DNA from: Hyphomicrobiales bacterium
Lineage (GTDB): Bacteria > Pseudomonadota > Alphaproteobacteria > SPJN01
Assembly (NCBI GenBank): GCA_006844605.1
Contig: SPJN01000013.1
Span: forward strand, 760-64,759
Length of the DNA stretch: 64,000 nucleotides
Reading direction: 5' to 3'
The notes beneath the pieces are model-generated. The model saw only the letters and a program-made list of their open reading frames with translations. It was not told the origin of the DNA and made no database searches. This document shows, piece after piece, positions 1 through 64,000 of this stretch. The position numbers were made by a program, and so were the translations under genes. The number at the start of each line of letters is the position of its first letter. Positions within the stretch are counted from its first letter, which is position 1.

Positions 1-159
1 ATAATCGAACTGGTGTGACAGGCCTGTTGTGCCAACATCAATGACAATGGCGGATCCAACAGACTGGTTTCTGGAGAGACGAATGTCGCGCCGATCAAGA
101 TAACGGAGAACTTTATGGCGTGGCTCATGGCCAAAGGGCGGTTTGGTCTGTGTAGTCAT
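1..159 (-). CDS. hypothetical protein; only the 5' part is in the window (the gene runs off the window start)
   Basis: Seen in sequence. Reverse-strand ATG at 159-157 with an AAGGAG Shine-Dalgarno 8 nt upstream (plus-strand 'ggggggctcctt' at 160-171). The frame stays open through all 53 codons down to position 1 (MTTQTKPPFGHEPRHKVLRYLDRRDIRLSRNQ...). It is not in the supplied ORF track because no in-window stop exists. Same strand as the integrase and directly downstream of it. Confidence 0.35.
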   Translation of the reverse strand, partial: MTTQTKPPFGHEPRHKVLRYLDRRDIRLSRNQSVGSAIVIDVGTTGLSHQFDY

Positions 160-295
160 GGGGGGCTCCTTCTTGTTTTATTGTCTGCAAAGATTTCCCT
201 TTGCTAAATCCCAAGTGTTCAGGATCGACCAGATCGTCAAGAGCACTTCTGGGCGAATTGAAAATTTTTGTTCTGCGTTGTGTCTTTAGACATCT

Positions 296-1504
296 TCAGC
301 CTGTGCCGACGTCTTTTGACCCACTCGGATCTATTGGCAGTGCCTGCTCAAATTCCTTGGCAAGCAACCGATCAAAGGCAGATCCGTCTTGGCGGGTTAA
401 GTTGGGCACATAGCGGGAATAGACGTTGAACAGCATTTTTGTGGTCGTATGCCCCATCTGTTTGGCAATCCATTCTGGTGCCTCGCCCGCGGCAAGCCAT
501 AGCGTGGCGGCTGTGTGCCGCATGTGATAGGGACGGCGTTCTCGTAGGCCCAGATGGCGGAGCAGGGGATACCAAACACGCTGGGTGACATTGCGGTTCT
601 GGAGGGGTTGTCCATTCCGGGTGCAGAAAACAAAGTCAGACAGCTCGCCAGTGGCCTTCTTCTGATCCTGCAGGGCATCAAAGACCAATTGGTTCATCTG
701 CACTGCCCGGAATGAGCCATCGGTTTTCGTTGGGACAATTTTTCCCTGCACATAGGCTTGATGAACCAGAACCTCCCGCCGCTCGAAATCTACATTCTTC
801 CAAGGCAGGCCATCGATCTCGCTGGAACGCAATCCGGTGAAGAAGCGTACTGTGAAATAGTTCTTATAATCAGGACGGACCGTATCAATGATCTGCTTCA
901 CCTCAGCCAGGGTAAATGGTTCAACCTCAACCCTTGGTTCCTTTAACGGCTTGATGTTGCGGTAGGGATTGACGAACTCATAACGGTCGGCAGCTTCCGT
1001 TAGCACCATCCTTAAAGGCACCATGATGTGATTAACCCGTGCGGGGCTCAGCGTCTTGCCGGTTACAGGATTAGCGGACGCAATAGCCGCACGAAACTTT
1101 AGAAGGTCGGATTTTTTGATCGCATTAACCGGCAGCTTCCCGAACTGTGGCAACAGATAGAGGTCGAAATTAATATCCATCGTGTCGATATAGGATTGGC
1201 GCCATTCGACTTTCTTTTCAGCACGCCACTCTTCTGCGAATGCTGAAAACAAGGGAACATCCGCACGCATGGCAGCAGCGCGCTGGTCAAGCTTCCGAAA
1301 CTCTTCGGCCTTAGGGCTGTTCGGGAAGTATTTCCCATAGTCGAATCTCCCCAGCACCATCTCCGCTTCCATGCGCTTAACGATACCCTGCAGGCGCCTG
1401 CGGTGCTGTGGTGTGTCGGTGAGGCCGGTCGCTTCACGGCAACGCTGCCTTTTGTATTGGAAGTCGACATGAAGCATATCTCCGCGTTTGGTGATGGATG
1501 CCAT
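296..1504 (-). CDS. int: tyrosine-type site-specific recombinase / phage integrase
   Basis: 402 aa. C-terminal catalytic region typical of tyrosine recombinases (…HMRHTAATLWLAAGEAPEWIAKQMGHTTTKMLFNVYSRYV) with an N-terminal SAM-like/core-binding region. Placed next to a small excisionase-like gene on the same strand. Confidence 0.9.
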   Translation of the reverse strand: MASITKRGDMLHVDFQYKRQRCREATGLTDTPQHRRRLQGIVKRMEAEMVLGRFDYGKYFPNSPKAEEFRKLDQRAAAMRADVPLFSAFAEEWRAEKKVEWRQSYIDTMDINFDLYLLPQFGKLPVNAIKKSDLLKFRAAIASANPVTGKTLSPARVNHIMVPLRMVLTEAADRYEFVNPYRNIKPLKEPRVEVEPFTLAEVKQIIDTVRPDYKNYFTVRFFTGLRSSEIDGLPWKNVDFERREVLVHQAYVQGKIVPTKTDGSFRAVQMNQLVFDALQDQKKATGELSDFVFCTRNGQPLQNRNVTQRVWYPLLRHLGLRERRPYHMRHTAATLWLAAGEAPEWIAKQMGHTTTKMLFNVYSRYVPNLTRQDGSAFDRLLAKEFEQALPIDPSGSKDVGTG

Positions 1505-1514
1505 TGCTCACCCC

Positions 1515-1736
1515 CTAGTGTTGAGAGACAGGCAGCAATGAGGAGCCACCATCGTTCATATCGCTCTCAATCTGCTCCCAAATGTAAAGAATCTTCCGAC
1601 CGCCAAAGGGACGGATGTAGTGAATGCCCTCCAGAAGGACGGAATCTTTGAGGCGTTCACGAATGGTGCGGGGGTCGTACTTAATGAGCGAAGAAAGCTC
1701 TTCTGTCGTGAGGTAGGTGTTTTTCGCTTGCATCAT
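1515..1736 (-). CDS. AlpA/Xis-family DNA-binding excisionase-like protein
   Basis: 73 aa. HTH-like segment 'YLTTEELSSLIKYDPRTIRERL'. Lies 10 bp upstream of int on the same strand, the classic xis-int arrangement. The family call is by resemblance, not by computed search. Confidence 0.55.
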   Translation of the reverse strand: MMQAKNTYLTTEELSSLIKYDPRTIRERLKDSVLLEGIHYIRPFGGRKILYIWEQIESDMNDGGSSLLPVSQH

Positions 1737-1885
1737 CTGGTTATTCCTTTCATTTTGTTACTTCACATGACGACACATCAGGTTGCTGGGCGTTATGTCG
1801 TTCTAAATGACATATAGTATGCATAAGTGTACATGTCAAGGGCGTTTTGTATAAAAAAGAGACTTTATGTCGTTTTGGGTGACGT

Positions 1886-2089
1886 ATGATTAAGTGCCAC
1901 TTGTCCCGGATGATGGGAGAACGGAAGCTAAAGGTGATGGATGTTGCGCGGGAAACGGGCCTCCACCGCAATACTGTGACCTTGCTTTATAAGGAAACCG
2001 CAACACGAGTTGATCTCGAAGCGGTTGATAAGCTTTGTGAGCTTTTTGATTGCGAGGTTGGGGATCTTTTCGAACGGATCACGGATTAA
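1886..2089 (+). CDS. XRE/Cro-family helix-turn-helix transcriptional regulator
   Basis: 67 aa. HTH 'LKVMDVARETGLHRNTVTLLYKE' followed by '...LCELFDCEVGDLFE', typical of small XRE regulators. Divergent from xis-int, so a Cro/CI-like control module for the island is plausible. Confidence 0.6.
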   Translation: MIKCHLSRMMGERKLKVMDVARETGLHRNTVTLLYKETATRVDLEAVDKLCELFDCEVGDLFERITD

Positions 2090-2099
2090 AGGACCAACC

Positions 2100-3005
2100 A
2101 TGATTCCTGATTATCAAAGTTTAATGCTCCCTGTGTTGCAGGAAGGCGCCGAAGAGGAAATTAGCACACGCGATGCCATTGAAAATCTGGCTTCCAAGTA
2201 CGGGTTGTCAGAAGAGGATCGCGAGCAGATGCTGCCTAGCGGTAAACAGCGCACCTTTGATAATCGTGTAAATTGGGCGAAGGGCTACCTGAAGCAGGCT
2301 GGCTTAGTCAGATATACTGATCGCGGTGCCTATGTGGCGACTGATGAGGGGCGAAAAGTTCTCGCTACAAATCCAGAGAGAATCGACAACAAGTTTCTCA
2401 AGCAATACGAAGCCTTTCAAGAATTTCAAAATCGCAAAGGCACTCAAAGCGAAAAAGAAGAGACGCAGGATGGGGTTGATGATGCAATTACCCCGGATGA
2501 AGCGCTTCGCGCAGCGCACCGCAAAATCAATGCGTCACTAGCCGCCGACCTTTTGGGCCGAGTAAGAGAGGCCTCACCGCAATTTTTTGAAGAGCTGATT
2601 GTCGAATTATTGCTTGCGATGGGGTATGGCGGCACTTCAGAAGATGCTGCCCGCGCGTTGGGGCAATCGGGAGATAACGGCGTTGATGGTGTGGTCGATC
2701 AGGACCCTCTTGGCGTTGATCAGGTCTATGTCCAAGCAAAGCGATACGCGGAAACTAATAAAATAGGTTCCGGAGATATTCGCGATTTCTTTGGCGCGCT
2801 CAATCTAAAAAAGGCGCAAAAAGGTATATTCTTCACCACCTCTTCATTTAGTCCGGCGGCGGTTCAAACAGCGAAGGACCTTGGGATGCGGATTGTACTT
2901 ATTGACGGGGCGCAGCTAGCAAAGCTCATGATCAAATATGGAGTTGGGTGTCGGGAAGAGGAAGTTATCAGGCTGATGGGCATTGACGAAGAGTATTTCG
3001 ACTAA
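2100..3005 (+). CDS. mrr: Mrr-family type IV (modification-dependent) restriction endonuclease
   Basis: The track ORF 2010..3005 is trimmed to the ATG at 2100 (MIPDYQSLMLPVLQE…), which matches the usual Mrr N-terminus and follows 'aaaggacc' right after the XRE stop at 2089. N-terminal Mrr_N winged helix. C-terminal Mrr_cat region with 'GVDGVVDQD…VYVQAKRY' (D…QxK catalytic motif) and 'IFFTTSSFS'. Confidence 0.8.
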   Translation: MIPDYQSLMLPVLQEGAEEEISTRDAIENLASKYGLSEEDREQMLPSGKQRTFDNRVNWAKGYLKQAGLVRYTDRGAYVATDEGRKVLATNPERIDNKFLKQYEAFQEFQNRKGTQSEKEETQDGVDDAITPDEALRAAHRKINASLAADLLGRVREASPQFFEELIVELLLAMGYGGTSEDAARALGQSGDNGVDGVVDQDPLGVDQVYVQAKRYAETNKIGSGDIRDFFGALNLKKAQKGIFFTTSSFSPAAVQTAKDLGMRIVLIDGAQLAKLMIKYGVGCREEEVIRLMGIDEEYFD

Positions 3006-3058
3006 AGGGGTATTACCGCTGGTCCCTAGGAATGAATGTGAAATGAAAGAAGAATTCA

Positions 3059-5851
3059 TTGAACGCAGTTGAGATTGAACAAGCAATTACGGAATTGGCG
3101 GAACAGCCCTTTGACGGGCAAGAGTTTCCGTTCGATTTTTTGCGCGCGTTTGGCAATAAAGAAACCACGATCAAGCGCCTGAAAAAGGGTGACTCTAACA
3201 AATCAGACTTGGGTGGGGTGCTGCAACGAAGCCATATCCACATCAAAGTTTGTGAAGAAGGCAAGGTCACCCAAACGCTGGAAGCTTTGAAAGCAAGCCC
3301 CGCAACGACCAAGGCGAAGGCCAAATTTGTTCTTGCCACTGATGGTATTCAGCTAGAGGCGGAATACCTGAATACCGGTGAAACGGTCGCCTGCAATCAT
3401 AATGATTTTCCAGATCATTTTGGTTTCTTCCTGGCGCTTGCCGGTATCACCACTGTTAAGCAAATCCGCGAAAGCTCATTCGACATTAAGGCAACGGGCC
3501 GATTGAACCGGCTTTATATTGAGTTGCTCAAAGACAATCCGGAATGGAGCACGGCTGAACGCAGGCCGGATATGAACCATTTCATGGCGCGGTTGATCTT
3601 TTGCTTCTTTGCCGAAGATACAGACATCTTCCACGGGGATGACCTGTTTACCTCCACCATCGAGCAAATGAGTGCGCGGGATGCGTCTGATACCGATCAT
3701 GTGATTAGCGAAGTCTTTCGTGCCATGAACACGAAAACGGAAGATAGGGAAAAGGCAGGCATTCCCCGCTGGGCCAATGGCTTTCCATACGTGAACGGGG
3801 GGCTGTTTTCCGGTAGTACGGAAACGCCGAAATTTAGCAAGATTGCGCGGTCTTACCTGCTGCATATCGGCAACCTTGATTGGAAGAAGATCAACCCGGA
3901 TATCTTTGGCTCTATGATCCAGGCGGTGGCCGATGATGAAGAACGCGGCCATCTGGGGATGCACTACACCAGTGTGCCGAATATCCTGAAAGTTTTAAAC
4001 CCGCTGTTTTTGGATGATTTGCGGGCCGGGCTTGATGCCGCCGGTGATAGCGCGCAGAAGCTACTAAATCTACGCAAACGTATGGCGAAGATCAGGGTGT
4101 TTGATCCTGCCTGTGGCTCCGGCAACTTTCTGGTCATTGCCTATAAGGAAATGCGAGCCATTGAGGCGGAGATAAACAAGCGTCGTGGGGAAGAACATCT
4201 TAAAACGACTATTCCGCTTACCAACTTTCGCGGCATTGAGGTGCGGGACTTCCCGGCAGAGATAGCACGTCTAGCCCTCATCATCGCGGAATATCAATGC
4301 GATGTGACTTATCGTGGCCAGAAGGAGGCGTTGGCAGAGTTTCTGCCATTGAATAAAGAAAACTGGATCACTTGTGCAAACGCGCTGCGTGTTGATTGGC
4401 TGTCCATCTGTCCGCCCACTGGCACGGGTGTAAAACACTATGCCGATGATTTGTTTCATTCGCCGGTTGATCAGGCCGAGATCGATTTTGAGAACGAGGG
4501 GGGTGAGACCTACATTTGTGGGAACCCGCCATATTTGGGCAGTACATGGCAATCCAAGGAGCAAAAAGAAGATTTAAAGGCTATCTTTGATGGCAAGACC
4601 AAAACCTGGAAGTCATTGGATTATGTTGCTGGATGGGTGATGAAGGCGGCTGAATTTGGCAGACATACCAAATCCGTTTCTGCTTTTGTGACTACAAACT
4701 CAATTTGCCAAGGCCAACAGGTGCCAATTTTGTGGCCTTTAGTCTTTGAGACTGGCCATGAAATTACATTTGCCCACACGTCATTTAAGTGGGCAAATTT
4801 GGCAAGCAAAAACGCTGGTGTAACAGTAGTAGTTGTTGGGATAGGACGAGAATTCGGCGCGAGGCGCCTCCTATATTCCCATGATAACGACAATCATGAA
4901 ACCGTATTAGCAGCAACCAATATCAACGCCTACCTTGTGCCGTCAGGTGGCGTGCTGGTGAAAAAGCAACAACAGCCCATTTCAGACGTTCCACCGATGG
5001 TATTCGGAAACAAACCGGTTGATGGCGGGCATCTGATCCTTTCAAAGAGCGAGATAGGCGAATTGTGTTTGACCGACAACGAGGTCAGAAAATTTGTTAG
5101 GCCATTTCTGGGTTCGGAAGAGTTCATTTCGGGTAAACAGCGGTTTTGCCTATGGATTGATGATGGATGTGTTGATGACTTGTTGAGACATCCAATAGTA
5201 GCGCAGCGTGTTGCTGCTGTTGAGAAGATGAGACTGAACAGCACCAAAGTGGCAACAAATCGCGCAGCGGCGTGGCCCCATCGGTTTGATGAAATACGGC
5301 AAAGGGGGTCGGAAACATCTTTGTTGGTTCCAAGCGTTTCATCTGAAAGCAGACCATATTTGCCAGTTGGCTACGTCCCAGAAGGGACAATAGTTAGCAA
5401 CCTTGCATTCGCCTTGTTTGATGCGCCGCTCTGGGTAACTTCAGTAATTGCTTCACGAACTCATCTGGTGTGGGTGAAAACGGTGTGTGGGCAACTCGAA
5501 ACTCGCATTAGGTACTCCAATACCCTTGGTTGGAACACCTTTCCGTTACCTAAGCTGACCGAGAAAAACAAAGAAGACCTGACACGCTGCGCCGAAGATA
5601 TTTTGCTTGCGCGGGAGGCGCATTTTCCTGCGACCATTGCCGACCTGTATGATCCTGAGAAAATGCCAGAAGATTTGCGCCGGGCGCATGATCGCAATGA
5701 TGAGGTGTTGGAGCGCATCTATATCGGTCGCCGCTTCAAAAATGACACCGAACGCTTGGAAAAGCTTTTTGAGCTTTATACCAAGATGACCGCTAAACTG
5801 GAAACCTGTCGGCAAACGAAAGACAATAAAAAAGGGAAGGCACATGCATGA
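3059..5851 (+). CDS. MmeI-family type IIL/IIG restriction-modification enzyme (N-terminal endonuclease region, gamma-class N6-adenine methyltransferase, C-terminal target-recognition domain)
   Basis: 930 aa, TTG start at 3059. From memory it aligns along the whole length with MmeI (919 aa): 'LIFCFFAEDTDIF', 'FPYVNGGLF', 'FDPACGSGNFLV' (motif I), 'FRGIEVRDFPAEIARLALI', 'GNPPYLG' (motif IV) and the C-terminal 'LYDPEKMPEDLRRAH…LFELYTKMT'. In the putative PD-ExK endonuclease segment the sequence is 'ATDGIQLEAEYL' and does not obviously conserve the D…ExK spacing; see findings. Confidence 0.85.
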   Translation: MNAVEIEQAITELAEQPFDGQEFPFDFLRAFGNKETTIKRLKKGDSNKSDLGGVLQRSHIHIKVCEEGKVTQTLEALKASPATTKAKAKFVLATDGIQLEAEYLNTGETVACNHNDFPDHFGFFLALAGITTVKQIRESSFDIKATGRLNRLYIELLKDNPEWSTAERRPDMNHFMARLIFCFFAEDTDIFHGDDLFTSTIEQMSARDASDTDHVISEVFRAMNTKTEDREKAGIPRWANGFPYVNGGLFSGSTETPKFSKIARSYLLHIGNLDWKKINPDIFGSMIQAVADDEERGHLGMHYTSVPNILKVLNPLFLDDLRAGLDAAGDSAQKLLNLRKRMAKIRVFDPACGSGNFLVIAYKEMRAIEAEINKRRGEEHLKTTIPLTNFRGIEVRDFPAEIARLALIIAEYQCDVTYRGQKEALAEFLPLNKENWITCANALRVDWLSICPPTGTGVKHYADDLFHSPVDQAEIDFENEGGETYICGNPPYLGSTWQSKEQKEDLKAIFDGKTKTWKSLDYVAGWVMKAAEFGRHTKSVSAFVTTNSICQGQQVPILWPLVFETGHEITFAHTSFKWANLASKNAGVTVVVVGIGREFGARRLLYSHDNDNHETVLAATNINAYLVPSGGVLVKKQQQPISDVPPMVFGNKPVDGGHLILSKSEIGELCLTDNEVRKFVRPFLGSEEFISGKQRFCLWIDDGCVDDLLRHPIVAQRVAAVEKMRLNSTKVATNRAAAWPHRFDEIRQRGSETSLLVPSVSSESRPYLPVGYVPEGTIVSNLAFALFDAPLWVTSVIASRTHLVWVKTVCGQLETRIRYSNTLGWNTFPLPKLTEKNKEDLTRCAEDILLAREAHFPATIADLYDPEKMPEDLRRAHDRNDEVLERIYIGRRFKNDTERLEKLFELYTKMTAKLETCRQTKDNKKGKAHA

Positions 5852-5873
5852 CAGATGCAAGTGAAAACGCACC

Positions 5874-6818
5874 ATGGTAAAGGCAAGCAGAAATGGACTT
5901 AGGCTCGACGCTGATTTCACTGAGGATACGGTCGGCTTCGCGCTTGAATCGTTCTTGGCGGTGATGAGTTTTCCACGTCAGCGCTTTTCGATAGAGCCGT
6001 TCTCTCGTGCCAAGGAACGGTGGTTGGCCGCTGATGCGCGATTGCACGGTGATGTGCGCGGGTTTTGCCCCATTTATATGCAATTTAAAAGGCCGTCTGC
6101 GTATCCAGATTTTAGTACTGCGAAAATTATTAGGGAAAGAAAGGCGCTGAACCTTCTAACGTCGCCCCATGCCCTCTATTTTGATCTACGCCAGAAACAG
6201 CAACATCATTGGGATTTCCAGCACAATATTCTATTCCGGCTCGGTCAAAGGCTTCGCAGTCGTCAGCTTGGTGATGCCGCCTATGTTTGCCCTTTATTCC
6301 TAGAACGGTCCGCTTACAGATTCCATGTGCACTTGTCCGGACTTTCGCTGTGGCCGCGCTTTTGGAGACATTATCCTTGGGAATATGAAGAAGTTTTAGT
6401 AGGCGATGGCGGCAGGAAGATTCGCTTCGATCGTATCCCTGTGCTGGCGGAACACATAACTGTGCCGCCGCACAAAACGGTTTCAAGCGCCAAGCATCGT
6501 TACAGCTTCACGGAAGCAGGAAATGAACTGTGTTTCCACTCGCCAGAGGCCATTCCTGATGGAGCAACTACTCTCGCTGCATTTTTGGATGCGTTGTCAG
6601 GTCGCTTTCTGGGTGGTGGTGAAAAAATCCGGTCAGAGCAAGCAAACCAAGAACTTCAGGACTTGATGAATGAGGTCTTGGGCGATGGGCGTGAAGTCCC
6701 CCAGTCAATCATCGAGATGGACGCGTCTGACCCCATTGGAAACTGGTTGGCTTGGGGCGATTATTTGCGTCTGGAATTTGGAATAGATCAGTACGCGCTG
6801 GTAAGGTGGGAGGATTAG
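5874..6818 (+). CDS. hypothetical protein; candidate HamA-like (DUF1837-type) partner of the downstream helicase
   Basis: 314 aa. No family recognised from sequence. It starts 22 bp after the MmeI-like gene. Its 3' end carries the 'gggagg' Shine-Dalgarno for the GTG start of the helicase gene 3 bp downstream. It contains a possible nuclease-like 'GDVRGFCPIYMQFKRP' segment. The HamA assignment is inferred from gene order only. Confidence 0.45.
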   Translation: MVKASRNGLRLDADFTEDTVGFALESFLAVMSFPRQRFSIEPFSRAKERWLAADARLHGDVRGFCPIYMQFKRPSAYPDFSTAKIIRERKALNLLTSPHALYFDLRQKQQHHWDFQHNILFRLGQRLRSRQLGDAAYVCPLFLERSAYRFHVHLSGLSLWPRFWRHYPWEYEEVLVGDGGRKIRFDRIPVLAEHITVPPHKTVSSAKHRYSFTEAGNELCFHSPEAIPDGATTLAAFLDALSGRFLGGGEKIRSEQANQELQDLMNEVLGDGREVPQSIIEMDASDPIGNWLAWGDYLRLEFGIDQYALVRWED

Positions 6819-6821
6819 AAA

Positions 6822-8873
6822 GTGAGCAATGCTAAATCAATCCCCTCCGTTTCTGTCACTTACGCCCGCAATGGTAGCTCCAAGCAATCGAATGAGCTCG
6901 GAATGCGGGTTATGCAGGAACGCGCCTATGACCGGCGGGGGGAACAGTATCTGCTGATCAAGTCACCACCGGCATCGGGCAAAAGCCGTGCCTTGATGTT
7001 CATTGCGCTTGATAAGCTAAACAATCAGGGCTTGAAGCAGGCCATCATCGTTGTGCCGGAAAAGTCCATTGGGTCCAGCTTCAACAATGAACCTTTGTCT
7101 GATTTTGGATTTTATTGGGACTGGTCTGTCGAGCCAAAATGGAACCTGTGTAATGCGCCGGGGGAAGAAGGCGGCAAGGTTAAGTCCGTAAAGGCGTTTC
7201 TGGATAGTGATGATCAGGTGCTGGTTTGCACGCACTCCACATTCCGTTTTGCGATAGATAAGTTTGGTGCGGATGTATTTGATGATCGCCTAATTGCCAT
7301 TGATGAATTTCACCATGTCAGCGCAAACCCTGATAACAAGCTGGGCGCGCATTTGGGCGAGTTCATGGCGCGCGATAAAGTTCATATCGTGGCGATGACA
7401 GGCTCATATTTCCGTGGTGATGCTGTGCCGGTGATGGCGGCGGATGATGAATCCCGCTTTGCGACCGTCACCTATACCTATTATGAGCAGCTCAACGGCT
7501 ATGAGCACCTAAAGACGCTCAATATCGGCTATTATTTCTATTCGGGTTCCTATGTGGGCGAGATTTTGAGCGTTCTCGATCCGAGCGAAAAGACCATTGT
7601 GCATATCCCGAACGTGAATTCGCGGGAAAGCACGAAAGACAAGATCAAGGAAGTTGAAGATATCATTGAAGAGCTGGGAGACTGGAAGGGCACGGACCCT
7701 GTTACCGGATTCCATCTCGTCGAAACAGCCGATGGGCGCACATTGCGCATTGCGGATCTTGTGGAAGACGGTGCCAATAAACGCGATAAGGTATCGGCCG
7801 CGCTGAAAGACCCCACGCAAAAAGATAATCGTGATCATGTCGATATCATCATCGCGCTTGGTATGGCGAAAGAAGGGTTTGACTGGATTTGGTGTGAACA
7901 TGCACTAACCGTCGGGTATCGCTCTAGCCTGACAGAAATTATTCAGATCATTGGCCGCGCAACCCGTGATGCGCCGGGCAAGGAAAGCTCGCGCTTTACA
8001 AATTTGATTGCAGAGCCGGATGCCTCTGAAGAAGCGGTAACCGAAGCCGTCAATGATACGCTGAAAGCCATTGCCGCCAGCTTGTTGATGGAGCAGGTGC
8101 TTGCTCCGCGTTTTAACTTTACGCCGAAAGCGACATCCACTGGCCCAACCGAAGGCGTTGATTACGGTGAAGGCGGCTATGATCCTGAAAAGACCAATGT
8201 TGGGTTCTGCGAAGAAACAGGCCAATTCGAGATTGAGATCAACGGCCTTGTCGCTCCAAAAGGTGATGATGCGCAGCGCATTTGTAAGGAAGACTTGAAT
8301 GAAGTGATCACGGCATTCGTGCAGGACAAAACGAATGTTGAGCGTGGTATCTTTGATGAAGAAATGGTGCCCGAAGAACTGACACAGGTTCGTATGGGCC
8401 GTATCATCAAGGACAAATACCCTGAGCTTGATGAAGAAGACCAAGAGGCTGTCCGCCAACATGCGGTGGCCGCCCTCAACCTCGTGCAGGCCGCAGATGG
8501 GAAGATCAAGGAAACCGAAGGTGACGAATTTGGTGGCAGCACCGCATTGATTGATGGGGTGCGTAAGTTCGCGATGGATGTGCGAGACCTCGATATTGAT
8601 TTGATCGATAGGATCAACCCATTTGGCGAGGCCTATTCCATCTTGGCTAAATCGATGAGCGAAGAGAGCCTAAAGCAGGTGGCGGCGGTGATCGCTGCAA
8701 AGCGAACCAAAATCACCCCAGATGAGGCCCGTGATTATGCAATTCGCGCTGTGAAGTTTAAACGTGAACATGGGAGGGTTCCTTCTGTAAGCGCTGCTGA
8801 CCCGTGGGAACAAAAACTAGCTGAAGGTGCTGCAGCTTTTGTGCGGTTCAAGGACGAGGGCCGATATGAGTGA
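6822..8873 (+). CDS. superfamily-2 DExH-box helicase (candidate Hachiman HamB-like)
   Basis: 683 aa. GTG start with a strong Shine-Dalgarno (gggagg). Walker A 'SPPASGKSRAL', motif II 'AIDEFHHV' (DEFH), motif VI 'QIIGRATRD'. A C-terminal ~250 aa acidic extension follows. Confidence 0.8.
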   Translation: MSNAKSIPSVSVTYARNGSSKQSNELGMRVMQERAYDRRGEQYLLIKSPPASGKSRALMFIALDKLNNQGLKQAIIVVPEKSIGSSFNNEPLSDFGFYWDWSVEPKWNLCNAPGEEGGKVKSVKAFLDSDDQVLVCTHSTFRFAIDKFGADVFDDRLIAIDEFHHVSANPDNKLGAHLGEFMARDKVHIVAMTGSYFRGDAVPVMAADDESRFATVTYTYYEQLNGYEHLKTLNIGYYFYSGSYVGEILSVLDPSEKTIVHIPNVNSRESTKDKIKEVEDIIEELGDWKGTDPVTGFHLVETADGRTLRIADLVEDGANKRDKVSAALKDPTQKDNRDHVDIIIALGMAKEGFDWIWCEHALTVGYRSSLTEIIQIIGRATRDAPGKESSRFTNLIAEPDASEEAVTEAVNDTLKAIAASLLMEQVLAPRFNFTPKATSTGPTEGVDYGEGGYDPEKTNVGFCEETGQFEIEINGLVAPKGDDAQRICKEDLNEVITAFVQDKTNVERGIFDEEMVPEELTQVRMGRIIKDKYPELDEEDQEAVRQHAVAALNLVQAADGKIKETEGDEFGGSTALIDGVRKFAMDVRDLDIDLIDRINPFGEAYSILAKSMSEESLKQVAAVIAAKRTKITPDEARDYAIRAVKFKREHGRVPSVSAADPWEQKLAEGAAAFVRFKDEGRYE

Positions 8874-10053
8874 CCCTGACCTAGATGAATTGCGGAGTGA
8901 GTTGGCTGAATTTGCCAAACCTCAAAAGTCGATTAAGAGAACCGCCAAAGAAGAGCGAATCATTTCTGGGTTTGAGGAAATTCAGCGCTTTGTTGATGAG
9001 CACGGTCGTCCGACTGCACATGGCGAGGAGCGAGATATTTTTGAGCGGCTTTATGCAGTTCGTTTGGATCGCATTCGTGAGCAAGCTGAGTGCCGTGAAC
9101 TAGTCGAAGAACTGGATCATCAAGGCCTGCTAGGCGATCAGCCGATTGAAGTGGTAGCAGATGACATTGATGATGAAGCGCTTCTTGCTGAATTAGGTGC
9201 AGAAAGCGAAACATCTGACCTAACTCAATTGAAGCATGTTCGTTCCACGGCTGATCGAAAAGCCGCTGAGGAAATTGCGGATCGAAAGAAGTGTGAGGAT
9301 TTTGAAAAATTCAAACCTTTGTTTGAACGTCTTCGTGATGATCTCGATAAGGGTAGGCGCGAGACAAGGCCAGTTACAAAGGATTCAGGTTTTGTGAAAG
9401 CTGACATTAATGTCGGACAATTTTTTGTTCTTGGCGGCCAGATCGCATATGTTGCTAGCGTAGGCGAGCGGATAAAGGCCCCAAATGGCGATTATGACGC
9501 TCGGCTGCGCGTGATCTATGATAATGAAACTGAAAGCGACCTTCTGCAAAGATCACTTCAGCGGGCGTTATACAAGGACGAAGCGGGAAGGCGTGTTACA
9601 GAAGCAGACGCAGGACCATTGTTTTCCGGTGTAGCGGGTGAGGATGACGAGCAAAGCGGCACAATTTATGTCCTGCGTAGCAAATCGGACCATCCAACAA
9701 TTTCAGCTAATCGTGACCTGATCCACAAAATCGGTGTAACGGGTGGTGACGTGAAGAAGCGGATTGCGAATGCAAAGAATGATGCAACCTACCTTTTGGC
9801 TGATGTGGAGGTTGTGGCGACTTATGAGCTCTACAATATCAATAGAACCAAGCTCGAAAAGTTGATCCACAAGTTTTTTGACACGGCTCGCTTGGACATC
9901 GAGATTAAGGATAGGTTCGGCAATCCAGTTTCACCCCGTGAGTGGTTCATTGTGCCGTTGTTTGTTATCGATGAAATGGTTGATAAGCTGATGGAGGGGG
10001 CATTGGATCAGTGCCAATTTGATCCTACATCCGTTGCGATTAGGGTGAGATAA
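8866..10053 (+). CDS. T5orf172 (MUG113)/GIY-YIG-superfamily domain protein with coiled-coil N-terminus
   Basis: The track ORF 8827..10053 is trimmed to the ATG at 8866 (MSDPDLDEL…), which overlaps the helicase stop (ATGAGTGA) and indicates translational coupling. C-terminal 'GTIYVLRS…IHKIGVTGGDVKKRIAN…EWFIVP' resembles the T5orf172 / GIY-YIG-like fold. The N-terminal half is charged and helical. Confidence 0.55.
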   Translation: MSDPDLDELRSELAEFAKPQKSIKRTAKEERIISGFEEIQRFVDEHGRPTAHGEERDIFERLYAVRLDRIREQAECRELVEELDHQGLLGDQPIEVVADDIDDEALLAELGAESETSDLTQLKHVRSTADRKAAEEIADRKKCEDFEKFKPLFERLRDDLDKGRRETRPVTKDSGFVKADINVGQFFVLGGQIAYVASVGERIKAPNGDYDARLRVIYDNETESDLLQRSLQRALYKDEAGRRVTEADAGPLFSGVAGEDDEQSGTIYVLRSKSDHPTISANRDLIHKIGVTGGDVKKRIANAKNDATYLLADVEVVATYELYNINRTKLEKLIHKFFDTARLDIEIKDRFGNPVSPREWFIVPLFVIDEMVDKLMEGALDQCQFDPTSVAIRVR

Positions 10054-10220
10054 CCAGATTATTTGTTGAAGGATCGGGTGGCAATCTATTTGTGGGTGCG
10101 GATTTCTGTGTTATTCGGCATTTGGGGTGTTGGTCAGTTCAAACAATTCACTAATTGGCTATAAATGTGGTGGTATTTACACTTGAAGCCGGGCCTCATT
10201 TTTTCCATAATGAACTTTCC

Positions 10221-10397
10221 AACTGGTGCTCTTTACGCGTAATGCCTCTGGCATGGTCAGGTGTATAGCTAGACCCAAACTTATTGAGCGGATTATGGCG
10301 CGATAAGGCCAAATTTCCTTATCTAGCGCTCACAGGTTCGCTTATTTAGATAAGGAAATTTGGCCTTATCGCTTACTCTTAGGTATTGAGCCCAGTT
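10221..10397 (+). ncRNA. candidate retron msr-msd non-coding RNA (hypothetical)
   Basis: Intergenic region directly upstream of the effector + RT gene pair. An imperfect inverted repeat, 'aactggtgctc' at 10221-10231 against 'gagcccagtt' at 10388-10397, could serve as the a1/a2 pair (~177 nt apart). The 26-bp perfect hairpin at 10300-10372 inside it would be the msd stem. The boundaries are not proven. Confidence 0.25.
10300..10372. repeat. perfect inverted repeat (26-bp arms, 21-nt loop)
   Basis: 'gcgataaggccaaatttccttatctag' … 'tagataaggaaatttggccttatcgc'. No U-tract follows it. It is flanked by the 8-bp direct repeat 'tattgagc' at 10282-10289 and 10384-10391. Confidence 0.85.
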
Positions 10398-10399
10398 TG

Positions 10400-11353
10400 A
10401 TGACTCTGCAAGATGATGATCCTAGATATAGTATCATCAAAGGCGTTGATTTTTCCAAGTCTAGAATATTATTGGAGCCGCACATCATATTTGTTTGTGG
10501 CGGAGTTGTTGATATTACCGCAACAGAATGGAAGTCGTTGCGTAATCTGTTTATGAACTTGGCTGGGGGGGCGGATACACACGCGGACAGTTTCATGTTA
10601 GCGGAAAATTTTAAGGATTGGCGCGAAGGATACAAAAGTCTGTCAAAATTTGAGGAGGATATTGCTTTCATTTCTTCGCTGGTCGTTCTGTTTCTCGAGA
10701 GCCCCGGTGCATTAGTTGAGCTCGGGTTGTTCTATTCCAGTGGCCAAATTCGGAAGAAGTTATTTGTGGTAGTTCACAATTCCTATCATGATTCAGATTC
10801 ATTTATAAAACTCGGAATACTGGCCCCCTTGGAAGAGGTTAGCCAAGAATTAGTGCGCTCGTATGAGCTGGATCACGAAAATCCATCTGGCATTGATGAG
10901 CAAGCGGTCAAGGAGGTTTTAGATGACGTTTTGAATCAGGTAAACAATACGCCTAAGACTCAAGCGTTTAGTACGGACGATAGAGGACATCAGATATTCT
11001 TTGTCTATCAAATGATCAAAATGTCGGGTGCTCTTACTTTTCAGGAAATTGAAGATTTGATTGCAGAAAGTGAGTTAGAAGTCAAAAAATCTGAGATCAA
11101 GACTGCATTGTTTATTCTCGAAAAGTTTGGATTTGTTAGCAAAACAAAGGAGTCTTCCCAGTTCTTCTATTATGCAAGCAATCAAGAAATGGATCGGGTT
11201 GATCTTCATGTGGAGATTCAAGGGGAGGTCCGTAGTGTTACAGAACTGAAAATTGATCTAGGCCAATATTATCACCAGTTAGCAAAATCGAATGTCACAT
11301 TTAAGAGACGGCTGAAAGTGATGAACAGGCAGGATTCGGGAGAGGTTCAATGA
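10400..11353 (+). CDS. putative retron effector: SLOG/LOG/NDT-like Rossmann N-terminal domain plus C-terminal winged-helix domain
   Basis: The track ORF starts at TTG 10397; ATG 10400 is preferred. 'IIFVCGGVVD' and '…VVLFLESPGALVELGLFYSSG' resemble the LOG/NDT 'GGxG … PGGxGTxxE' signatures. The C-terminus 'FQEIEDLIAESELEVKKSEIKTALFILEKFGFV' looks like a winged helix. The stop overlaps the RT start (ATGA). Confidence 0.5.
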   Translation: MTLQDDDPRYSIIKGVDFSKSRILLEPHIIFVCGGVVDITATEWKSLRNLFMNLAGGADTHADSFMLAENFKDWREGYKSLSKFEEDIAFISSLVVLFLESPGALVELGLFYSSGQIRKKLFVVVHNSYHDSDSFIKLGILAPLEEVSQELVRSYELDHENPSGIDEQAVKEVLDDVLNQVNNTPKTQAFSTDDRGHQIFFVYQMIKMSGALTFQEIEDLIAESELEVKKSEIKTALFILEKFGFVSKTKESSQFFYYASNQEMDRVDLHVEIQGEVRSVTELKIDLGQYYHQLAKSNVTFKRRLKVMNRQDSGEVQ

Positions 11354-12300
11354 AGCCATCCGAACTGTTGCGCAATCAATTCTCTTTGTCATCGAACGAG
11401 TTGCAGCGGTACGTAAATTCGTGCCCTCATAGATACAAAACATACAATATTAGAAAGAGAAATGGTGGCGCACGGGAGATCTCCCAACCTTCTAGGGATT
11501 TAAAGATCGTCCAGAGGTTTCTGATTGATGAGCTGTTGATAGAGAATCTAATGGTTCATAAGGCGGCGACAGCTTATCGAAAGGGCCGGAACATTGTGGA
11601 TAATGCTCGGCCGCATTTAGGCAATCAGTTTCTGCTGAAAATTGATCTTGAGGAATTCTTCCCATCCATCAAAGGAGATGACTTCGAGAAATACCTTTCT
11701 GAGAAATTTCCGATGGAGGAAGCCGAAGTTGCCCTGCTGACTAGAATTTTCTTTAAATCTGATAATGGCGAGCTAAAGCTAAGTATTGGATCGCCTGGTT
11801 CGCCCCTAATTTCGAATGCTCTGATGTTTCGTTTTGATAATGTGATTTCAGATTATGCTGACAGGATGAATGTAGCTTATACGCGCTACTCAGATGATAT
11901 GACGTTCTCAACAAACGAACGAGGGGCTTTATTCGATTGGCCGAAAATGGTTGGAGACGAGCTGGGCAGGTTGGATTATCCCACTCTTAGACTTAACCCT
12001 GACAAAACTGTGTTCTCATCAAAGAAATTCAACCGTCATGTCACAGGTATTACGATTACAAATGAGGGTACTGCTTCGATCGGTAGAGGGCGAAAGCGAG
12101 AGTTGAGATCGAGGCTGTTCAATGTTCAAAATTTGAACGCGGAAGAGCGGCGGCAATTGAGGGGACATATTGCTTTTGCCGCACAGGTGGAGCCAGATTT
12201 TGTGGAAAAACTTGGACAAAAGTACGCTAACGAACTTCAAGCTTTGTCGCGCAGTGATCCTGATAACGTTGATGTAAATCCGTCAAAGAAGGATTCTTGA
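11350..12300 (+). CDS. retron-type reverse transcriptase
   Basis: 316 aa. RT motifs: 'RKRNGGAREISQP' (1), 'FLLKIDLEEFFPSI' (2), 'SIGSPGSPLISNALM' (B-like), 'YTRYSDDMTF' (YxDD). Also the two retron-diagnostic motifs 'NARPH' (NAxxH) and 'HVTGITI' (VTG). Confidence 0.85.
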   Translation: MKPSELLRNQFSLSSNELQRYVNSCPHRYKTYNIRKRNGGAREISQPSRDLKIVQRFLIDELLIENLMVHKAATAYRKGRNIVDNARPHLGNQFLLKIDLEEFFPSIKGDDFEKYLSEKFPMEEAEVALLTRIFFKSDNGELKLSIGSPGSPLISNALMFRFDNVISDYADRMNVAYTRYSDDMTFSTNERGALFDWPKMVGDELGRLDYPTLRLNPDKTVFSSKKFNRHVTGITITNEGTASIGRGRKRELRSRLFNVQNLNAEERRQLRGHIAFAAQVEPDFVEKLGQKYANELQALSRSDPDNVDVNPSKKDS

Positions 12301-12437
12301 TATAGGTCATCTAGGCTATAGGGATTTTGGGTGTTTCAATGTGGCGTAAAGTCTTGGGCACAATATGGACACAAAATGGTCACAGCGCAGTGCAGCCAAA
12401 ATAGCCGTTCTGTAGCCTGTTGATTTCATTGACAAAA

Positions 12438-12514
12438 TGGTGGGCGATACAAGATTTGAACTTGTGACCTCTGCCATGTCAAGGCAGCACTCTAACCAAC
12501 TGAGCTAATCGCCC
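12438..12514 (-). tRNA. tRNA-Val (anticodon GAC)
   Basis: The reverse complement reads GGGCGATTAGCTCAGTTGGTTAGAGTGCTGCCTTGACATGGCAGAGGTCACAAGTTCAAATCTTGTATCGCCCACCA. Cloverleaf: 7-bp acceptor stem, anticodon stem CTGCC/GGCAG with loop TTGACAT (anticodon GAC), T-loop TTCAAAT, and an encoded CCA. Confidence 0.9.
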
Positions 12515-12635
12515 GCACCATTTAGAGACGGCCTTTCTAGTGAAATTCGCGCGGTGCCGCAAGCCTTCATCGCGGAAAAAAGTGCGGCAAAGTTCACCGT
12601 AATTGGCTCCCTTAAAGGGCGTCCCGATCGTTGCC

Positions 12636-12965
12636 CTATAATTTCACCGGTGCGAAATGGGGAAAGGGGCGGTCGCAGCCGGCGACATTGGCCAATGCGG
12701 GAAAGCTGGCGACTTCGCCCATTTTGGCCCACAGGGCCTGCACGCGTTCGTTCGTGTGGGCAGCCGCCGCGGCCTCATCATTGGCCCATTCAAAAATTTC
12801 CAGAAAAGTGCCGTCATCCGCATGAAGCAAAAGCGACGGGCGCGACGTTGCCAGCCCTTCCATTTTTAGTGTCATATGATGTTGCGCAATCAGGTCGCGC
12901 AATGCTTCATGGTTTTTGGGATCGTCCGTGTCGGGCTTATAGGTGGCGATGGTAAAGCGGCTCAT
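12636..12965 (-). CDS. antibiotic-biosynthesis-monooxygenase (ABM)-family / stress-responsive alpha-beta barrel protein
   Basis: 109 aa small barrel-like protein (…TFLEIFEWANDEAAAAAHTNERVQALWAKMGEV). Its start overlaps the upstream gene's stop (ATGA). Confidence 0.5.
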   Translation of the reverse strand: MSRFTIATYKPDTDDPKNHEALRDLIAQHHMTLKMEGLATSRPSLLLHADDGTFLEIFEWANDEAAAAAHTNERVQALWAKMGEVASFPALANVAGCDRPFPHFAPVKL

Positions 12966-13975
12966 CCCTGATAGGCCTCATAGCCGGGAGGCAGCTCGGC
13001 ACCGCGGCGCGGCGTCATCCCGGCGGCACGATAAATGTCGTCAATCACGGCCATGTTCTTCACCCCATCAGCGGGGTCGGTGATCATGGCGGGGCCACCG
13101 TTTAGCCAGCCAACGAAATTCTTCAGCTGTTCTTTATAGCTTGTGGTGCCGGGTACTTTTTCAACGATCTTGTCTGTGTCAGTTTCGATCGTGATCTTGT
13201 GATAAAGCTGCGGCGCAATCGGGTTTGTTACGGTCAGTGCGCCCTTGGTGCCCTCAACATGGGCGAGGCATTTCAGCAGCGGCCACCCGGCCATGGAACA
13301 GATGATGCGTCCGGTGCGGCCATCATCAAAATCAAATTCGGCCCGCATGTGGCGGTCTACATTGTTGCTCATCAACCGTGCTGTGGCACTGCGCACGATT
13401 GGTTCAGCGCGGGCAAGGTGGCGGACGATGTTGATGGTGTAACAGCCCGTGTCCATTGTGGCCCCGCCTGCCAGGTCTTCGCGCCAGCGGATATTGGCCG
13501 GTTCCAACAAGGGCACGCAGAACTGCGCTTCAATATGGGTGACGTCACCGATCTTGCCGCTGTCGATAATCTCCAGCATACGGGCGGCCAGTGGGTGATT
13601 GCGCCAGTGAAAAGCTTCTGCCAGAATTTTGCCGCTACGCTCCGCCGCGTCCTGCATGGCGCGGGCCTCAAGCGCATTACTGGCCAGCGGTTTTTCGCAC
13701 AACACATGCTTGCCCGCCTCCAGCGCCTTGATGGTCCAATAGGCGTGATGGCTGTTGGGCAGGGGGTTATAGATGGCGTCTATGTCAGGGTCGGCCAGCA
13801 GGGCGTCATAACTAGTGTGAACGGTGGCGATCTTGTGCGTCTTGGCATAGGCGCCCGCCCGCTTTGGATCACGCGCCGCAATGGCGGTGATGGCGACCCC
13901 GTCCACTTTGCGGGCGGGGTCCAGCAATGCCGGGGCGGTGATACGTGCCGCCCCCAATACACCCATACGGATCAT
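12962..13975 (-). CDS. Gfo/Idh/MocA-family NAD(P)-dependent oxidoreductase
   Basis: 337 aa. N-terminal Rossmann 'MIRMGVLGAARIT' and 'EKPLASN' motifs typical of the family. Confidence 0.8.
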   Translation of the reverse strand: MIRMGVLGAARITAPALLDPARKVDGVAITAIAARDPKRAGAYAKTHKIATVHTSYDALLADPDIDAIYNPLPNSHHAYWTIKALEAGKHVLCEKPLASNALEARAMQDAAERSGKILAEAFHWRNHPLAARMLEIIDSGKIGDVTHIEAQFCVPLLEPANIRWREDLAGGATMDTGCYTINIVRHLARAEPIVRSATARLMSNNVDRHMRAEFDFDDGRTGRIICSMAGWPLLKCLAHVEGTKGALTVTNPIAPQLYHKITIETDTDKIVEKVPGTTSYKEQLKNFVGWLNGGPAMITDPADGVKNMAVIDDIYRAAGMTPRRGAELPPGYEAYQG

Positions 13976-14017
13976 GATCGTGTCCTTTTTGAATGGTCGC
14001 GCCCTGTTAGTCTTTCT

Positions 14018-15109
14018 CTAGTCTCTCCAGGGTTCGACCATGATTTTGGCGTGTTGTTCGGGGTTCGACAAATCTTCAAACGCCTGCGGAATACCGCTGA
14101 CGCCGACGGTGCCGGTGATCATCGGGGCCACATTGATGTGCCCCTCTGCAATGTTGAACAGGCTTTGCTTGAACTCATCAGGGGTATAGCCCAACACAAA
14201 TTGCATGTTGATCTCCTTCATGATGCCCCACAGGGGTTCAAGGTGATCTTTTTCCATACACACACCCACAACAACGATGCGGGCATTGCGCGGCGCCCCT
14301 TCCATCATTTGATGGATCACGCCGGGCACGCCGACACATTCGAACAACACACAGGGTTTGGGCTGCGGGCCCATGCCCAACATGTTCAGCGGGCTTTTGG
14401 GATCGTACCCTTCGGGGATGGCCTTGTCTGCCCATGCGTCATAGGGGGAATGATCCTTGGGATTGACGACAACGTCCGCGCCCATCAGTTCAGCAAGTTT
14501 GCGGCGGGCCGCAGAAAAATCAGCGGCAATCACGGGGCCGACGCCGCGCGCCTTCAGGGCGGCAATAACGGCAAGCCCAACCGGGCCACACCCGATGACG
14601 ATCGGTACATCTTCATCCGTAAGGTTGGCTTTCACAACCGCATGTTCACCCACCGCTGACGGTTCGGTCAGTGCCGCCACGTCGGAGGCAAGGCCGTTGG
14701 GAATTTCCGTCAACAGCATTTCGTTGAGGATCATCTGTTCCCCATAGCCGCCGGGCACATCATTTGAATAGCCGATAGAGCGGATGCCATCTGTCATGGA
14801 AAATGTGATCGGGAAGGAACAGACGCGCGTCCCCGGCTTGAACGTTTTTTCTGTGTTGGGGCCGTGATCCAGAATTTCGGCGCTGAACTCATGACCCATC
14901 ACAACATTGCGTGAAGTGTCAAAGGCGGAGGCATCCGACCCTGACCGCCGTGCCATTTCAGACATTTGGTCGGCATGGTGCAGGGCGTGTAGGTCAGACC
15001 CGCAAATCCCGCAAGCCAAGGTTTTGACCAACACCTGCCCATCGCCCGGTTCGGGCGCGTCAATGTCTTCAACGAATAGTTTTTGATCCCGCATCACAGC
15101 TGCGCGCAT
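14018..15109 (-). CDS. zinc-dependent alcohol dehydrogenase (MDR family; sorbitol / threonine dehydrogenase-like)
   Basis: 363 aa. Catalytic Zn motif 'ACGICGSDLH' and NAD-binding 'VIGCGPVGLAVI'. Confidence 0.8.
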   Translation of the reverse strand: MRAAVMRDQKLFVEDIDAPEPGDGQVLVKTLACGICGSDLHALHHADQMSEMARRSGSDASAFDTSRNVVMGHEFSAEILDHGPNTEKTFKPGTRVCSFPITFSMTDGIRSIGYSNDVPGGYGEQMILNEMLLTEIPNGLASDVAALTEPSAVGEHAVVKANLTDEDVPIVIGCGPVGLAVIAALKARGVGPVIAADFSAARRKLAELMGADVVVNPKDHSPYDAWADKAIPEGYDPKSPLNMLGMGPQPKPCVLFECVGVPGVIHQMMEGAPRNARIVVVGVCMEKDHLEPLWGIMKEINMQFVLGYTPDEFKQSLFNIAEGHINVAPMITGTVGVSGIPQAFEDLSNPEQHAKIMVEPWRD

Positions 15110-15255
15110 GATCTGTCCCCCAAATTGTTATGCAAATATCGAACGCGCAGTGTGCTTAGGCAGCTGGGTTGAGGCAAGCAAATAATGGGATAGATGTGAG
15201 ATGGGGGAAGCAAGGCGCATGACGCGCCCGGCGCACATGGGTGGCATGGCGCAAA

Positions 15256-15292
15256 GAAAAAGCGCGCACCCCGTTATGTTGGGGCACGCGCC
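15256..15292 (-). terminator. rho-independent terminator downstream of the OmpA-family gene
   Basis: On the minus strand: a ~12-bp GC-rich stem (ggcgcgtgcccc / ggggtgcgcgc, with G-U wobbles), loop 'aacataac', followed by 'ttttt'. Confidence 0.45.
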
Positions 15293-15315
15293 TTTTGGTT
15301 CGGTCTGACCTGAAA

Positions 15316-16167
15316 TTATTTCAGGCGAATTTCCACACGGCGGTTGGCTGCGTTTGCAACGCCGTCACCGGTTTTAACGGCGGGCAGGTTTTCACCGACA
15401 CCCTTCGTTGAAATGCTACCGCCTGCAATGCCTTGCTTGGTCAATGCTTCCTTGACCGCCTCGGCGCGCCAGATTGACAGCTGCTTGTTATAGGCATCTG
15501 CACCGGATGTATCGGTATGACCAACCAGTTGGATCAGCTTGGACTTGCGAGAGCCAAAGGCATCTGCAACACGCTTGATGATGGTGCCGGCATCTGCGCT
15601 GACGGCAGCTGAATCAAGGTCGAACCAAACAACAAAGCGGTTCGGGCCTTTAGGCTGTACCATCGGTGCTTTCTTGACGGGCTTGGCCATTGGCTTGGCG
15701 GCAAGCTGTGCCAATGCGGCGTCCAGATCACTCTGGCAGGCAGCAATGTCTTCGGCCTGGTGATTTTCTTCGGCTTCTTGCAACCAGCAGTCATAGGCAA
15801 CCTGTGCCTTGGCAGCAACGGCGGGCATCCGCGCTGCGGCGTCTGAGGCCAAAGCCTCTGTCAGGCGGGTGTAGTACGCTGCGGCTGTGGCGCGATGTTC
15901 TTCGGGCATACGGCGAGAGTCTGCCATATCGGGGCCAACAGAAGCGCCGCCGCCAAGTGCTTCGGCTTTACCAAGGAAATGGTCGCCATCACACCAGTCA
16001 GCTTCGTCATATTCGCCCTTACCCAGGCTGGCATAGCCAGTGTGCAGAGCATCATTAAAGGGCGAAGAGGCCCCGGACATACCGGCAATGGCATCAGCAT
16101 CCATTGTTCCCGGCAAGGCACAGGCACCAAGGCCAAGCATGGCCACAGAAATCAAAATTTTACGCAT
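15316..16167 (-). CDS. OmpA-family lipoprotein (peptidoglycan-associated C-terminal OmpA domain)
   Basis: 283 aa. Lipobox 'LGLGAC'. C-terminal OmpA-like domain '…GHTDTSGADAYNKQLSIWRAEAV…NRRVEIRL'. Confidence 0.8.
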   Translation of the reverse strand: MRKILISVAMLGLGACALPGTMDADAIAGMSGASSPFNDALHTGYASLGKGEYDEADWCDGDHFLGKAEALGGGASVGPDMADSRRMPEEHRATAAAYYTRLTEALASDAAARMPAVAAKAQVAYDCWLQEAEENHQAEDIAACQSDLDAALAQLAAKPMAKPVKKAPMVQPKGPNRFVVWFDLDSAAVSADAGTIIKRVADAFGSRKSKLIQLVGHTDTSGADAYNKQLSIWRAEAVKEALTKQGIAGGSISTKGVGENLPAVKTGDGVANAANRRVEIRLK

Positions 16168-16546
16168 CAGGGATCCTCCACGGAATCAGGCGAACGAATC
16201 TAAGGTATTCGGGCCGAACATTAACTAAAACCCTGCGCCTGACAAGGGGCGGCGCTGGATTGGCACCAAAATTCAACTATAGTGTTGCATCATTACATAG
16301 CCCACAACCATCCGATATTTCAGTGTTTTCTGTGATAATCGCAGAATTGGCAAAAAATTCCCTTATGAACGGGTGTAATGGGCGGCGTGGAATCGGCTAA
16401 ATTGTGCGCCGATCACAAAATTCGCGCGAATTTCCGGGCAATTGCCATGAACAGACTTGGCAAGTCCTTTGTTTTTAAGCAAGATCAGCTTTGCTGAAAA
16501 GTACCGGGCAATCGGGTTAACGAGTGGATATTCTAGGGAGCGGGCC

Positions 16547-18220
16547 ATGCAGGGACTGAGCGTGTCATTTCAAATGATTTCAAAAGTTTGTATGAGGCTT
16601 GCCCTCAGTTTGATGGTCATGGCGACATTGTTGGGTGCGGGCTTGGGCACCGGCCCTGCACGCGCGCTTGACCTGACGGGGCTGAACAGTTCTGTCGTTG
16701 CGGTTCATGTCTATAAGAATGGCAGCGAAACGGCGGTTGGAACCGGGACGATCGTGTCTGACCTTGGGGATATTCTAACGTCATCAACGCTGATTGCCGG
16801 TGCCGACCAGATCAAGGTGTCAAACCCCGGCGGCACGTCAACGCTGGCTGCCCTGCACCGTGAAAACCGGTTGCTTGATATCGCGGTGATTTCCGCACCC
16901 GGACTTGATATCGCCATTCCGGCAACCATTGCACAGGGCGGCGCGGCCCCCGGTGATGGTATTTTTGCCGTCACGGCGATGACTGTGAATGGTCAGGCAG
17001 GCACATTGTCCTCCGCCCCCGGTGTGATGGGCGATATGAGCCAGTCTTCAGATGGTGCCATGATTTCCAGCCACAGTGCGGCAGTGCCGGAAAGTGGCCT
17101 TGGTGCCCCGCTGGTTAATGGCTGTGGCGAGATATTGTCAATGAACCGTGCCGCAGGCGCGGGCAATCAGGCTGCCATGTTTCAGGATATCGTCAGCTTT
17201 ATGAATGCTGCGGGCGTTGATATGCGCCAGACTACATCCGTGTGTTCAATCGGTGTGAATACGGCGGGCACTGCTGCGCCAGTGGCCCAGGCCCCCGCAA
17301 TGCAGAACATGGGGCAGGATCCGGCAGCACAATATCCGACTGCGCAAACCCCTGCCGCACCACAAGTGACAGGTTCGCAAACTGTTGACCCGGCGATGGA
17401 AGCGGCCATGAATGCCGCCCGTGACGCCCGTGTAGATGCCCAATTCGCCCGCCAGCAGGCTAATTCTGCGGAACAGGCTGCCCGGCAGGCCGAAGCTGTC
17501 TTGCAGAATATCGCAGCGTCAGGTGCTGATACCACCGGGGCCGAAGCTGCCGCCACTGCCGCGCGTGAACAGGCCAGTGCCGCCGCAGCCTATGCTGTGC
17601 AGCTTGAGCAAATTGCCAACCAGAAAGATGCACAGGTCGCCGCCATGCGCGGTGAATTGCAGGCCGCAGGTGCAGAACGCACTGTGGGGCAGGAGCAGGC
17701 TGCTGACAAACAACAGATGATGCAAATCCTTGTCGGGGTTGGGGCATTGATCGCGATTGCTGTGATCGGCTTTGTCCTGTTCAGGGTGATCAAGGGCCGT
17801 CAGTCCACAACCGAAATGCAGGAAGAATTGACCGCCGTGCGTCGTCGGACGCCGCGGACGGATCATGCCGCTGCCGCTGCGTCGGGCGGTAACAATACAC
17901 CTGATGTGGTTTTAAGTGGGCTTGATAGCGAAAATCAGCCACTGAAAGTGACGGTCTCGGGCAAGGACCTGGCCGCCAAATCCTCTATCATTGTGGGGCG
18001 CAGCCCCTCGCACGCTGATGTGTTGATCAATGATGTGGAGATGTCGCGTGCCCATGCTGCCATTCGGGTCAGCTCAAGCGGGTATATGATTGAGGATATG
18101 GGCTCTACCAACGGTACAATGGTGAACGGTGCCCCCGCCGGGCAGGGTAGTCCGGTGCAAATCCGTGATGGCGATTCAGTCTTTTTCGGTAGCGTAAAAT
18201 TGAAAGTGGAAATTTTGTGA
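16547..18220 (+). CDS. membrane protein: periplasmic trypsin-like (S1) protease-like domain, TM helix, cytoplasmic FHA domain
   Basis: The track ORF 16457 is trimmed to the ATG at 16547, which has an 'agggag' Shine-Dalgarno. Signal peptide, S1-like domain (His in 'VAVHVY', Asp in 'LLDIAVI'; the Ser context 'PESGLGAP' diverges from GDSGGP), Ala/Gln-rich linker, TM helix 'ILVGVGALIAIAVIGFVLF', C-terminal FHA (…GRSPSHADVLINDVEMSRAHAAI…STNGTMVNG). Confidence 0.7.
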   Translation: MQGLSVSFQMISKVCMRLALSLMVMATLLGAGLGTGPARALDLTGLNSSVVAVHVYKNGSETAVGTGTIVSDLGDILTSSTLIAGADQIKVSNPGGTSTLAALHRENRLLDIAVISAPGLDIAIPATIAQGGAAPGDGIFAVTAMTVNGQAGTLSSAPGVMGDMSQSSDGAMISSHSAAVPESGLGAPLVNGCGEILSMNRAAGAGNQAAMFQDIVSFMNAAGVDMRQTTSVCSIGVNTAGTAAPVAQAPAMQNMGQDPAAQYPTAQTPAAPQVTGSQTVDPAMEAAMNAARDARVDAQFARQQANSAEQAARQAEAVLQNIAASGADTTGAEAAATAAREQASAAAAYAVQLEQIANQKDAQVAAMRGELQAAGAERTVGQEQAADKQQMMQILVGVGALIAIAVIGFVLFRVIKGRQSTTEMQEELTAVRRRTPRTDHAAAAASGGNNTPDVVLSGLDSENQPLKVTVSGKDLAAKSSIIVGRSPSHADVLINDVEMSRAHAAIRVSSSGYMIEDMGSTNGTMVNGAPAGQGSPVQIRDGDSVFFGSVKLKVEIL

Positions 18221-19806
18221 TATTGCGTTTCGGTGATCGCGCCCGTTGGGGGGGTGCGTCAACCTTTGACATGATGGTGACAGGATTGGGACGGCGGCTT
18301 CCCGCATGGGGTGGAGCTGCCGCCCTTTTCATTTTCGCCTGCCTTGCCCTGACCAGCCCGGCACAGGCCCGGCTTGATGTCGATAAGGTGGAGCGGTCCA
18401 TCGTCCGGATTGAAGTGGGGCGTAGCTTCGGCTCAGGCTTTTTTGTGACAAATGATGGGGTGATCGCCACCAATTACCATGTCGTCGCCGGTGCCGAACG
18501 CATCATTATCCGGCCCAGTGGTGACGTCAGCGGCTATGAAGGCCGGGTGTTGTGGCAGTCCAAGCAAATGGATTTGGCGCTGTTAAGCGTGCAGGGCGTG
18601 ACGCGCCCGCCTCTGACCTTGTTCATGGGTGATCCGCAGCGTGCGTCGAATGTCAACGTGGTTGGCTTTTCTGCCAAGTGTGATGCGGCTGCGGGTGGCC
18701 GCACCTTGCATACCTGCGCCACCAGTGGCGTTATTTCGCTGTTGGAAAATGATCGTGCCCGTGCCCGCCGCGTCGTGCAATCCGATGCGGTGATCAATCG
18801 TGGCTCATCAGGCGGACCGTTGTTGGATGATTGCGGCCGTGTGGTCGGCGTTGCGGCGCAAGGCTATGGCGGTGCAGGGGGCGAGGCGCTGTATGTCGCG
18901 ATCCATACCACGTCGCTTGTAAAGTTTATGGGTAGTGACCAGCTGAAGCCGTTGGCCCTAAAGCCTGTCATGACGAAGACAACCTGTAAGACCAATGTCG
19001 CTGGCCCTGATGAGGAGGCGCGCAAACGTGCCGACAGCGCCAGCCGCAGTGCCGCTGATGCCAATCAAAAGGCACAGGATGCCTTGAACACGACCGCCAA
19101 GGCGCAGGCGCAGGCCGAAGCGGCCTCAAAAGAAGCGGAAGCTGCCACGAAAGAGGCAGAGCGGTTGAAGCAGCAATTAAAGCTTCAAGAAGAGCGTTTG
19201 GCGGCTGAACAGGCCAAACAGGAAGCCGAACGTGCGCGCCAGAAAAATGTCAATCTATCGATTGTGATCGGGGTCGGGGTGACGGTTTTGTTGACCCTGT
19301 TGACCCTTGGCTTGGCATTAAGACGGCCGCGCCAGCAATTGATTCAGGTGGTTGAACAGGTGTCGCGAACGGTGATGCCCTCAAACAGAAGTGCCGCCAA
19401 CAAACCGAATGATGCGGTGCGCCGCAAGTCAACAATTGCCCCCCCCGGCGCCCCTGCGGAACATGATCTGCTGTTGATTGTCACAAAACCCGATGGTCAC
19501 CAGTCGCAATATACTCTTGATGCTGCCAAGCTGGGCCAAACATGGTTCGGCGTCACCTTTGGCCGTCATAAGGGGCTGGTGGACCATGTGATCGAATCGC
19601 CGGAATTGTCACGTAGACATTTCCGTATTCGGTGGCAAAATCAAGGCTTTGAAATTGAAGACCTGAATTCAACAAACGGAACGTTGTTGAACGGTGTCGC
19701 GCTTTTAGCCTATAAGCCGAACAGGCTGAGGATGGAAGACGAGATCAAGCTGGGCCGCGTCAAGGCGCGCGTCAGCAAGGTCAAACACGAAACCGGAACA
19801 AAATAA
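18217..19806 (+). CDS. membrane protein: periplasmic trypsin-like serine protease (canonical triad), TM helix, cytoplasmic FHA domain
   Basis: GTG start at 18217 overlaps the upstream stop (GTGA); an alternative ATG lies at 18271. Signal peptide. 'TNYHVV' (His), 'MDLALL' (Asp), 'GSSGGPL' (Ser). Coiled-coil Ala/Glu-rich linker, TM helix 'IVIGVGVTVLLTLLTLGLAL', C-terminal FHA (…SRRHFRIRWQNQGFEIEDLNSTNGTLLNG). Confidence 0.75.
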   Translation: MILRFGDRARWGGASTFDMMVTGLGRRLPAWGGAAALFIFACLALTSPAQARLDVDKVERSIVRIEVGRSFGSGFFVTNDGVIATNYHVVAGAERIIIRPSGDVSGYEGRVLWQSKQMDLALLSVQGVTRPPLTLFMGDPQRASNVNVVGFSAKCDAAAGGRTLHTCATSGVISLLENDRARARRVVQSDAVINRGSSGGPLLDDCGRVVGVAAQGYGGAGGEALYVAIHTTSLVKFMGSDQLKPLALKPVMTKTTCKTNVAGPDEEARKRADSASRSAADANQKAQDALNTTAKAQAQAEAASKEAEAATKEAERLKQQLKLQEERLAAEQAKQEAERARQKNVNLSIVIGVGVTVLLTLLTLGLALRRPRQQLIQVVEQVSRTVMPSNRSAANKPNDAVRRKSTIAPPGAPAEHDLLLIVTKPDGHQSQYTLDAAKLGQTWFGVTFGRHKGLVDHVIESPELSRRHFRIRWQNQGFEIEDLNSTNGTLLNGVALLAYKPNRLRMEDEIKLGRVKARVSKVKHETGTK

Positions 19807-22773
19807 ATGGCTTCTGAGCATACAAATGCCCTACCGCGTGGTTATCGCATTGACGAGTATGAACTCGTCCGTGTGCTGGGGGCCGGTGGGTTTGGCATCA
19901 CCTATCTTGGGTTTGATCACAATCTTGATAAGCAGGTTGCGATCAAGGAATATTTGCCGCGTGAATTGGCAACCCGTATAGATGGCTCAACCGTTGCGCC
20001 ACATTCGTCGGGCGATCAGTCCGATTTTGAATGGGGGTTGGACCGCTTTTTGGAAGAAGCGCGGGTTTTGGCCCGGTTCGATCATCCCAATATTATCAAG
20101 GTTTATCGTTTTTTCCGTAATCACGGCACCGGTTATATCGTGATGGATTACGCGGAAGGTGAAAGCCTGTCCGCCTATTTGGGGCGTCAGGGCACCATCA
20201 CCGAACCGCAATTGCGCGGTATCTTGATGCCGTCCTTGTCGGGTCTGAATATGATCCATGCCGGCGATGTGCTGCACAGGGATATCAAGCCGGGCAATAT
20301 CATGATCCGTACCGATGGTACGCCGGTCTTGATTGACTTTGGTGCTGCCCGTCAGGCGATGAACAATAAAAGTCTGTCTGTGACGTCTATTGTGACGCCC
20401 GGCTATGCCCCGATTGAGCAATATTCCACCAAGGGCAATCAAGGCCCGTGGACGGATATTTATGCGTTGGGGGCTGTTGCCTATCGCTGTTTGATGGGCC
20501 ACACGCCTGAGGATGCGACGGACCGTATTCTTGATGATGAAATGGTGCCCGCGGTTGAAGCTGCCAAGGGCAAGGCCAGCCCGGAATTTTTGGCTGCGAT
20601 TGATGCGGCATTGGCAATACGCGAGGCTGATCGACCCCAAACGATTGCCGATTGGATCGAGATGTTCGGTGAAGTGCCCGAAAATGTCTTGTCTATCGGC
20701 GGTGGTCGCAGCCGCAGCAATGAAACCAGTCGTTTGAATGTGTCATCTGGCGAACCGAAATCCGGTGGCGGCAGCAAGACGGGCCTGTTTGTCGGGCTTG
20801 GGTTGTTGGTCGCCGCGGGGCTTGGTGCCGGTGGCTATTTCGCCATGGGCGGCTTTGGCGGTGGCGATGGTGGCAGTACAGCTGGTGGTGGGCAGGGCAC
20901 AACCGCCGCTGTGCCGCAACAGGCCACTGTGGCCTTGACCGCAGAACAGATCACAACCGTGCAGGCGCAACTCCTCGCGCTGGGCTATCGCGTTGCAAAG
21001 AACGGTGAAATGGATGCGCGCACCAAGTTGGAACTGACGCGCTTTCAAATGGAAAAGGGCTTGCCCCAATCCGGTGTTGCCGATGCGCCCACCATGCAGC
21101 GTTTGAAGGTTGAACGTGATCGCGTGGATCAAAAGGCATGGCTTGAAGCATCCGGTGGTCATACGGTCAGCGGCTATGCTGCCTATTTGAAGGAATGGTC
21201 AGACGGGAATTACCGGACGCGGGCAGAAGCGGCGATCAAACAATTGCAGGCCGATGAAGCGCGCCTGAACGAGGCTGAAAAGCGGGCTGCGCAATTGGCC
21301 AAGGATGATGATGCCTATGCCAAGGCGCAAGGCCAGCACACACTTGATGCCTATCGCGCCTATTTGAAGAATTTCCCCAAGGGACGCCATGTTGCGCAGG
21401 CAACGCAGGCGTTTGACCGCCTGAACGCGGTTCGTAAGGCCGAAGAAAAGGCCAAGCAGGATCGTGCAGAAACCACACTGCGCAAGGAGGCGCAGACCCT
21501 GCTGATCCAGATGGGGTATGATGTTGATAACCGTTCAGGCCGGGCAACAACAAAAACCAACAAGGCGGTCGAAGAATTCCGGGGCGAGGTGGGCCTGCCT
21601 GTATCGTCCAAGGTGGACCTGATCTTGTTGTCCAATATGCGCCAGGTCGCCGAAGATCGTTTGTGGGCCAAAACCAAAAAGGCCCGCAGCGCCCGCGCCT
21701 ATGAAACCTATCTCGACAGTTATCCTGATGGCCGCTATGCCGCTGAAGCACGTGACAATCTGGGTAAGGCCAAGCAGATGGCTGCAATGGCGGATGCCGA
21801 AAAAACCCTGACCCGTTCCATCCAGACAGAGCTGGGACGCCTTGGTTATAAGGTGCGGACTAATGGTGATTTTGATACGGCAACCGCAACGGCCATTGAG
21901 CTGTTTGAGCAAGAAACAGGTCGCAAGGTTACCGGCGAAATGTCAGACGAGCTGTTGGCAAATCTAAAGGCCACCAAGACACGTCCGGGTAAGGAAATGA
22001 AGATTGGCGGTATCGTCAAGGATTGCGAGGCTTGTCCGCCATTGGTTGTGGTGCCGACCGGTTCATTGACCATGACAACCAAAACAAAAAAGGGTGAACC
22101 AAGCGTCCGTAAAATTGCGATTGATACGCCCTTTGCCGTTGCGGTGGCTGAGGTGACGTTTGATGAATGGGATGCCTGCGTCGCCGCCTTTGCCTGCCAG
22201 CATAAGGGTGATCCCGGCTTTGGTAAGGGGCAGCTGCCTGTGGTTGGCGTCAGCTTTAATGACGCGCAAAATTATGTCGGCTTCCTGTCTGCCAGAACGG
22301 GCAAACCCTATCGGTTGTTAAGTGAAGCGGAATGGCAGTATACCGCTGGTGCCGGTGTCAGCAGTGCCTATGCATTTGGTGACAATGCACAGGAAATTTG
22401 CGCCTATGGCAATGTTGCGGGCAAGGAATCAGGCTTTGACTGGGGCAAGGATGGCTGTACCGACCAACACGGCCAGACAACCGCCCCTGTGAAATCATAT
22501 AAGCCGAACAAATTCGGTGTCTATGACATGCATGGTAATGCTGCCGAATGGGTGGCTGATTGCTGGCACGATGATTATGAAGGCGCGCCGACAAACCGTA
22601 AATCATGGGAAAGCGGCGGTGATTGTAACTGGCGCATCCTGCGTGGCGGTTCGTGGCGCAACGCGGTAGATTACAGCACGCTTGACCGCCGCTCCAAAAT
22701 GTTCGGCGTGGTGCGGGCCAATACAAACGGTTTCCGTGTTGTGCGTGACTTGGTGGACGGAGAAGGGCAATGA
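19807..22773 (+). CDS. Hanks-type Ser/Thr protein kinase with TM helix, three periplasmic peptidoglycan-binding (PG_binding_1-like) repeats and a C-terminal FGE-sulfatase (SUMF1-like) domain
   Basis: 988 aa. The start follows the upstream stop directly. Kinase motifs 'LGAGGFGITY', 'AIKEY', 'HRDIKPGNIM', 'DFGAAR', 'APIEQ'. TM helix 'LFVGLGLLVAAGLGAGGYFAM'. Three 'LG(Y)…G.D…T' PG-binding-like repeats alternate with 'Y..YL…P.GRY' repeats. The C-terminus has 'GDPGFGKGQLPVVGVSFNDAQNY…EAEWQYTAGAG…YDMHGNAAEWV…RGGSW…GFRVVRD', typical of FGE-sulfatase. Confidence 0.85.
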   Translation: MASEHTNALPRGYRIDEYELVRVLGAGGFGITYLGFDHNLDKQVAIKEYLPRELATRIDGSTVAPHSSGDQSDFEWGLDRFLEEARVLARFDHPNIIKVYRFFRNHGTGYIVMDYAEGESLSAYLGRQGTITEPQLRGILMPSLSGLNMIHAGDVLHRDIKPGNIMIRTDGTPVLIDFGAARQAMNNKSLSVTSIVTPGYAPIEQYSTKGNQGPWTDIYALGAVAYRCLMGHTPEDATDRILDDEMVPAVEAAKGKASPEFLAAIDAALAIREADRPQTIADWIEMFGEVPENVLSIGGGRSRSNETSRLNVSSGEPKSGGGSKTGLFVGLGLLVAAGLGAGGYFAMGGFGGGDGGSTAGGGQGTTAAVPQQATVALTAEQITTVQAQLLALGYRVAKNGEMDARTKLELTRFQMEKGLPQSGVADAPTMQRLKVERDRVDQKAWLEASGGHTVSGYAAYLKEWSDGNYRTRAEAAIKQLQADEARLNEAEKRAAQLAKDDDAYAKAQGQHTLDAYRAYLKNFPKGRHVAQATQAFDRLNAVRKAEEKAKQDRAETTLRKEAQTLLIQMGYDVDNRSGRATTKTNKAVEEFRGEVGLPVSSKVDLILLSNMRQVAEDRLWAKTKKARSARAYETYLDSYPDGRYAAEARDNLGKAKQMAAMADAEKTLTRSIQTELGRLGYKVRTNGDFDTATATAIELFEQETGRKVTGEMSDELLANLKATKTRPGKEMKIGGIVKDCEACPPLVVVPTGSLTMTTKTKKGEPSVRKIAIDTPFAVAVAEVTFDEWDACVAAFACQHKGDPGFGKGQLPVVGVSFNDAQNYVGFLSARTGKPYRLLSEAEWQYTAGAGVSSAYAFGDNAQEICAYGNVAGKESGFDWGKDGCTDQHGQTTAPVKSYKPNKFGVYDMHGNAAEWVADCWHDDYEGAPTNRKSWESGGDCNWRILRGGSWRNAVDYSTLDRRSKMFGVVRANTNGFRVVRDLVDGEGQ

Positions 22774-23054
22774 TGCGCTCATACCGCATAGGCCGGGGGG
22801 CAACGTGCGAGATCATTGTTGATCATAAAAGCGTATCGCGCCTTCATGCGGAATTATCCGTGTCGGCGGATGGACGATATTATCTGACCGATTGCAATTC
22901 ACGTGCAGGATCGTTCAAACAGGATAATGGCGAATGGGTGCGGGTACGACAGTCATTTGTTGAACCGACCCAGCCGTTGAAGTTGGGAGAGCAGGAGTTA
23001 ACGGCGGAAGAGGCGATGGAGCGTCGGTCCGCCAAAATATCACATAAGGTTTAG
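22770..23054 (+). CDS. FHA-domain protein (stand-alone)
   Basis: 94 aa. 'IGRGATCEIIVDHKSVSRLHAELSV…YYLTDCNSRAGSF'. The start overlaps the kinase stop (ATGA). Confidence 0.7.
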   Translation: MMRSYRIGRGATCEIIVDHKSVSRLHAELSVSADGRYYLTDCNSRAGSFKQDNGEWVRVRQSFVEPTQPLKLGEQELTAEEAMERRSAKISHKV

Positions 23055-23092
23055 TGTGATACAAAGGGGGAATGCCAGACGGGGCTTAAATT

Positions 23093-24493
23093 ATGGCTGG
23101 TTTTTGGAAACGGGATAAAAACAAGAATAAAAAGGACAAGGGGCAAAGCAAGGTTGTTTTGCCCGATATGCCTGTGAGCGTGGCCAACCCCAAAACAGGC
23201 TTGATGGGCGCGGTTGAGCCGCTGAAACCGTTGGTTGGTGACGAGGAAGTGTCCCGCCGGTCAGAGGATGATACCGTCCAGCTTGACGTTGAAACAAAAA
23301 TGGGGATGCGCACCACCGGCACGCCCAGCCCCCGTGAAATCGATACGCCCGCTGATGATAGCGAAGAAACAATGGTGCTGGGTCGTGATGCGACGGCAGA
23401 AGCGCCCCCATCAGACGACCCTTCTGCGGGGCCAGAAAACAATCTCCCAGAAAATAACGCGGTAGAGCCAACATCGTCGGATGAAGAAACAATGGTGCTG
23501 GGGCGTGCGCCAAGCGCACCGGTGGCACCAACCACGCCGATAGAGCCAAGCGTATCTGATAACGACAGCCCGCCGATGGCTGAACCGGAAGCAGAACCGG
23601 AAACAGCAGCAACCGGTCAGGCGTCGGATGAAGAAATCACCAAGCCTGACACAGTGATCAGACCATCAAGGTCGATTAACGAGGAGCCGCTATCCCGCGC
23701 CCAGACTCTGGGCCCGAAGGTGATGGCGGATGCTGACAAATATGCCGATATATTGCCCGTCGGTGATGATGACGAAGACCCAGCGCCTGACCCAATGGTT
23801 GATGCGCACCCCGCCGCTGATCCAGCACAGGACGTAGACGCTGACGCTGATGAAGACGCTGCTGAAGGCGCAGACGCCGATACAGAAGACGCTGTAGAAG
23901 CGGACCCTGATGTCGAAAAAGATGGCGCGCTTGATAAAGAGGTAGGCGTCGAAGTCGATGACGCAGAGAACATCACCCCCGTCAGTGCCGTGAGGAAATC
24001 CGGTACGCAGGCTGAGGGTGAAGAAGAAGCAACCCGGATATTCGGTGCGCGCCGCAAGATGCAAAAACCTGTCGCACCGTTATTGGATGTAAAGGTTGCG
24101 GGCGCATCGAAGCAGACTGACCCGAACGAGGCGATGGCAGACCCGATTGTGGGCTGGTTGGTAATTGTTGACGGACCGGGCGTGGGAAACTGCCTGCCGT
24201 TGGGCTATGGCACCAACCCTGTTGGGCGTGCCCCTGAACTGCGCGTGGCGTTGACATTTGGGGATTCGCAAGTGTCCCGCGGCACCCACGCCACAGTGAT
24301 TTATGATCCCCGCGGGCGGGATTTTTATGTTCAGCATGGCGGTGGCACCAATCTGACATATCTTGATGACAAGCCCTTGCTTGAGCCAAAGCAGCTCAAC
24401 CCTCGTGATCGCATTACGATCGGTGACACGGTTCTGATGTTGGTCCCCCTATGTGACAAAAACTTTGATTGGCAGGATCTGAATGATGAGTGA
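23093..24493 (+). CDS. acidic low-complexity protein with C-terminal FHA domain
   Basis: 466 aa. D/E/P/A-rich N-terminal 370 aa containing a duplicated 'EETMVLGR' motif. C-terminal FHA ('…ELRVALTFGDSQVSRGTHATVIYD…NLTYLDDKPL'). Confidence 0.7.
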   Translation: MAGFWKRDKNKNKKDKGQSKVVLPDMPVSVANPKTGLMGAVEPLKPLVGDEEVSRRSEDDTVQLDVETKMGMRTTGTPSPREIDTPADDSEETMVLGRDATAEAPPSDDPSAGPENNLPENNAVEPTSSDEETMVLGRAPSAPVAPTTPIEPSVSDNDSPPMAEPEAEPETAATGQASDEEITKPDTVIRPSRSINEEPLSRAQTLGPKVMADADKYADILPVGDDDEDPAPDPMVDAHPAADPAQDVDADADEDAAEGADADTEDAVEADPDVEKDGALDKEVGVEVDDAENITPVSAVRKSGTQAEGEEEATRIFGARRKMQKPVAPLLDVKVAGASKQTDPNEAMADPIVGWLVIVDGPGVGNCLPLGYGTNPVGRAPELRVALTFGDSQVSRGTHATVIYDPRGRDFYVQHGGGTNLTYLDDKPLLEPKQLNPRDRITIGDTVLMLVPLCDKNFDWQDLNDE

Positions 24494-25463
24494 ATCAGCA
24501 AAAACAAGCTATCAGGATGATCGCGTCTCTGCGGACCAAATGCAGGGTGGCCGGGATTATCAGGAAGATGATTACAAAGTGTCATGCATCAGCGCCCCCG
24601 CCGACGAAACGTCAGGCGAGTTGTTGATGGTATTGGCTGACGGTATGGGCGGCCATGCCGGCGGGGCCGAAGCGTCTGACATCGCCGTGCGCTATTTCAC
24701 GGATCATTTCATTGGATCAGATGGCGCGGTAAATGATCGGTTTATGGCGGCGCTTGACGCGGCCAATAATGGCCTGGAACAGGAAGTAGAAAAAAACCCT
24801 GACCTTGAAGGTATGGGCTGCACTTTGGTTGGCCTGCACCTGACCGATCAGGGGGCGCGCTGGATCAGCGTGGGGGATTCCCCGCTTTATCTGGTGTCAT
24901 CAGGCCGGATTGTGCAAATCAATGACGATCATTCAATGGCCCCCGTATTGGCGCAATTCGTCAAGGAAGGGCGCATGACAGCGGAGGAGGCGTCGAAGGA
25001 TCCGCGCCGCAACGCCCTTCGGTCTGCCGTTGTGGGCGAGGAGCTAACCCTGATTGATCTGCCCCATGATCCCTTGCCGATCCATAAGGGTGATGTGTTG
25101 GTGTTGGCCTCTGACGGGTTGCAAACACTGCCCAATGCCAAGATCAATGACATTGTGGTCAAGCATGGCGATAAACCCGTTGATCAACTGGTTGAAAAAC
25201 TGTTGCAGGCCGTCACGGATGCGGGTCGTCGGCGGCAGGATAACACAACGGTAATGGTGTACCGTGCTGATCGGCTGCTGGGCGAGGAGCCGCGCTCAGA
25301 CGATTTGACGATTGATCCCAATTCCTTGGAAGAGGAAATGGATGCCATCATGAATGCGGGCAGCGCAGGCGGTGCAGACGAACAATTGCCTCTTGCCCTG
25401 ATTGCAGCTGGTATTGTGGCCATTGTTGGCTTGGGCGTAGTGGCCTATATGGCGCTGATGTAG
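24483..25463 (+). CDS. PP2C-family Ser/Thr phosphatase with C-terminal TM anchor
   Basis: 'LADGMGGHAGG', 'GCTLVGLHL', 'VGDSPLYLV', 'LASDGL' metal-binding motifs. C-terminal TM helix 'LALIAAGIVAIVGLGVVAYMALM'. The start overlaps the upstream stop. Confidence 0.85.
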   Translation: MMSESAKTSYQDDRVSADQMQGGRDYQEDDYKVSCISAPADETSGELLMVLADGMGGHAGGAEASDIAVRYFTDHFIGSDGAVNDRFMAALDAANNGLEQEVEKNPDLEGMGCTLVGLHLTDQGARWISVGDSPLYLVSSGRIVQINDDHSMAPVLAQFVKEGRMTAEEASKDPRRNALRSAVVGEELTLIDLPHDPLPIHKGDVLVLASDGLQTLPNAKINDIVVKHGDKPVDQLVEKLLQAVTDAGRRRQDNTTVMVYRADRLLGEEPRSDDLTIDPNSLEEEMDAIMNAGSAGGADEQLPLALIAAGIVAIVGLGVVAYMALM

Positions 25464-25583
25464 GTGCCCTAAAAAATCACCTATCGGGCGACAGATTTTT
25501 GTCGCCGCTCCGTTTAATGAATATGACCTACAGCTTTTGGGGTGTGGGATCATGTCTCTAGGATTATTGAAACGGAGCATAAA

Positions 25584-26144
25584 ATGACCCGGAAAATACG
25601 TTTTGACAGCTTGCCTGCGTCCAGTCGCCTTTTGGCTGGTGCTGTGGCCGGTATTGTGGCGCTGACAGTCACAGGGGCGGTGGTTGCTGATTCCCACGGG
25701 GAAAAGGCCAAGACACGCGCAGCGCAACAGTTTAGCGCGATGGATGCCAATGGTGATGGCAAGCTGACGCGAGAGGAAATGAAGGCCCATCATAAGGCCC
25801 GTCATGCAAAAAAGGACACCAACGGTGATGGCAAAATTAGCCGGGATGAGTTCAAAAAAGCGGGCAAAAGCGAATGGGCGGCGCGCGCAGATCGCATGTT
25901 TGACCATATGGACCGCGACGGCGACGGTTTTTTGACCGACGCTGACAAGCCGAAGGACAAGGATATGGACAAGCGCCGTGCTGCCATGTTCGACAAGATG
26001 GACAAGGATGGTGACGGTGCCATCAGCCGGGACGAAGCAGAATCTGCCCGCATGTTCATGCGTCATCATATGAAGAAAAAACGCGGTCATGATTACGATG
26101 ATCATGATGATGACGATCACAGCGGTCATTACGGGCATCGCTAA
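25584..26144 (+). CDS. secreted EF-hand calcium-binding protein with His-rich C-terminus
   Basis: Trimmed to the ATG at 25584 (Shine-Dalgarno 'acggag'). Signal peptide, then four 'D.(N/D)GDG.(L/I)(T/S).(D/E)E' EF-hand loops. C-terminal 'HDYDDHDDDDHSGHYGH'. Confidence 0.7.
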   Translation: MTRKIRFDSLPASSRLLAGAVAGIVALTVTGAVVADSHGEKAKTRAAQQFSAMDANGDGKLTREEMKAHHKARHAKKDTNGDGKISRDEFKKAGKSEWAARADRMFDHMDRDGDGFLTDADKPKDKDMDKRRAAMFDKMDKDGDGAISRDEAESARMFMRHHMKKKRGHDYDDHDDDDHSGHYGHR

Positions 26145-26186
26145 ACGCTTATCACGGCCAAGTCAGGCGCGTATGCTGCTTTCATT

Positions 26187-26765
26187 ATGGCAACACAATA
26201 TGATCAGGATGCGCGCTTGATGCGCCAGGTTGCGGCGGGGGATAAACGCGCCTGCCGCACCTTGCTTGATCTCTATTTGGCATCCACTTGGCGTGTTGCC
26301 TTGGCCTGTACCGGACGGGCTGACCTTGCCGATGATTTGACACAAGAAGCATTGGCGCGGCTTTGGCAGGTGGCCCCCAAATGGCAGGCGCGGGCGCGGG
26401 TCTCTACATGGCTTTATCGTGTGGTAAAGAATCTGTGGATTGATCATCTGCGCAAACAGCGACCCGGCGGTGAAGCCGTGGACGACATAGCAGAACTGGC
26501 GGATGATCGTGCCGATCCGCATGACCGGTATCAGGCGTTGCAGGCAGGCGCGACGATGGCACAGGCGGTTGCGCAATTACCGCCACGCCAGCGGATTGCG
26601 GTCACACTATATTATTTTGAAGACCTGTCGATTGATGACGGGGCGCAGGTGATGGACATTGGGGCTGATGCATTCCAATCACTGATTGCGCGGGCCCGTA
26701 AGGGGTTGAAGGTGATGCTGGCCGATCACCGGCAGGATTTGATGGAGGGGCTGACGGATGAGTGA
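26187..26765 (+). CDS. ECF (sigma-70 family group 4) RNA polymerase sigma factor
   Basis: 192 aa. Region 2 'WLYRVVKNLWIDHLRK'. Region 4 'LPPRQRIAVTLYYFEDLSIDDGAQVMDI'. Confidence 0.8.
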   Translation: MATQYDQDARLMRQVAAGDKRACRTLLDLYLASTWRVALACTGRADLADDLTQEALARLWQVAPKWQARARVSTWLYRVVKNLWIDHLRKQRPGGEAVDDIAELADDRADPHDRYQALQAGATMAQAVAQLPPRQRIAVTLYYFEDLSIDDGAQVMDIGADAFQSLIARARKGLKVMLADHRQDLMEGLTDE

Positions 26766-27096
26766 TCAAAATATGGACGATCAAACCTTGGACAAATTAT
26801 TGGCGGCTGCGCCGCGCCCATCGCCTGATGCGGCGCTGATGGGCCGGGTGATGGCCGATTTTGATGTGGCCCAAAATGCCATTGGCTGGCGTGATTTGGC
26901 GCAGATATTCTGGCCCTTTGGTCCGTTGTGGCAACCGTTGACCGCGCTGGCGCTGGTCGCGGTGATGGGGGTGGGGCTGGCACCCGCCGATATTGCGGTT
27001 TCTGATGATGCGCTTTTATTGGCGCAGGCAGATTTTGGCACGCTTGTGTTGGGGCAGGATTATGCTGCGATCCTTGAGGGGGGAGGAAACCAATGA
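26758..27096 (+). CDS. putative anti-sigma factor (single TM helix)
   Basis: 112 aa. Its start overlaps the sigma-factor stop. One TM helix 'LTALALVAVMGVGL'. Called from its position after the ECF sigma gene only. Confidence 0.4.
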   Translation: MSDQNMDDQTLDKLLAAAPRPSPDAALMGRVMADFDVAQNAIGWRDLAQIFWPFGPLWQPLTALALVAVMGVGLAPADIAVSDDALLLAQADFGTLVLGQDYAAILEGGGNQ

Positions 27097-27626
27097 CCCG
27101 TAATCGTTTGTTGGCGCTGGCATTGTTTGTTTCGGTTGCCGTAAATATTTTTGCCGCGTCGGTATTTTTGGGGCCAGCCTTCCGGCAGGGGCCATATCTT
27201 GGCCCAATGACCGGGGAAAGGCATTTGGGAAGCCACGGGGAAAGGCATGGGGAAAGGCATGGGGAAAGGCATGGGCTGGACCTGCATCAGCTTGAACATT
27301 TGTCTGACGCCTCGCAACAAAAAGTGCGCGCCATTTGGCGGGATAGCCGCCGCGACCTTCATCGTGAGTTTCGTGCCTCGATAAAGGCGCGCCGTGGCTT
27401 GACCGAAGCACTGACCGCCGAAACTTATGATGCGCAGGCGGTGATGGCGGCGCAGGCGGCGCTTGATGCGGCGATGGGGCGGGTGCGGGCGCTGACTAAT
27501 CAGGCGGTCTTGGATAGTGCCAGCGTTCTGTCGGATGAGGAACGGGAAGAATTTTTCAAACGTGGTTTCCGGCCCCGGCATGGCAAACAGTCATCATCAG
27601 ATGATGATAGAGATGATGATGATTAG
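27093..27626 (+). CDS. periplasmic Spy/CpxP/ZraP-family (LTXXQ-type) metal-stress protein, His-rich
   Basis: 177 aa. Signal peptide, 'HGERHGERHGERHG' repeat, LTXXQ-like 'LSDASQQ' and 'LSDEERE', acidic tail. Confidence 0.5.
   Translation: MTRNRLLALALFVSVAVNIFAASVFLGPAFRQGPYLGPMTGERHLGSHGERHGERHGERHGLDLHQLEHLSDASQQKVRAIWRDSRRDLHREFRASIKARRGLTEALTAETYDAQAVMAAQAALDAAMGRVRALTNQAVLDSASVLSDEEREEFFKRGFRPRHGKQSSSDDDRDDDD
27237..27272 (+). repeat. 12-bp tandem repeat x3 (ggggaaaggcat) encoding (GERH)n
   Basis: Read directly from the sequence. A degenerate fourth copy lies just upstream. In-frame and coding. Confidence 0.9.
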
Positions 27627-27644
27627 CGGGTCATCAGATAATGA

Positions 27645-29285
27645 TCAGATGATCTGCCACTGCCCGGTGGCAAGGGCATAGGCCCCGATCAGGGCATTGG
27701 CGCAGGCGTGGGCGATTATCGCATCGCTGACGTTTTTCCGCCGCAAATACAGCAGCCCGAAACACAGGCCTGCAAGGCCCGCCAATATCCAATCGCCGTG
27801 TAATGCGGCGAACAGGCCGCTGCTGACCACAAGCGCGACAAGTCTTGTTGCCAGTGAATTGCGGGTGTTCAGGCGCGCCAGAATATAGCCACGGAAAAAC
27901 AGTTCTTCCACCACCGGAATGATAAGGCTGGTGCCGATCAGGCGCGCAGTGACCCACAGGGTAAATGCGGCAGCAGACAGGGCACCTAAGCGGTCGGTCA
28001 GTATATCGTCGGCAGGGGTGTTGCGCAGAGCCACGATCCAAACCACACCGATCACCAAGCCCGTTGCGATGGCAAGCGGATCGGGGGTGAGCTTGATGCC
28101 GCGCAGCACCGGCCAAAACAGCCACAATGCAGCAGCCACAACCGCAATCCGCGCAGGATAGGCCAGTGCCGGTACTTCAATGACTGCACCTGCGATCAAA
28201 GATGTTGTCATCAATATGATGAATGGCAGGATATAGGCCGCAAGCGGGTCTTGGCGGAAAGGGGTGGTCGATGCTTGGGGCGCGGGATCAGTTTGCTTGA
28301 TAAACCATGTCGATTTTTCAACCAGCACAATAATGCTGATATTCAGGATCAGGAACATGATCCACCCGGCATAGGAATGAAACCCGTCGATCGCCAGTTC
28401 CGGCGAAATATCTGCGCCGACAATGATCAACAGGGCAACCCGCACGGTGTTTAGAAGATAGCTTAGAATGATGGCGATGGGGATCAGCATGGCAAACCGC
28501 GCGACCCGTAGATGGTTGCTCATCAAAAACAGATACGACCCCAATAGGGTGGTGGTCAGGATCAGGCCCTGAACGCCTGAACAGGTGTGACCGACAAAAA
28601 CGCGGAACCCTTCTACGCCCATCACGAAATCCTTGTCCCCATATAGCGGGGTGTAGCCAAGGATGGTCAACAGCGCAGCAACCCCATCAAATGTGGTGCG
28701 GGTAACAAGCGGGATTTGCCATGATGCTTGCAGCGTATAAAACCCGATCAATGGCGATATGGTGGCAATGATCACGAACCAGAACGGTTTTCGTTTCGCA
28801 GCTTCAAGCCATTGTGCAGGCGTGGCCAGAATGAACACAACACCGATCACGGCGCATAAGGCACCGCCCAGCCACATGGCAAGGCCATATGATTGTATCA
28901 ATGCCGGATCAGAAACAGCCAACAGGCCGGGCAGTGACAACAGCAATACCCCGCCGATATGAACCGCCAGCCATGTGGGCGACAGGCTTGATGCCAAGCG
29001 GGCCTGCCGCATTGCGTGGGTGATTTGATGGGTTTGATAAAGGCAAAGCAACAACAGCGCCACCGCGCCGCCAAATATCATTTCATAGAAAAAATTCGTC
29101 AGCGTGCAGAATGTCGTGTCGGATGCCAAAAACCGGCACATATCGACCGGCATATCAGGGTGCCCGGCGACCGGACCTGAAATATAGATAATGAATAACA
29201 GTCCCAATTCCACGGCAAACAGACAGGTCAGTGCTGTGACCTGCCAAATGAGTGAGGTTGGAATAGGCCGTGCCGCGTGGGTCAT
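27645..29285 (-). CDS. exosortase fused to CPBP (CAAX-type) intramembrane protease, XrtE-like, VPEID-CTERM system
   Basis: 546 aa polytopic membrane protein. Exosortase signatures 'GHTCSGVQGL' (catalytic Cys), 'LLNTVRVALL' (NxxR), 'FHSYAGWIMF'. C-terminal CPBP motifs 'VVEELFFRGYI', 'FAALHG', 'AHACANA'. Three VPEIS/APEVS-CTERM mini-genes lie nearby. Confidence 0.75.
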   Translation of the reverse strand: MTHAARPIPTSLIWQVTALTCLFAVELGLLFIIYISGPVAGHPDMPVDMCRFLASDTTFCTLTNFFYEMIFGGAVALLLLCLYQTHQITHAMRQARLASSLSPTWLAVHIGGVLLLSLPGLLAVSDPALIQSYGLAMWLGGALCAVIGVVFILATPAQWLEAAKRKPFWFVIIATISPLIGFYTLQASWQIPLVTRTTFDGVAALLTILGYTPLYGDKDFVMGVEGFRVFVGHTCSGVQGLILTTTLLGSYLFLMSNHLRVARFAMLIPIAIILSYLLNTVRVALLIIVGADISPELAIDGFHSYAGWIMFLILNISIIVLVEKSTWFIKQTDPAPQASTTPFRQDPLAAYILPFIILMTTSLIAGAVIEVPALAYPARIAVVAAALWLFWPVLRGIKLTPDPLAIATGLVIGVVWIVALRNTPADDILTDRLGALSAAAFTLWVTARLIGTSLIIPVVEELFFRGYILARLNTRNSLATRLVALVVSSGLFAALHGDWILAGLAGLCFGLLYLRRKNVSDAIIAHACANALIGAYALATGQWQII

Positions 29286-29567
29286 GAATACTCAATCAAA
29301 ATGTTCAGATATCTTGCCAACCCAATCGCGCATCATCAATGCAGATCAGGCAGGCGACAGTGCCATAGTCATTGGATAGTTGGAAAGCAAAATCAGCCTT
29401 GGACAGATATGGCAATGTGGTGGTCCTCCGCCCGCGCCCCCTACCGCCACACAACCCCAAAATGCATTGCAGTTGTGCGCTGGTCAAACACGCAATTGAC
29501 CGCTTGTCAGGGTGTTTGCGCACGTCTATGGTCAAACGGTAATGATAGGGGCTAAAGGAAAATTATC

Positions 29568-29735
29568 ATGAAAATCATTCTATCCGCCGCAACATTGGTT
29601 GCTGTTTCAACAGGCAGTGCCTTTGCAATTTCCGGCGGCAGCGTCCCCGAAATTTCATCAGTGGGCGGCGTCGCTGCAATGGCCATTGTGGGCGGCATTG
29701 CCGTTTATCTGTGGGAACGCAAAAACCGCAAATAG
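29568..29735 (+). CDS. VPEID-CTERM-type exosortase sorting-signal mini-protein (55 aa)
   Basis: Not in the ORF track because it is shorter than 60 aa. MKIILSAATLVAVSTGSAFAISGGSVPEISSVGGVAAMAIVGGIAVYLWERKNRK: signal peptide, VPEIS motif, TM helix, RKNRK tail. Shine-Dalgarno 'aaagga'. Confidence 0.65.
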   Translation: MKIILSAATLVAVSTGSAFAISGGSVPEISSVGGVAAMAIVGGIAVYLWERKNRK

Positions 29736-29776
29736 ACCATCTATGTATTTGATATGGACGCAAAGGCTTTCGTTTC

Positions 29777-30667
29777 GTGAGTGATTTTTTTGCGTCCATA
29801 ATCGAACTGCTGGTTTCGTTCGCACCACTGATTATTGCTTTCGCTGGCGCTTATGCGTTGGAAGTGTGGCGTCCGTGGCGGCGGCGAGATGAGCGGTTCT
29901 GGCTGCGTGCTGCCCAGGCAACAATCCTTTATGCGGTTGGTGTTTGGCTTGTCGTGGTTCTGTTTCCCGGATCGCTGCAAGAGCTGTCGGATAACAATGC
30001 CCAATCGGGGTTGGGTTTGCTGCCCCTTTTGGGGGTGGAGCCGCTGAATTGGTCACTGCCAGTCTTGTTCGTGGTGACGTTTTGCTTGCGGGACTTGCTG
30101 TTGTACACCACGCATTGGACCACGCATAAGTTCCCGTTTTTGTGGCGTATGCACCGGGTGCATCATTCCGATATCGAGATTGACGCATCAACCGCGCTGC
30201 GCGATCACCCACTTGAAATAATCTATGGGTTGTCGGTGCATATCATTGTGTTTTTGGCGCTGGGCATTCCGGGCACCGCCTTGGGGCCGACGATTGCCGT
30301 TTCGCTGGCATTGGGGGTTTGGGTGCATACAAACACGCCGTCCCCCCAATGGATGAAATATGTGGCCTTGGTCTTGGTGACGCCTGATTATCATCGACGT
30401 CACCACAGCGCTGCGATGGCAGACTTCAATTGTAATTTGGGCAATTCATTGACGATCTGGGACCGCTTGTTCGGGACCGTGCATGCGACCTTCAAAGGTG
30501 TGTCGACAGAACAAAATCAAGATGTCAGTTTCGGCTGCCCTGTCCCTGACGAGCAGCGAGATACGTTGATTGGTATGTTGCTTGATCCGTTCCAGCGCGA
30601 GCTGACCGAACAGGAAATAGCCGCGACAACATCTGCTGCCAAACCTGATAGCAGCCAGCACTCATAA
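29777..30667 (+). CDS. fatty-acid hydroxylase / sterol-desaturase-family membrane protein
   Basis: 296 aa. Histidine boxes 'HWTTH', 'HRVHHSD', 'HRRHHS'. Confidence 0.7.
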   Translation: MSDFFASIIELLVSFAPLIIAFAGAYALEVWRPWRRRDERFWLRAAQATILYAVGVWLVVVLFPGSLQELSDNNAQSGLGLLPLLGVEPLNWSLPVLFVVTFCLRDLLLYTTHWTTHKFPFLWRMHRVHHSDIEIDASTALRDHPLEIIYGLSVHIIVFLALGIPGTALGPTIAVSLALGVWVHTNTPSPQWMKYVALVLVTPDYHRRHHSAAMADFNCNLGNSLTIWDRLFGTVHATFKGVSTEQNQDVSFGCPVPDEQRDTLIGMLLDPFQRELTEQEIAATTSAAKPDSSQHS

Positions 30668-30700
30668 CCAAATCGCTAAATGGGTAGCGCCACCGTCTGT

Positions 30701-31546
30701 TCAGTCGCGCTGATCTTGCTGCGTTGGTGGCGCTGGCGGCGTTACAGGGTTGGGCAATATCGGGTCTGCCAACAGGCCCACGATTGCATTATACCGTTCA
30801 GGCGGCTGGCCAACGCCCACTGTGAAGTGGGCTGGCGCGGCGGGCGCAAATCCCTGCACAAGTGGGTTGGCACTACCAAACAGATGATCCCAAATGGTCA
30901 GGACAGTGCCGTAATTGGTCATTTGATCCTGCCCGGCGTCGCTGTGATGGCGTTTGTGATATTCCGGCGTCACAATCAGGCGTGACAGGGGCCGCAAAAA
31001 ACGCGGGGTCACAATATTGCTGTGGACATAGAAATTGATCACCAGCAAGACACCCTCTGCCCAGATAAAGCAGATCAGCGGCAGGCCGCTGACAACAATA
31101 ACGCCCAAGGTCAGCGCGGTGTTGATCAGAACCTCAACCGGGTGAAACCGCAAAGCGGTTGAGGTGTCATAGCTGGTGTCAGAATGGTGGGCGCGATGGA
31201 TGCGCCACAGCACGGGCACCTGATGAAACAGGCGATGCGAAAAATAGACCGCCAGATCCGTTACCAGCAACGTGATGATGAAACTGACTGCCAAGGGCAT
31301 CTGGGCAAAAAAGTCGGCACTGATCTGCCATTGCAGCGCCAGTGCAGCGGCCTGTGATTGGGTCGGCAATAAGTTCACGGTCAGAATGCTGGCCGTTAAA
31401 TAAAGCGTCGTAGACAATAACAGCCGATAGGCATAGGGGGCCTGCGCCTTTTCAAAGGGCGCAAACAGTTCGGCCAAACGAAACAGGGCCAAACACAGGA
31501 TCAGCGGACCAAAGGCGATAAGCGTATCTGTCAGCTGGTCAATCAT
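30701..31546 (-). CDS. fatty-acid hydroxylase / sterol-desaturase-family membrane protein (paralog)
   Basis: 281 aa. 'HRLFH', 'HRAHHSD', 'HKRHHS'. Convergent with the paralog at 29777. Confidence 0.7.
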   Translation of the reverse strand: MIDQLTDTLIAFGPLILCLALFRLAELFAPFEKAQAPYAYRLLLSTTLYLTASILTVNLLPTQSQAAALALQWQISADFFAQMPLAVSFIITLLVTDLAVYFSHRLFHQVPVLWRIHRAHHSDTSYDTSTALRFHPVEVLINTALTLGVIVVSGLPLICFIWAEGVLLVINFYVHSNIVTPRFLRPLSRLIVTPEYHKRHHSDAGQDQMTNYGTVLTIWDHLFGSANPLVQGFAPAAPAHFTVGVGQPPERYNAIVGLLADPILPNPVTPPAPPTQQDQRD

Positions 31547-31640
31547 ATTGTAACCACCATAAATCCCAGTTTTTTAACCGCCAAAAAAGAAAGGCACCGA
31601 TGTGATCGATGCCCTTCGTCAGTTTGATAAGGCAACCGCC

Positions 31641-31808
31641 CTATTTGCGGTTCTTGCGATCCCAGAAATAGGCAGCAATGCCGCCAATAACTGCCATGGC
31701 CGCCAAACCACCTGTGGCTGACACTTCGGGTGCGCCGATTGGCGCAAAGCCCGCGAGAGCGGGACTTGTTGCGGTTGCAAACAGTGCGGCTGCAATTATC
31801 TTTTTCAT
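31641..31808 (-). CDS. VPEID-CTERM-type sorting-signal mini-protein (55 aa)
   Basis: Not in the ORF track. MKKIIAAALFATATSPALAGFAPIGAPEVSATGGLAAMAVIGGIAAYFWDRKNRK. The track ORF 31543..31827 on this strand is in the wrong frame. Confidence 0.65.
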   Translation of the reverse strand: MKKIIAAALFATATSPALAGFAPIGAPEVSATGGLAAMAVIGGIAAYFWDRKNRK

Positions 31809-31937
31809 TTCGGCCCCTCTTATACAATTAAACTTATGTTTTTGAGTATAGGGTGACGTTAGGCCCGGTCAAATAAAAAGACGGCCCGCATGGAGCCGCC
31901 TTTCGCAGAATTGTCATGGATTCGTTAGGCAACAGCC

Positions 31938-32111
31938 CTATTTGCGGTTCTTGCGATCCCAGAAATAGGCAGCAATGCCGCCAACAACGGCCATGGCCGC
32001 CAAACCGCCTGTGGCTGACACTTCCGGTGCACCGATTGGGATACGAACTTTCCCGGCAAAGGCAGGGCCTGTCGCCATTATAAATAGTGCGGCTGTATAG
32101 AGCTTTTTCAT
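31938..32111 (-). CDS. VPEID-CTERM-type sorting-signal mini-protein (57 aa)
   Basis: Internal start of the track ORF 31938..32171 (MKKLYTAALFIMATGPAFAGKVRIPIGAPEVSATGGLAAMAVVGGIAAYFWDRKNRK). Near-identical tandem copy of the gene at 31641. Confidence 0.65.
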   Translation of the reverse strand: MKKLYTAALFIMATGPAFAGKVRIPIGAPEVSATGGLAAMAVVGGIAAYFWDRKNRK

Positions 32112-32167
32112 ATTGTTCCCCAATATATTAACCTTACATGCCCAATATAGGACCGCGGAGGGACGGG

Positions 32168-32203
32168 TCAAATAAAAAGACGCCGGGGTGCCCCCCGACG
32201 CCT
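32168..32203 (-). terminator. rho-independent terminator downstream of acnA
   Basis: On the minus strand: a GC stem (cgtcgggg / ccccggcg, one wobble), loop 'ggca', then 'tcttttta'. A related element repeats at about 31869-31902 after the duplicated mini-gene. Confidence 0.45.
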
Positions 32204-32227
32204 TCGTGATTTGATCGGTGTGTCTGC

Positions 32228-34942
32228 CTATTGCGCCAGATCCCGCAGCACGTAATGCAGGATGCCGCCATTGCGGAAATAGGCGACCTCGTTCCCTGTA
32301 TCAATGCGCAGCAGCAGCGGCACTTTCTTGGTCTTGCCATTCTTATAGGTGATCTGTGCCTCTACCGTCATGCGGGGTTTAATGCCCTTGGCAAGGCCGG
32401 GCAGGGTGATGGTTTCAGACCCGTCCATTTTCAGCGTTTTGCGGCTGGTGCCTTCTTCGAACTGTAGGGGCAGGACGCCCATCCCAACAAGGTTGGAACG
32501 GTGAATCCGTTCAAAGCTTTCGGCGATCACGGCCTTCACCCCCAGCAGGATCGTGCCCTTGGCCGCCCAATCGCGGGACGACCCGGTGCCATATTCCTTG
32601 CCGGCCACAACCACCAGCGGGGTGCCTGCGGTTTGATATGCCATCGCCGCGTCATAGATTGACATCTGTTTGCCACTGGGTTGATGAACGGTCACGCCGC
32701 CTTCGACGCCGGGGACCATTTCGTTTTTGATGCGGATATTGGCAAAGGTGCCGCGCATCATCACCTGATGATTGCCGCGCCGTGACCCATATGAGTTAAA
32801 GTCGGCTTGCGCCACCTTGTTTTTGGTCAGATAGGCACCGGCGGGGCTGTCCTTTTTGATGACGCCTGCGGGGCTGATATGATCGGTGGTGATGGAATCA
32901 CCAAACAGGCCCAACACGCGGGCATCTTCAACATCCGTCAGCTTGTCCACATCCATCGTCATGCCATCGAAATAGGGCGGGTTTTGCACATAGGTTGACT
33001 TGTCATCGAAGTCATATGTCAGCCCCTCGCCCGCCTTGATCTTGCGCCAGCCCGCGTCACCGGTGAACACATCGGCATAGCGTTTCTTGAACGCTGCGCG
33101 CGTTACGGTCTTGCGGACGGTTTGGGTAATCTCAGCATTTGATGGCCAAATATCCTTCAAATAAACCGGGTTGCCCTTGCGGTCCTGCCCGATGGGATCG
33201 GTGGTCAGGTTCAGCTTGGTCGTTCCGGCAAGGGCATAGGCAACAACCAAGGGCGGGGAGGCAAGATAGTTCGCCTTGACCTGTTGGTTGACACGGCCTT
33301 CAAAATTGCGATTGCCTGACAGCACCGATGCGACGGCCAAATCTTCCTTGGCCACGGTTTTGCTGATGGGCGGCGGCAGGGGGCCTGAATTGCCGATACA
33401 GGTCGTGCAGCCATAGCCAACCACGTTAAAGCCCAGCTTATTCAATTCCCTTTGCAGGCCGGCGGCTTGCAGATAGTCAGACACAACTTGCGACCCCGGC
33501 GCGAGGGAGGTTTTGACCCACGGCTTCACCTTCATACCCAGCCTGGCGGCATTGCGCGCCAGCAGCCCCGCGCCAATCATGACAGATGGGTTGGAGGTAT
33601 TGGTGCAACTGGTGATGGCGGCGATCACAACATCGCCATGCCCAAGGTCGTAATTTTCGCCCCGCACCTTAACGCGGCGGTCAGCTTCGTCCGCCTTGCC
33701 GAATTCATTGGCGAGGGTGTCGGCAAAGTTTTGCGCAACACCGCTAAGGGCCACGCGGTCCTGTGGCCGTTTGGGGCCTGCCAATGACGGCTCTACCGTA
33801 GACATATCAAGTTCAAGTGTGTCGGTGAACACCGGGTCCTTTGACCGCTTGGTGCGCCACATGCCCTGTTTTTTGGCATAGGCTTCGGTCAGGGCAACCC
33901 GTGACGGGCTGCGGCCTGTTGATTTCAGGTAATTGATGGTTTCGTCATCAATGGGGAAGAACCCACATGTGGCGCCATATTCGGGGGCCATATTGGCCAC
34001 GGTGGCCCGGTCAGCCAGCGACAGCTGGTCAAGGCCGGGGCCGTAAAATTCAACGAACTTGCCGACCACGCCCTTATTGCGCAGCATTTCAGTGATGGTT
34101 AGCACAAGGTCAGTGGCGGTGTTGCCTTCCCTGATCTTGCCCGTCAGCTTGAAGCCGACAACTTCAGGTAACAGCATGGAAATCGGCTGGCCCAGCATTG
34201 CGGCCTCAGCCTCAATCCCGCCAACACCCCAGCCCAGCACGGCAAGGCCGTTGACCATGGTGGTGTGGCTATCGGTGCCGACCAGCGTGTCGGGATAGGC
34301 GACATCTACCTTGTTGCCCTTTTCATCCAGCCCCTTACCGGTCCAGACGGTTTGGGCCAGATATTCCAGATTGACCTGATGGCAGATGCCGGTGCCCGGC
34401 GGCACAACGCGGAAATTGTCAAACGCCTGTTGGCCCCAGCGCAGAAACTTATAGCGTTCATCATTACGTGAATATTCCAGCGATACATTATCCTTGAACG
34501 CCTGTGGCGTGCCGAAATGATCAACCATCACTGAATGGTCGATCACCAAATCGACGGGGGCCAGCGGGTTGATCTTTTTCGGGTTTGCGCCAAGCGCAGT
34601 CATTGCGCCGCGCATGGCAGCAAGGTCAACCACGGCGGGCACGCCGGTAAAATCCTGCATCAGCACGCGGGCGGGGCGATAGGCAATCTCCTTCGGGTTC
34701 TTTTTACGCTTCAACCATGTGCCCAGCGCCTTGATGTCCTTTTCCTTGACCGTGTCGCCATCTTCAAAGCGCAGCAGGTTTTCAAGGATGACTTTTAACG
34801 AGTAGGGCAGGCGATCAAAGTCGAGGCCCAATGCCTTTGCTGCCTTGGGAACCGAATAATAGGTATAGGTCTTGGCCCCGACTTTCAGCCGTGATTTGGT
34901 TTTCAGCGTGTCTTGGCCAAGTGTCTGTACTGGTGCAGGCAT
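32228..34942 (-). CDS. acnA: aconitate hydratase A
   Basis: 904 aa. Full-length aconitase A with the characteristic Fe-S cluster ligand and substrate-binding regions. Confidence 0.95.
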
Positions 34943-35107
34943 CGTATTCCCCTCTTATTCGTTTGGTGCAGTTTTGTACCTTAAGTCCCACAACTAAGCC
35001 TTTGGGCTTCAAAAAGCTATGACTTCCAGCCATAGTAGCGGTAATTCGCAGTGATCTTGCCAGCTGTTTTGCCAGCTATCTTACTAGTGATTTTGAATGA
35101 GAGTGTT

Positions 35108-35908
35108 GTGACAGTCAAAATTGAACATAAGGAGGCGGTGACCATCGTCTCAATCGATCGGCCCGATCGGCGCAATGCGGTGGATGGTGATACCGCCCGT
35201 GCGCTGGCAGATGCCTTTCGTGCGTTTGATGAGGATGACACGAAAAAGGTCGGCATTTTGACCGGCACGGCAGGGGCCTTTTGCGCTGGTGCTGATCTGA
35301 AGGCCGTGGCCGCAGGGCTGGGCGCAAACCCCGTGACGCCCCCCAAGGTCGGTGACGCGTTTGACCGCCTTGATGTCGGGCCGATGGGGCCTAGCCGCTT
35401 TGTCCTGAACAAGCCTGTGATCGCCGCCATCGAAGGGCACGCGGTTGCCGGCGGGCTTGAGCTTGCCTTGTGGTGCGATATGCGCGTGGTATCCGAAGAT
35501 GCGGTGCTGGGCGTGTTTTGCCGCCGTTGGGGGGTGCCGCTGATTGATGGTGGCACGGTTCGGCTGCCGCGCCTGATCGGGCAGGGTCATGCGATGGATT
35601 TGATTCTGACGGGCCGCCCCGTGGATGCTGAAGAGGCACGGATGATGGGCCTTGCCAACCGTATCGCGCCCAAGGGGGACGCGCTGTATGAGGCATTGAA
35701 GCTGGCCCAACAATTATGCGAATTTCCGCAAATCTGTATGCGGCATGACCGGTTGAGCGCGCTGGAACAATGGGGCCTGCCCTATGATCAGGCGATGGCA
35801 AATGAAGTTGATCATGGCCGCCATGCGCTCAAGGCTGATGAGGCCCGCACAGGTGCCGCCCGCTTTGCCGCCGGGCGTGGCCGTGGTGGAAGTTTCGATA
35901 AGATATGA
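35108..35908 (+). CDS. enoyl-CoA hydratase/isomerase (crotonase) family protein
   Basis: Crotonase fold '…ILTGTAGAFCAGADLKA…IAAIEGHAVAGGLELALWCDMRV'. Start uncertain: all candidates are GTG/TTG (35051, 35087, 35093, 35108). 35108 is chosen for a typical ~266 aa length. The stop overlaps the ccmA start. Confidence 0.7.
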   Translation: MTVKIEHKEAVTIVSIDRPDRRNAVDGDTARALADAFRAFDEDDTKKVGILTGTAGAFCAGADLKAVAAGLGANPVTPPKVGDAFDRLDVGPMGPSRFVLNKPVIAAIEGHAVAGGLELALWCDMRVVSEDAVLGVFCRRWGVPLIDGGTVRLPRLIGQGHAMDLILTGRPVDAEEARMMGLANRIAPKGDALYEALKLAQQLCEFPQICMRHDRLSALEQWGLPYDQAMANEVDHGRHALKADEARTGAARFAAGRGRGGSFDKI

Positions 35909-36543
35909 GCCCAACCCCCTTTCCAGACCTGTCCCTGTCAGTTGACGGGCTTTGCGTGACGCGCGGCACCCGCACAGTGCTGCGTGATCTGGGTTTTGCC
36001 TTTATTGGTGGGCAGGCGGTCAGCCTGACCGGGCCAAACGGGGTGGGGAAATCAACGCTGTTGCTGACACTTGCCGGCTTGTTGAGTGCTGAAGATGGCG
36101 CGATAACGCTGCAGATTGGTGGTCAGCCTGTCGAACTGGCGGAACAGTGCTTTTTATATGGTCATCGGTTGGGGTTAAAACCACTATTGACCGTGGGGGA
36201 AAATTTGCAGTTCTGGCGCGATTTCGCCGGGAATGGGCGTAGCGCGACTGTGGAACAGGCGCTGGACGCTGTGGCGTTGACAGTGTTGCAGGATCATTCG
36301 GCGTCAATCCTTAGCCAAGGGCAGCAAAAACGGTTGAGCTTTGCCCGCGCTTTGGTGGCCCCGCGCCCTATTTGGTTGCTGGATGAACCCTTGGCCAGCC
36401 TTGATGGGGACAGTCAGGAACGGATCACACACTTGATCGATGATCATCGCGGACGGGGCGGCCTTGCCCTTGTGGCAACGCACCAGCCTTTGCCGCTTGC
36501 TGGCGGGGTAGACTTGATATTGAAGCGGGGGGGGCACAGCTGA
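35905..36543 (+). CDS. ccmA: heme exporter ATP-binding protein CcmA
   Basis: Walker A 'GPNGVGKST', ABC signature 'LSQGQQKRLSFARAL', Walker B 'LLDEP'. First gene of the ccm operon. Confidence 0.9.
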   Translation: MSPTPFPDLSLSVDGLCVTRGTRTVLRDLGFAFIGGQAVSLTGPNGVGKSTLLLTLAGLLSAEDGAITLQIGGQPVELAEQCFLYGHRLGLKPLLTVGENLQFWRDFAGNGRSATVEQALDAVALTVLQDHSASILSQGQQKRLSFARALVAPRPIWLLDEPLASLDGDSQERITHLIDDHRGRGGLALVATHQPLPLAGGVDLILKRGGHS

Positions 36544-37214
36544 TGGCGCGTCCCTTGACCAGTTTGATCAAACGCGATGTCCGCCTTGCGGTTCGTCAGG
36601 GCGGCAGCGTTGTGCAATCGGTGCTGTTTTTCCTGATGATCGGGATGATTGTCCCGTTTGGGGTGGGGGCAGATGCCGACAAGTTGGCTGACATTGCCCC
36701 CGGGATCATCATGGTGGCGGCGCTTTTGGCGCTGTTGTTGACGCTGGATCGGCTGTTTCAGGCCGATTTTGAAGATGGCAGCATTGACGGGCTGATCACA
36801 TTGGGGCCGTTGCTGGAGCTGACGGTGCTGGCCAAGGGGGTGGCGCACTGGTTGGGCACCGGGTTGCCGCTGGTATTGGCTGCGCCTGTCATGGCGTTGC
36901 TGCTGAATTTGCCGCTGGACGCCTATCCGGTGATGGTTTTGACCATCATTCTTGCCACAATCGGGCTAAGTTTCATTGGCATGATCGGGGCGGCCCTGAC
37001 GGTGGGGATCAGACGTGGGGGGCTGCTCTTGTCATTGCTGGTGATCCCGCTATACGTACCTATAATTATTTTCGGGTCTGCGGCCATTGCGGTGGCGGGC
37101 ACCGGGTCGCCGGACCTGCCGGCATCATTGGGGTTACTGGCGCTGATCGCGCTGGGCAGCCTTGTTCTTTCGCCCTTTGCCGCCGCTGCGGCGCTTCGCC
37201 TGAATGCAGCTTGA
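36543..37214 (+). CDS. ccmB: heme exporter membrane protein CcmB
   Basis: 223 aa, six-TM protein. TGATG overlap with ccmA. Confidence 0.85.
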   Translation: MARPLTSLIKRDVRLAVRQGGSVVQSVLFFLMIGMIVPFGVGADADKLADIAPGIIMVAALLALLLTLDRLFQADFEDGSIDGLITLGPLLELTVLAKGVAHWLGTGLPLVLAAPVMALLLNLPLDAYPVMVLTIILATIGLSFIGMIGAALTVGIRRGGLLLSLLVIPLYVPIIIFGSAAIAVAGTGSPDLPASLGLLALIALGSLVLSPFAAAAALRLNAA

Positions 37215-37962
37215 TGAACGGATCGACCGACTGACCATGCAGCGTTACGCCAATCCAAAAGCCTTTATCGCCATTGCCGACCGGGTTATTCCCTGGTTGA
37301 AAGTCCTGACCGGGCTGGCCTTTGTCGGCGGCCTTTATCTTGCGCTGTTTCAGGCCCCGGCGGATTATCAGCAAAGCGAAACCGTGCGCATCATGTTTGT
37401 GCATGTGCCTACCGCCACCATGTCGATGATGGTGTTCGCGATTATGACAACGTCGTCCATCGTGGCGCTGATCTGGGGCCACCGGGTTGCTGATCTGTTT
37501 GCCCGGGCCAGCGCGCCCATCGGCGCGGCCTTCACCTTTATCGCCTTGTTCTCAGGCTCGTTCTGGGGGCGGCCCATGTGGGGCACATGGTGGGAATGGG
37601 GTGATGCCAGACTGGTGTCTGAACTGATCCTGCTGTTCATCTATTTCGGCTATATGGGCATTTGGCAAACCATTGACGATCCGATTAAGGCGGCGAAGGC
37701 AGCACGGATCACCGCCATTGTCGGTGCGGTCAATCTGCCGATCATCAAATTTTCCGTCGATTGGTGGAACACGTTGCACCAGCCTGCATCCTTGGTGCGG
37801 ATGGATGGCCCTGCCATTCATGAAAGCCTGTTATGGCCGCTATTTGCCATGTGGGCAGCGTTTGGCCTGTTCTATGTGACGATGGCGCTGATCGGCACCA
37901 AAATTGAAATTCTGCGCTTCCAGTCCCGCGCCCGGGCCATGCGCCAGACCGAAGGGGTGTAA
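37204..37962 (+). CDS. ccmC: heme exporter protein CcmC
   Basis: WWD domain 'DWWNTLHQPAS'. 252 aa. Confidence 0.9.
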   Translation: MQLDERIDRLTMQRYANPKAFIAIADRVIPWLKVLTGLAFVGGLYLALFQAPADYQQSETVRIMFVHVPTATMSMMVFAIMTTSSIVALIWGHRVADLFARASAPIGAAFTFIALFSGSFWGRPMWGTWWEWGDARLVSELILLFIYFGYMGIWQTIDDPIKAAKAARITAIVGAVNLPIIKFSVDWWNTLHQPASLVRMDGPAIHESLLWPLFAMWAAFGLFYVTMALIGTKIEILRFQSRARAMRQTEGV

Positions 37963-37965
37963 CAG

Positions 37966-38127
37966 ATGGAAAACCTGTCCACATTTTTGGCGATGGATGG
38001 TTACGGCACCTTTATCTGGCCGGTCTATGGGGTGGCGCTGACATTATGCGGCGTGATCTGGATCGCCCGTTCCTATACATTGCGGTCATTAGAGCGCGCC
38101 CAAAAGGATGAGGATCAAGCAACATGA
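37966..38127 (+). CDS. ccmD: heme exporter protein CcmD (53 aa)
   Basis: Not in the ORF track. MENLSTFLAMDGYGTFIWPVYGVALTLCGVIWIARSYTLRSLERAQKDEDQAT: single TM helix. Its stop overlaps the ccmE start (ATGA). Confidence 0.7.
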   Translation: MENLSTFLAMDGYGTFIWPVYGVALTLCGVIWIARSYTLRSLERAQKDEDQAT

Positions 38128-38630
38128 CCCGTAAACAACAACGCACATGGTTCTTGGTTGGCGGTGTCGGCGTGTTGGCATTGGCCACTGTTTTGATTTT
38201 AGGCGCCCTTGGCGATTCCCTTGTCTATTTCTATTCCCCGACCGAGTTGACGGAAAAGGCAATCGACCCCGGCGCGCAAATTCGCGTTGGCGGTTTGGTC
38301 GAAGAAGGCAGCGTTGAAAAGGGCGAGGGGCTGGATGTCAGCTTTGTCGTTACGGATCTGAATGAAAGCGTAACGGTCAATTATAATGGCCTGTTGCCTG
38401 ATCTATTCCGTGAAGGTCAAGGCGTCGTGGCCGAAGGCAGTTTTCTGACCGACGGGCAGTTCCATGCCACCAAGGTGCTGGCAAAGCATGACGAAAAATA
38501 TATGCCGAAGGAAGTTGCCGATGCCCTGAAAGAACAGGGCAAGTGGAAGGCTGACGAGACATTGATAGATGACAGCGTCAAAAAATACGGGATAGATGAT
38601 AGCGGCACAAATAAAGGGTATGGCGAATGA
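38124..38630 (+). CDS. ccmE: cytochrome c-type biogenesis heme chaperone CcmE
   Basis: 168 aa. N-terminal TM helix and OB-fold. 'FHATKVLAKHDEKYMPKEV' C-terminal heme-binding region. Confidence 0.9.
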   Translation: MTRKQQRTWFLVGGVGVLALATVLILGALGDSLVYFYSPTELTEKAIDPGAQIRVGGLVEEGSVEKGEGLDVSFVVTDLNESVTVNYNGLLPDLFREGQGVVAEGSFLTDGQFHATKVLAKHDEKYMPKEVADALKEQGKWKADETLIDDSVKKYGIDDSGTNKGYGE

Positions 38631-40597
38631 CCGAATTGCTGCCAGAAATTGGCACTGTCTTTTTATGTCTGGCCCTGATTACGGCTATCTTGTCGGGGTT
38701 GGTGCCACAATGGGGCGCGCTGCGCGGCGATGCACGGTTGATGCGCTTTGCCGATTCTGGTGCCATTGTGCAGGGCATCATGATTGCCGGGGCGTTCGGG
38801 GTGCTAACCCATGCCTTTGTGGTCAGTGATTTTTCGGTTGAAACGGTTGCCAACAATTCCCACACGTTAAAACCCATGCTGTATAAAATCAGCGGAGTAT
38901 GGGGCAATCATGAAGGCAGTCTGGTACTGTGGGTCATGATCCTGACCCTGTTCGGCGCTGCGGTCGCCCTGTTTGGGCAAAGCCTGCCGTTAAGCCTGCG
39001 GGCACGTGTGTTGTCGGTTCAGTCGCTGGTAGCTGTTGGGTTTTTAAGTTTCACTATTTTCACCTCCAACCCGTTTGCGCGGCTTGACCCAGCCCCGATT
39101 GAAGGGCTGGGGTTGAACCCGCTTTTGCAGGACCCCGGCTTGGCCTTTCACCCGCCCTTTCTTTATTTGGGGTATGTCGGCTTTTCCATCGCCTTTTCAT
39201 TCGCAATCGGTGCCTTGCTTGAGGGGAAGGTCGATGCAGCATGGGCCCGCTGGGTGAAGCCGTGGACATTGGCTGCGTGGATTTTCCTGACCATCGGGAT
39301 CGCCCTTGGGTCTTGGTGGGCCTATTACGAACTTGGTTGGGGCGGTTTCTGGTTTTGGGATCCGGTTGAAAATGCCAGCCTGCTACCGTGGCTGATGGGT
39401 ACGGCCTTGCTGCATTCTGTGATCGTGGTCGAACGGCGCGACAGCCTGAAACGATGGACCATCCTGTTGGCGATTGGCACATTTTCATTGTCATTGCTGG
39501 GGACATTCCTTGTCCGGTCCGGCGTGTTGACGTCGGTTCATGCCTTTGCAACAGACCCAGAACGGGGTGTCTTTATCTTGGGGTTCTTGGTGGCTGTCGT
39601 TGGTGGCTCCCTCACCCTATATGCGTTACGGGCAGGCAAACTTGACCCGGTGGGGCTGTTTGCCCCCATCAGCCGTGAAGGTGCCTTGTTGATCAATAAC
39701 TGGTTCTTGGTTTCCGCGGCCGGCACGGTCTTGCTTGGCACGTTGTATCCGCTGTTCCTTGATGCCCTGACGGGTGAGAAGATCACCGTTGGGCCGCCCT
39801 TTTTTAATGCAACCGTATTGCCGATCATGGTGCCGCTGGCCCTTGCGATGGCCGTCGGGCCGTGGCTGCGCTGGCGGTCTGATCAGTTGACGGGCATGGG
39901 CGGCAGGCTGGGGCTTATTTTCGGCATTGCGGCCCTTGCCGTCTTTGCCACTGTGATCCTGACCACCGATGCGCCGTGGTGGGGCCTTGCGGGTGTGGGG
40001 CTTGGCGTCTGGTTGATTGCGGGCACCGGTCTTGACTGGTTGCGCCGGACCGGGCTGTTGCGCGGCGGGTTTGCCAAACTGCCCCGTTCTGTCCACGGCA
40101 TGACCTTGGCCCATATCGGCTTTGGCTTGGTTATTTTGGGTGTGGTCGGCAATACCGGCTGGACCCAGGAAGAACAGGGCCTGATGAAGGTTGGCGATAA
40201 AGTTACCCTTGGCCAGTATGAGTTCGCCCTTGAAGGAGTGGCGGTTGTGCCGGGGCCGAATTATCGCGCCCAGCAGGGCACATTGATGGTCAGCAAGCTT
40301 GATAGCGGCGGCGATGCGGTATGGACAGCGCCCTTCCGCCCCGAAATGCGCCATTACCGTGATCCCGTTCAAACCACGACAGAGGCGGCGATCAAAACCA
40401 GTGTCTTGCGCGATTTGTTTGCCGTGGTGGGGGAAGGCAATCACCAGCAGGGCTTTGCCGTGCGGGTATATGTCAAGCCACTGGTGCCATGGATTTGGAC
40501 CGGTGCCGGGCTGATGGCGCTGGGGGGGTTATTGTCCCTGTCGCGTAGCTTTGCGCGCCGGCCCCGTCAGGTCACCACAAAAGAGGCCACAGTATGA
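38627..40597 (+). CDS. ccmF: cytochrome c-type biogenesis heme lyase CcmF
   Basis: 656 aa polytopic protein. WWD-type region 'GWGGFWFWDPVENASLLPWL'. Confidence 0.9.
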   Translation: MTELLPEIGTVFLCLALITAILSGLVPQWGALRGDARLMRFADSGAIVQGIMIAGAFGVLTHAFVVSDFSVETVANNSHTLKPMLYKISGVWGNHEGSLVLWVMILTLFGAAVALFGQSLPLSLRARVLSVQSLVAVGFLSFTIFTSNPFARLDPAPIEGLGLNPLLQDPGLAFHPPFLYLGYVGFSIAFSFAIGALLEGKVDAAWARWVKPWTLAAWIFLTIGIALGSWWAYYELGWGGFWFWDPVENASLLPWLMGTALLHSVIVVERRDSLKRWTILLAIGTFSLSLLGTFLVRSGVLTSVHAFATDPERGVFILGFLVAVVGGSLTLYALRAGKLDPVGLFAPISREGALLINNWFLVSAAGTVLLGTLYPLFLDALTGEKITVGPPFFNATVLPIMVPLALAMAVGPWLRWRSDQLTGMGGRLGLIFGIAALAVFATVILTTDAPWWGLAGVGLGVWLIAGTGLDWLRRTGLLRGGFAKLPRSVHGMTLAHIGFGLVILGVVGNTGWTQEEQGLMKVGDKVTLGQYEFALEGVAVVPGPNYRAQQGTLMVSKLDSGGDAVWTAPFRPEMRHYRDPVQTTTEAAIKTSVLRDLFAVVGEGNHQQGFAVRVYVKPLVPWIWTGAGLMALGGLLSLSRSFARRPRQVTTKEATV

Positions 40598-41160
40598 GTG
40601 AGCAAAATTCTGTATGGCGCGCCCGGCTAACCCGGTTTGTGCCCTTGGCGGTTTTTGCGTTGCTGGCAAGCGCGCTTTATGTGGGGTTAAGCCTTAATCC
40701 AAAGGAAATCCCCTCGGCCCTGATTGACAAACCTGTGCCGCAGTTTGACCTGCCGGCTTTGGTCGGGCGTGATGCTGACAGTGGGTTAAGCACCGCTGAT
40801 TTGCACACGGGTGACCTTGCCATCGTGAATGTTTGGGCCAGCTGGTGCGTGCCCTGCCGGGTTGAACATCCCTTGTTGAAACGTCTGGCGGCCCAAAGCG
40901 GTGTGCCGGTCCACGGGCTGAACTATAAGGACCGGCCTGACAATGCCCGCGCTTTTTTGGATGAACTTGGCGACCCGTTTGTACGGGTCGGCGTTGATGC
41001 ATCGGGCCGTGCAGGGATTGACTGGGGCGTTTATGGCGTGCCCGAAACCTTCATCATTTCTGGCGAAGGGACGATCCTGCATAAACATATCGGCCCGCTG
41101 ACTGATCAGGCGATTGATAGCATTCTGTTACCGTTTTTGGCTGAGGCACAGGGTAAATGA
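40594..41160 (+). CDS. ccmG: thiol:disulfide interchange protein CcmG/DsbE
   Basis: 'WASWCVPC' thioredoxin motif. N-terminal TM helix. Confidence 0.9.
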   Translation: MSEQNSVWRARLTRFVPLAVFALLASALYVGLSLNPKEIPSALIDKPVPQFDLPALVGRDADSGLSTADLHTGDLAIVNVWASWCVPCRVEHPLLKRLAAQSGVPVHGLNYKDRPDNARAFLDELGDPFVRVGVDASGRAGIDWGVYGVPETFIISGEGTILHKHIGPLTDQAIDSILLPFLAEAQGK

Positions 41161-41642
41161 CCAGCTTGCGCATGATGATTGTAGGGGCTTTTATGGGGCT
41201 GTTATTGCTGCCCACGCTTGCCCTTGCCGTGGCGGTTGATGAAAACCCGCTGGCCGACCCCGCGCTTGAACAACAGGTGCAGGACATATCCAAAACACTG
41301 CGCTGCCTTGTCTGCCAAAATCAATCCATTGAAGATTCCAATTCTGATTTGGCCAAGGATTTGCGCAATGTCGTGCGTGAACGTGTTGCGGCGGGGGACA
41401 ATGGTGATCAGGTCCGCGCCTATATGGTGGATCGTTATGGCGAATGGGTATTGATGAGCCCGCCTGTCTCGCAGCGCACCTATGTTTTGTGGCTGGGGCC
41501 GCTGGCGCTGGTGCTGGTGGGTTTGTTTGCCATCATAGTGATGATGCGCCGCCGCGCTGCTGACGGCACACAGATTGATATTGCCTTGTCTGACGAGGAC
41601 AAGGCCCGCGCCAAGGCGCTGCTTAAAGGGAACGATGAATGA
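41157..41642 (+). CDS. ccmH: cytochrome c-type biogenesis protein CcmH
   Basis: 'LRCLVCQNQSIEDSNSDLA' (LRCxxC motif). 161 aa. Confidence 0.85.
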   Translation: MTSLRMMIVGAFMGLLLLPTLALAVAVDENPLADPALEQQVQDISKTLRCLVCQNQSIEDSNSDLAKDLRNVVRERVAAGDNGDQVRAYMVDRYGEWVLMSPPVSQRTYVLWLGPLALVLVGLFAIIVMMRRRAADGTQIDIALSDEDKARAKALLKGNDE

Positions 41643-43048
41643 TTTGGTTCGGCTTTCTGGCTGCCGCAATTTTTGTATTGGCGGTTTTGTTGTGGCCGCT
41701 GTTTCGTGCCAATGACAGCGCGGCCGCCGATGCGTTAAGCGTTTATCGCGATGCGATGGCTGCGGCCCAATCGGATGAAGAACGCGCCGAGATCGAGGCC
41801 CGCGTGCTGGCCGCCACTGCCGCAGACAAGGCAGGCGACGACCGCCCCTTGTCCAAGCTGGGCGTTGGTCTGGTTGCGGCCTTCGTCGCCTTTGTGATGC
41901 TTGGTGGCGGGTTCACCCTTTATGCCATGATCGGCGTGCCGCAACTTGACGGACGGCCCATTGCGTCGGTGCCGCGTCCCACGGCCCCTGCGGGGGAATC
42001 CATTGCGGGTGAAGATGCTGGGGCGTTGTCGGAACTTGCCGGACAATTATTTGATAAATTGCGCGAACAGGGCAGTGATGCCCCCGCTGAAGGGTGGATG
42101 TTGTTGGCGCGGACCTATTTGCAATTGGGCCGCCATGCTGATGCCGCTGATGCGTTTGAGCAGGCAGCCGCGCGCGCAGCCGGTGACCCTGAACCCCTTA
42201 TGGGTGCGGGGGAGGCGTTGGTCTTTGCCGCCGGCGGGACAGTGACTGACCGGGCACGGGGCCTGTTTGCGGATGCAGCCTTGCTTGATCCCAAGCACCC
42301 CGGCAGCCGTTATTACCTTGCGCTTTACGCCTATCAACAAGGTCGGATGAGCGCCGCGTATGACGCGTTTGTGGCGCTTTATAACGACACCGCCGATGAT
42401 GCGCCGTGGATGGGGCAGCTTGTGGCACGCCTTGATGAAGTTGCGACCGCATCGGGCAAACCGCTGCCGGAAAAACTTGTGCAGCGTGTTGCCGAAGCCC
42501 GCCAAATGGCACGTGCCAATGCCCCTGTTGCATCACCACCCTCTGCTGCGGGCAATGCCCCCGGCCCCTCGCGTGAGGATATGGAGGCAGCACAGGGCAT
42601 GTCACCCGATGACCGGATGGGCATGATCCAAGGCATGGTGGCAGGGCTTGCCGAACGGCTGGCGGATGAACCGGATGATCTTGATGGCTGGACCCGTTTG
42701 GCCCGTGCCTACAAGGTGTTGGGCGATATTGAAGGCTATGTTGAGGCGACGAAGAATGTCTCCCGTCTGCAGCCCAATGACAGTGCCGCCGCCACTGCCT
42801 ATGGCGAGGCGTTGATCAATTTAACCGGCAATGACCGGGTGCCCGATCAGGCGATGGCGGCGTTCAATCGTGCGGTGTTGCTTGACCCCAATAATTTGCA
42901 GGCGCTTTATTATCGTGGCTTGGGCCATGCCTCGCGCGGGGAAAAGCCCGCCGCCCGCAGTGATTTGCAGGCCGTGTTAAATGCCCTGCCGCCGCAAGCG
43001 CCTGTTCGTGAAGGGGTTGAAGCGGCCCTGAAAGATTTGCAAGACTAG
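41639..43048 (+). CDS. ccmI: cytochrome c-type biogenesis protein CcmI/CycH (TPR repeats)
   Basis: 469 aa. N-terminal TM helices and C-terminal TPR-like repeats. Last gene of the operon. Confidence 0.75.
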   Translation: MIWFGFLAAAIFVLAVLLWPLFRANDSAAADALSVYRDAMAAAQSDEERAEIEARVLAATAADKAGDDRPLSKLGVGLVAAFVAFVMLGGGFTLYAMIGVPQLDGRPIASVPRPTAPAGESIAGEDAGALSELAGQLFDKLREQGSDAPAEGWMLLARTYLQLGRHADAADAFEQAAARAAGDPEPLMGAGEALVFAAGGTVTDRARGLFADAALLDPKHPGSRYYLALYAYQQGRMSAAYDAFVALYNDTADDAPWMGQLVARLDEVATASGKPLPEKLVQRVAEARQMARANAPVASPPSAAGNAPGPSREDMEAAQGMSPDDRMGMIQGMVAGLAERLADEPDDLDGWTRLARAYKVLGDIEGYVEATKNVSRLQPNDSAAATAYGEALINLTGNDRVPDQAMAAFNRAVLLDPNNLQALYYRGLGHASRGEKPAARSDLQAVLNALPPQAPVREGVEAALKDLQD

Positions 43049-43052
43049 CATC

Positions 43053-43661
43053 ATGGCAAATGACGATAACGCAAAACCGAAGCATGAGCATAAGCCGGGT
43101 ATCACCAACCCGATGCTGTATGATGGCTCATTCTCAAAATCTGTCCCCCAAGGTGATAATCGTGAGCGGCTGATCTGTAATGATTGCGGCTTCGTCAATT
43201 ATCAAAACCCGAAAATCGTGGCGGGCGTTGTTTGTGTGCATGACGACAAGGTGCTGTTGTGCAAACGCTCGATTGAACCACGCTTGGGTTACTGGACCTT
43301 GCCCGCAGGCTTTATGGAAGAAGGCGAAAGCGCCGAACATGGCGCATTGCGTGAGGCCCGCGAAGAAGCGAATGCAGAGCTTGAGGTAGAGCAGCTATTG
43401 GCGGTCTATTCCATCCCCCGGATCAGTCAGGTACAGCTGATGTACAAGGCGCGGTTCAAGGGCGCGCCGGAGTTTTCTGCTGGCGAAGAAAGCCTTGAGG
43501 TGCGCCTGTTCGATTGGGACGACATCCCGTGGGACGAGCTTGCGTTTCCATCGGCCCTATGGGCGCTGGAACAATATCGCACCGTGTGGGGGCAAAAAGA
43601 ATTCGCCCCCTTCACCAACCCGGAAGGTGATTGGGGAAACTTCTTTAAAAAGCGCGATTAG
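43053..43661 (+). CDS. NUDIX hydrolase with N-terminal zinc-ribbon
   Basis: 'CNDCGFVNYQNP' zinc ribbon. Nudix box 'GFMEEGESAEHGALREAREEANAEL'. Confidence 0.75.
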   Translation: MANDDNAKPKHEHKPGITNPMLYDGSFSKSVPQGDNRERLICNDCGFVNYQNPKIVAGVVCVHDDKVLLCKRSIEPRLGYWTLPAGFMEEGESAEHGALREAREEANAELEVEQLLAVYSIPRISQVQLMYKARFKGAPEFSAGEESLEVRLFDWDDIPWDELAFPSALWALEQYRTVWGQKEFAPFTNPEGDWGNFFKKRD

Positions 43662-43674
43662 GGTGTCCGACTGA

Positions 43675-44457
43675 TCAGAAGTTACTGAGCAGAGTGAACT
43701 CGACCTGACTGTCATTGGCGTTGATGATCTGCGCCCGCATATTGCCGAAGGCGATGACATTTGTTGCGGACAGATCATATTGATACTGCGCCTCTGACAC
43801 CACATGGTGCGGGTAGTCATCATATTCACGATAGGTGAAATAGAAGATGTTGTCGTCACGTTTGACGTAGCGAAATTCTTTCACCAGAGAGCGAGAGCCG
43901 TTGTTTGACTCGTTGATAATTGAAATATTCTGAAAGTCTTTTTTCAACTCGTTAAAGTGATGCCCTAGTGGTGCGCCGTACTGGGAATAGACGGGCATAA
44001 CGCTGTAATAAATATTGCTGTCAACACAAACTCTAGAATTTGGGATGCTTCCTGTGCATGACAAAAATGATTCCGTGCCGTCAGGTTCTGTCATCTTGGT
44101 TGGCACCGGGCCAAAGCATGGAAGTTCTTTGCTGCCTACTGTGATGCCAAGCGGCATGGTGACATTATCGGTTTGATAGTAACGCCCAGGAGCAACTGTT
44201 GATGAGCATTTTCCTAGTAGTATAGGTCGACCCTCACCTTGGGCTCTGCCAAAAGTTGTCATTTGCCTAATATCAAGAACACGGCTACTGCTTTTATGAC
44301 CATACGCGATCATCGTTTCGCCTGCGATTGCAGTCGTCACTTGCTGCGTTTCTGGAAAGCTAATGGTCTCAACGGTGGCAGGTTTTGTTTGAAAAGCCGG
44401 GCCTGTCGAGCAGCCCGCCAAAGCCAAAAGCGCTAAGGCGCTGAGAATTGTCCGCAT
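43675..44457 (-). CDS. hypothetical lipoprotein (low-GC gene)
   Basis: Trimmed to the ATG at 44457 (MRTILSALALLALAGCS…; lipobox LAGC). About 45 % GC against ~60 % in the flanks. No recognisable domain. Confidence 0.5.
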   Translation of the reverse strand: MRTILSALALLALAGCSTGPAFQTKPATVETISFPETQQVTTAIAGETMIAYGHKSSSRVLDIRQMTTFGRAQGEGRPILLGKCSSTVAPGRYYQTDNVTMPLGITVGSKELPCFGPVPTKMTEPDGTESFLSCTGSIPNSRVCVDSNIYYSVMPVYSQYGAPLGHHFNELKKDFQNISIINESNNGSRSLVKEFRYVKRDDNIFYFTYREYDDYPHHVVSEAQYQYDLSATNVIAFGNMRAQIINANDSQVEFTLLSNF

Positions 44458-44562
44458 AGTCTTCCCCCAAAAAGACGGTTGTGAGTTCATTCCCTTGTGG
44501 GTTGTTTTTGCGGCAAGGTCAAGGGGAGGGCAAAGGAGGGGCAAGTGCGGGCAAGGGCGGGA

Positions 44563-45378
44563 TTAGGCCCGCTCATATATCTTGTTCATACGCGTGTCGA
44601 TCTTGACTTGATAGCCTGCCTTTTCCATCAACCCGCCAAGGTCACGGTCCCACCGGTCGGGGGCCCATTCCATGATGATATAGCGCGGTAACAAGTCATG
44701 CGGGGCGGTTTCAAAAAACGGCGCAAGGGCGATGTCTTCAGCCCCCTCGATATCGATTTTCAGTGCATCAATGCGCGGCCATTTTTGGTCTTTGATAACA
44801 TCCAGCAAGGGCCGCATGGGCACCTGTTCGGTCCCGACCTGATCGGCTGACTTGCCGCTGGCGCCCTTGTTCTTGCCGTCAATCGCCAGTTCAAGCGTGC
44901 CGTCCTGATCGGACACAGCCATTTTCAGCGGCGTGATCTGCGCTTCGAATTGGTTCAGCGTGATATTATCCATCAGCCGGTCATACACCGCCTGTTGCGG
45001 TTCAAACGCCAGCACTTTTGCCCTATTGGATTTTGATGCCACCCACAGGGAATAAAGCCCAACATTTGCACCGATATCGACAAAGTAAAAATCGCCTTTG
45101 TTGGCCCGTGCCTGTTCGGCTAAAAAGCGGCGTTCTTCCTTGTCGAACAGATCAGGCGTGAACATCACGCGTTTTTCGCACAGATTATCAAAGGGGTAGA
45201 GCCTGAGTTTCAGCCCGATCACCACCGTATCAACCGGTGCGGTCAGCCGGTTCAACCCGCGCCGCCGCAAAAAAAACGCCATCCGTTTGCCTGCCCAGTT
45301 GGTGGGAAAACTGCGCACGCGGGCCATCAGTCGTTTCACAGCTTCGTCGGGGGCGTAGGTGCCGAATGGTTCAATCAT
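44563..45378 (-). CDS. FkbM-family SAM-dependent methyltransferase
   Basis: 'VDIGANVGLYSLW' and 'VLAFEPQ' FkbM motifs. Confidence 0.7.
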   Translation of the reverse strand: MIEPFGTYAPDEAVKRLMARVRSFPTNWAGKRMAFFLRRRGLNRLTAPVDTVVIGLKLRLYPFDNLCEKRVMFTPDLFDKEERRFLAEQARANKGDFYFVDIGANVGLYSLWVASKSNRAKVLAFEPQQAVYDRLMDNITLNQFEAQITPLKMAVSDQDGTLELAIDGKNKGASGKSADQVGTEQVPMRPLLDVIKDQKWPRIDALKIDIEGAEDIALAPFFETAPHDLLPRYIIMEWAPDRWDRDLGGLMEKAGYQVKIDTRMNKIYERA

Positions 45379-45943
45379 CTGTATCTGCTTTGATTGCGTG
45401 TTTGGTCAATAGGGGGGCCTGAAAGGCGGCAAAAACAAAGGTCAACGGCAGGACGCCAAAGACTTTGAAGCTGACCCACACATCGGTGGGTTGGGTCCGC
45501 CAGACCGCTTCGTTCAACACGGCGGCAAAAAGGAAAAACCCGATCCATCGCAGGGTCAGGATATGCCAGCCCTGATCAGTCAGGTCGAACACGCCGCCCA
45601 TCAACTTGCCCAGAAAATTCCGCCCGGTATATAGCCCGATGGCCAAGGCGATGGACATCATCACATAGACGATGGACGGCTTCATCTTGATAAAAATATC
45701 ATTGTCAAAAACCAGCGTCAGCCCGCCAAAGATCATCAGCAAAATGCCGGACACCAGCGGCATCATGGGGATGTGCCGGGCATAGACCCACGAAATCGCA
45801 ATCGCAATGGTGGTCGTGACCATGATGGCCCCGGTGGCGGGCATCAGCCCCCAGATATAATTGGCGACAAAGAACACCAGCAGGGGCGCGAAATCAATCG
45901 CCTGCTTCTGGCCGTTTGTTAATGTGCGTGTATGTTCAGTCAT
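45371..45943 (-). CDS. yciB: inner-membrane intracellular septation protein A family (YciB/IspA)
   Basis: 190 aa, five-TM protein with YciB-like N-terminus 'AIDFAPLLVFFVANYIWG'. Confidence 0.7.
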   Translation of the reverse strand: MTEHTRTLTNGQKQAIDFAPLLVFFVANYIWGLMPATGAIMVTTTIAIAISWVYARHIPMMPLVSGILLMIFGGLTLVFDNDIFIKMKPSIVYVMMSIALAIGLYTGRNFLGKLMGGVFDLTDQGWHILTLRWIGFFLFAAVLNEAVWRTQPTDVWVSFKVFGVLPLTFVFAAFQAPLLTKHAIKADTDD

Positions 45944-45952
45944 AAAACGGGT

Positions 45953-46819
45953 TTACCCCAAACGTTGCATCAGGACCAGCCCTGTAACGACCACAATGGC
46001 GGCAATGACACGCCGCCTGCCAAAGCCTTCGCCCAGCAACATCGTCCCGATAATGGCTGTAAATATGGCGGAACTTTCGCGTAACGCAGCTAAGGGCGCG
46101 GTATGCGCTGAAAATGTATAGGCATATAGCGCCAAGGTATAGGTGATGACGGCGCCTATGGCGGCACCGAACGCGCCCTTAAAATCCCGTTGTGCGCCGG
46201 CAATATATTTGCGTGGCCCCGCCCAGATAAAGATGGTTAAAAACCCGCCAAATCCTTCAAGCACCATAAACCACATAATATAGGACAGCGCCGCTTGCCC
46301 CACATCGGCGGCACTGCGCACACCGGTTGCATCAACCAATGTATAGGCGGCAATGAAAAAACCCGTCAGCACCGAAAATAATAGGCCCAGCGCATTGGCC
46401 TTTGCTGCGCGGCCATCCCAGGCAAAGGCGACAATGCCGCCACCGGTTAGGGCAAGACCCAGCCATTGTAGTACGCTCATCGTTTCGTTGAGCGTCAGGA
46501 ACGCGCCGATCCCGGTCAGCCCGGCACCGATACCGCGCGCCAATGGATGCGCCAATGACAGATCGGTCAACCGGTACGAGTTTGCCAGCACCACATGATA
46601 GCCCATGTGAATAGCGGTGGAGCCGAGGAGGAACACCCACAGGCTGGCGTCCGGCACTGCCACGAAAAACAACATGGGTAGACATAGGGAGCCCGAGAAC
46701 AGCGCCAGCACACTGCGGAATATCAGCTTGTCATGGGCCTTGATGTGAAAACTGTTCATCCCCGCATTGAACAGGGCGGATAACAGCACAAGACCGATGG
46801 CGATTGCTTCGTTGCTCAT
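45953..46819 (-). CDS. DMT-superfamily (EamA-like) transporter
   Basis: 288 aa, ten predicted TM helices with duplicated EamA halves. Confidence 0.7.
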   Translation of the reverse strand: MSNEAIAIGLVLLSALFNAGMNSFHIKAHDKLIFRSVLALFSGSLCLPMLFFVAVPDASLWVFLLGSTAIHMGYHVVLANSYRLTDLSLAHPLARGIGAGLTGIGAFLTLNETMSVLQWLGLALTGGGIVAFAWDGRAAKANALGLLFSVLTGFFIAAYTLVDATGVRSAADVGQAALSYIMWFMVLEGFGGFLTIFIWAGPRKYIAGAQRDFKGAFGAAIGAVITYTLALYAYTFSAHTAPLAALRESSAIFTAIIGTMLLGEGFGRRRVIAAIVVVTGLVLMQRLG

Positions 46820-46926
46820 AGGTCGTGCGGTGCCTTTTGGCTAATTTGCGATGCAAGTACGGCGCGGATTAGATCCATCACCGTGTCGTAGTCGGACTAC
46901 GCGCCGCGCTTATGCAAGCATAAGCG

Positions 46927-47925
46927 TTAGGTAAGGCTGCCAGCCCCTGTCAGGGCGCGGGCGAAATCCTTCGCCTCAAACCGATGCAGATCATCGGGGC
47001 TTTCGCCCACACCGATATAATGCACCGGCATTTTGAACTTGCGCGCCAACGGCACCATGATGCCGCCCTTGGCCGTGCCGTCCAGCTTGGTCATCACCAG
47101 CCCGGTGACGTCAGCCACATCGCGGAAGGCTTCAACCTGATTAAGCGCGTTTTGCCCCGTCGTGGCGTCCAACACCTGCAACACCGCATGGGGGGCATCG
47201 GGGTTAATCTTGCGAATGACGCGCAGCATTTTTTCCAATTCCGCCATCAGGTCGGTTTTGTTTTGCAAACGCCCGGCGGTGTCGATCATCAAAATATCGA
47301 CGTCCTTTTCCTGTGCTTCTGTCATCGCGTCAAAGGCGAGGGAGGCTGAATCGCTACCCTGTTCGTGCGCCACAACAGGCACCCCGGCGCGCTGGCCCCA
47401 CACGGTTAATTGTTCAATCGCAGCGGCGCGGAACGTGTCACCCGCAGCCAGCATGACGGATTTTTTCTGTTTTTGATAATGCTGTGCCAGCTTGCCGATT
47501 GTGGTGGTCTTGCCTGTGCCATTCACGCCCACAAACAAAATAACAAACGGGCCATCATGTTTCTTGGGAATGTCCAACGGCGCTTCGACCGCCTGCAAAT
47601 GGGGCAGGATGGATTTGGCCAGCGCCTCGCGCACATGTTTGGCGGTGATGTTTTTGGCGAATTGTTCATCGCGCAACGTGTCGGCAACTTCCATTGCGGT
47701 GTCCGCGCCCAGATCAGCGCCGATCAACAGGTCTTCGAGCCGTTCCAGCGTTTCATCATCCAGCACGCGCTTGGTGAACAACCCGCCTGTGCTGCCAAGA
47801 TTATCGCTGCTGCGCGACATGCCCTTGCGCAGGCGCGAGAAGAAACCCTTTTTCTCGCCTGCTTGACTATCTGCGGGGCCATCTGCGGCAGCGTCGGTGG
47901 ATTGTTGATCGTTCTGGTCGGTCAT
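46927..47925 (-). CDS. ftsY: signal recognition particle receptor FtsY
   Basis: 'GVNGTGKTTTIGKLA', 'DTAGRLQNK', 'TKLDGTAKGG' SRP-GTPase motifs. Acidic N-terminus. Confidence 0.9.
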   Translation of the reverse strand: MTDQNDQQSTDAAADGPADSQAGEKKGFFSRLRKGMSRSSDNLGSTGGLFTKRVLDDETLERLEDLLIGADLGADTAMEVADTLRDEQFAKNITAKHVREALAKSILPHLQAVEAPLDIPKKHDGPFVILFVGVNGTGKTTTIGKLAQHYQKQKKSVMLAAGDTFRAAAIEQLTVWGQRAGVPVVAHEQGSDSASLAFDAMTEAQEKDVDILMIDTAGRLQNKTDLMAELEKMLRVIRKINPDAPHAVLQVLDATTGQNALNQVEAFRDVADVTGLVMTKLDGTAKGGIMVPLARKFKMPVHYIGVGESPDDLHRFEAKDFARALTGAGSLT

Positions 47926-47928
47926 AAT

Positions 47929-49188
47929 CTATAGGGCAATCAGTTTTTTGTCTGTTTTGTCGGTCACGGTTAGCGCATGAATGCTGCCCGGTTGCAAGCC
48001 TTCATCCACAATCACTTCCGTAAAATCCTGTGCGCGGGCAAGGCCCGGCTTTTCCACCAATGCGCTGATGCGCGTGCCCACCTGTTGCGACAGATGCGTG
48101 GTCAGCTTGTCCTGTCCCAACTGGCGCAATCGGGCGGCACGGTCCTTGATCACACTGCGGTCAAGCTGGGGCATCCGTGCGGCAGGGGTGCCCGGACGCG
48201 GGGAATAGGGGAAGACATGCAGGAATGTCAGCGCGCATTCTTCGACGAGGTTGAGGGAGTTTTGAAACATCTCCTCAGTTTCGGTGGGGAAGCCCGCGAT
48301 CAGATCCGCGCCAAAGGCAATGTCAGGGCGCTGTTGCTTGACGGTTTGGCAAAAGGCGATGCTTTCTTCGCGCAAATGCCGCCGCTTCATCCGTTTCAGG
48401 ATCATATTGTCACCCGCCTGCAGGCTTAAATGCAGATGGGGCATAAAGCGTGGCTCACCAACAATCAGGTCCATCAACGGCTCGTCAACCTCAATGGAAT
48501 CGATGGATGACAACCGTAACCGGGGAAGATCCGGCACATGGGTCAGAATTTTTTGGCACAACTTGCCCAGCGACATGCCCCCAGCCGCAGATGATGCGCC
48601 GGGCAGATCAGCGCCATAGCTGGTGATGTCCACCCCGGTGATGACAATTTCCGAAAATCCCTGATCGACCAACAGGCGCGCCTGTTCAACAACAGACCCG
48701 ACCGGGACTGATCGGGAATTCCCCCGGCCATAGGGGATGATACAAAATGTGCAGCGGTGATCGCAGCCGTTCTGCACCTGTAAAAAGGCGCGGGCGCGAT
48801 CTGAAAACCCGTCCGCCAAATGTGGCGTGGTTTCGGTAACGTCCATTATGTCCTGCACGGCGACAGGCTCAGGCGCGTTCAAAAAACGGGTGATGTCCAG
48901 TTTTTCTTCATTGCCCAACACCTGATCAACCTCGTCCATAGTGGCATAGGTGTCGGGGCTGATTTGCGCGGCGCAGCCGGTAACGATGATCTTGGCGCCG
49001 GGCTTGTCGCGGCGGGCGCGGCGGATGGCTTGGCGTGCCTGACGCTCCGCCTCTGCTGTGACGGCGCAGGTGTTGAAGATGATGGTGTCGTCAGGCGTGG
49101 CTTGGCCCGCCATTTGCTGGCGGATGCGGTCGCTTTCAAGACTGTTCAGGCGACAGCCGAATGTGACGATATCAGGTGAATTGGTCAT
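47929..49188 (-). CDS. mtaB: radical-SAM methylthiotransferase, MtaB-like (tRNA t6A37 methylthiotransferase)
   Basis: 419 aa. MTTase N-terminal domain. Radical-SAM 'CDHRCTFCIIPYGRG'. TRAM-like C-terminus. Its size and the dapF-mtaB-ftsY context favour MtaB over MiaB. Confidence 0.65.
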   Translation of the reverse strand: MTNSPDIVTFGCRLNSLESDRIRQQMAGQATPDDTIIFNTCAVTAEAERQARQAIRRARRDKPGAKIIVTGCAAQISPDTYATMDEVDQVLGNEEKLDITRFLNAPEPVAVQDIMDVTETTPHLADGFSDRARAFLQVQNGCDHRCTFCIIPYGRGNSRSVPVGSVVEQARLLVDQGFSEIVITGVDITSYGADLPGASSAAGGMSLGKLCQKILTHVPDLPRLRLSSIDSIEVDEPLMDLIVGEPRFMPHLHLSLQAGDNMILKRMKRRHLREESIAFCQTVKQQRPDIAFGADLIAGFPTETEEMFQNSLNLVEECALTFLHVFPYSPRPGTPAARMPQLDRSVIKDRAARLRQLGQDKLTTHLSQQVGTRISALVEKPGLARAQDFTEVIVDEGLQPGSIHALTVTDKTDKKLIAL

Positions 49189-49195
49189 CTGCCCG

Positions 49196-50071
49196 TCACC
49201 GGCCCATCAGGGCATCAAGGTCAAGCACACCTTCAAAGGCATAGCTTGCCGGGCCGGTCATCAGAACGTCGCCATCGGTTTGATAGGCCATAATCAGCGG
49301 GCCGCCATCCAGAATGATCATGGCAGCTTGCCCTTCAATCAGTTGGCGGCGGCGTGCCGCGACGATGGTGGCGCAGGCGGCGGTGCCGCAGGCCTGTGTG
49401 ATGCCTGCGCCGCGCTCAAACACGCGCAGGCGGATCGTGCCGTCGGCGCGAATGGTGGCCAGCGAGACATTCGTCCGTTCGGGGTATAGCGGGTGATGCT
49501 CAAGCGTCGGGCCGATTTCCTCCAACGGATAGGCCTCGGCATCCTCGACAAAGAACACCATATGGGGATTGCCCATATTGACGGCGGTCGGATTTGTCAG
49601 GGGCGCAAGGCCGGGCACGTCAAGGCTGATCGGTAGCGATAGCGTGTCCAGCGTGTCGTCTGACAGGGGGATTTGCGCCGCGTTCAACCCCGGCTCCCCC
49701 ATATTGACGCCGATGTTGCCGTCATCCAACAGGGTGCAGCCCAATTGTCCGGCAACTGTCTCGACGATGTTTTCGGTCTTGCCCGTTTCGTCGGCCAGCA
49801 GGCGTCCGATGCAGCGGGTGGCGTTGCCGCAGGCTTCGACCGGTTCGCCATTGCCGTTCCGCATATGCAAAAAGGCGCTGGTGCCTTGGGTGACCGGGTC
49901 TGTGATTTCGACAAACTGGTCGCAACCAACCCCCCGCCGACGATCTCCGATCATCGCGGCTTCGGCCTCAGTCAGTAGAGGCTGCCCTTCATTGGGGCCG
50001 TGGGCGCGCCGGTCAATAATCACGAAATCATTGCCCAGCCCGTGCATCTTGCGAAACTTAATCTCAGGCAT
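49196..50071 (-). CDS. dapF: diaminopimelate epimerase
   Basis: 'MHGLGNDFVIID' and two Cys-containing active-site segments ('GNATRC', 'ACGTAACA'). Confidence 0.9.
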   Translation of the reverse strand: MPEIKFRKMHGLGNDFVIIDRRAHGPNEGQPLLTEAEAAMIGDRRRGVGCDQFVEITDPVTQGTSAFLHMRNGNGEPVEACGNATRCIGRLLADETGKTENIVETVAGQLGCTLLDDGNIGVNMGEPGLNAAQIPLSDDTLDTLSLPISLDVPGLAPLTNPTAVNMGNPHMVFFVEDAEAYPLEEIGPTLEHHPLYPERTNVSLATIRADGTIRLRVFERGAGITQACGTAACATIVAARRRQLIEGQAAMIILDGGPLIMAYQTDGDVLMTGPASYAFEGVLDLDALMGR

Positions 50072-50331
50072 ACATATCTATATAGTAGAGAATGACGGGG
50101 TTTTGACCCCGAAAACTGGTCTTTTGGGCAATTTGCCGCCCCACTGTCTATAAAGTGGCAATTGCCTTGACGATGGCGGCCAAACGTATATGGTGCCCCG
50201 ACTTCCTGATAGAAGTGACATATCTGGTCAGGGGCAGGGCCCCTTATCACCACCGGTCAGCGCGTTGCGCCCACCGGTGCCAAATCGCTTTGGGTTATTG
50301 TTGCGGTACGGGAAACAAAGGATTTTGACGT

Positions 50332-51879
50332 ATGTTTGATACATTACAGGAACGGTTAGGTGGGGTTCTCGACGGGCTGACAAAGCGTGGCGCTTTGTCG
50401 GAAGCCGATGTCGATGCAGCCCTGCGTGAAGTTCGCGTTGCCTTGTTAGAGGCTGACGTGGCACTTCCCGTTGCACGTAAATTTATCAAGGATGTGCGTG
50501 AAGAAGCGATCGGCGCAGGCGTTTTGAAGTCTGTCTCGCCCGGTCAGATGGTGATCAAGATCGTCCATGACGAGCTTGTGAAGGTTCTGGGCGGCGACCC
50601 TGCTTTGTCGCGCGATGCTGACGCGCCCGAAGCTGTGGCCGCCGGGCTGAACCTCAATGCGGTGCCCCCGGTGCCGGTGTTGATGGTGGGCCTGCAGGGC
50701 TCAGGCAAGACAACCTCAACCGCGAAAATTGCCTATCGGTTGCAGCAGCGCGATAAGAAAAAGGTCCTGATGGCCTCGCTCGACACGCGCCGTCCGGCCG
50801 CTATGGAACAGTTGCGGGTTCTGGGTGAACAGACCGGTGTTGATGTGTTGCCGATCGTTGAGGGGCAGCAGCCTGTTGATATCGCCAACCGTGCGATGAA
50901 TGCAGGGCGCCTGTCAGGGTATGACGTTGTGCTGCTCGATACCGCCGGGCGGATGCATGTCGAAGAGGGCCTGATGGCTGAGGTTTCCGCCGTCCGCGAT
51001 GCTGTGAAACCGCAGGAGACCCTGCTGGTTGCTGACAGTTTGACCGGTCAGGATGCGGTCAATGTTGCCCAGCAATTCAACGAACGCGTTGGTGTGACGG
51101 GCATTGTGTTGACCCGTGTTGACGGTGATGGCCGCGGTGGTGCGGCGCTGTCGATGCGTGCGGTGACGGGCTGCCCGATCAAGCTGTTGGGTGTTGGTGA
51201 AAAATTTGACGCCCTGGAAGATTTCCATCCGACCCGTATGGCAGGCCGGATTTTGGGCATGGGCGATATTGTTTCGCTGGTCGAAAAAGCCGCCGAAACA
51301 ATGGAGGCGGAGCAGGCCGCCCGCATGGCGAAAAAGTTCGCCAAGGGCCAGTTCGACATGAACGATCTGCGCGAACACATCCAGCAGGTCCAGAAAATGG
51401 GCGGCATGGGCGGCATCCTGAATCTGTTGCCGGGCATCGGCAAGATGAAGAAACAGCTCGACCAGCTCGACATGGATGAAAGCGTGTTCAAGCGTCAAGA
51501 AGCGATCATCAATTCCATGACCAAGAAAGAACGCTTGCAGCCGAAACTGCTGCAGGCCAGCCGCAAAAAGCGTATCGCGGCAGGGTCCGGCACCACGGTG
51601 CAGGAGGTCAACAAGCTGATCAAGATGCATCGGCAAATGGCCGACATGATGAAAAAGATGAGCAAAGGCAAGGGCTTGATGTCTGCAATGGGTGCCGCGA
51701 TGGGGATGCCCAACAAGTCAGCCATGCCCAGCCCCGAAGATATGGAACAGCTGGCCCAGAAGATGGGTGGCCCGCAAGGTGGCGGCATGGGTGGCGGCAT
51801 GGGCGGCCCCGGTGGCCTGCCCGGTTTGGGTGCGCCCGGCGGGTTGCCCCCCGGTTTCCCTGGCTCTGGCAAAAAGTGA
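50332..51879 (+). CDS. ffh: signal recognition particle protein Ffh
   Basis: 'GLQGSGKTTSTAKIA', 'DTAGR', 'TRVDGDGRGGAA'. Met-rich M domain and a Gly-rich C-terminal tail. Confidence 0.95.
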   Translation: MFDTLQERLGGVLDGLTKRGALSEADVDAALREVRVALLEADVALPVARKFIKDVREEAIGAGVLKSVSPGQMVIKIVHDELVKVLGGDPALSRDADAPEAVAAGLNLNAVPPVPVLMVGLQGSGKTTSTAKIAYRLQQRDKKKVLMASLDTRRPAAMEQLRVLGEQTGVDVLPIVEGQQPVDIANRAMNAGRLSGYDVVLLDTAGRMHVEEGLMAEVSAVRDAVKPQETLLVADSLTGQDAVNVAQQFNERVGVTGIVLTRVDGDGRGGAALSMRAVTGCPIKLLGVGEKFDALEDFHPTRMAGRILGMGDIVSLVEKAAETMEAEQAARMAKKFAKGQFDMNDLREHIQQVQKMGGMGGILNLLPGIGKMKKQLDQLDMDESVFKRQEAIINSMTKKERLQPKLLQASRKKRIAAGSGTTVQEVNKLIKMHRQMADMMKKMSKGKGLMSAMGAAMGMPNKSAMPSPEDMEQLAQKMGGPQGGGMGGGMGGPGGLPGLGAPGGLPPGFPGSGKK

Positions 51880-52026
51880 TTTGAAAGAAAGCGAATGGCA
51901 ATCGAACCCTTTGTTCAAGGTCTGAACAACGGTTCATAGTTTAAGGAAATAGCGACTTACCGGGCTTTTACAGGGCATTGCCCCCCGAATAAGACGCTGA
52001 ATGGTTAACGAGAAAGGTTCAAAACC

Positions 52027-52473
52027 ATGGCATTGACGATCAGACTGTCCCGCGGTGGCGCCAAAAAGCGTCCTTTTTACCGTATTGTTGTAACTGACTC
52101 ACGTCGTCCGCGTGATTCGGGCTATATTGAGAACGTAGGCTCCTACAATCCGATGCTGCCCAAGGATTCTGACGAGCGTGTGGTCCTGAAGGAAGAACGC
52201 ATCAAGGAATGGATCGCCAAGGGCGCCCGTCCGTCAGATCGCGTGAACCGTTTCCTCGATGCCGCCGGTATCATGGAACGCAAGGCCCGTAACAACCCCA
52301 AGAAAGCCCTGCCCGGCCAGAAGGCCCAGGAACGTCTTGAAATGGCCAAACAGGCCGAAGAAGACGCAGCCGCCGCTGCTGCCGAGGCTGAAGCAGCCGC
52401 TGCTGAAGAAGCTGCAGCACCTGCCGAAGAAGCCCCCGCAGAAGACGCTGCTGAAGAAAAAGCAGAAGGCTAA
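52027..52473 (+). CDS. rpsP: 30S ribosomal protein S16 with Ala/Glu-rich C-terminal extension
   Basis: '[43 protein letters not shown]'. Confidence 0.9.
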
Positions 52474-52479
52474 CCGCGC

Positions 52480-53934
52480 ATGGCGTCCCCGGCTGATGAT
52501 AAGCCCCGCATTTGCGTGGGTGTGATTGCCGGGGCCCATGGCGTGCATGGCGAGGCGCGGGTGCGCGCCTTTACCGACGACCCGTTCGACGTCGCTGCCT
52601 ATGGTGAGGTAGAGACCGAAGACGGGTCGCTGCGTTTCAGCATGACCGTCATCCGCGAGGCCAAGCCCGGCGTGCTTGTTGTGGCGCTGGAAGGGATAAC
52701 CCTTAGCCGTGAACAGGTGCAGGCGATGAACGGCACACAGCTTTATGTGTCCCGCGATGCCCTGCCAGCGCCTGAGGATGAGGACGAGTTCTATTATGCC
52801 GACCTGATCGGCCTTGCTGCCAGCTATCCTGATGGCAGGCCGCTGGGCACCGTGTTGGCGGTCGCTGATTACGGCGCGGGCGACATGGTGGATATCAAGC
52901 TGGCACACAGCAGCAAAACCATCGTCGTGCCATTCACGCGTGAGGTTGTGCCCAGCGTCGATCTTAAGGCTGGCCGCATTGTGGTGAACCCGCCCGGCGG
53001 CCTGATTGATGACGCGCCTGAGGGTGAGGTAGACGCGAGCGCGGCCAAAGGCGCGGGGGCGGTCATGACTGACCCAACTGACTCAACGGCCCAAACCGCC
53101 CAAACCGCCCAAACCGCCCCCGCAAGCGACCCGCCCAGCCCGTGGCAGGCCACGATCCTGACCCTGTTCCCGGACATGTTTCCCGGCCCGCTTGGATTTT
53201 CATTGGCCGGACGGGCGCTGGACCAGCAGATATGGGCGCTTAACACCCTGAATATACGGGATTTTGCCACCGACAAGCACCATTCGGTCGATGACACGCC
53301 CGCCGGTGGCGGGGCCGGAATGGTGATGCGCGCCGATGTGGTTGGCGCGGCGTTGGAAAGTTTGGGCTATCAGGGCAGCGCAAAGGGCGAAACTGCTGAA
53401 AAAGCCCCAAATCCTGCGTCAATCAGCGCAGGGGAAAAAGCCCCGAATTCCCTTCCCCTAAATGCCCCCTTGCTTTATTTAAGCCCGCGCGGTAAGCCGC
53501 TCTCCCAATCGCGTGTTAAGGCATTGGCGACAGGCCCCGGCGTCACAGTGTTATGTGGTCGTTTTGAGGGGTTGGACGAGCGGGTGATTACCCACTTCGG
53601 GATCGAAGAAGTGTCTATCGGGGACTATGTCCTTTCAGGCGGCGAGCCTGCAGCACTTGTTCTTCTCGATGCCGTGATCAGGCTGTTGCCCGGGGTTCTG
53701 GGCGCGCCGGAGACATTGGCAGAAGAAAGTTTTGAAGACGGGTTGCTTGAATACCCGCATTTTACGCGCCCCGCACAATGGCAGGGCAAACCCATACCGG
53801 ATGTTTTGACATCCGGACATCATGGTCGGATCGCCGAATGGCGTCAGGCCGAACGAGAACGAATTACAAAGGAAAGACGGCCGGACCTCTGGCGGCGATA
53901 TATGGCAGAAGAACAAAGCGGCAAGGACGAATAG
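52480..53934 (+). CDS. rimM-trmD: ribosome maturation factor RimM and tRNA (guanine37-N1)-methyltransferase TrmD, encoded as one continuous reading frame
   Basis: Residues 1 to about 180 are RimM (PRC barrel). After a 'TAQTAQTAQ' linker comes TrmD ('[12 protein letters not shown]', 'LLYLSPRG', '[15 protein letters not shown]', '[10 protein letters not shown]'). No stop codon separates them. An internal ATG at 53065 could be an independent trmD start. Confidence 0.7.
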
Positions 53935-53998
53935 CAGTCCGCACCGCGCAACAAGCCTAAATCGTGGGATCATGTACGGATCGTGAAAAAGGTAAGCT

Positions 53999-54373
53999 AT
54001 GGCCAATATTATTGAACAACTCGACGCCGCAGAGATGGAGCGTCTGGCAGAAGTCAAACAGGTGCCCGAATTCGGCCCCGGTGACACACTGCGCGTTGCT
54101 GTCCGCGTGAAGGAAGGCAATCGTGAGCGTTTGCAGAACTTCGAAGGCGTCTGCATCGCCCGCAAGTCTGCCGGCATCGCCTCCAACTTCACCATGCGTA
54201 AGATTTCTTACGGTGAAGGTGTGGAACGTGTGTTCCCGCTTTACAGCCCGCTGGTTGAAGAAATTGAGGTCAAGCGTCGCGGTCGTGTCCGTCGTGCGAA
54301 GCTGTACTATCTTCGTGGTCGCACAGGTAAGTCTGCACGTATTGCGGAAAAGAAAGATCATAAGCGCGGCTAA
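53999..54373 (+). CDS. rplS: 50S ribosomal protein L19
   Basis: '…[32 protein letters not shown]…'. Confidence 0.9.
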
Positions 54374-54402
54374 TCTCTCGCATCATTTTCGACATTTAGA
54401 GA

Positions 54403-54442
54403 CAAGCCGCAGGGACAAATCCCCTCGCGGCTTGTTTTATTT
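54403..54442 (+). terminator. rho-independent terminator after rplS
   Basis: 12-bp stem (caagccgcaggg / ccc(c)tcgcggcttg, one bulge), loop 'acaaatc', then 'ttttatttc'. Confidence 0.6.
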
Positions 54443-54530
54443 CAGCGCTTTTCAGTGGAGCGATCAAACCAAATGGGAGGATCGCGGAACGTTAAAAAAA
54501 GCCGCGCACAAATAAAGGACAGAAACTCCA

Positions 54531-55952
54531 ATGGCCCAGCCTAAAACCCTGTACGATAAAATCTTTGATGCGCATTTGGTGTCCGAAGACGCCGACGGCA
54601 CCGCATTGCTGTATATCGACCGTCACCTTGTGCATGAAGTGACCAGCCCGCAGGCCTTTGAAGGGTTGCGGATGACGAACCGCACCGTGCGCAAGCCGGA
54701 AAACACCCTGTGTGTGCCTGACCATAACGTGCCGACCGAAGGCCGCGCCAACGGGATCAGCAATCCTGAAAGCAAGTTGCAGGTTGATACGCTGATGCAA
54801 AATGCGGCTGACTTCGGCCTTGAAATTTACGGCATGGACGATATCCGTCAGGGCATCGTGCATATTGTCGGTCCCGAACAGGGCCTGACCCAGCCGGGCA
54901 TGACCATTGTGTGTGGTGACAGCCATACCGCCACCCACGGCGCGTTCGGCTCCCTCGCCTTTGGTATCGGCACGTCTGAGGTTGAGCATGTGCTCGCCAC
55001 CCAGACTCTGATCCAAAAGCGCAGCAAGAATATGCGCGTGATGGTGAACGGCAAGCTGTCCAAGGGCTGCACCGCAAAGGACATCGTGCTGGCTGTGATC
55101 GGCAAGATCGGCACCGCAGGCGGCACAGGCTATGTCATCGAATTCGCTGGCGAGGCGATTGAGGCGCTTTCCATGGAAGGCCGCATGACCGTCTGTAACA
55201 TGACCATTGAAGGCGGCGCCCGCGCCGGCCTGATCGCGCCTGATCAAAAAACCTTTGATTATGTGCAGGGTCGCCCCAAGGCCCCCAAGGGTGCCCAGTG
55301 GGAAATGGCGGTTGATTATTGGAAAACGCTGCCCACCGATGATGGCGCGGTGTTCGATGCGGAAATCGAAATTGATGCCAGCACGCTGGCCCCCGAAATC
55401 ACATGGGGCACCAGCCCTGAAGACGTGGTTGAAATCACCGGCATGACCCCGGATCCGGCAACTGAATCCGATCCGGCCCGCAAGGCAAAGCTGCAGCGGT
55501 CCTTGGACTATATGGGCCTTGCCCCCAACACGCCGATGACTGATGTGTCGATTGACAAGGTCTTTATCGGCTCTTGCACCAATGGCCGTATCGAAGATTT
55601 GCGCGCCGTTGTGGCGATTGCGGAAAAGGCATTGGCCAAGGGCATGAAAGTGTCTGACCACGTGCATGCAATGGTCGTGCCCGGGTCGGGTTTGGTGAAG
55701 GAACAGGCCGAAGAAGAAGGCCTGGACAAAATCCTGACCGAAGCAGGCTTTGACTGGCGCGAGCCGGGCTGTTCCATGTGCCTTGCCATGAATGATGACA
55801 AGTTGCAGCCGGGCGAACGGTGTGCGTCAACGTCCAACCGTAACTTCGAAGGCCGTCAGGGCCGTGGCGGACGCACGCATCTTGTGTCACCCGCAATGGC
55901 CGCCGCCGCAGCCTTCGCAGGCAAGCTGGCTGACGTGCGGGATTATGAGTAA
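54531..55952 (+). CDS. leuC: 3-isopropylmalate dehydratase large subunit
   Basis: 473 aa aconitase-family LeuC ('[17 protein letters not shown]…', Cys ligands 'GSCTNGR', 'CSMCL'). Confidence 0.95.
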
Positions 55953-55959
55953 CAGGTAA

Positions 55960-56769
55960 ATGCCTGAACAACTTGAAAAAGATAACCTGAAGGAAATGCG
56001 TCGGTGGACTTGGGTCGCCGGTCTGGGCTCAGTTGTTTATGTCATTGCTATCGGTGGGTTTTGGTATTTTGTGCCATTTAGTTTTGGAGATGGTGCAGTA
56101 AAAGCAAATGAAGTTGGTGATTTTCTTGCAGGCGTTGCAGCTCCGCTGGCCTTTCTTTGGCTATTGGTTGGGTATTTCCAACAAAGCCGCGAAATTCGAA
56201 ACCAAGTTGCGGAACTAAAAGTACTTGTAGAGACTTCGCATAGTCAGTCTGCGGCCATGGCGCAACAAATAGGGTTTCAAGAAAAGGAAATTCTATTCAA
56301 GGAAATTTGCCAGCTTACAGTTGACTTAGGAATGGAAATCGAACGCGAGTTTCATAAAGTTGGGTCTTCTGGTAATTATGACAATATTTTCACGGGCGGT
56401 TCTGCAGATTCAATATGGAATAAGTTTGATGCTGGCGATTATTTGCACCCCCTGCAAAGTCTTGAAGGCGGGTTAAATCGCTATTTGAATAGGCTTGGGA
56501 CCTTGGAAAGGAGAATGCAGCAAAGACTGGCGAGTGATAGTAGAGCGGTCGAGGATTCTCGAGTTTTTCTAAGTCAGTTGGTGAGCTTTCGTGATGTGTT
56601 GTCGTCGACCAGCGTGGCGGAAAAAATGCAAAAATTGCAGGCTAATAGTGAGCGCTTGAATGAACAGCCGCGCAACTCCTCGGACGAGTCCGCATCGAAG
56701 TTGGTTGGTAACATATTTATTGGAATTCAAGAATTGAAGAGCTTCGTGGAAGAGCGAGAAAATGGATAA
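55960..56769 (+). CDS. hypothetical membrane protein (low-GC insert between leuC and leuD)
   Basis: 269 aa. Two N-terminal TM helices and a helical C-terminal domain. About 44 % GC. Its stop overlaps the leuD start. Confidence 0.5.
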
Positions 56770-57367
56770 ATTTACAAAGATAAGCGGCGTGGCCGCACCG
56801 ATGCCGATCACCAATATCGACACGGATATGATCATCCCCAAACAGTTCCTCAAGACCATCAAACGGTCCGGTCTTGGCGTGAACCTGTTCGATGAAATGC
56901 GTTACGATGATGACGGCAAGGAAATCGCAGATTTCGTCTTGAACAAGCCGCAATATCGCAATGCGCAGATCATTGTTGCCGGTGATAATTTCGGCTGCGG
57001 CTCATCCCGTGAACATGCCCCTTGGGCGCTGTTGGATTTCGGCATTCGTGTTGTGATCAGCACCAGCTTTGCCGACATCTTTTATAACAACTGCTTCAAG
57101 AACGGCATCCTGCCGATTGTGGTTGATAAGGATACGTTGGCCGCGCTGATGGATGATGCCGAACGCGGTGCCAATGCCACAGTAACAGTTGATCTGGAAA
57201 CCCAGACCATCAAGGGCCCCGATGGCGGCGAAGTAAAATTCGACGTTGATCCGTTCCGCAAGCATTGCCTGATGAACGGCTTGGACGATATCGGCCTGAC
57301 AATGGAAAAGGCTGACAAGATCGACACATTTGAAGCCGCGCGGGAAACAGCGCAGCCTTGGCTTTAA
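56762..57367 (+). CDS. leuD: 3-isopropylmalate dehydratase small subunit
   Basis: 201 aa LeuD ('…[17 protein letters not shown]…'). Confidence 0.9.
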
Positions 57368-57523
57368 TCTATCGCTTGCGATAGATCGCGCCCGACCCGC
57401 CCCATTGGGCGGGCGCGAGTGCGCCCACCCTCGGGTCGAGCGCTCTGATTAGGAAGAATTTTAGGGCTGCACTTTTTCGCCAAAATTGAATTGGTGAATG
57501 TGCGACCAACAAAGGAAAGAATT

Positions 57524-58636
57524 ATGTCTGAACAAATCGGCTCCCTCTTGATTGTCCCCGGTGATGGCATCGGCCCTGAAGCTATGGCACAGGTACAGCG
57601 CATCATCGATTGGATGGGTGACACGCTGGGCAAGACCATCGACACGGAATATGACCTTGTCGGCGGTGCTGCCATTGACGCGCATGGTGTGCCGATTCAT
57701 GACGACACAATGGTCAAGGCACAGGCGGTTGACGCTGTTTTGCTTGGCGCTGTTGGTGGCCCGAAATGGGATGATCTGGATTTTTCGATCAAGCCGGAAC
57801 GGGGTCTGTTGCGCCTGCGGTCAGAACTTGGCCTGTTCGCAAATCTGCGTCCCGCCGTATGTTTTGAAGCATTGGTCGATTCGTCCTCGCTGAAGCCTGA
57901 AGTTGTTGCGGGCCTAGACATCATGATTGTTCGTGAATTGACGGGCGGCATCTATTTTGGCGAACCGCGCGGCATCGAAGACATGCCCGATGGGCAGCGT
58001 CGCGGCTTCAACACGCAGACCTATACGACGAATGAAATTCGCCGTGTCGCCAAGGTGGCGTTTGATTTGGCGCGCAAGCGTGATGGTCGCGTGACGTCTT
58101 GTGAAAAAGCCAATGTGATGGAATCAGGCATCTTGTGGCGCGAAGAAGTGACCAAGCTGCATGGCGAAGGCTATGACGATATTGAACTGTCGCACATGTA
58201 TGCCGATAACGCGGCGATGCAGTTGGTGCGTGCGCCCAAACAATTCGACGTGATGGTCACGGATAATCTGTTCGGTGATATTCTGTCTGATGCTGCGGCT
58301 ATGCTGACAGGCTCCCTTGGTATGTTGCCGTCTGCGTCGCTTGGTGCGCCGGACCCCGCAACGGGACGGGCAAAGGCCATGTACGAACCGGTACACGGGT
58401 CTGCCCCCGATATTACGGGTCAGGGCATTGCCAACCCGATTGCCACGATCATGAGCTTTGCGATGGCATTGCGTTACACATTTGATCAGGGTGACATTGC
58501 TGACCGTATTGAAGATGCGGTGAAAACAGTACTGGCCAAAAAAATCCGTACAGGCGACATCATGTGTGATGGCGCAAAACAGGTGGGCACAGAAGAGATG
58601 GGCACAGCCATCATCGCTGAACTGAACGCCGCCTAG
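57524..58636 (+). CDS. leuB: 3-isopropylmalate dehydrogenase
   Basis: Trimmed to the ATG at 57524 (Shine-Dalgarno 'aaggaaag'). '[12 protein letters not shown]', 'NLFGDILSD'. Confidence 0.9.
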
Positions 58637-58663
58637 GAATAGAGTTTGAAAAGGAATAGACCG

Positions 58664-59686
58664 ATGGGTCTTCATATAGCAGTTGCCGGTGCCACCGGTG
58701 TTGTTGGACAGGAAATGCTGAACATCTTGGCGGAACGGGGTTTGCCCGTGTCTGAGGTGACGGCGCTTGCCTCGTCCCGCTCAATCGGCAGGGACGTGTC
58801 GTTCGGCGATCGGACCATTCAGTGCAAGTCGCTGACCGATTTTGATTTCGCCGGTGTTGATATTGCCCTGTTTGCAGCTGGCGGTGACGTTGCGGCGGAA
58901 CATGCGCCGCGTGCGGCCAAGGCTGGTGCGATTGTGATCGACAATTCAAGCCATTTTCGGATGGACCCCGATGTGCCGTTAATTGTGCCCGAAGTAAACG
59001 CGGACGCGGTTGCAGGTTATGGCAAGAAGAACATTATCGCCAATCCCAACTGCTCCACCGCGCAGCTTGTGGTGGCGTTGAAGCCGCTGCATGACGCCTA
59101 TGGCATCAAGCGTGTTGTGGTGTCGACCTATCAGTCAGCATCCGGTGCGGGCAAGGACGGGATGGATGAGTTGTTCAACCAGACCCGTGCGATTTATGTA
59201 AATGATCCGGTTGAGCCGGCCCAGTTCACCAAGCAGATCGCCTTCAACGTGATCCCCCATATCGACAAGTTTATGGGCGATGGCGCCACAAAAGAAGAAT
59301 GGAAGATGACGGTCGAGACGCGCAAGATCATCGATCCGAAGATTGAGCTGTTCGCCACTTGCGTGCGCGTGCCGGTCTTTGTCGGCCATTCAGAAGCTGT
59401 CACGATTGAGTGTGAGAAGCCCGTTGATGAGGATGAAGCGCGCGAGATTTTGCGCGTGGCACCGGGGCTGATGATTGTCGATAAGCGTGAAGATGGCGGC
59501 TATATCACCCCGCAGGAATGTGTTGGTGATTTCGCCACCTATATCAGCCGCATTCGCCGCGACCCGACCGTTGATAATGGGTTGGCGCTGTGGTGCGTGT
59601 CTGACAATTTGCGCAAGGGCGCGGCGCTGAACGCTGTGCAGATTGCTGAGTTGCTGCTCGACCGCGGTATTGTCAAGGCTGATTAA
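58664..59686 (+). CDS. asd: aspartate-semialdehyde dehydrogenase
   Basis: Trimmed to the ATG at 58664. 'IAVAGATGVVGQ', active-site 'NPNCSTAQL'. Confidence 0.9.
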   Translation: MGLHIAVAGATGVVGQEMLNILAERGLPVSEVTALASSRSIGRDVSFGDRTIQCKSLTDFDFAGVDIALFAAGGDVAAEHAPRAAKAGAIVIDNSSHFRMDPDVPLIVPEVNADAVAGYGKKNIIANPNCSTAQLVVALKPLHDAYGIKRVVVSTYQSASGAGKDGMDELFNQTRAIYVNDPVEPAQFTKQIAFNVIPHIDKFMGDGATKEEWKMTVETRKIIDPKIELFATCVRVPVFVGHSEAVTIECEKPVDEDEAREILRVAPGLMIVDKREDGGYITPQECVGDFATYISRIRRDPTVDNGLALWCVSDNLRKGAALNAVQIAELLLDRGIVKAD

Positions 59687-59769
59687 TCAACTAGCCGATT
59701 GAGGCTCGCGCAATTTTTTGGTCGCGCAGCCAGACGCAAAACCGGTTCCCACTTTGCTGGCTGTCGCTC

Positions 59770-60633
59770 CTATGCCTTGCCGATAGCAACAGTGGTCAGC
59801 GGATTGATCAGCCGTTCCTGATTGGCGATCAACAACAGCTCGTCCGCATTGGCCCGATCTGTGGCCTGCAATATATCGAATAGAGAGCCGCTGGCCTGGG
59901 CGAGAGCCTGTTCCAGCGGCCTTCTTTTCAGCAGCCCGCTTAACAACAGCGCGGTTAACAGGTCACCAGCGCCCTTAAAGTCGCCGCCGCCTTCGGTGCC
60001 GGCGCCGATCTTCTGGGTTGCGATGACGTAAGCCTCCTTCGGTTTCACCAGTAATGTTTGGATCTGTCCGGGAAAGCGGGCGGTGTCTTCCATTGATGTC
60101 ACAATGGTGATCGGATTGTTGGGCAACAGGCGCGCCGCTGCCACCCCATCGCCAATGGTGGCGGGGGCCTCGTCATGATCCAGCATTGTTGCCAGCTCAT
60201 ACCTGTTGGGGGTGACATAATCGGCGCGCGGGATCAGATCATCCATGATCCCTTCGACGATATTCGCATCAATATAGGGGCCGGATGCATCACCGATCAC
60301 CGGATCACAGATATAAAGCGCGTCGGGGTTCGCCGCCTTGACCCGGTCCACCGCATCAACCAGCGCATCGATCTGCTCATCCTCGCCGATATAGCCGGTC
60401 AGGATGGCATTCACCTTCGGCAGCCAGCCATTTTCTTCCAAGCCATCCACCATATCGATCAATGTGCCGACAGGTTGCGCTGCGCCCTTGTGACTTCCAT
60501 GACCGGGATGGTTGGAATACAGCACCGTGGGCACGCCCCACACCGAATGGCCCAACCGTTGCAACGCAAATTGCGCGGCGGAGTTTCCCACATGGCCGCG
60601 CACGACTTGGGAATGAAAGGATAGAACTGCCAT
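59770..60633 (-). CDS. pdxY: pyridoxal/pyridoxamine kinase (PdxY/PdxK family)
   Basis: 'VLSFHSQVVRGHVGNSAA' and the ribokinase-like fold 'DPVIGD'. Confidence 0.7.
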   Translation of the reverse strand: MAVLSFHSQVVRGHVGNSAAQFALQRLGHSVWGVPTVLYSNHPGHGSHKGAAQPVGTLIDMVDGLEENGWLPKVNAILTGYIGEDEQIDALVDAVDRVKAANPDALYICDPVIGDASGPYIDANIVEGIMDDLIPRADYVTPNRYELATMLDHDEAPATIGDGVAAARLLPNNPITIVTSMEDTARFPGQIQTLLVKPKEAYVIATQKIGAGTEGGGDFKGAGDLLTALLLSGLLKRRPLEQALAQASGSLFDILQATDRANADELLLIANQERLINPLTTVAIGKA

Positions 60634-60778
60634 AAATGTTGACCCTGCCCGTTACGCTGTTCTGACTTTATCTTTTTGTCCGCCAGTATCGTTGGCGGCG
60701 AGGTTGCGGAATCATTGTCCGCAGTGAACCACTCTTTTATAGTCGGTGAAAGTCAAGAATTCAAAAGTGAGTCGTTTC

Positions 60779-61666
60779 ATGTCGATTGAGCAAACAGTCA
60801 AGCCCCGCCGTTCCGTCCTTTATATGCCCGGCTCCAACGCCCGCGCCCTTGAAAAGGCCAAGTCATTGGCGGCCGATGCCGTCATTCTGGACCTTGAGGA
60901 TGCGGTCGCCCCCGATGCGAAGGAAGCGGCAAGGGATCAGGTGATCGCCGCTGTGAAGGCAGGCGGCTTTGGCGGGCGCGAGGTGATCATCCGCGCCAAC
61001 GCGCTGGGCACCAGTTGGGGCAGTGCCGACCTTGCCGCCATCGCCCAATCAGGCGCAGACGGTGTGCTGTTGCCCAAGGTGGAAAGCGCTGGCGACATTC
61101 ACCGCGCTGAACAAACGCTGAAAAATGCGGGCGCACCCGATAGCCTTGCCATCTGGTCGATGATCGAAACCCCCCGCGCGATTTTGCATTTGGAGGCGAT
61201 TGCCGACGCGTCGGAACGCCAAAAGGTGTGGGTCATGGGCACCAATGATTTGGTGAAGGACATGCAGGCGCAATTCGTGCCGGGCCGTTCCCCCCTGTTG
61301 CCGATCCTGACCTTCGCCGTTTTGGCAGGCCGCGCCGCCGGGCTGACGCTGCTCGATGGCGTGTATAATGACATTAAGGACGCGGATGGCTTTGCCGCCG
61401 AATGCCGTCAGGGCCTGAATATGGGGTTTGATGGCAAGACACTAATCCATCCCAGCCAACTTGCCCCCGCCAATGAAACCTTTGCTCCCACTGCTGACGA
61501 GGTGACGTTTGCCAAACAAGTCATCGCCGCGTTTGAAGCGCCTGAGGCTGCGGGCAAGGGCGTGTTGAAGGTTGAGGGGAAGATGGTCGAACTGCTGCAC
61601 CGTGATCAGGCCCTGCGCACTGTCAAGATCGCCGATGCGATTGCCCAACAAGAAGGGGCAGGCTGA
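60779..61666 (+). CDS. HpcH/HpaI-CitE-family malyl-CoA lyase/thioesterase (Mcl-like)
   Basis: Trimmed to the ATG at 60779; the track start 60746 is GTG. 'VLYMPGSNARALEKAKSLAADAVILDLEDAV', 'MIETPRA'. Lies next to a mesaconyl-CoA hydratase-like gene. Confidence 0.6.
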   Translation: MSIEQTVKPRRSVLYMPGSNARALEKAKSLAADAVILDLEDAVAPDAKEAARDQVIAAVKAGGFGGREVIIRANALGTSWGSADLAAIAQSGADGVLLPKVESAGDIHRAEQTLKNAGAPDSLAIWSMIETPRAILHLEAIADASERQKVWVMGTNDLVKDMQAQFVPGRSPLLPILTFAVLAGRAAGLTLLDGVYNDIKDADGFAAECRQGLNMGFDGKTLIHPSQLAPANETFAPTADEVTFAKQVIAAFEAPEAAGKGVLKVEGKMVELLHRDQALRTVKIADAIAQQEGAG

Positions 61667-62685
61667 TGTCGCGCTATTTCGAAGATTTCAAATTGGGTGA
61701 AGTCATCACCCATGCTACCCCGCGCACCTTAACGGCAGGGGATCAGGGCATGTATATGGCGCTTTATGGCTCGCGCTTTGCCCTGCATACCAGTGCACCC
61801 TTTGCGCAGGCCATTGGCTACCCCGCCATGCCGCTTGATGATCTGTTGGTCTTTCACACGGTGTTCGGCAAAACCGTGCCGGACGTGTCGATCAATGCTG
61901 TGGCGAATTTGGGCTATGCACAGGGGGTGTTCCGCGTGCCTGTTGTGGCGGGCGACACATTGCGTAGTGAAAGCGAAGTGATCGGCCTTAAACAAAATTC
62001 AAACGGTAAAACCGGCACCGTCTATGTCCATACGCGGGGCTATAATCAACGGAATGACCTTGCGCTTGACTATCGCCGTTGGGTGCTGGTTGAAAAGCGT
62101 GACCATGATGCCCCTGCGCCTGAAACAACAGTGCCGGACCTGCCCGATGCCGTGACCGCAGCTGATTTGGTGCCCCCGGCAGGCTTTGCCAGTGATGGGT
62201 ATGATTGTACAGCGGCGGGTAGTGACAAGCGGTTTGCTGATTTCCAGATTGGGGATAAGATTGATCACGGCCCCGGCCAAACGGTTGAGGATGCGGAGCA
62301 TCAACTCGCCACCCGCCTATATCAGAACACCGCGAAGGTGCATTTTGACGGCTTTGCTGCACAAGCAGGCCGCTTTGGCAAACGGCTGATCTATGGCGGG
62401 CATGTGATTTCATTGGCCCGCGCGATGAGCTTTAATGGATTGGAAAACGCGTTTGCCTTGGCGGCTATCAATGGCGGTACGCACAAGGCCCCGCTGTTCG
62501 CAGGCGATACTGTCTATGCATGGACGGAGGTGCTGGACAAGGCTGAGGTGGGGGACCAAGGGGCAAAACCGGGCGCGCTGCGTCTGCGCACCATCGCGAC
62601 CAAGAACCAGCCCTGCAATGCTTTCCCGTCTAAGGACGACGACGCCACGATCCTGATTTTCGATTATTGGGCGTGGTGTGTTTGA
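61666..62685 (+). CDS. mch: double-MaoC (hot-dog) dehydratase, mesaconyl-CoA hydratase-like
   Basis: 339 aa with two MaoC-like halves. Paired with an mcl-like gene, as in the ethylmalonyl-CoA / methylaspartate pathways. Confidence 0.6.
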   Translation: MSRYFEDFKLGEVITHATPRTLTAGDQGMYMALYGSRFALHTSAPFAQAIGYPAMPLDDLLVFHTVFGKTVPDVSINAVANLGYAQGVFRVPVVAGDTLRSESEVIGLKQNSNGKTGTVYVHTRGYNQRNDLALDYRRWVLVEKRDHDAPAPETTVPDLPDAVTAADLVPPAGFASDGYDCTAAGSDKRFADFQIGDKIDHGPGQTVEDAEHQLATRLYQNTAKVHFDGFAAQAGRFGKRLIYGGHVISLARAMSFNGLENAFALAAINGGTHKAPLFAGDTVYAWTEVLDKAEVGDQGAKPGALRLRTIATKNQPCNAFPSKDDDATILIFDYWAWCV

Positions 62686-63824
62686 TTCGCTTCGGGCGGT
62701 TTAATGCGAACACGATCGAGTATCCAATCAGCGAACCCTAGGCGTGCAGCTTCGCTCGATATCTTTTTCCGGTACCAAGCATCTAGAATTTTTCCCTTTT
62801 TTTCAAAATCTTTGCTTAAGCTTGTGCGAACGTTTTTAAGGGAACTAGATTCATCAGTGTTTTGGAACCAAATGAAACGCTGCCAACGATCATATTCGAG
62901 GAAGCCTTGGGCATAGGCTTTTAGTTCTTTGGGATTGGAATATGACTTTGCTTGTACGCAAGCAGTTGCTTCAGCGGCTGGGATGACTAAATCTAAATCA
63001 AAGAAGAATTGCTGGCCTCCGGTTTTTGTGACTTGTTGCCATCCGAGGCGAGAAAAAATTTTCTCGGCAAGAATTTCAAATTCATAGGGGTTTAGCATTC
63101 CAATCAACCCATGCAATTTTTCAGCAAGTTGTTCGACCTTTTGGTCTGCGTCCAATACAGCGTCCAGTTCCCGGTTTTGTAATTTTTGTTTGAGATATTG
63201 GGTTTCCATTGATGTGTAACCGCAGCTAGTCCCCCTAAAAGCAGCCTTTTGGGATACGGTTCCTGCCAAGGAAAATATGTGCAGAGACTTCTTGTTTCCT
63301 TCCAGCGGCGTGTCGTGCCAACCGGATTGGGTACGGAAGCATATTTGCGATTCACCGTTTTCAAAGCTCTGAATGGTTCCGCTTTCAGGTTCTATGAAGC
63401 ACCAATAAAGCTGTTGCTTGTGAATGGTAGTCCAAATCACATTTCCCACGTCGCCAAATAACGCCTTTGCCTGATTTGTGATATTTGATGCCATTCCCTC
63501 TTTGTATTGGCGGTGTTTTCGATAATAATTCGCCAGCGCGGATTTGTCGATTGCGTCGGGTAATTGCTTAAGCGTTTCCTGAATATTTGCGTTGTTCACA
63601 AGGCCATGCTGCAGCAGTGCCTTCAATTCGGTTTCTGGAAATGGTTTCAGGCACGCAAGTTGAAATGCCACGGGCTCTTCAAAACCGAATCCGAAACAAA
63701 CTAGACCGTTTTCTAAGCAGTGCTTGGCAAAACGGTTTGCTTTGCCCAACTTTATGTAACGTGCACCGGCGGCACCCTCAATTTGTGAGATACTGTGGGA
63801 GTCGTGTGAGTGATCTTGTTCCAT
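62664..63824 (-). CDS. hypothetical protein with C-terminal Mrr-like (PD-DxK / QxK) restriction-endonuclease domain; low-GC gene
   Basis: 386 aa. The C-terminus 'FFFDLDLVIPAAEATACVQAKSYSNP' resembles the Mrr_cat 'D…(Q/E)xK' motif (compare 'VYVQAKRY' in the Mrr at 2100). About 43 % GC. It overlaps the mch 3' end by 22 bp on the opposite strand. AT-rich DNA continues to the window end. Confidence 0.45.
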   Translation of the reverse strand: MEQDHSHDSHSISQIEGAAGARYIKLGKANRFAKHCLENGLVCFGFGFEEPVAFQLACLKPFPETELKALLQHGLVNNANIQETLKQLPDAIDKSALANYYRKHRQYKEGMASNITNQAKALFGDVGNVIWTTIHKQQLYWCFIEPESGTIQSFENGESQICFRTQSGWHDTPLEGNKKSLHIFSLAGTVSQKAAFRGTSCGYTSMETQYLKQKLQNRELDAVLDADQKVEQLAEKLHGLIGMLNPYEFEILAEKIFSRLGWQQVTKTGGQQFFFDLDLVIPAAEATACVQAKSYSNPKELKAYAQGFLEYDRWQRFIWFQNTDESSSLKNVRTSLSKDFEKKGKILDAWYRKKISSEAARLGFADWILDRVRIKPPEANQTHHAQ

Positions 63825-64000
63825 ATGTAGCCCATTTGCGGTTGGTATTGATGATGAACTGCGTTGTTATCCATCTTGCGTCAGAGTCTTTTCCGTTATT
63901 AATTTGCGGCAGCCTGAAAACTCTGACGGTTCAACGCGTTTGACCTTGAATTATGTGTGGCTTCAACCATTGAGTGAAATCAGCGGCAGGTCAAGGCGGC

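Follow-up and report, generated by a model that had tools for sequence, protein, structure and literature searches.

Williams's 2002 survey of tRNA-targeting islands reportedly describes tyrosine integrases whose crossover point lies in the anticodon loop. Several described systems resemble the cargo that such an element may carry. YeeA(DnmA)/YeeB/YeeC systems consist of a methyltransferase of the "group 2" MmeI homologues, a DEAD helicase, and a GIY-YIG/T5orf172 protein encoded on one strand (Morgan et al. 2009, PMC2731913; Fernandez et al. 2023, PMC9973331; Piel et al. 2021, bioRxiv 10.1101/2021.05.05.442762). The Bacillus subtilis yeeABC cluster gave no phage protection when tested (PMC9973331). 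Retron-Sen2 (St85), a type II-A1 retron, has the order ncRNA, NDT-like effector with a C-terminal DNA-binding domain, and reverse transcriptase (RT) (Mestre et al. 2020, PMC7736814; Bobonis et al. 2020, bioRxiv 10.1101/2020.06.22.160168). In defence islands on mobile elements of E. coli (PMC10121019) and Vibrio (10.1101/2021.05.05.442762), unrelated systems are packed by an integrase at a tRNA hotspot. Here, we compare these systems with one end of the window, that is, the whole 64,000-nucleotide stretch of DNA that was analyzed. Positions 1 to about 12484 are very probably the tRNA-proximal part of a site-specific integrative island at tRNA-Val(GAC).

The GC content is 48.3% in positions 1-12437 and 56.0% in 12515-64000. 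All 12.4-kb windows of the backbone lie within 54.8%-57.2%, a range that excludes the island, and GC3 is 0.43-0.62 in the island genes versus 0.56-0.70 in the backbone genes. The AT-rich character noted in the preliminary description was thus confirmed by both GC windows and codon composition, but its backbone value of ~60% GC was too high. The distal end of the island lies to the left of the window. The boundary on the tRNA side is formed by two features.

12438..12514, minus strand: tRNA-Val(GAC) (ARAGORN and Rfam tRNA, 71.7 bits)
12295..12437, minus strand: element-side att arm, with three direct repeats and a GACCT(C/A)T motif

The island directly adjoins the tRNA 3' end at 12438. The edge had rightly been assigned to this 3' end but was given the coordinate 12514, which is the 5' end; it is at or inside the 3' half of the tRNA, between 12438 and about 12484. 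These 47 nt, from the anticodon loop to CCA, would correspond to the att core. The crossover is placed at the anticodon loop because a 47-nt tRNA-Val 3' fragment is present in a related MAG, where a 51-nt copy (the 47 nt plus 4 nt downstream) lies within the island array (L004:2381-2431). In the arm, three neighboring direct repeats, TGTGNCCA, spaced by 11 bp, occupy 12355-12384 and are read as putative arm sites of the integrase; the conserved GACCT(C/A)T motif is located near 12300. In L001, L004, and L005, repeat triplets lie equally far from the tRNA as island-specific sequence variants, together with further conserved blocks, and this architecture is common to all four islands compared. 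A search for repeats of the tRNA-Val 3' end found none anywhere in the window, in agreement with the earlier statement that attL and attR could not be defined in it. A Logan metagenome contig of the same species stops 1 nt past the tRNA.

The opposite side of the visible island is occupied by a gene module and its control region.

1..159, minus strand: N-terminal 53 codons of an exonuclease-like gene that continues off the window (homologues follow the integrase elsewhere)
296..1504, minus strand: tyrosine integrase, 402 aa, with an N-terminal arm-DNA-binding domain (Pfam)
1515..1736, minus strand: Xis-like protein, 73 aa, a putative assignment; the gene ends 10 nt upstream of the integrase start
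1793-1815 and 1865-1887 (1793..1887), no strand: two 23-nt direct repeats (repeat search of the window)
1886..2089, plus strand: Cro/C1-type HTH regulator, 67 aa (Pfam HTH_26, 4.8e-21)

This core, in which the HTH gene diverges from the Xis-like, integrase, and exonuclease-like genes, recurs in four islands, and the cargo is placed between the att arm and the HTH gene. The integrase matches Phage_integrase (2e-18), Arm-DNA-bind_2 (2.7e-16), Phage_int_SAM_3, and Phage_int_M in Pfam. Its identity is 95% with the integrase of L005, 91% with that of L003, and 90% with that of L004. When islands that carry different arm repeats are compared, 11 of the 25 N-terminal residues of the integrase differ, and the remainder is ~92% identical. 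Each of the four islands has the Xis-like gene in this place, and the L005 copy is 98.6% identical. The gene named xis in the preliminary description is present, and its label derives from position, size, and conservation: the protein had no matches in Pfam, NCBIfam, PHROG, or PADLOC, and a fold search from its AF2 model (pLDDT 53) gave no meaningful match. Each 23-nt repeat contains an ATGTC...GACAT inverted repeat, and their position in the intergenic region between the divergent xis and HTH genes suggests that they are operators. The HTH regulator, the first gene of the cargo array, is 100% identical in L005, with homologues in the equivalent position in L003 and L004. Homologues of the exonuclease-like gene (252 and 259 aa) are located directly 3' of the integrase in L003 and L005. 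As had been noted, this gene runs off the window; its membership of the conserved module supports the view that the element is larger than the window.

The switch-like arrangement of the Cro-like and xis-int genes recalls the layout of temperate phages. The window might accordingly hold the end of a prophage or phage satellite, with structural or hijacking genes off the window and the defence genes as moron cargo by the att site. Relatives of the integrase with 49-53% identity lie at the ends of two IMG/VR viral contigs, and the exonuclease-like homologue of L003 matches PHROG 192, "DNA polymerase exonuclease subunit" (6e-8; its Pfam RNase_T match is weak, E 0.054). Against these points, no integrase among 50,697 phage records is more than 31% identical to that of the island. 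The genes in the 21 kb around L003, the closest complete relative, contained no capsid, tail, terminase, or replication family (Pfam; the PHROG scan covered three genes), and this stretch holds RHS/Tc-toxin genes, a T2SS-like ATPase, and a large recombinase-like gene. We consider a phage origin of this kind very unlikely.

Comparison with related genomes supported the integrative island that the preliminary description had proposed. In the conspecific MAG GCA_039768095.1, the backbone is 99.18% identical over 11,330 bp, whereas the island, core included, is just 81-89% identical. This MAG has about 155 bp in place of the 2.3-kb retron cassette and no retron, a gap at the target-recognition domain (TRD) reflecting a different recognition region, and unrelated genes in the slot of a 314-aa protein; cargo turnover is quick. 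In the MAG CBDDKB01, the flank genes are 77% identical at the nucleotide level (the oxidoreductase is 85% identical in amino acids), and the same tRNA-Val is followed by wholly different low-GC cargo. The 47-nt tRNA-Val 3' fragment lies about 70 kb downstream of the tRNA and is followed by a second HTH-xis-int island. In this only case with both ends visible, tRNA and integrase are 51 kb apart, 18 kb separate the integrase from the fragment, and the stretch as a whole may be a composite of several elements. No unoccupied tRNA-Val site was found among the relatives examined, and the sole more distant syntenic genome is without the tRNA at that place.

The lack of an empty site, with low-GC DNA after tRNA-Val in every relative examined, would also fit a fixed chromosomal defence hotspot, an old immobilized remnant with an inactive integrase that changes only by homologous recombination and local gene insertion. 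This explanation agrees with the missing distal att site in the window, an IS element that interrupts one related integrase copy, and the retron, which resembles a local indel more than the element core. It is nevertheless unlikely. The integrase is full length and highly conserved across the islands. Each of the four islands retains three intact arm repeats, whose sequence varies together with the integrase N terminus. The divergence of the island next to a nearly identical backbone fits replacement or separate acquisition better than decay in place, and the related MAG shows a mark of tandem integration in its clean 47-nt tRNA fragment.

The region might instead belong to an integrative conjugative or mobilizable element, whose transfer genes would lie off the window. 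The sole island with both ends visible has a size typical of such conjugative elements (about 70 kb) and contains T2SSE/T2SSF-type ATPase and platform genes, and clusters of the YeeABC type frequently lie on conjugative plasmids (120 of 266 records). However, about 60 kb of related island sequence contained no gene for a relaxase, coupling protein, or type IV secretion, outside which about 37 kb of the 70-kb island lies, and a conjugative element appears distinctly unlikely. The reading as a horizontally acquired site-specific island, with three recognizable anti-phage systems as cargo, is well supported. All of the genes that had been named (integrase, Cro-like regulator, Mrr, MmeI-like, helicase, T5orf172, and retron) were recovered by family or domain matches. 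The cargo is as follows.

2100..3005, plus strand: Mrr-family type IV (modification-dependent) restriction endonuclease, 301 aa (Pfam, PADLOC)
3059..5851, plus strand: YeeA/DnmA-like MmeI-family N6-adenine methyltransferase with TRD, 930 aa (Pfam, PADLOC)
5874..6818, plus strand: 314-aa protein of no known family, in a variable slot between methyltransferase and helicase
6822..8873, plus strand: YeeB-like DEAD/ResIII superfamily-2 helicase, 683 aa (Pfam DEAD and ResIII)
8866..10053, plus strand: YeeC-like T5orf172/GIY-YIG-superfamily protein, about 395 aa, overlapping the helicase stop at its start
10218..10400, plus strand: retron ncRNA (Rfam, folding, inverted repeats)
10400..11353, plus strand: retron effector, NDT-like with a C-terminal winged-helix domain, St85/STM3845 family (NCBIfam, PADLOC)
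11350..12300, plus strand: retron RT, St85 family, type II-A (NCBIfam, PADLOC, Pfam)

The first cargo protein matches Mrr_N (6e-28) and Mrr_cat (7.6e-34) in Pfam and PADLOC mREase_IV (6.4e-80) across the whole model. Its start at 2100 was set by the model alignment and the 301-aa orthologue in L005 (95.7% identical).

The MmeI-like, helicase, and T5orf172 genes, previously listed as separate items, together form one YeeA/YeeB/YeeC-type system, as judged from gene order, domains, and plasmid homologues. The YeeA-like protein has all five MmeI Pfam domains and matches PADLOC REase_MTase_IIG (2e-295). Its phmmer alignment with the MmeI structure 5hr4 begins only at residue 88, a feature that resembles the published MmeI group without the nuclease motif, and its N-terminal ~87 residues are not MmeI-like. 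The N-terminal 163 aa searched alone had no matches, and the orthologues share no conserved D...ExK motif. At the nucleotide level, the TRD region (4843-5519) is unmatched in the L005 gene, which is elsewhere 85-89% identical. The YeeB-like helicase aligns over 99% of its length with helicases on the 266 plasmid records, at 74-79% identity; a GIY-YIG gene lies downstream in most of these records, and an MmeI-like methyltransferase lies upstream in both that were inspected. The YeeC-like protein matches T5orf172 (1.3e-13) and MUG113 (1.7e-14) in Pfam. It shares 58-89% identity with the "GIY-YIG nuclease family protein" encoded after the helicase in L005, Sinorhizobium, and Klebsiella, in alignments that start at ORF residue 14. 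Defence activity of the cluster is not assured because the B. subtilis counterpart was not protective (PMC9973331). The 314-aa protein had no matches in four HMM libraries or in a PDB profile search, and its AF2 model has a pLDDT of 41.5. It has 293 homologues, all unnamed and none on plasmids, and the P. aeruginosa homologue is located within another defence island. In other clusters, the slot holds unrelated genes (Sinorhizobium and the conspecific MAG) or nothing (Klebsiella).

What had been called a retron-like cassette is a complete St85-family (type II-A) retron, ncRNA included. The effector scores 202.8 bits with NCBIfam STM3845_fam (cutoff 100) and 6.5e-75 with PADLOC NDT_II-A, and its residues 203-268 weakly match the Pfam Penicillinase_R winged helix. 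The RT scores 321.7 bits with retron_St85_RT (cutoff 235), 2.6e-109 with PADLOC RT_II-A, and 4.2e-19 with Pfam RVT_1. The ncRNA comprises an a1/a2 stem (10218-10231 with 10387-10400), the msr (10228-10292), and an msd hairpin (10300-10372), and a promoter-like site precedes it at 10183-10211. It matches the full Rfam msr model RF00170 with 38.2 bits (E 0.001), below the gathering score of 52. The fold (-78.6 kcal/mol, z = -7.2) was more stable than that of any of 200 shuffles, and the RNA contains a perfect 26-bp inverted repeat in addition to the a1/a2 inverted repeat.

Here, we propose a mechanism based on the anatomy of the locus and the comparison of related islands. The best explanation, in which we have high confidence, is a small island family that targets tRNA-Val(GAC) of an uncultured marine-type alphaproteobacterium. 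The arm-binding tyrosine integrase would recombine two sites: the att site of the element, made up of the tRNA-Val 3' 47 nt and the arm with its three integrase-binding repeats, and the anticodon loop of the chromosomal tRNA gene. Integration would leave an intact tRNA with an element-derived 3' half, and the displaced native 3' fragment is expected at the far end of the island, here left of the window. Of the cargo, Mrr would cut modified DNA as a type IV enzyme. The MmeI-family protein, unaligned with the N-terminal nuclease region of MmeI, may provide sequence recognition and self-methylation, and the helicase and GIY-YIG/T5orf172 protein may provide translocation and cleavage (after Morgan et al. 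2009, PMC2731913). The 314-aa gene is lodged within this system. By analogy with the Sen2 literature, the RT and msDNA may restrain the NDT-like toxin, which phage infection would free.

The locus resembles tRNA-targeting islands in its tyrosine integrase, its start at the tRNA 3' end, its deviant composition, its variable cargo, and the segment duplicated from the anticodon loop to the 3' end (the 47-nt fragment, in a related genome). Unlike in those islands, the integrase is at least 12 kb from the tRNA rather than adjacent and belongs to the Arm-DNA-bind_2/DUF3596 family, remote from the integrases of the phage collection searched. The three proteins of the YeeA/B/C type share the gene content and single strand of the described systems and are 58-79% identical to plasmid-borne clusters; the divergence of the methyltransferase from MmeI resembles that of the group 2 homologues, which is confined to about the first 100 residues (PMC2731913). 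The unrelated 314-aa gene between methyltransferase and helicase sets the cluster apart. The retron has the gene order of Retron-Sen2, both proteins above the St85-family cutoffs, and an ncRNA with an a1/a2 stem, msr hairpins, and a long msd hairpin. It differs in its Rfam score below the gathering threshold, in its alphaproteobacterial rather than enterobacterial host, and in its location at the inner edge of the island att arm, and it is missing from the conspecific island. As in mobile defence islands with fast cassette turnover, unrelated systems are packed by an integrase at a tRNA, and their content varies between genomes with nearly identical backbones. There is no substantive difference from those islands; the locus shows the phenomenon known from them in an uncultured alphaproteobacterial lineage, and the element is an ordinary, though well-supported, example of an already known kind.

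The difference in base composition between the island and its backbone is real and large. The GC content is 48.3% in window positions 1–12437 and 56.0% in 12515–64000; all 12.4-kb windows of the backbone lie within 54.8–57.2%, and only 2.5% of its 1-kb windows fall under the island mean. The GC3 values of the island genes are 0.43–0.62, against 0.56–0.70 for the backbone genes. Both sliding-window GC and GC3 upheld the AT-richer island of the preliminary description, with the backbone at ~56% and not at the ~60% given there. The right edge had been placed at the 3' end of tRNA-Val(GAC), the sole tRNA of the window. The island does adjoin this end, as island-type sequence and the att arm begin right after it, and the end itself lies at 12438; the coordinate proposed for the edge, 12514, is the 5' end of the tRNA. 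Weak Rfam matches to L2-Alphaproteobacteria and sR1 were taken as chance. The genes named from sequence (xis-int, a Cro-like regulator, Mrr, an MmeI-like protein, a helicase, a T5orf172 protein, and a retron-like cassette) are all present, with family matches for each except the putative xis.

Genes of the island and the bordering tRNA (window coordinates, strand)
296–1504, -, tyrosine integrase, 402 aa, full length; Pfam Phage_integrase (2e-18), Arm-DNA-bind_2, and SAM-like domains
1515–1736, -, Xis-like gene, 73 aa
1886–2089, +, Cro-like HTH gene; HTH_26
2100–3005, +, Mrr; Pfam Mrr_N (6e-28) and Mrr_cat (7.6e-34); PADLOC mREase_IV (6.4e-80), model positions 3–315 of 317
3059–5851, +, MmeI-family protein; Pfam MmeI domains
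5874–6818, +, 314-aa gene; no family match
6822–8873, +, DEAD/ResIII helicase
8866–10053, +, T5orf172/MUG113 protein
10400–11353, +, retron effector
11350–12300, +, retron reverse transcriptase (RT)
12438–12514, -, tRNA-Val(GAC)

The genes from the HTH gene through the T5orf172 gene lie on a single strand, with spacers of 3 to 53 nt and one 8-nt overlap. Mrr combines an Mrr_N winged-helix domain with an Mrr_cat PD-(D/E)xK catalytic domain and is predicted to be a full-length type IV restriction enzyme. For the Xis-like protein, Foldseek gave no usable PDB match with a single-sequence AF2 model (pLDDT 53).

The element extends beyond the window on the left, as the preliminary description had proposed. 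The 53 codons at 1–159 (-) begin a gene that comes immediately after the integrase in two related islands, L003 of the relative CBDDKB01 (252 aa) and L005 of the metagenome-assembled genome (MAG) GCA_039768095.1 (259 aa), and this gene belongs to the conserved module after the integrase. Its product has weak similarity to exonucleases (PHROG 192, 6e-8; RNase_T, E 0.054). In both islands, the gap between the integrase and the exonuclease-like gene is 9–10 nt, which leaves no room there for an att site between the two genes. The corresponding stretch of the window (171–326), from the integrase stop to the exonuclease-like start, exceeds its counterparts in L005 and L003 by ~136 nt; the extra sequence contains, by eye, a short palindrome, GTGTCTTTAGACAT, loosely like the operator-like repeats at 1793–1887. 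No repeat of the tRNA 3' end was found within the window using 24-nt and 15-nt probes with up to three mismatches, or by blastn-short with the tRNA plus 200 nt. An AAGATTT match at ~190–196, noticed by eye, was too short to be taken as the distal att site. NCBI contigs of 80,329 and 80,906 bp encode proteins identical to the window integrase and the 314-aa protein.

The anatomy of the att site was read from relatives found via the flanking oxidoreductase (12962–13975) and from two further islands found via integrase homologues. On contig CBDDKB010000002.1, the oxidoreductase is 85% identical at the amino acid level and tRNA-Val is kept (locus L001). The low-GC cargo after the tRNA is quite different, comprising a 1307-aa protein, an XerD-like recombinase, and a 793-aa protein. 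Despite this difference, the two sequences can be aligned over the first ~140 nt past the tRNA. Within this arm, three copies of TGTGNCCA recur every 11 bp in the window (12355–12384), and L001 has three TGGGACCA repeats at the matching position. The other two islands are arranged alike, each having a repeat variant of its own, and a GACCTCT motif ~135 nt from the tRNA is conserved across the islands. We infer that these tandem triple repeats beside the core are the binding sites expected of an integrase with an arm-binding domain. In the first 25 residues of the integrase, which lie within the arm-binding domain, there are 11 differences between the type shared by the window and L005 and that of L003, and the remainder is ~92% identical. 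This N-terminal divergence appears to parallel that of the arm repeats, a suggestive correspondence between two types only.

The position of the crossover is indicated by the CBDDKB01 contig. None of its loci was flagged as reversed, so all positions are in one orientation.

Landmarks of the tRNA-Val region on CBDDKB010000002.1 (approximate positions)
1,818,849, intact tRNA-Val
1,869,583, module of HTH, xis, integrase, and exonuclease genes; integrase P0003, 91% identical
1,888,810 (L004:2381–2431), 51-nt copy consisting of the 3' 47 nt of the tRNA plus 4 nt, starting at the anticodon loop

The 47-nt 3' segment of tRNA-Val is CTTGACATGGCAGAGGTCACAAGTTCAAATCTTGTATCGCCCACCA. Past the copy in L004 come arm repeats that belong to it, 7 kb of different cargo (NikR, TonB receptors, and DJ-1), and a second HTH-xis-int module, the integrase of which is interrupted by an IS element. 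As read from sequence, such an arrangement is the mark of elements that integrated in tandem at a single tRNA and crossed over at its anticodon loop. The equivalent stretch of the window, 12438 to ~12484, would by analogy count formally as element-derived. In the first CBDDKB01 island, the distance from the integrase is 51 kb to the tRNA and 18 kb to the fragment; thus, an integrase need not sit at an island end. In the presumed far arm of this 70-kb island (L004:1846–2380), a search for TGGGACCA-type sites gave none that was convincing. The att core, from the anticodon loop to the 3' end, and the arm repeats are readable directly from four islands.

The tandem island array at tRNA-Val of CBDDKB01 spans ~1,818,849–1,897,335 (L001, L003, and L004). 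Its first island, ~70 kb in length, includes the 1307-aa protein, Tc/RHS-toxin genes, T2SS-like genes, a 1170-aa recombinase-like protein, and a CBASS operon (E2/ThiF-JAB-SAVED) that immediately precedes the 47-nt tRNA fragment.

The closest comparison is with GCA_039768095.1, which is 99.18% identical to window 12646–23975 over 11,330 bp and belongs to the same species on any sensible criterion. The homologous island that it carries at this tRNA is far more divergent: identity is 88–89% for the integrase, xis, HTH, Mrr, and the initial portion of the methyltransferase, and 81% for the helicase and T5orf172 genes. The target recognition (TRD) region of the methyltransferase (window 4843–5519) has no nucleotide match in that island, unrelated genes of 135 and 183 aa occupy the place of the 314-aa gene, and ~155 bp are found where the window has its 2.3-kb retron cassette. 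Because the island is ~10 times more divergent than the backbone and differs by whole cassettes, the comparison argues for separate acquisition or replacement of the island rather than vertical inheritance. The gene content next to tRNA-Val is not identical in all relatives and varies in both GCA_039768095.1 and CBDDKB01.

An empty tRNA-Val site in a relative, to which the preliminary description had looked, was found in none of the genomes and metagenomes scanned. One true relative came out of the genome scan, with its site occupied, and the metagenome scan gave no close relative. In the next-closest syntenic MAG (66% amino acid identity), rodA-pbp2-mreDCB lies past the oxidoreductase and the tRNA is missing there. 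A Logan metagenome contig (L012, SRR25010646, 26,686 bp) matches the window backbone at 99.2% identity and stops one nucleotide past the CCA of tRNA-Val. This end suggests an assembly break in a heterogeneous population with alternative sequences downstream of the tRNA. On the backbone side, the window at 12593–12645 lacks a 1.24-kb gene present in the conspecific MAG (L011:11331–12569), which encodes a multi-pass membrane protein of 344–408 aa; in the conspecific MAG, the Logan contig, and CBDDKB01 alike, it separates a 109-aa gene from tRNA-Val.

The type of element was considered in view of ~60 kb of related island sequence, in which no virion, packaging, relaxase, or type IV secretion genes were seen. 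We rank a plain integrative island first. An integrative and conjugative or mobilizable element is less likely, as judged from island examples each covered in part. That the region is a prophage ranks low. Two IMG/VR contigs carry integrase relatives (49–53% identity) at their ends, which favors a viral origin, but no virion or packaging gene was seen in those ~60 kb and no integrase among 50,697 phage records exceeds 31% identity to that of the window. The region is most likely a tRNA-integrated island with stacked defense systems and fast cargo turnover, which is a well-known kind of element. The observation in the preliminary description is confirmed and its interpretation as an integrative island is supported, with corrections to the GC value, the edge coordinate, and the reading of the YeeABC genes as one system. 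Compared with its relatives, the locus cleanly illustrates a family of integrative islands specific to tRNA-Val in a lineage of uncultured alphaproteobacteria. The turnover of its defense cargo is fast: backbones that are 99.2% identical carry islands that differ in a recognition domain, an accessory gene, and a whole retron. The att anatomy and strain-level cassette swaps are neat but expected, and they leave the understanding of defense islands unchanged.

Several backbone loci were noted in passing. Beside the island, 16457–24493 encodes a cluster of FHA-domain, trypsin-like, and Ser/Thr-kinase-FGE-sulfatase-domain proteins, which is 99% conserved in the conspecific MAG. A 269-aa ORF of ~46% GC with no Pfam match (55960–56769, +) lies between leuC (54531–55952) and leuD (56762–57367), an odd site for a low-GC gene. 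At the right end of the window, a 386-aa ORF (62664–63824, -) in a stretch of 45.8% GC has a weak Mrr_cat match (E 1.5e-5) and may be another small acquired defense locus.

Four HMM libraries gave no family for the 314-aa protein. Its 293 homologues (~310–320 aa) are distributed over diverse Proteobacteria, those with a name are called "hypothetical protein", and none is on a plasmid. An AF2 model from a 25-sequence alignment had a pLDDT of 41.5, and a profile search against the PDB found nothing; a D54...Q70-x-K72 pattern in the sequence is only a guess at a possible motif. The genomic company of the gene suggests a role in defense. It is nonetheless a rather doubtful proposal that the protein represents a new defense-associated gene, acting alone or as an accessory of large N6-adenine methyltransferase systems. 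The gap between yeeA (MmeI-like) and yeeB (helicase), where the gene lies, may be a recurrent insertion slot for genes of this kind. The 314-aa family is the sole part of the region that could lead somewhere new. In Pseudomonas aeruginosa (loci L016–L019), a homologue with 58% identity is found between SIR2-HerA and a set comprising a 1070-aa N6 methyltransferase, a 165-aa protein, and an SNF2-helicase; a DUF499 ATPase is upstream, and the whole cluster adjoins an integrase.

The retron is complete in sequence and is assigned to the type II-A/St85 family. Its RT scores 321.7 bits with NCBIfam retron_St85_RT (cutoff 235) and matches PADLOC RT_II-A (2.6e-109), and the effector scores 202.8 bits with STM3845_fam (cutoff 100) and matches NDT_II-A (6.5e-75), with a weak winged-helix match at residues 203–268 in its C-terminal part. 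Upstream, Rfam detected an msr over the full model (10228–10292) at 38.2 bits and E 0.001, under the gathering score of 52. The RNA fold of 10215–10405 contains an a1/a2 stem, two msr hairpins, and a perfect 26-bp msd hairpin (-78.6 kcal/mol, z = -7.2). Type II-A is defined by an NDT-like effector with a C-terminal DNA-binding domain beside the RT, and the layout in the window agrees with type II-A1 of Mestre et al. (PMC7736814). In Retron Sen2, the RT and msDNA together are the antitoxin to the NDT-like toxin RcaT (Bobonis et al., 10.1101/2020.06.22.160168); by analogy, the window retron would function in the same manner. The cassette has the lowest GC of the island (0.41–0.44), and the conspecific island lacks it. 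The simplest reading is that it was inserted later, immediately inside the att arm; neither a target-site duplication nor crisp breakpoints were found at its borders.

The MmeI-like, helicase, and T5orf172 genes, which had been listed as separate defense genes, are not independent of one another and are best read as one YeeABC-type system. The MmeI-like protein contains MmeI_hel, MmeI_Mtase (6.7e-118), MmeI_TRD (6.5e-81), and MmeI_C domains, and in phmmer its residues 88–924 align with MmeI (5hr4), residue 88 corresponding to MmeI 108. The endonuclease motif PD-ExK of MmeI (D70, E80, and K82) lies within the first 100 residues (PMC2731913). The N-terminal 163 aa of the window protein, searched alone, gave no match, and a D...ExK pattern is not conserved among four orthologues. 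A stand-alone MmeI-type (type IIL/IIG) enzyme was therefore rejected: the helical, gamma-class N6-adenine methyltransferase, TRD, and C-terminal domains are present, but the N-terminal PD-ExK is not. With the first ~100 residues unlike MmeI and DEAD helicase and GIY-YIG genes as same-strand neighbors, the protein is placed in the YeeA group. Helicases in 266 plasmid records are 74–79% identical to that of the window along its entire length; a GIY-YIG gene is downstream of the helicase in most of the plasmid matches listed, and an MmeI-like "DNA methyltransferase" of ~920 aa is upstream of it in both plasmid regions inspected (Sinorhizobium and Klebsiella). For annotation, the three genes should be read together as YeeABC-type. 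The evidence on a defense function of the family is mixed: yeeAB was protective in Vibrio crassostreae against one phage group (10.1101/2021.05.05.442762), and yeeABC of B. subtilis gave no phage protection (PMC9973331). In Morgan et al. (2009), MmeI homologues of a second group lack PD-ExK, diverge in their first ~100 residues, and "invariably" have a YeeB-like DEAD helicase and a YeeC-like GIY-YIG protein as neighbors; the authors proposed a joint type-I-like system with single-strand modification (PMC2731913). The cluster in the window, with no PD-ExK, a helicase, and a GIY-YIG protein, matches this second group exactly.

Follow-up and report, generated by a model that had tools for sequence, protein, structure and literature searches.

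A DnmA/YeeA-type methylase of the MmeI family with a degenerate nuclease domain, and its helicase and YeeC-like partners in a mobile defence island

The window (the whole stretch of DNA analysed, 64,000 nucleotides) carries an operon in which an MmeI-family methylase precedes genes for a YeeB-like helicase and a YeeC-like protein. We consider it probable, at roughly 60%, that this operon is a three-component, type-I-like restriction-modification system, with DNA cleavage by YeeB/YeeC and the formation of a complex with the methylase as proposals. This reading is based on the loss of the nuclease triad from the methylase, the strict synteny of the partner genes, the intact motifs of their products, the diversification of the target recognition domain (TRD), the location in a defence island, and the literature. 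The combination of an MmeI-like protein bearing a dead nuclease motif with a helicase was already described in 2009 and is not new biology. The identity of the cutter, the avoidance of self-restriction and the role of the degenerate domain are questions of the DnmA/YeeA class that the window lineage could serve to model, and it is a good model for them because its parts are all intact and it is present in at least 581 species genomes from several phyla.

Methylase ORF and domain layout

The methylase is encoded by an ORF with a TTG start, a choice supported by homologs that begin with an identical MNAVEIE sequence. The features located in this ORF are the following:

3059..5851, + strand: DnmA/YeeA-type MmeI-family protein, 930 aa (Pfam, phmmer, PADLOC)
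3059..3442, + strand: N-terminal domain (aa 1-128), homolog of the MmeI nuclease domain, without the catalytic triad (hhalign, conservation counts)
3215..3253, + strand: segment GVLQRSHIHIKVC (aa 53-65), true counterpart of MmeI D70...E80-x-K82 (hhalign, residue counts, AlphaFold2 strands)
3323..3382, + strand: string KFVLATDGIQLEAEYLNTGE (aa 89-108), beta-hairpin aligned with MmeI 109-128 (phmmer, hmmsearch, hhalign, AlphaFold2)
4100..4129, + strand: methyltransferase motif I FDPACGSGNF (aa 348-357), AdoMet binding (sequence; invariant in 30 relatives)
4523..4534, + strand: methyltransferase motif IV NPPY (aa 489-492), catalytic (sequence; invariant in 30 relatives)
4952..5557, + strand: target recognition domain (aa 632-833) (Pfam MmeI_TRD)

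Analysis of the protein against Pfam revealed five MmeI domains (MmeI_N, 6e-35; MmeI_hel, 4e-26; MmeI_Mtase, 7e-118; MmeI_TRD, 6e-81; MmeI_C, 5e-19), corresponding to a layout of a degenerate N-terminal domain, a helical spacer, a gamma-class N6-adenine methyltransferase (MTase), a TRD and a C-terminal helical bundle. In addition, the PADLOC model REase_MTase_IIG matched with 980 bits, and phmmer aligned the methylase with MmeI (5HR4) at 3e-153, covering aa 88-450 and 485-924. These results confirm the membership in the MmeI family that an earlier note on this DNA had proposed; methyltransferase motifs I and IV, named in the note, can be read in the sequence. The same five-domain architecture is shared with MmeI and with type IIL/IIG enzymes. 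The alignment starts at about aa 80-88 and runs to the C-terminus, and those enzymes, too, combine a variable TRD with a conserved scaffold. One relative (P0116) bears the NCBI name "DNA methylase subunit YeeA".

Comparison of the relatives showed that the TRD is the sole fast-diverging part of the methylase, with a mean pairwise identity of 0.55 against 0.77-0.83 for the other domains. Restriction-modification systems are expected to vary in specificity while keeping their chassis conserved, and this pattern was therefore counted in favor of that reading; diversifying TRDs on a near-constant chassis would also be useful for specificity engineering. The N-terminal domain, in spite of lacking the triad, is conserved like the MTase domain (mean identities of 0.77 and 0.81, respectively).

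N-terminal domain

Sequence searches against MmeI with phmmer and hmmsearch gave no alignment reaching into aa 1-80, and a search of representative sequences with the N-terminal 170 aa retrieved members of the same subfamily for all of its best 150 matches, with no bridge to MmeI among them. Many of these 150 matches were frameshifted fragments, and alignment A2 was built from clean and diverse matches only. The hhalign comparison of A2 with A3 over the N-terminal region (probability 98.9%, 178 columns) paired MmeI D70 with G53, E80 with K63, and K82 with C65. In a set of 193 unique relatives, Gly occupies position 53 in 185 of them; at position 63, Ala occurs in 98 and Lys in 74, and at position 65 there is Cys in 142 and Ala in 42, so that Gly, Ala/Lys and Cys/Ala stand where MmeI has its catalytic D70/E80/K82. 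The conserved E51 of MmeI aligns with K42 of the methylase. An AlphaFold2 model of the N-terminal domain (pLDDT 86) placed beta strands at residues 54-56 and 60-64, positions that match the location described for the MmeI residues, where beta-2 begins with D70 and beta-3 closes with E80/K82 (Morgan et al. 2009, PMC2731913). As judged from the aligned sequences, these data indicate that the methylase has no canonical D...ExK motif and that all three catalytic residues are gone.

The non-canonical character of the nuclease motif suspected in the earlier note was thus borne out, but at another place in the protein. The note had taken KFVLATDGIQLEAEYLNTGE for the PD-ExK region; the string is indeed present, but phmmer, hmmsearch and hhalign alike paired it with MmeI 109-128 (RYVLVCDFQRFRLTDLITKE), about 40 residues downstream of the counterpart of D70/E80/K82. 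The acidic residues seen there (D95, with E100/E102) are likewise no counterpart of PD-ExK, since hhalign aligned D95 with MmeI D115 and E100/E102 with MmeI R120/T122, and D115 is also invariant among true MmeI enzymes. Two candidates for such a motif elsewhere in the domain were considered and rejected. E67-G68-K69, as a displaced ExK, is regarded as accidental: it is found in only 3 of the 193 relatives, and it sits in the loop that follows the strand, opposite MmeI R84-G85-K86 in the alignment. H61-I62-K63, as a variant of ExK, has mostly Ala at position 63, and both hhalign and the strands place E80 at residue 63, not 61.

The structure of the domain was also compared with known folds. Superposition on 5HR4, which the earlier note had suggested, is impossible because residues 1-155, which make up the endonuclease domain, are disordered there (PMC4833311). 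A Foldseek search of the PDB with the N-terminal model gave nothing below E = 0.01 and leaves the fold class without independent support; its top weak matches were anticodon-binding-like domains of HisRS and PolG2, with TM of about 0.2.

The high conservation of this domain raises the question of whether the protein could be a type IIL enzyme that acts alone and cuts through a non-canonical active site, built for instance from N47, H61 and D95, none of which varies even among relatives with 40-45% identity; in the AlphaFold2 model, H61 shares a strand with the former ExK positions. We regard this as very improbable. The invariance of D115 in true MmeI means that D95 is not a replacement residue, the strictly conserved partner genes would be needless for a self-sufficient enzyme, and YeeA and MslORFHP, which belong to this class, were expressed in the same way as active MmeI homologs and had no endonuclease activity alone (Morgan et al. 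2009, PMC2731913).

Helicase and YeeC-like partners

Two genes for the partner proteins are located downstream of the methylase:

6822..8873, + strand: YeeB-like SF2 (DExH) helicase, 683 aa (Pfam DEAD and ResIII)
8866..10053, + strand: YeeC-like protein, 395 aa, with a C-terminal T5orf172/MUG113 (GIY-YIG-like) domain (Pfam T5orf172 1e-13, MUG113 2e-14)

Each of the 77 related loci whose flanking sequence is long enough has a helicase homolog downstream of the methylase, and yeeC comes after the helicase gene wherever the contig extends far enough. This constancy implies the partner dependence that the earlier note had proposed on the basis of a directly coupled helicase; the coupling itself is not direct, as a 314-aa ORF (5874-6818) lies between the two genes. 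On the other hand, the first 8 nt of yeeC, ATG included, are also the last 8 nt of the helicase gene in the window, an overlap of the same length is present in 58 of 71 loci, and one of either 8 or 11 nt in 67 of 71, indicating that yeeB and yeeC are translationally coupled to each other.

The partners also appear intact in sequence. SF2 motifs I, II, III and VI are conserved across 72 helicase sequences, with nearly all positions of PPASGKS, DEFHHVS, MTGSYFRGD and QIIGRATRDA retained in at least 97% of them, and the YeeC residues IYVLRS...HKiGVT...P-x-EWF are conserved across 73 sequences. No nuclease domain was recognized by Pfam in the helicase, the nuclease-like domain being on a separate protein, and searches of PDB sequences with the helicase and with YeeC gave no matches. 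All three genes were intact in every subfamily locus examined. The same methylase-helicase-YeeC triad is present in Bradyrhizobium, in marine metagenome-assembled genomes and in a conjugative element; the module as a whole is spread across phyla and is found on plasmids, a conjugative element and a prophage, while the window subfamily is very tightly conserved, mainly proteobacterial and highly mobile.

Assignment to the DnmA/YeeA class

Morgan et al. (2009, PMC2731913) described MmeI homologs devoid of PD-ExK and flanked by a YeeB-like DEAD helicase and a YeeC-like, GIY-YIG-like protein (group 2), as distinct from the bifunctional type IIL/IIG enzymes of group 1, which cut about 18-20 bp from their site. 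The methylase of the window resembles MmeI except in its first ~100 residues, where PD-ExK is lacking, and is accompanied by a YeeB-like helicase and a YeeC-like T5orf172 protein. On this published description of the class, rather than on the B. subtilis sequence, it is assigned to the DnmA/YeeA type (group 2 of Morgan et al. 2009). Gene order and orientation, as well as the gamma-class m6A MTase motifs, are those of other DnmA/YeeA systems, from which the window differs by the extra 314-aa gene between methylase and helicase. Regarding MmeI proper, the similarity covers the MTase, TRD and C-terminal regions, and neither PD-ExK nor a stand-alone gene is found; true MmeI enzymes are self-sufficient cutters without conserved flanking genes, whereas the window class has strict partners. 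A literature search for a named defence system composed of a methylase, a helicase and a T5orf172 protein returned none beyond the DnmA papers.

The characterized member of the class is YeeA/DnmA of B. subtilis, which is active as an m6A methyltransferase on GACGAG sites (Nye et al. 2020, PMC7261158). The dnmA-yeeB-yeeC locus restricted neither plasmid uptake nor three phages and was called a relic (PMC7261158; Fernandez et al. 2023, PMC9973331). Furthermore, phage genomes show no depletion of the DnmA site, and methylation in B. subtilis affects promoter activity (PMC7261158, PMC9973331). These observations would fit an orphan, gene-regulatory adenine methyltransferase in the window as well, with the helicase and T5orf172 genes left as a relic, as was proposed for B. 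subtilis. Such an origin is, in our opinion, quite unlikely for the window operon. All loci examined have the three genes intact, the catalytic motifs are conserved, yeeB and yeeC are coupled by the 8-nt overlap, the TRD diversifies, unlike that of fixed-specificity regulators, and the module has spread across phyla on mobile elements and is located here in a defence island. By contrast, YeeB and YeeC of B. subtilis lack C-terminal stretches, according to the authors (PMC9973331), and in Vibrio crassostreae yeeAB protects against a phage subclade (bioRxiv 10.1101/2021.05.05.442762). The B. subtilis locus thus appears inactive in defence, whereas a defence role is predicted for the operon of the window.

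Proposed mode of action

In a three-component restriction-modification system of this kind, the methylase subunit would recognize an asymmetric site and methylate one adenine in it, thereby protecting the host DNA; with a site that is asymmetric and contiguous, methylation would probably be confined to one strand. On foreign DNA that lacks the methyl mark, the helicase would translocate with ATP and the YeeC-like protein would cut, and the degenerate N-terminal domain of the methylase might conceivably act as a docking or signalling surface for both. The same mechanism was proposed for the group 2 class by Morgan et al. (2009, PMC2731913). The restriction reading is weakened by the failure of the B. 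subtilis locus to restrict plasmids or the three phages, and by the fact that the nuclease role of T5orf172 is a prediction (PMC9973331).

The likeness to type I systems (HsdM/HsdS/HsdR) lies in the distribution of methylation and recognition, on the one hand, and of the SF2 motor and the nuclease, on the other, over separate polypeptides, and in a variable slot within the operon that accommodates accessory genes of the same kinds (RhuM, DUF1016, Abi_2, Fic, GmrSD, HEPN). The differences are that the window has no separate S subunit, the TRD being fused to the methylase, and that the predicted nuclease is a separate GIY-YIG-like protein and not a PD-ExK domain fused to the motor. As neither a separate HsdS nor an HsdR combining PD-ExK with an SF2 motor is found, the resemblance to type I is functional only.

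A different function for the same components would be a non-cleaving exclusion of the BREX or DISARM kind, with the methylase providing the self mark on DNA, the helicase and YeeC blocking replication of unmethylated phage DNA, and the T5orf172 domain being a DNA-binding module. PglX of BREX is likewise a large gamma-class adenine MTase; it methylates a single strand at an asymmetric site and takes part in a partner-dependent defence. Moreover, the methylase shows weak local similarity to PglX and DrmMI models, the function of T5orf172 is predicted only, and methylation of a single strand is hard to square with classical restriction during replication (Morgan et al. 2009, PMC2731913). Nevertheless, this function seems to us rather unlikely. 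The PglX models, within a range of 20-26 bits, stay far under their cut-offs (NCBIfam BREX_1, BREX_2 and BREX_6 MTaseX, 21.6-25.7 bits vs cut-offs of 400-900), matching only the motif-I region (aa 333-412), and the DrmMI models of PADLOC (DISARM class 1) gave partial matches only, the best at 4.5e-28 over aa 465-888. The partner set of BREX is unlike that of the window: in the eight island ORFs scanned with Pfam and PADLOC (296-12300), no PglZ, BrxA, BrxB, BrxC or BrxL was found, nor were the DISARM partners DrmA, DrmB or DrmC/DrmD, and the GIY-YIG-like residues of catalytic type are conserved in YeeC. The analogy with PglX drawn in the earlier note is therefore a loose one.

Defence island and exchange slot

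The operon belongs to a mobile defence island. A type IV enzyme, Mrr, is encoded upstream of it and a retron II-A downstream, the GC content is low, and an integrase and a tRNA-Val lie at the ends of the island. No att-type direct repeats were found in positions 1-13000, and an Rfam scan of the same region detected the tRNA only, with no retron RNA family.

The gene located between the methylase and the helicase is the following:

5874..6818, + strand: 314-aa protein of no assigned function, cargo in the methylase-helicase slot (ORF; no model match)

This protein had no match in Pfam, PADLOC, NCBIfam or PHROG, a profile search of its family against PDB sequences gave nothing informative, and its AlphaFold2 model was unusable (mean pLDDT 43). 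The gene was absent from all 80 related methylase loci. Of the 293 homologs found, some occupy the same slot (loci L009 and L010) and others lie in different contexts (L007 and L011). These data indicate that the 314-aa gene is interchangeable cargo and not a core component.

Cargo of 0.2-7 kb, on the same strand and starting at or overlapping the methylase stop codon, was present at the methylase-helicase junction in 53 of the 77 related loci, and was never seen at the helicase-YeeC junction. About 50 unrelated families were observed across the slot, including RhuM, DUF1016/YhcG, Abi_2, Mrr, Fic, GmrSD, HEPN, zeta toxin, Schlafen-AlbA_2 and PDDEXK_4, along with the PADLOC candidates PDC-S11 and PDC-S67. 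We tentatively propose, with a little less than even confidence, that this junction serves as a slot dedicated to the exchange of accessory defence genes and that the 314-aa protein is a new defence or toxin gene using it. The proposed slot is comparable to the PrrC/RhuM/Abi slot of type I restriction operons, and may be a practical hunting place for new defence genes.

As a minor observation, residues D54...Q70-F71-K72 of the 314-aa protein resemble a PD-QxK motif.

A triad-less MmeI-family methylase

Analysis of the 930-aa protein encoded at 3059-5851 revealed five Pfam domains: MmeI_N (aa 1-159), MmeI_hel (aa 171-250), MmeI_Mtase (aa 326-606), MmeI_TRD (aa 632-833) and MmeI_C (aa 835-914). 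The protein matched the PADLOC type IIG model with 980 bits and MmeI itself (5HR4) at 3e-153 (phmmer), and its motifs I (FDPACGSGNF, aa 348-357) and IV (NPPY, aa 489-492) were complete and invariant among relatives. All these data agree, and therefore the assignment to the MmeI family made in the earlier note is correct. The TTG start is supported by homologs sharing the first residues MNAVEIE. The gene lies among the following features:

296-1504, minus strand: tyrosine integrase, one island end
2010-3005, plus strand: Mrr-type type IV enzyme (Mrr_N and Mrr_cat; PADLOC mREase_IV, 6e-80)
3059-5851, plus strand: MmeI-family methylase, TTG start
5874-6818, plus strand: 314-aa ORF without family match, first gene after the methylase
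6822-8873: SF2 helicase (Pfam DEAD and ResIII)
from 8866 (likely ATG): YeeC-like protein, C-terminal T5orf172/MUG113 domain
10397-12300, plus strand: retron type II-A pair, effector and reverse transcriptase
12438-12514, minus strand: tRNA-Val(GAC), other island end

Public records of five relatives (P0009, P0026, P0087, P0091 and P0102) are named 'lactate dehydrogenase', an evident propagated annotation error.

In MmeI, whose residues 1-207 were checked against the PDB entry, the triad residues D70, E80 and K82 fall within GFVDLFWPGILLIEMKS. The string KFVLATDGIQLEAEYLNTGE, previously taken as the PD-ExK region of the protein studied here, corresponds to aa 89-108 and was aligned with MmeI 109-128 (RYVLVCDFQRFRLTDLITKE) by phmmer, by a 30-sequence profile and by profile-profile comparison; it thus lies some 40 residues C-terminal to the catalytic site. 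Its D95 is equivalent to MmeI D115 and is uninformative on triad loss, since D115 is invariant also in true MmeI-type N-domains.

Because sequence searches against MmeI (phmmer, 30-sequence profile) never reached the first ~80 residues, two N-domain alignments were built, one of 15 diverse relatives of the N-domain studied here (identity down to about 42%) and one of 14 MmeI-type N-domains. They were related at a probability of 98.9% across 178 columns (hhalign), pairing MmeI D70 with G53, E80 with K63 and K82 with C65; the conserved E51 fell opposite K42. A confident AlphaFold2 model covering aa 1-197 (mean pLDDT 86; above 88 for aa 11-120) predicted strands at 54-56 and 60-64, in agreement with Morgan et al. 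2009 (PMC2731913), who located D70 where beta-2 begins and E80/K82 where beta-3 ends. A Foldseek search of this model against the PDB gave no significant match and thus no independent support for retention of the PD-(D/E)xK fold. The nuclease domain is disordered in 5HR4 (PMC4833311), which precludes the superposition suggested in the earlier note. Among 193 unique close relatives, position 53 was Gly in 185 and Ala in 8, position 63 Ala in 98 and Lys in 74, and position 65 Cys in 142 and Ala in 42. The protein's own E67-G68-K69 was rejected as an ExK motif: it occurs in only 3 of the 193 and lies in a loop, opposite MmeI R84-G85-K86. No alignment register of the N-domain against MmeI restored D...ExK. 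Thus, the absence of a canonical site was borne out, its true counterpart being G53/K63/C65 and not the residues first named.

Genomic context

The roughly 12-kb low-GC region between the integrase and tRNA-Val genes is a mobile defence island, with a GC content of 42-51% over 1-12000 vs mostly 53-60% elsewhere in the window. Between 1 and 13000, flanking direct repeats of at least 16 nt were absent; one att site may therefore fall outside the window. A 53-bp gap separates the Mrr-type gene, which encodes a type IV methyl-directed restriction enzyme, from the methylase gene downstream of it. The retron pair comprises a nucleoside deoxyribosyltransferase-like effector (PADLOC NDT_II-A, 6.5e-75) and a reverse transcriptase (RT_II-A, 2.6e-109). 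An Rfam scan detected no retron RNA; the msr-msd RNA would most obviously lie in the 343-bp low-GC spacer upstream of the pair (10054-10396).

Membership in the DnmA/YeeA class

MmeI homologs form two groups: in the first, a PD-ExK motif aligns with D70/E80/K82 and neighbours are not conserved, whereas the second is without PD-ExK, has a different sequence over its first 100 residues and 'invariably' adjoins genes for a YeeB-like DEAD helicase and a YeeC-like protein with a GIY-YIG motif (PMC2731913). The gene studied here shows each defining feature of the second group testable here and lacks the PD-ExK of the MmeI group proper; assignment to PglX, DISARM or type I systems was not supported. 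The locus is a new member of the class described in 2009, and its methylase very probably belongs with DnmA/YeeA. The observation in the earlier note and its interpretation were each partly right; the interest of the locus lies instead in the mechanism of the class and in the cargo slot described below.

Conservation of the module and proposed mechanism

Methylase relatives are encoded in at least 581 genomes (one per species), including those of Alpha-, Beta-, Gamma- and Zetaproteobacteria, Acidobacteria, Verrucomicrobia and Firmicutes, and in 66 plasmid records (identity 60-80%). The three-gene module was found on many Roseobacter-group plasmids (plasmid hits H10-H21), in a Bradyrhizobium prophage-like region with muramidase and phage-type genes nearby (L001-L003), and on a conjugative element, where it adjoins type IV secretion genes (L009-L010). 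The best 80 relatives, whose loci were fetched, keep a steady 65-73% identity across phyla, indicating recent, frequent horizontal transfer.

A helicase homolog lay downstream of the methylase in 77 of 77 loci with enough flank, followed by the T5orf172 gene wherever the contig reached far enough. Of 71 loci, 58 have these two genes overlapping by 8 nt and 9 by 11 nt; ATG 8866, which gives the same 8-nt overlap, is therefore a likelier start than the GTG 8827 of the mechanical ORF call. Conservation among these loci extended to motifs I, II, III and VI of the helicase and to the GIY-YIG-like residues of the YeeC-like protein. Exclusion of DNA without cleavage is an unlikely role for the system.

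Mean pairwise identity was 0.77 for the N-domain and 0.81 for the methyltransferase domain; judging from this conservation, the triad-less N-domain is not in decay. N47, H61 and D95 were invariant, and D50 nearly so, down to relatives at about 42% identity, and these four residues (window 3197-3241 and 3341-3343) may form a partner-binding or signalling site. A stand-alone enzyme with a new active site, for example one built from N47, H61 and D95, is highly improbable beside partners so constant. Only the TRD diverges (mean identity 0.55), as expected where diversifying selection acts on specificity, for instance in restriction systems.

YeeA and MslORFHP, both of the second group, displayed no endonuclease activity, and the altered N-terminal domain was proposed to recruit a separate helicase and nuclease (PMC2731913). 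YeeA, now DnmA, is an m6A methyltransferase of the site GACGAG (PMC7261158). The B. subtilis dnmA locus did not restrict plasmids or three phages (PMC7261158, PMC9973331), as would fit a relic or regulatory methylase, a reading that we consider quite improbable here; in Vibrio crassostreae, yeeAB mediates resistance to one phage subclade (bioRxiv 10.1101/2021.05.05.442762). We favour a three-component restriction mechanism (probability about 0.55-0.6), based on the complete methyltransferase and TRD, the conserved N-domain, two obligatory, coupled partner genes with complete motifs, TRD diversification and the mobile defence context. In this inferred scheme, the methylase subunit would read and methylate an asymmetric site, the N-domain would couple it to the helicase and GIY-YIG-like protein, and these would translocate along unmethylated DNA and cleave it.

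A cargo slot between methylase and helicase

The distance from methylase stop to helicase start was below 100 bp in 24 of the 77 loci and 0.19-7 kb in 53; the equivalent junction in the window is 5852-6821. Cargo genes are mostly on the same strand, the first usually beginning at or overlapping the methylase stop, and form about 50 unrelated clusters, many unannotated. They include RhuM, DUF1016/YhcG PD-ExK, Abi_2, Mrr, Fic, GmrSD, HEPN and zeta toxin families, Schlafen-AlbA_2 with HATPase_c_4, PDDEXK_4, and the PADLOC candidates PDC-S11 and PDC-S67. The same repertoire is known inside type I restriction operons. At one locus (L051) the slot holds a homolog of the Mrr gene that lies upstream of the methylase in the window. 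The helicase-YeeC junction left no space for cargo in 71 loci.

The slot in the window holds the 314-aa gene, whose product had no match in Pfam, PADLOC, NCBIfam or PHROG and belongs to a family of 293 members without annotation. The gene was absent from all 80 species loci; homologs occupy the same slot in L009/L010 (L009 8001-8927), a DUF499 / SIR2-HerA / methylase / SNF2 defence operon or island of Pseudomonas aeruginosa (L007, 8001-8948), and, alone, a position after a relaxase gene on a Rhizobium rhizogenes plasmid (L011, 8001-8939). The AlphaFold2 model of the protein (pLDDT 43) was too low in confidence for use. The invariant D54...Q70-F71-K72 of the family is a candidate PD-QxK motif.

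Follow-up and report, generated by a model that had tools for sequence, protein, structure and literature searches.

The window, a 64,000-nucleotide stretch of DNA, contains genes for an effector and for a reverse transcriptase (RT), preceded by a gap (10054-10399) without any open reading frame of at least 50 amino acids on the + strand. The question raised by this locus is what the strongly structured element in the gap encodes. The first-pass annotation proposed a retron msr-msd RNA and offered a small inserted palindrome as the alternative. Positions 10221-10397 (+) are almost certainly the msr-msd ncRNA gene of a type II-A1 (St85/Sen2 family) retron, with the effector and RT genes downstream in the same operon. 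The proposal of a retron has been borne out by the flanking proteins, the Rfam msr match, the homologous loci, the covariation, the branching guanosine and the single copy of the element. The St85/Sen2-type retron anti-phage system is a well-known kind of element, and the present copy comes from a marine alphaproteobacterial lineage. The parts of the locus are as follows.

10183-10211 (+): putative sigma-70 promoter of the retron operon, with -35 TTGAAG at 10183-10188, a 17-nt spacer and -10 CATAAT at 10206-10211
10221-10236 (+): a1 arm, AACTGG-t-GCTC-tt-TAC, which pairs with a2 in the minimum free energy (MFE) folds and the RNAalifold consensus
10237-10237 (+): predicted branching (priming) guanosine, the first base past the a1/a2 stem, opposite G10382
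10242-10254 (+): msr stem-loop 1 (SL1), ATGCC-TCT-GGCAT, from the folds, with compensatory changes in 5/5 pairs of helix 2
10255-10275 (+): msr stem-loop 2 (SL2), GGTC-a-GGT-GTATA-GCT-a-GACC, from the Rfam msr alignment (helix 3)
10276-10291 (+): linker L1, predicted reverse-transcription stop, containing the family-invariant TTATTG at 10281-10286
10286-10291 (+): predicted 6-nt RNA side of the RNA-DNA heteroduplex, within linker L1, after TTATTG
10286-10381 (+): msd template, its boundaries placed by the geometry of Eco7
10300-10372 (+): msd long hairpin with a 26-bp perfect stem (10300-10325 with 10347-10372) and a 21-nt loop, from the inverted repeat and helix 5 covariation
10383-10397 (+): a2 arm, GTA-tt-GAGC-CCAGTT, just after G10382, the base that faces the branching G
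[quoted passage not shown]
11350-12300 (+): retron RT, overlapping the effector stop by 4 nt

Both downstream genes are intact and full length, and both are assigned to the St85 family. The effector matches the PADLOC model NDT_II-A (6.5e-75) and the NCBIfam model NF038232, "retron St85 family effector" (202.8 bits vs a cut-off of 100). Its NDT domain (residues 29-166) matches the PDB chains of the Ec86 effector at 8.7e-8, and residues 203-268 give a weak Penicillinase_R match, pointing to a BlaI/CopY-like winged helix-turn-helix (wHTH) domain. An identical 317-aa protein is on record, and its homologues in the databases carry the name "retron St85 family effector protein". The RT matches PADLOC RT_II-A (2.6e-109) and NCBIfam NF038233 (321.7 bits vs a cut-off of 235), its closest solved structure is the Ec78/Eco7 RT (4.5e-60), and its catalytic and retron-specific motifs are intact (YSDD, NARPH of the NAxxH type, VTG). 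In 78 of 81 loci the effector gene is succeeded by the RT gene; the three exceptions are truncated. In the wider surroundings of the operon, the region near the integrase was searched for an att-type direct repeat copying the tRNA-Val end; no shared word of at least 10 nt turned up, and the left island border was not located.

The structural description given in the first pass proved largely accurate. The inverted repeat is perfect, with 26-nt arms that are 100% complementary, and no U-tract follows the hairpin. The imperfect repeat bracketing it (aactggtgctc / gagcccagtt) is real as well, consisting of AACTGG/CCAGTT plus GCTC/GAGC with one bulged T and ending at 10397. Both the outer stem and the hairpin are recovered in the MFE fold of 10218-10400 (-77.8 kcal/mol, z = -8.2, 0/200 shuffles as stable), and a further RNA folding z-score for the element is -6.4. 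The reading of the outer repeats as a1/a2 was right about the pairing and too short in its extent, as the stem runs inward past a 2x2 U.U loop to TAC/GTA (10234-10236 with 10383-10385). Because the stem reaches TAC/GTA, the branch G is placed at 10237 and not at the base right after "gctc". The conserved G that was to be sought immediately 3′ of the a1 arm is indeed present: this column is G in nearly all 77 sequences, always after the last a1 pair, where the G follows either TTTA, with a2 TAAAGAG, or TTTAC, with a2 GTAAAGAG. G10237 also aligns with the conserved G of Rfam msr and is the predicted priming guanosine, in a G-opposite-G geometry as in Retron-Eco7 (PMC12673091). The further claim that a2 abuts the first retron gene is correct for the window, where the effector ATG lies at 10400 and a TTG is present at 10397; this geometry is specific to the window and its closest relative.

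The remaining parts of the ncRNA can be related to solved retrons. The SL1 stem reads GTGCG/CGCAC or CGCTC/GAGCG in relatives. The equivalent of SL2 in the solved Eco7 and Eco1 retrons is the RT thumb-binding hairpin (PMC12673091), which suggests that SL2 may bind the RT here. The linker pattern A-TTG is invariant across the family alignment. In Eco7, A(-47) and U(-49) define termination (PMC12673091), and A10283 and U10285 would correspond to them by analogy, with the position counted from SL2. The msDNA is thus predicted to be the reverse complement of 10286-10381, about 96 nt; the reverse complement of the msd template, folded as DNA, gives -31.3 kcal/mol (z = -9.0). Upstream of a1, the putative promoter would place the transcription start at about 10218. 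It was proposed by a consensus scan in which the match is not significant on its own, and a TTGxxx-16/17-TAxxxT pair lies just upstream of a1 in five close relatives (L002, L003, L004, L005 and L007).

The a1/a2 stem is the part in which the window differs most visibly from the rest of the family. In most members it contains a conserved core, CTCTTTAC/GTAAAGAG, which is interrupted by the 2x2 U.U loop in the clade of the window. The loop is kept in 7/8 clade members, and the window has the bulged T besides. As a result of these interruptions the core stem is weaker than in characterised members. The outer 6 bp of a1/a2 are specific to the window. Such an outer extension was considered as a family-wide feature and rejected, since the signal is only weak (cognate duplexes have a mean of -1.97 kcal/mol vs -1.61 for permuted partners); the extension is a property of particular lineages, and in the window it is strong (-8.6).

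The conservation of the element was followed with a covariance model, R1, built from the eight closest loci. With default filters, R1 matched 75/80 loci over its full length, on the strand of the effector and immediately upstream of it; two more loci were recovered with the filters off, and the remaining three are cut by contig ends. A full-length homologue therefore stands directly upstream of the effector in 77/77 related loci with enough upstream DNA, and no locus without the element was seen among these 77. All ncRNA parts (a1/a2, two msr hairpins, the TTATTG linker and the msd hairpin) are kept with compensatory changes in every examinable related locus.

Covariation, another of the checks proposed in the first pass, gave a clear result. 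In the family alignment, 94.4% of the cells are paired vs 62.7% in shuffles and 30-43% in slid controls, double changes that keep the pairing occur in 42/46 pairs, and the covariation score is 0.641 (shuffles 0.154; slid controls no higher than 0.10). The alignment used for this count was fitted to the model structure and is biased toward pairing, which was mitigated by the slid controls and by an alignment made with MAFFT only; in the latter, unbiased alignment of 8 sequences, compensatory changes remain in 15/46 pairs. Across the family, helix 1 (a1/a2) is 96% paired with double changes in 7/7 pairs, helix 3 (SL2) is 96.8% paired with an invariant GUC/GAC core, and helix 5 (the msd stem) is 96.9% paired with double changes in 21/21 pairs. 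G-U pairs are used in the msr stems and are almost absent from the msd stem; such avoidance is as expected if the stem has to form in the DNA copy as well. A different pairing, of a1 with the first copy of TATTGAGC, is drawn as a local closing stem in the msr-only Rfam model and was rejected, as it shows no covariation in the family alignment (63.8% of cells paired vs 64.3% in shuffles; score 0.155 vs 0.159).

The Rfam msr model (RF00170) matches positions 10228-10292 (+) over its full length with 38.2 bits (E = 2.5e-4). The gathering score of 52 bits is not reached, and the element is a divergent msr homologue, not a formal Rfam hit. STnc400 (RF02058), which covers the msd, gives no match to the window at E up to 10, and as an independent call of the msd it was set aside, though gammaproteobacterial relatives do match it. 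At the same positions in these relatives, the gathering score is passed by msr in 17/20 and by STnc400 in 7/20. R1 scores 65-79 bits on St85-family retrons annotated by PGAP in E. coli, so that one covariance-model family joins the window with these retrons, with I-A-like loci and with loci passing Rfam msr/STnc400. The ncRNA is accordingly of the shared IA/IIA1 type. The RNA-family thresholds miss it because the copy is too divergent, and standard annotation would half-see the element: automatic annotation would name both proteins, and the ncRNA would fall below the msr threshold and be missed by STnc400. The first pass, working from the sequence alone, had identified the ncRNA correctly.

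Mestre et al. 2020 (PMC7736814) classify Retron-Sen2 (St85), Retron-Eco9 and Retron-Vmi1 as type II-A1. The window shares with Retron-Sen2 of Salmonella Typhimurium the order msr-msd, effector (RcaT/ORF323-like NDT + wHTH) and RT, as well as the ncRNA layout of a1/a2, a branch G in TTTA(C)G, two msr hairpins, a TTATTG linker and a long msd hairpin; both of its proteins also exceed the NCBIfam cut-offs of the St85 family. It differs from that family in its effector, which shares only ~30% identity with the members recovered from enterobacteria and other gammaproteobacteria, in the sub-threshold msr and the msd not recognised by STnc400, in the conserved U.U loop of the a1/a2 core, and in a longer a1 arm with the putative promoter 10 nt further upstream. 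Its msd stem sequence is unrelated and without a GATC (Dam) site, whereas many gammaproteobacterial members can be seen to have a GATC where their stem ends at the top. The predicted msDNA of ~96 nt compares with 85 nt in Retron-Sen2. Types I-A and II-A1 have a common ncRNA-RT module (PMC7736814). Retron-Eco7 (Ec78, type I-A) is the retron with the closest solved RT, and the msr positions in its cryo-EM description (SL1, SL2, the A and U of the linker, and the branch G with a G across from it) map one-to-one onto the window (PMC12673091). Retron-Eco7 differs in having a PtuA ATPase and a PtuB HNH nuclease after the RT, in contrast to the NDT-wHTH effector before the RT in the window. Retron-Eco1 (Ec86, type II-A3) has the same effector class, NDT-like/N-glycosidase with a DNA-binding part, and msDNA serving as the phage sensor (PMC12640716, PMC12673091), a role that would apply to the window by homology. 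Its RT clade is more distant (4e-29) and its gene order differs; Retron-Eco1 is also the only one shown to form filaments and to hydrolyse NAD(P)+.

The hairpin could instead be a small mobile palindromic element (MITE/REP-like) that was inserted with an 8-bp target duplication. The identical 8-nt direct repeats on which the first pass based this option do exist, as TATTGAGC at 10282-10289 and 10384-10391. They do not abut the hairpin, however, being separated from it by 10 nt for the first copy and 11 nt for the second, and they belong to two different conserved segments, the invariant msr TTATTG linker and the a2 arm, which are not identical in relatives (in L004, TTATTGTTC vs GTAATGAGC). 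Neither is the hairpin a dispersed repeat: the element is single-copy in the 64-kb window, where the arm sequence is unique with up to 3 mismatches allowed (0 matches expected in shuffles). In each of the 77 examinable loci, moreover, a hairpin occupies this position, with stem sequences that vary and pairing that is retained, which leaves an insertion with next to no probability. Slightly more room, still very little, is left for a terminator or attenuator of the upstream T5orf172 gene, or for a double-stranded DNA operator through which the effector winged helix would regulate its own operon, the hairpin then not serving as a reverse-transcription template. The palindrome does lie between two co-oriented genes, the effector carries the BlaI/CopY-like wHTH domain, and GATAAGG...CCTTATC half-sites are present in each arm. 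Yet a terminator scan finds a sub-stem only, in keeping with the missing U-tract, and the hairpin accompanies the effector-RT pair, msr and a1/a2 through unrelated genomic contexts. The avoidance of G-U in the stem fits a DNA product, and the self-complementarity of the arms is shared by I-A-like retrons, in which the effectors have no wHTH domain. An operator role may nevertheless exist alongside the msd role.

It is also improbable, though less so than these two alternatives, that the locus is a decayed or inactive retron which has retained the signature and makes no msDNA. The 2x2 mismatch and the bulge in the a1/a2 core, absent from most of the family, the Rfam score under the threshold and the YSDD motif of the RT in place of the usual YADD would all suit decay. 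On the other hand, both ORFs are intact and overlap by 4 nt, YSDD is found in 5 relatives as well, and the 26-bp stem is perfect. The presence of the U.U loop in 7/8 clade members argues that it is tolerated or selected, and the 6-bp outer extension of a1/a2 compensates in the window.

For the locus read as an St85/Sen2-type retron, a mechanism can be proposed by homology with St85/Sen2, Eco9, Ec78/Eco7 and Ec86/Eco1 (Bobonis et al., bioRxiv 10.1101/2020.06.22.160168; PMC12640716; PMC12673091). The RT would bind the msr hairpins and prime DNA synthesis from the 2′-OH of G10237. The template would be copied from 10381 leftwards through the hairpin, with a stop at the TTATTG linker (~10286), and the resulting msDNA of ~96 nt would stay bound to the RT. 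Such an RT-msDNA complex would keep the effector toxin inactive until the inhibition is broken by phage functions through methylation, cutting or binding of the msDNA, and the released effector would then kill or arrest the infected cell, that is, cause abortive infection. A tripartite toxin-antitoxin system of this kind is the function that we infer from Sen2/Eco9; the msDNA ends and the phage trigger are likewise predictions for this locus. The biochemical activity of RcaT-type effectors has been described as unclear (PMC13645617).

The locus leaves the knowledge of retron biology unchanged. The St85-type retrons gain an alphaproteobacterial (roseobacter-like) clade whose priming stem has a conserved U.U interruption, which is unusual, and whose msd stem shows no sequence relation to those of gammaproteobacteria. 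Mapped base by base, the putative promoter, a1/a2, branch G, termination motif and predicted 96-nt msDNA make the locus directly testable and usable; a new retron scaffold with which to produce ssDNA in marine alphaproteobacteria is one possible use.

A separate observation concerns the msd stem, whose symmetry is double in the window and also in a sizeable share of IA/IIA1 retrons. The 26-nt arms are inverted repeats in their own right (GATAAGG-N8-CCTTATC in the window), which gives the template RNA, or the msDNA, a choice between a single long hairpin and a pair of short hairpins. The arm-internal repeat differs in sequence between lineages. Its register differs between clades too, which makes counting in fixed columns impossible, and the arm-internal pairs were hence tested by per-sequence shuffling. 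Among 47 dereplicated arms, the repeat is over-represented relative to shuffled arms (Fisher p ~1e-9 for stem length, ~1e-13 for folding energy). The idea that the arm palindrome is a site for an effector winged-helix dimer is weakened by its occurrence in the I-A-like retrons without such an effector and by the spacing of the half-sites, which varies widely between lineages (~7 to 16 nt). No mention of the self-complementarity was found in the retron papers searched, and its presence in many lineages may be new as an observation. The symmetry could be a by-product of how hairpins grow; that it was selected in the shared ncRNA-RT module, as a conformational switch or as a symmetric feature for recognition, is a speculative and rather unlikely reading. 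If true, the symmetry of the arms could ease the unwinding of the template in reverse transcription, or give a palindromic bait for phage methyltransferases or nucleases.

The element at 10221-10397 (+), which the first-pass annotation had read as a candidate retron msr-msd ahead of genes for an effector and for a reverse transcriptase (RT), was interpreted correctly as a retron non-coding RNA (ncRNA). It is a divergent, previously undescribed member of the known St85/Sen2 family (type II-A1) and represents no new kind of system. The analysis itself establishes the conserved tripartite architecture and the conserved, covarying RNA structure. The two genes were matched by both PADLOC and NCBIfam:

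10400-11353 (+), retron effector gene
11350-12300 (+), retron RT gene, overlapping the effector stop by 4 nt

The effector matches PADLOC NDT_II-A (6.5e-75) and NCBIfam NF038232, 'retron St85 family effector protein' (202.8 bits, cut-off 100). The N-terminal domain resembles the solved Ec86 effector (8.7e-8), and the C-terminal part has a weak winged-helix (BlaI/CopY-like) match. The RT matches PADLOC RT_II-A (2.6e-109) and NF038233, 'retron St85 family RNA-directed DNA polymerase' (321.7 bits, cut-off 235), with the Ec78/Eco7 RT as the nearest solved structure (4.5e-60). The NAxxH and VTG motifs are present together with YSDD, a variant of YADD found also in five relatives. Mestre et al. (PMC7736814) define type II-A1, exemplified by Sen2/St85, Vc81 and Ec73, by an NDT-like and DNA-binding effector, a clade-1 RT and an ncRNA in common with type I-A; in this classification, the window retron is of type II-A1.

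Between the stop of the upstream gene (10053) and the effector gene, there are no + strand ORFs of at least 50 aa. The effector gene starts at ATG 10400 rather than at the in-frame TTG at 10397, since the identical database protein has 317 aa, which fits the ATG. The perfect inverted repeat described from the sequence is present, with fully complementary arms of 26 nt (10300-10325 and 10347-10372) separated by 21 nt, and so is the outer imperfect repeat aactggtgctc ... gagcccagtt. Folding of 10218-10400 as RNA yields -77.8 kcal/mol (z = -8.2 against dinucleotide shuffles), and the outer stem, two small hairpins and the long hairpin all appear. The parts of the element and its putative promoter are as follows:

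10183-10211 (+), promoter-like pair TTGAAG-17-CATAAT, from a consensus scan
10221-10236 (+), a1 arm, AACTGG-t-GCTC-tt-TAC, pairing with a2
10255-10275 (+), msr stem-loop 2 (SL2), corresponding to Eco7 SL2
10276-10285 (+), linker corresponding to the Eco7 linker; A10283 and U10285 fall within the family-invariant TTATTG
10286-10291 (+), predicted heteroduplex region, corresponding to the Eco7 6-bp heteroduplex
10383-10397 (+), a2 arm, GTA-tt-GAGC-CCAGTT, pairing with a1

The Rfam msr model (RF00170) matches 10228-10292 (+) over its entire length at 38.2 bits (E = 2.5e-4), without reaching the gathering score of 52, and STnc400 (RF02058) has no match in the window. For comparison, 80 loci encoding effector relatives were retrieved, one genome per species, of which the nearest (39-45% identity) belong to Sulfitobacter, Amylibacter, Celeribacter, Roseovarius, Leisingera, Palleronia and a Hyphomicrobiales MAG. 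In each of the first 20 loci, which were scanned with a simple hairpin finder, a long hairpin lies upstream of the effector; stem sequences vary and pairing is retained. In the MAFFT alignment of the window and the seven closest loci, the msr is strongly conserved, and RNAalifold recovered a1/a2, both msr hairpins and the msd hairpin unaided, with compensatory changes in 15 of 46 pairs. The covariance model built from this alignment, R1, matches at full length directly upstream of the effector and on its strand in 75 of the 80 loci under default filters; with the filters off, L052 is matched in full and L066 in part (model positions 23-152). The remaining three have only 63-101 nt of sequence upstream of the effector and were left out as unjudgeable. 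The hairpin is therefore kept in homologous loci, the element being present in 77/77 examinable ones. The RT lies downstream of the effector in 78 of 81 loci, and contig ends truncate the other three.

Among 20 gammaproteobacterial relatives, the R1-homologous positions pass the Rfam msr gathering score in 17/20, and the adjacent msd passes that of STnc400 in 7/20. The matches of STnc400, a 'Gammaproteobacterial sRNA', lie directly after the msr match in L065, L045, L079, L029, L041, L049 and L021 (about 2780-2960). This family appears to be the msd region of St85-type retron ncRNAs and not an independent sRNA. In Escherichia coli, chromosomal effector-RT pairs are annotated by PGAP as 'retron St85 family', and in the three examined the unannotated upstream ncRNA matches R1 at 65-79 bits; P4-like satellite genes adjoin two of these three pairs. 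Two Xenorhabdus loci have a C4 antisense RNA (RF01695, P1/P7 phage-type immunity RNA; L056 2304-2389 and L057 2301-2386, both on the - strand) ~340 nt upstream of the retron ncRNA, which suggests a prophage or satellite context.

Covariation was assessed in the model-guided family alignment (A4), where 94.4% of cells are in standard pairs, compared with 62.7% with partners shuffled and 30-43% with the 3' partners slid by 1-3 columns. Both-sided changes occur in 42 of the 46 pairs, and the covariation score reaches 0.641, where shuffled partners give 0.154 and slid ones no more than 0.10. As A4 was fitted to the structure, these pairing figures are biased towards the model structure; the signal is nevertheless real, as shown by the slid controls together with the MAFFT-only result. 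G-U pairs are nearly absent from the long msd stem (at most 1 of ~77 sequences at each of 21 pairs) and common in the msr stems (17, 11 and 23 sequences at three pairs). This avoidance supports the msr/msd division, because G-U is not tolerated in a stem that has to form in its DNA copy as well.

In most of the family, a1 CTCTTTA(C) and a2 (G)TAAAGAG form 7-8 consecutive pairs with a G immediately after. The a1 C and the extra a2 G co-occur or are both missing (pair 17-299: 57 C-G, 3 A-U, 25 gaps), so that in every case the stem ends directly before the unpaired G. The conserved G expected directly 3' of a1 was thus found, and the predicted branching G of the window is 10237, opposite G10382. 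A 2x2 U.U loop interrupts a1/a2 at 10232-10233 with 10386-10387 and is common to 7/8 members of the window clade (also L001-L005 and L007); in L006, CCCTTAC/GTAGGGG closes one of the two mismatches with a G-U wobble. The loop is conserved in this alphaproteobacterial clade, and the family's other members have an uninterrupted CTCTTTAC/GTAAAGAG duplex. The outer 6-bp a1/a2 extension is not family-wide, cognate duplexes being barely more stable than permuted ones. It is accompanied by the promoter-like pair, located 16 nt upstream of GCTC in the window and 6 nt upstream in five relatives; the a1 side of the window is 10 nt longer, and the hexamers are displaced upstream by an equal amount.

The same annotation had offered an inserted palindrome with an 8-bp duplication as the alternative. 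The direct repeat TATTGAGC is indeed present, at 10282-10289 and 10384-10391, but the reading fails, as its copies belong to two separate elements: the first consists of the invariant termination linker and three variable bases, the second is a2, and they diverge from each other in relatives. If a1 is paired with the first copy instead, no covariation is seen. Within the window, R1 matches only 10221-10397, plus a minus-strand palindrome echo, so the element is single-copy there; no further arm copies occur in the 64 kb at up to 3 mismatches, where chance expectation is also none. A terminator or operator is an unlikely reading: there is no T run 3' of the hairpin, confirming the reported lack of a U-tract, and neither function explains why msr, a1/a2 and hairpin travel jointly with the RT. 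The locus is unlikely to be a decayed retron, given that the ORFs and motifs are intact, the stem is perfect and conservation extends across the clade.

The retron ncRNA maps nearly base for base onto the msr of Retron-Eco7. In the Eco7 cryo-EM structure (PMC12673091), the msr is numbered from the branch G, with G0 opposite a G; stem-loop 1 lies within 0 to -17 and SL2 at -18 to -39, followed by a 10-nt linker, in which A(-47) and U(-49) set the reverse-transcription stop, and by a 6-bp RNA-DNA heteroduplex. The end of stem-loop 1 in the window, 10254, equals position -17. By this analogy, the predicted msDNA, the DNA copy of the msd, is the reverse complement of 10286-10381 (96 nt). Its 5' tail would be 9 nt long, followed by the 73-nt hairpin, a linker of 8 nt and, at the 3' end, 6 nt in duplex with the msr. 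Folding as DNA yields -31.3 kcal/mol (z = -9.0).

From the literature, the RT would use the 2'-OH of the branching G as primer and copy the msd, with RNase H removing the template; four nucleotides are trimmed by Exo VII in retrons of the St85/Ec78 type. The RT-msDNA complex would act as the antitoxin to an RcaT-type effector (Bobonis et al., bioRxiv 10.1101/2020.06.22.160168), and the toxic action of RcaT itself is described as unclear (PMC13645617). Known triggers include phage Dam methylation or RecE degradation of msDNA for Sen2/Eco9, Dcm methylation for Eco1, which has a homologous N-glycosidase effector that breaks down NAD(P)+ by hydrolysis, and a flap endonuclease for Eco7 (PMC12640716; PMC12673091). 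The window msd contains no GATC, and a Dam-type trigger is therefore not predicted.

Each msd arm is itself an inverted repeat, GATAAGG-N8-CCTTATC in the window, so that two short hairpins could form in place of one long; in the Eco7 complex, msDNA is a single long stem-loop (PMC12673091). Other lineages carry different arm-internal repeats (TGAAGTC/GACTTCA, CCGCAGA/TCTGCGG, ACGTGAGG/CCTCACGT, TAGAAAA/TTTTCTA). Such arms occur in the window and among the upstream regions of L001-L080 and L086-L114. Arm self-complementarity exceeds that of shuffled arms (47 dereplicated arms; Fisher p = 1.3e-9 for the longest internal stem, 2e-13 for folding energy). It is not universal, with 26-38% of arms individually significant (window p = 0.012). 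A dimer site for the effector winged helix is not the simplest explanation, since I-A-like retrons from viral contigs, with effectors lacking the winged helix, also have self-complementary arms (Fisher p = 1.5e-5, energy, 7 dereplicated arms). The double symmetry may serve a function or may merely result from the way hairpins grow; no mention of it was found in the retron literature searched.

The retron is the final cassette of a low-GC stretch (42-51% from position 1 to ~12400, ~57% beyond), which includes or borders:

296-1504 (-), tyrosine integrase with Arm DNA-binding domain
2010-3005, Mrr-type restriction endonuclease
3059-5851, MmeI-family restriction-modification enzyme
5874-6818, unknown ORF
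6822-8873, DEAD/ResIII helicase, 683 aa
8827-10053, T5orf172/MUG113 protein, 408 aa, with C-terminal GIY-YIG-like domain
12438-12514 (-), tRNA-Val(GAC), its 3' end bordering the stretch

The stretch 1-12514 forms a defence island of the typical tRNA-associated kind; a search of the first 600 nt of the window for an att-like repeat of the tRNA-Val end gave none. The helicase and T5orf172/MUG113 proteins have no NCBIfam match and faint PADLOC matches only (PbeA, PDC-S57), and the pair may constitute an uncharacterised two-gene defence module. Their genes overlap by 47 nt, and the same pair adjoins the retron on an independent contig (L081).
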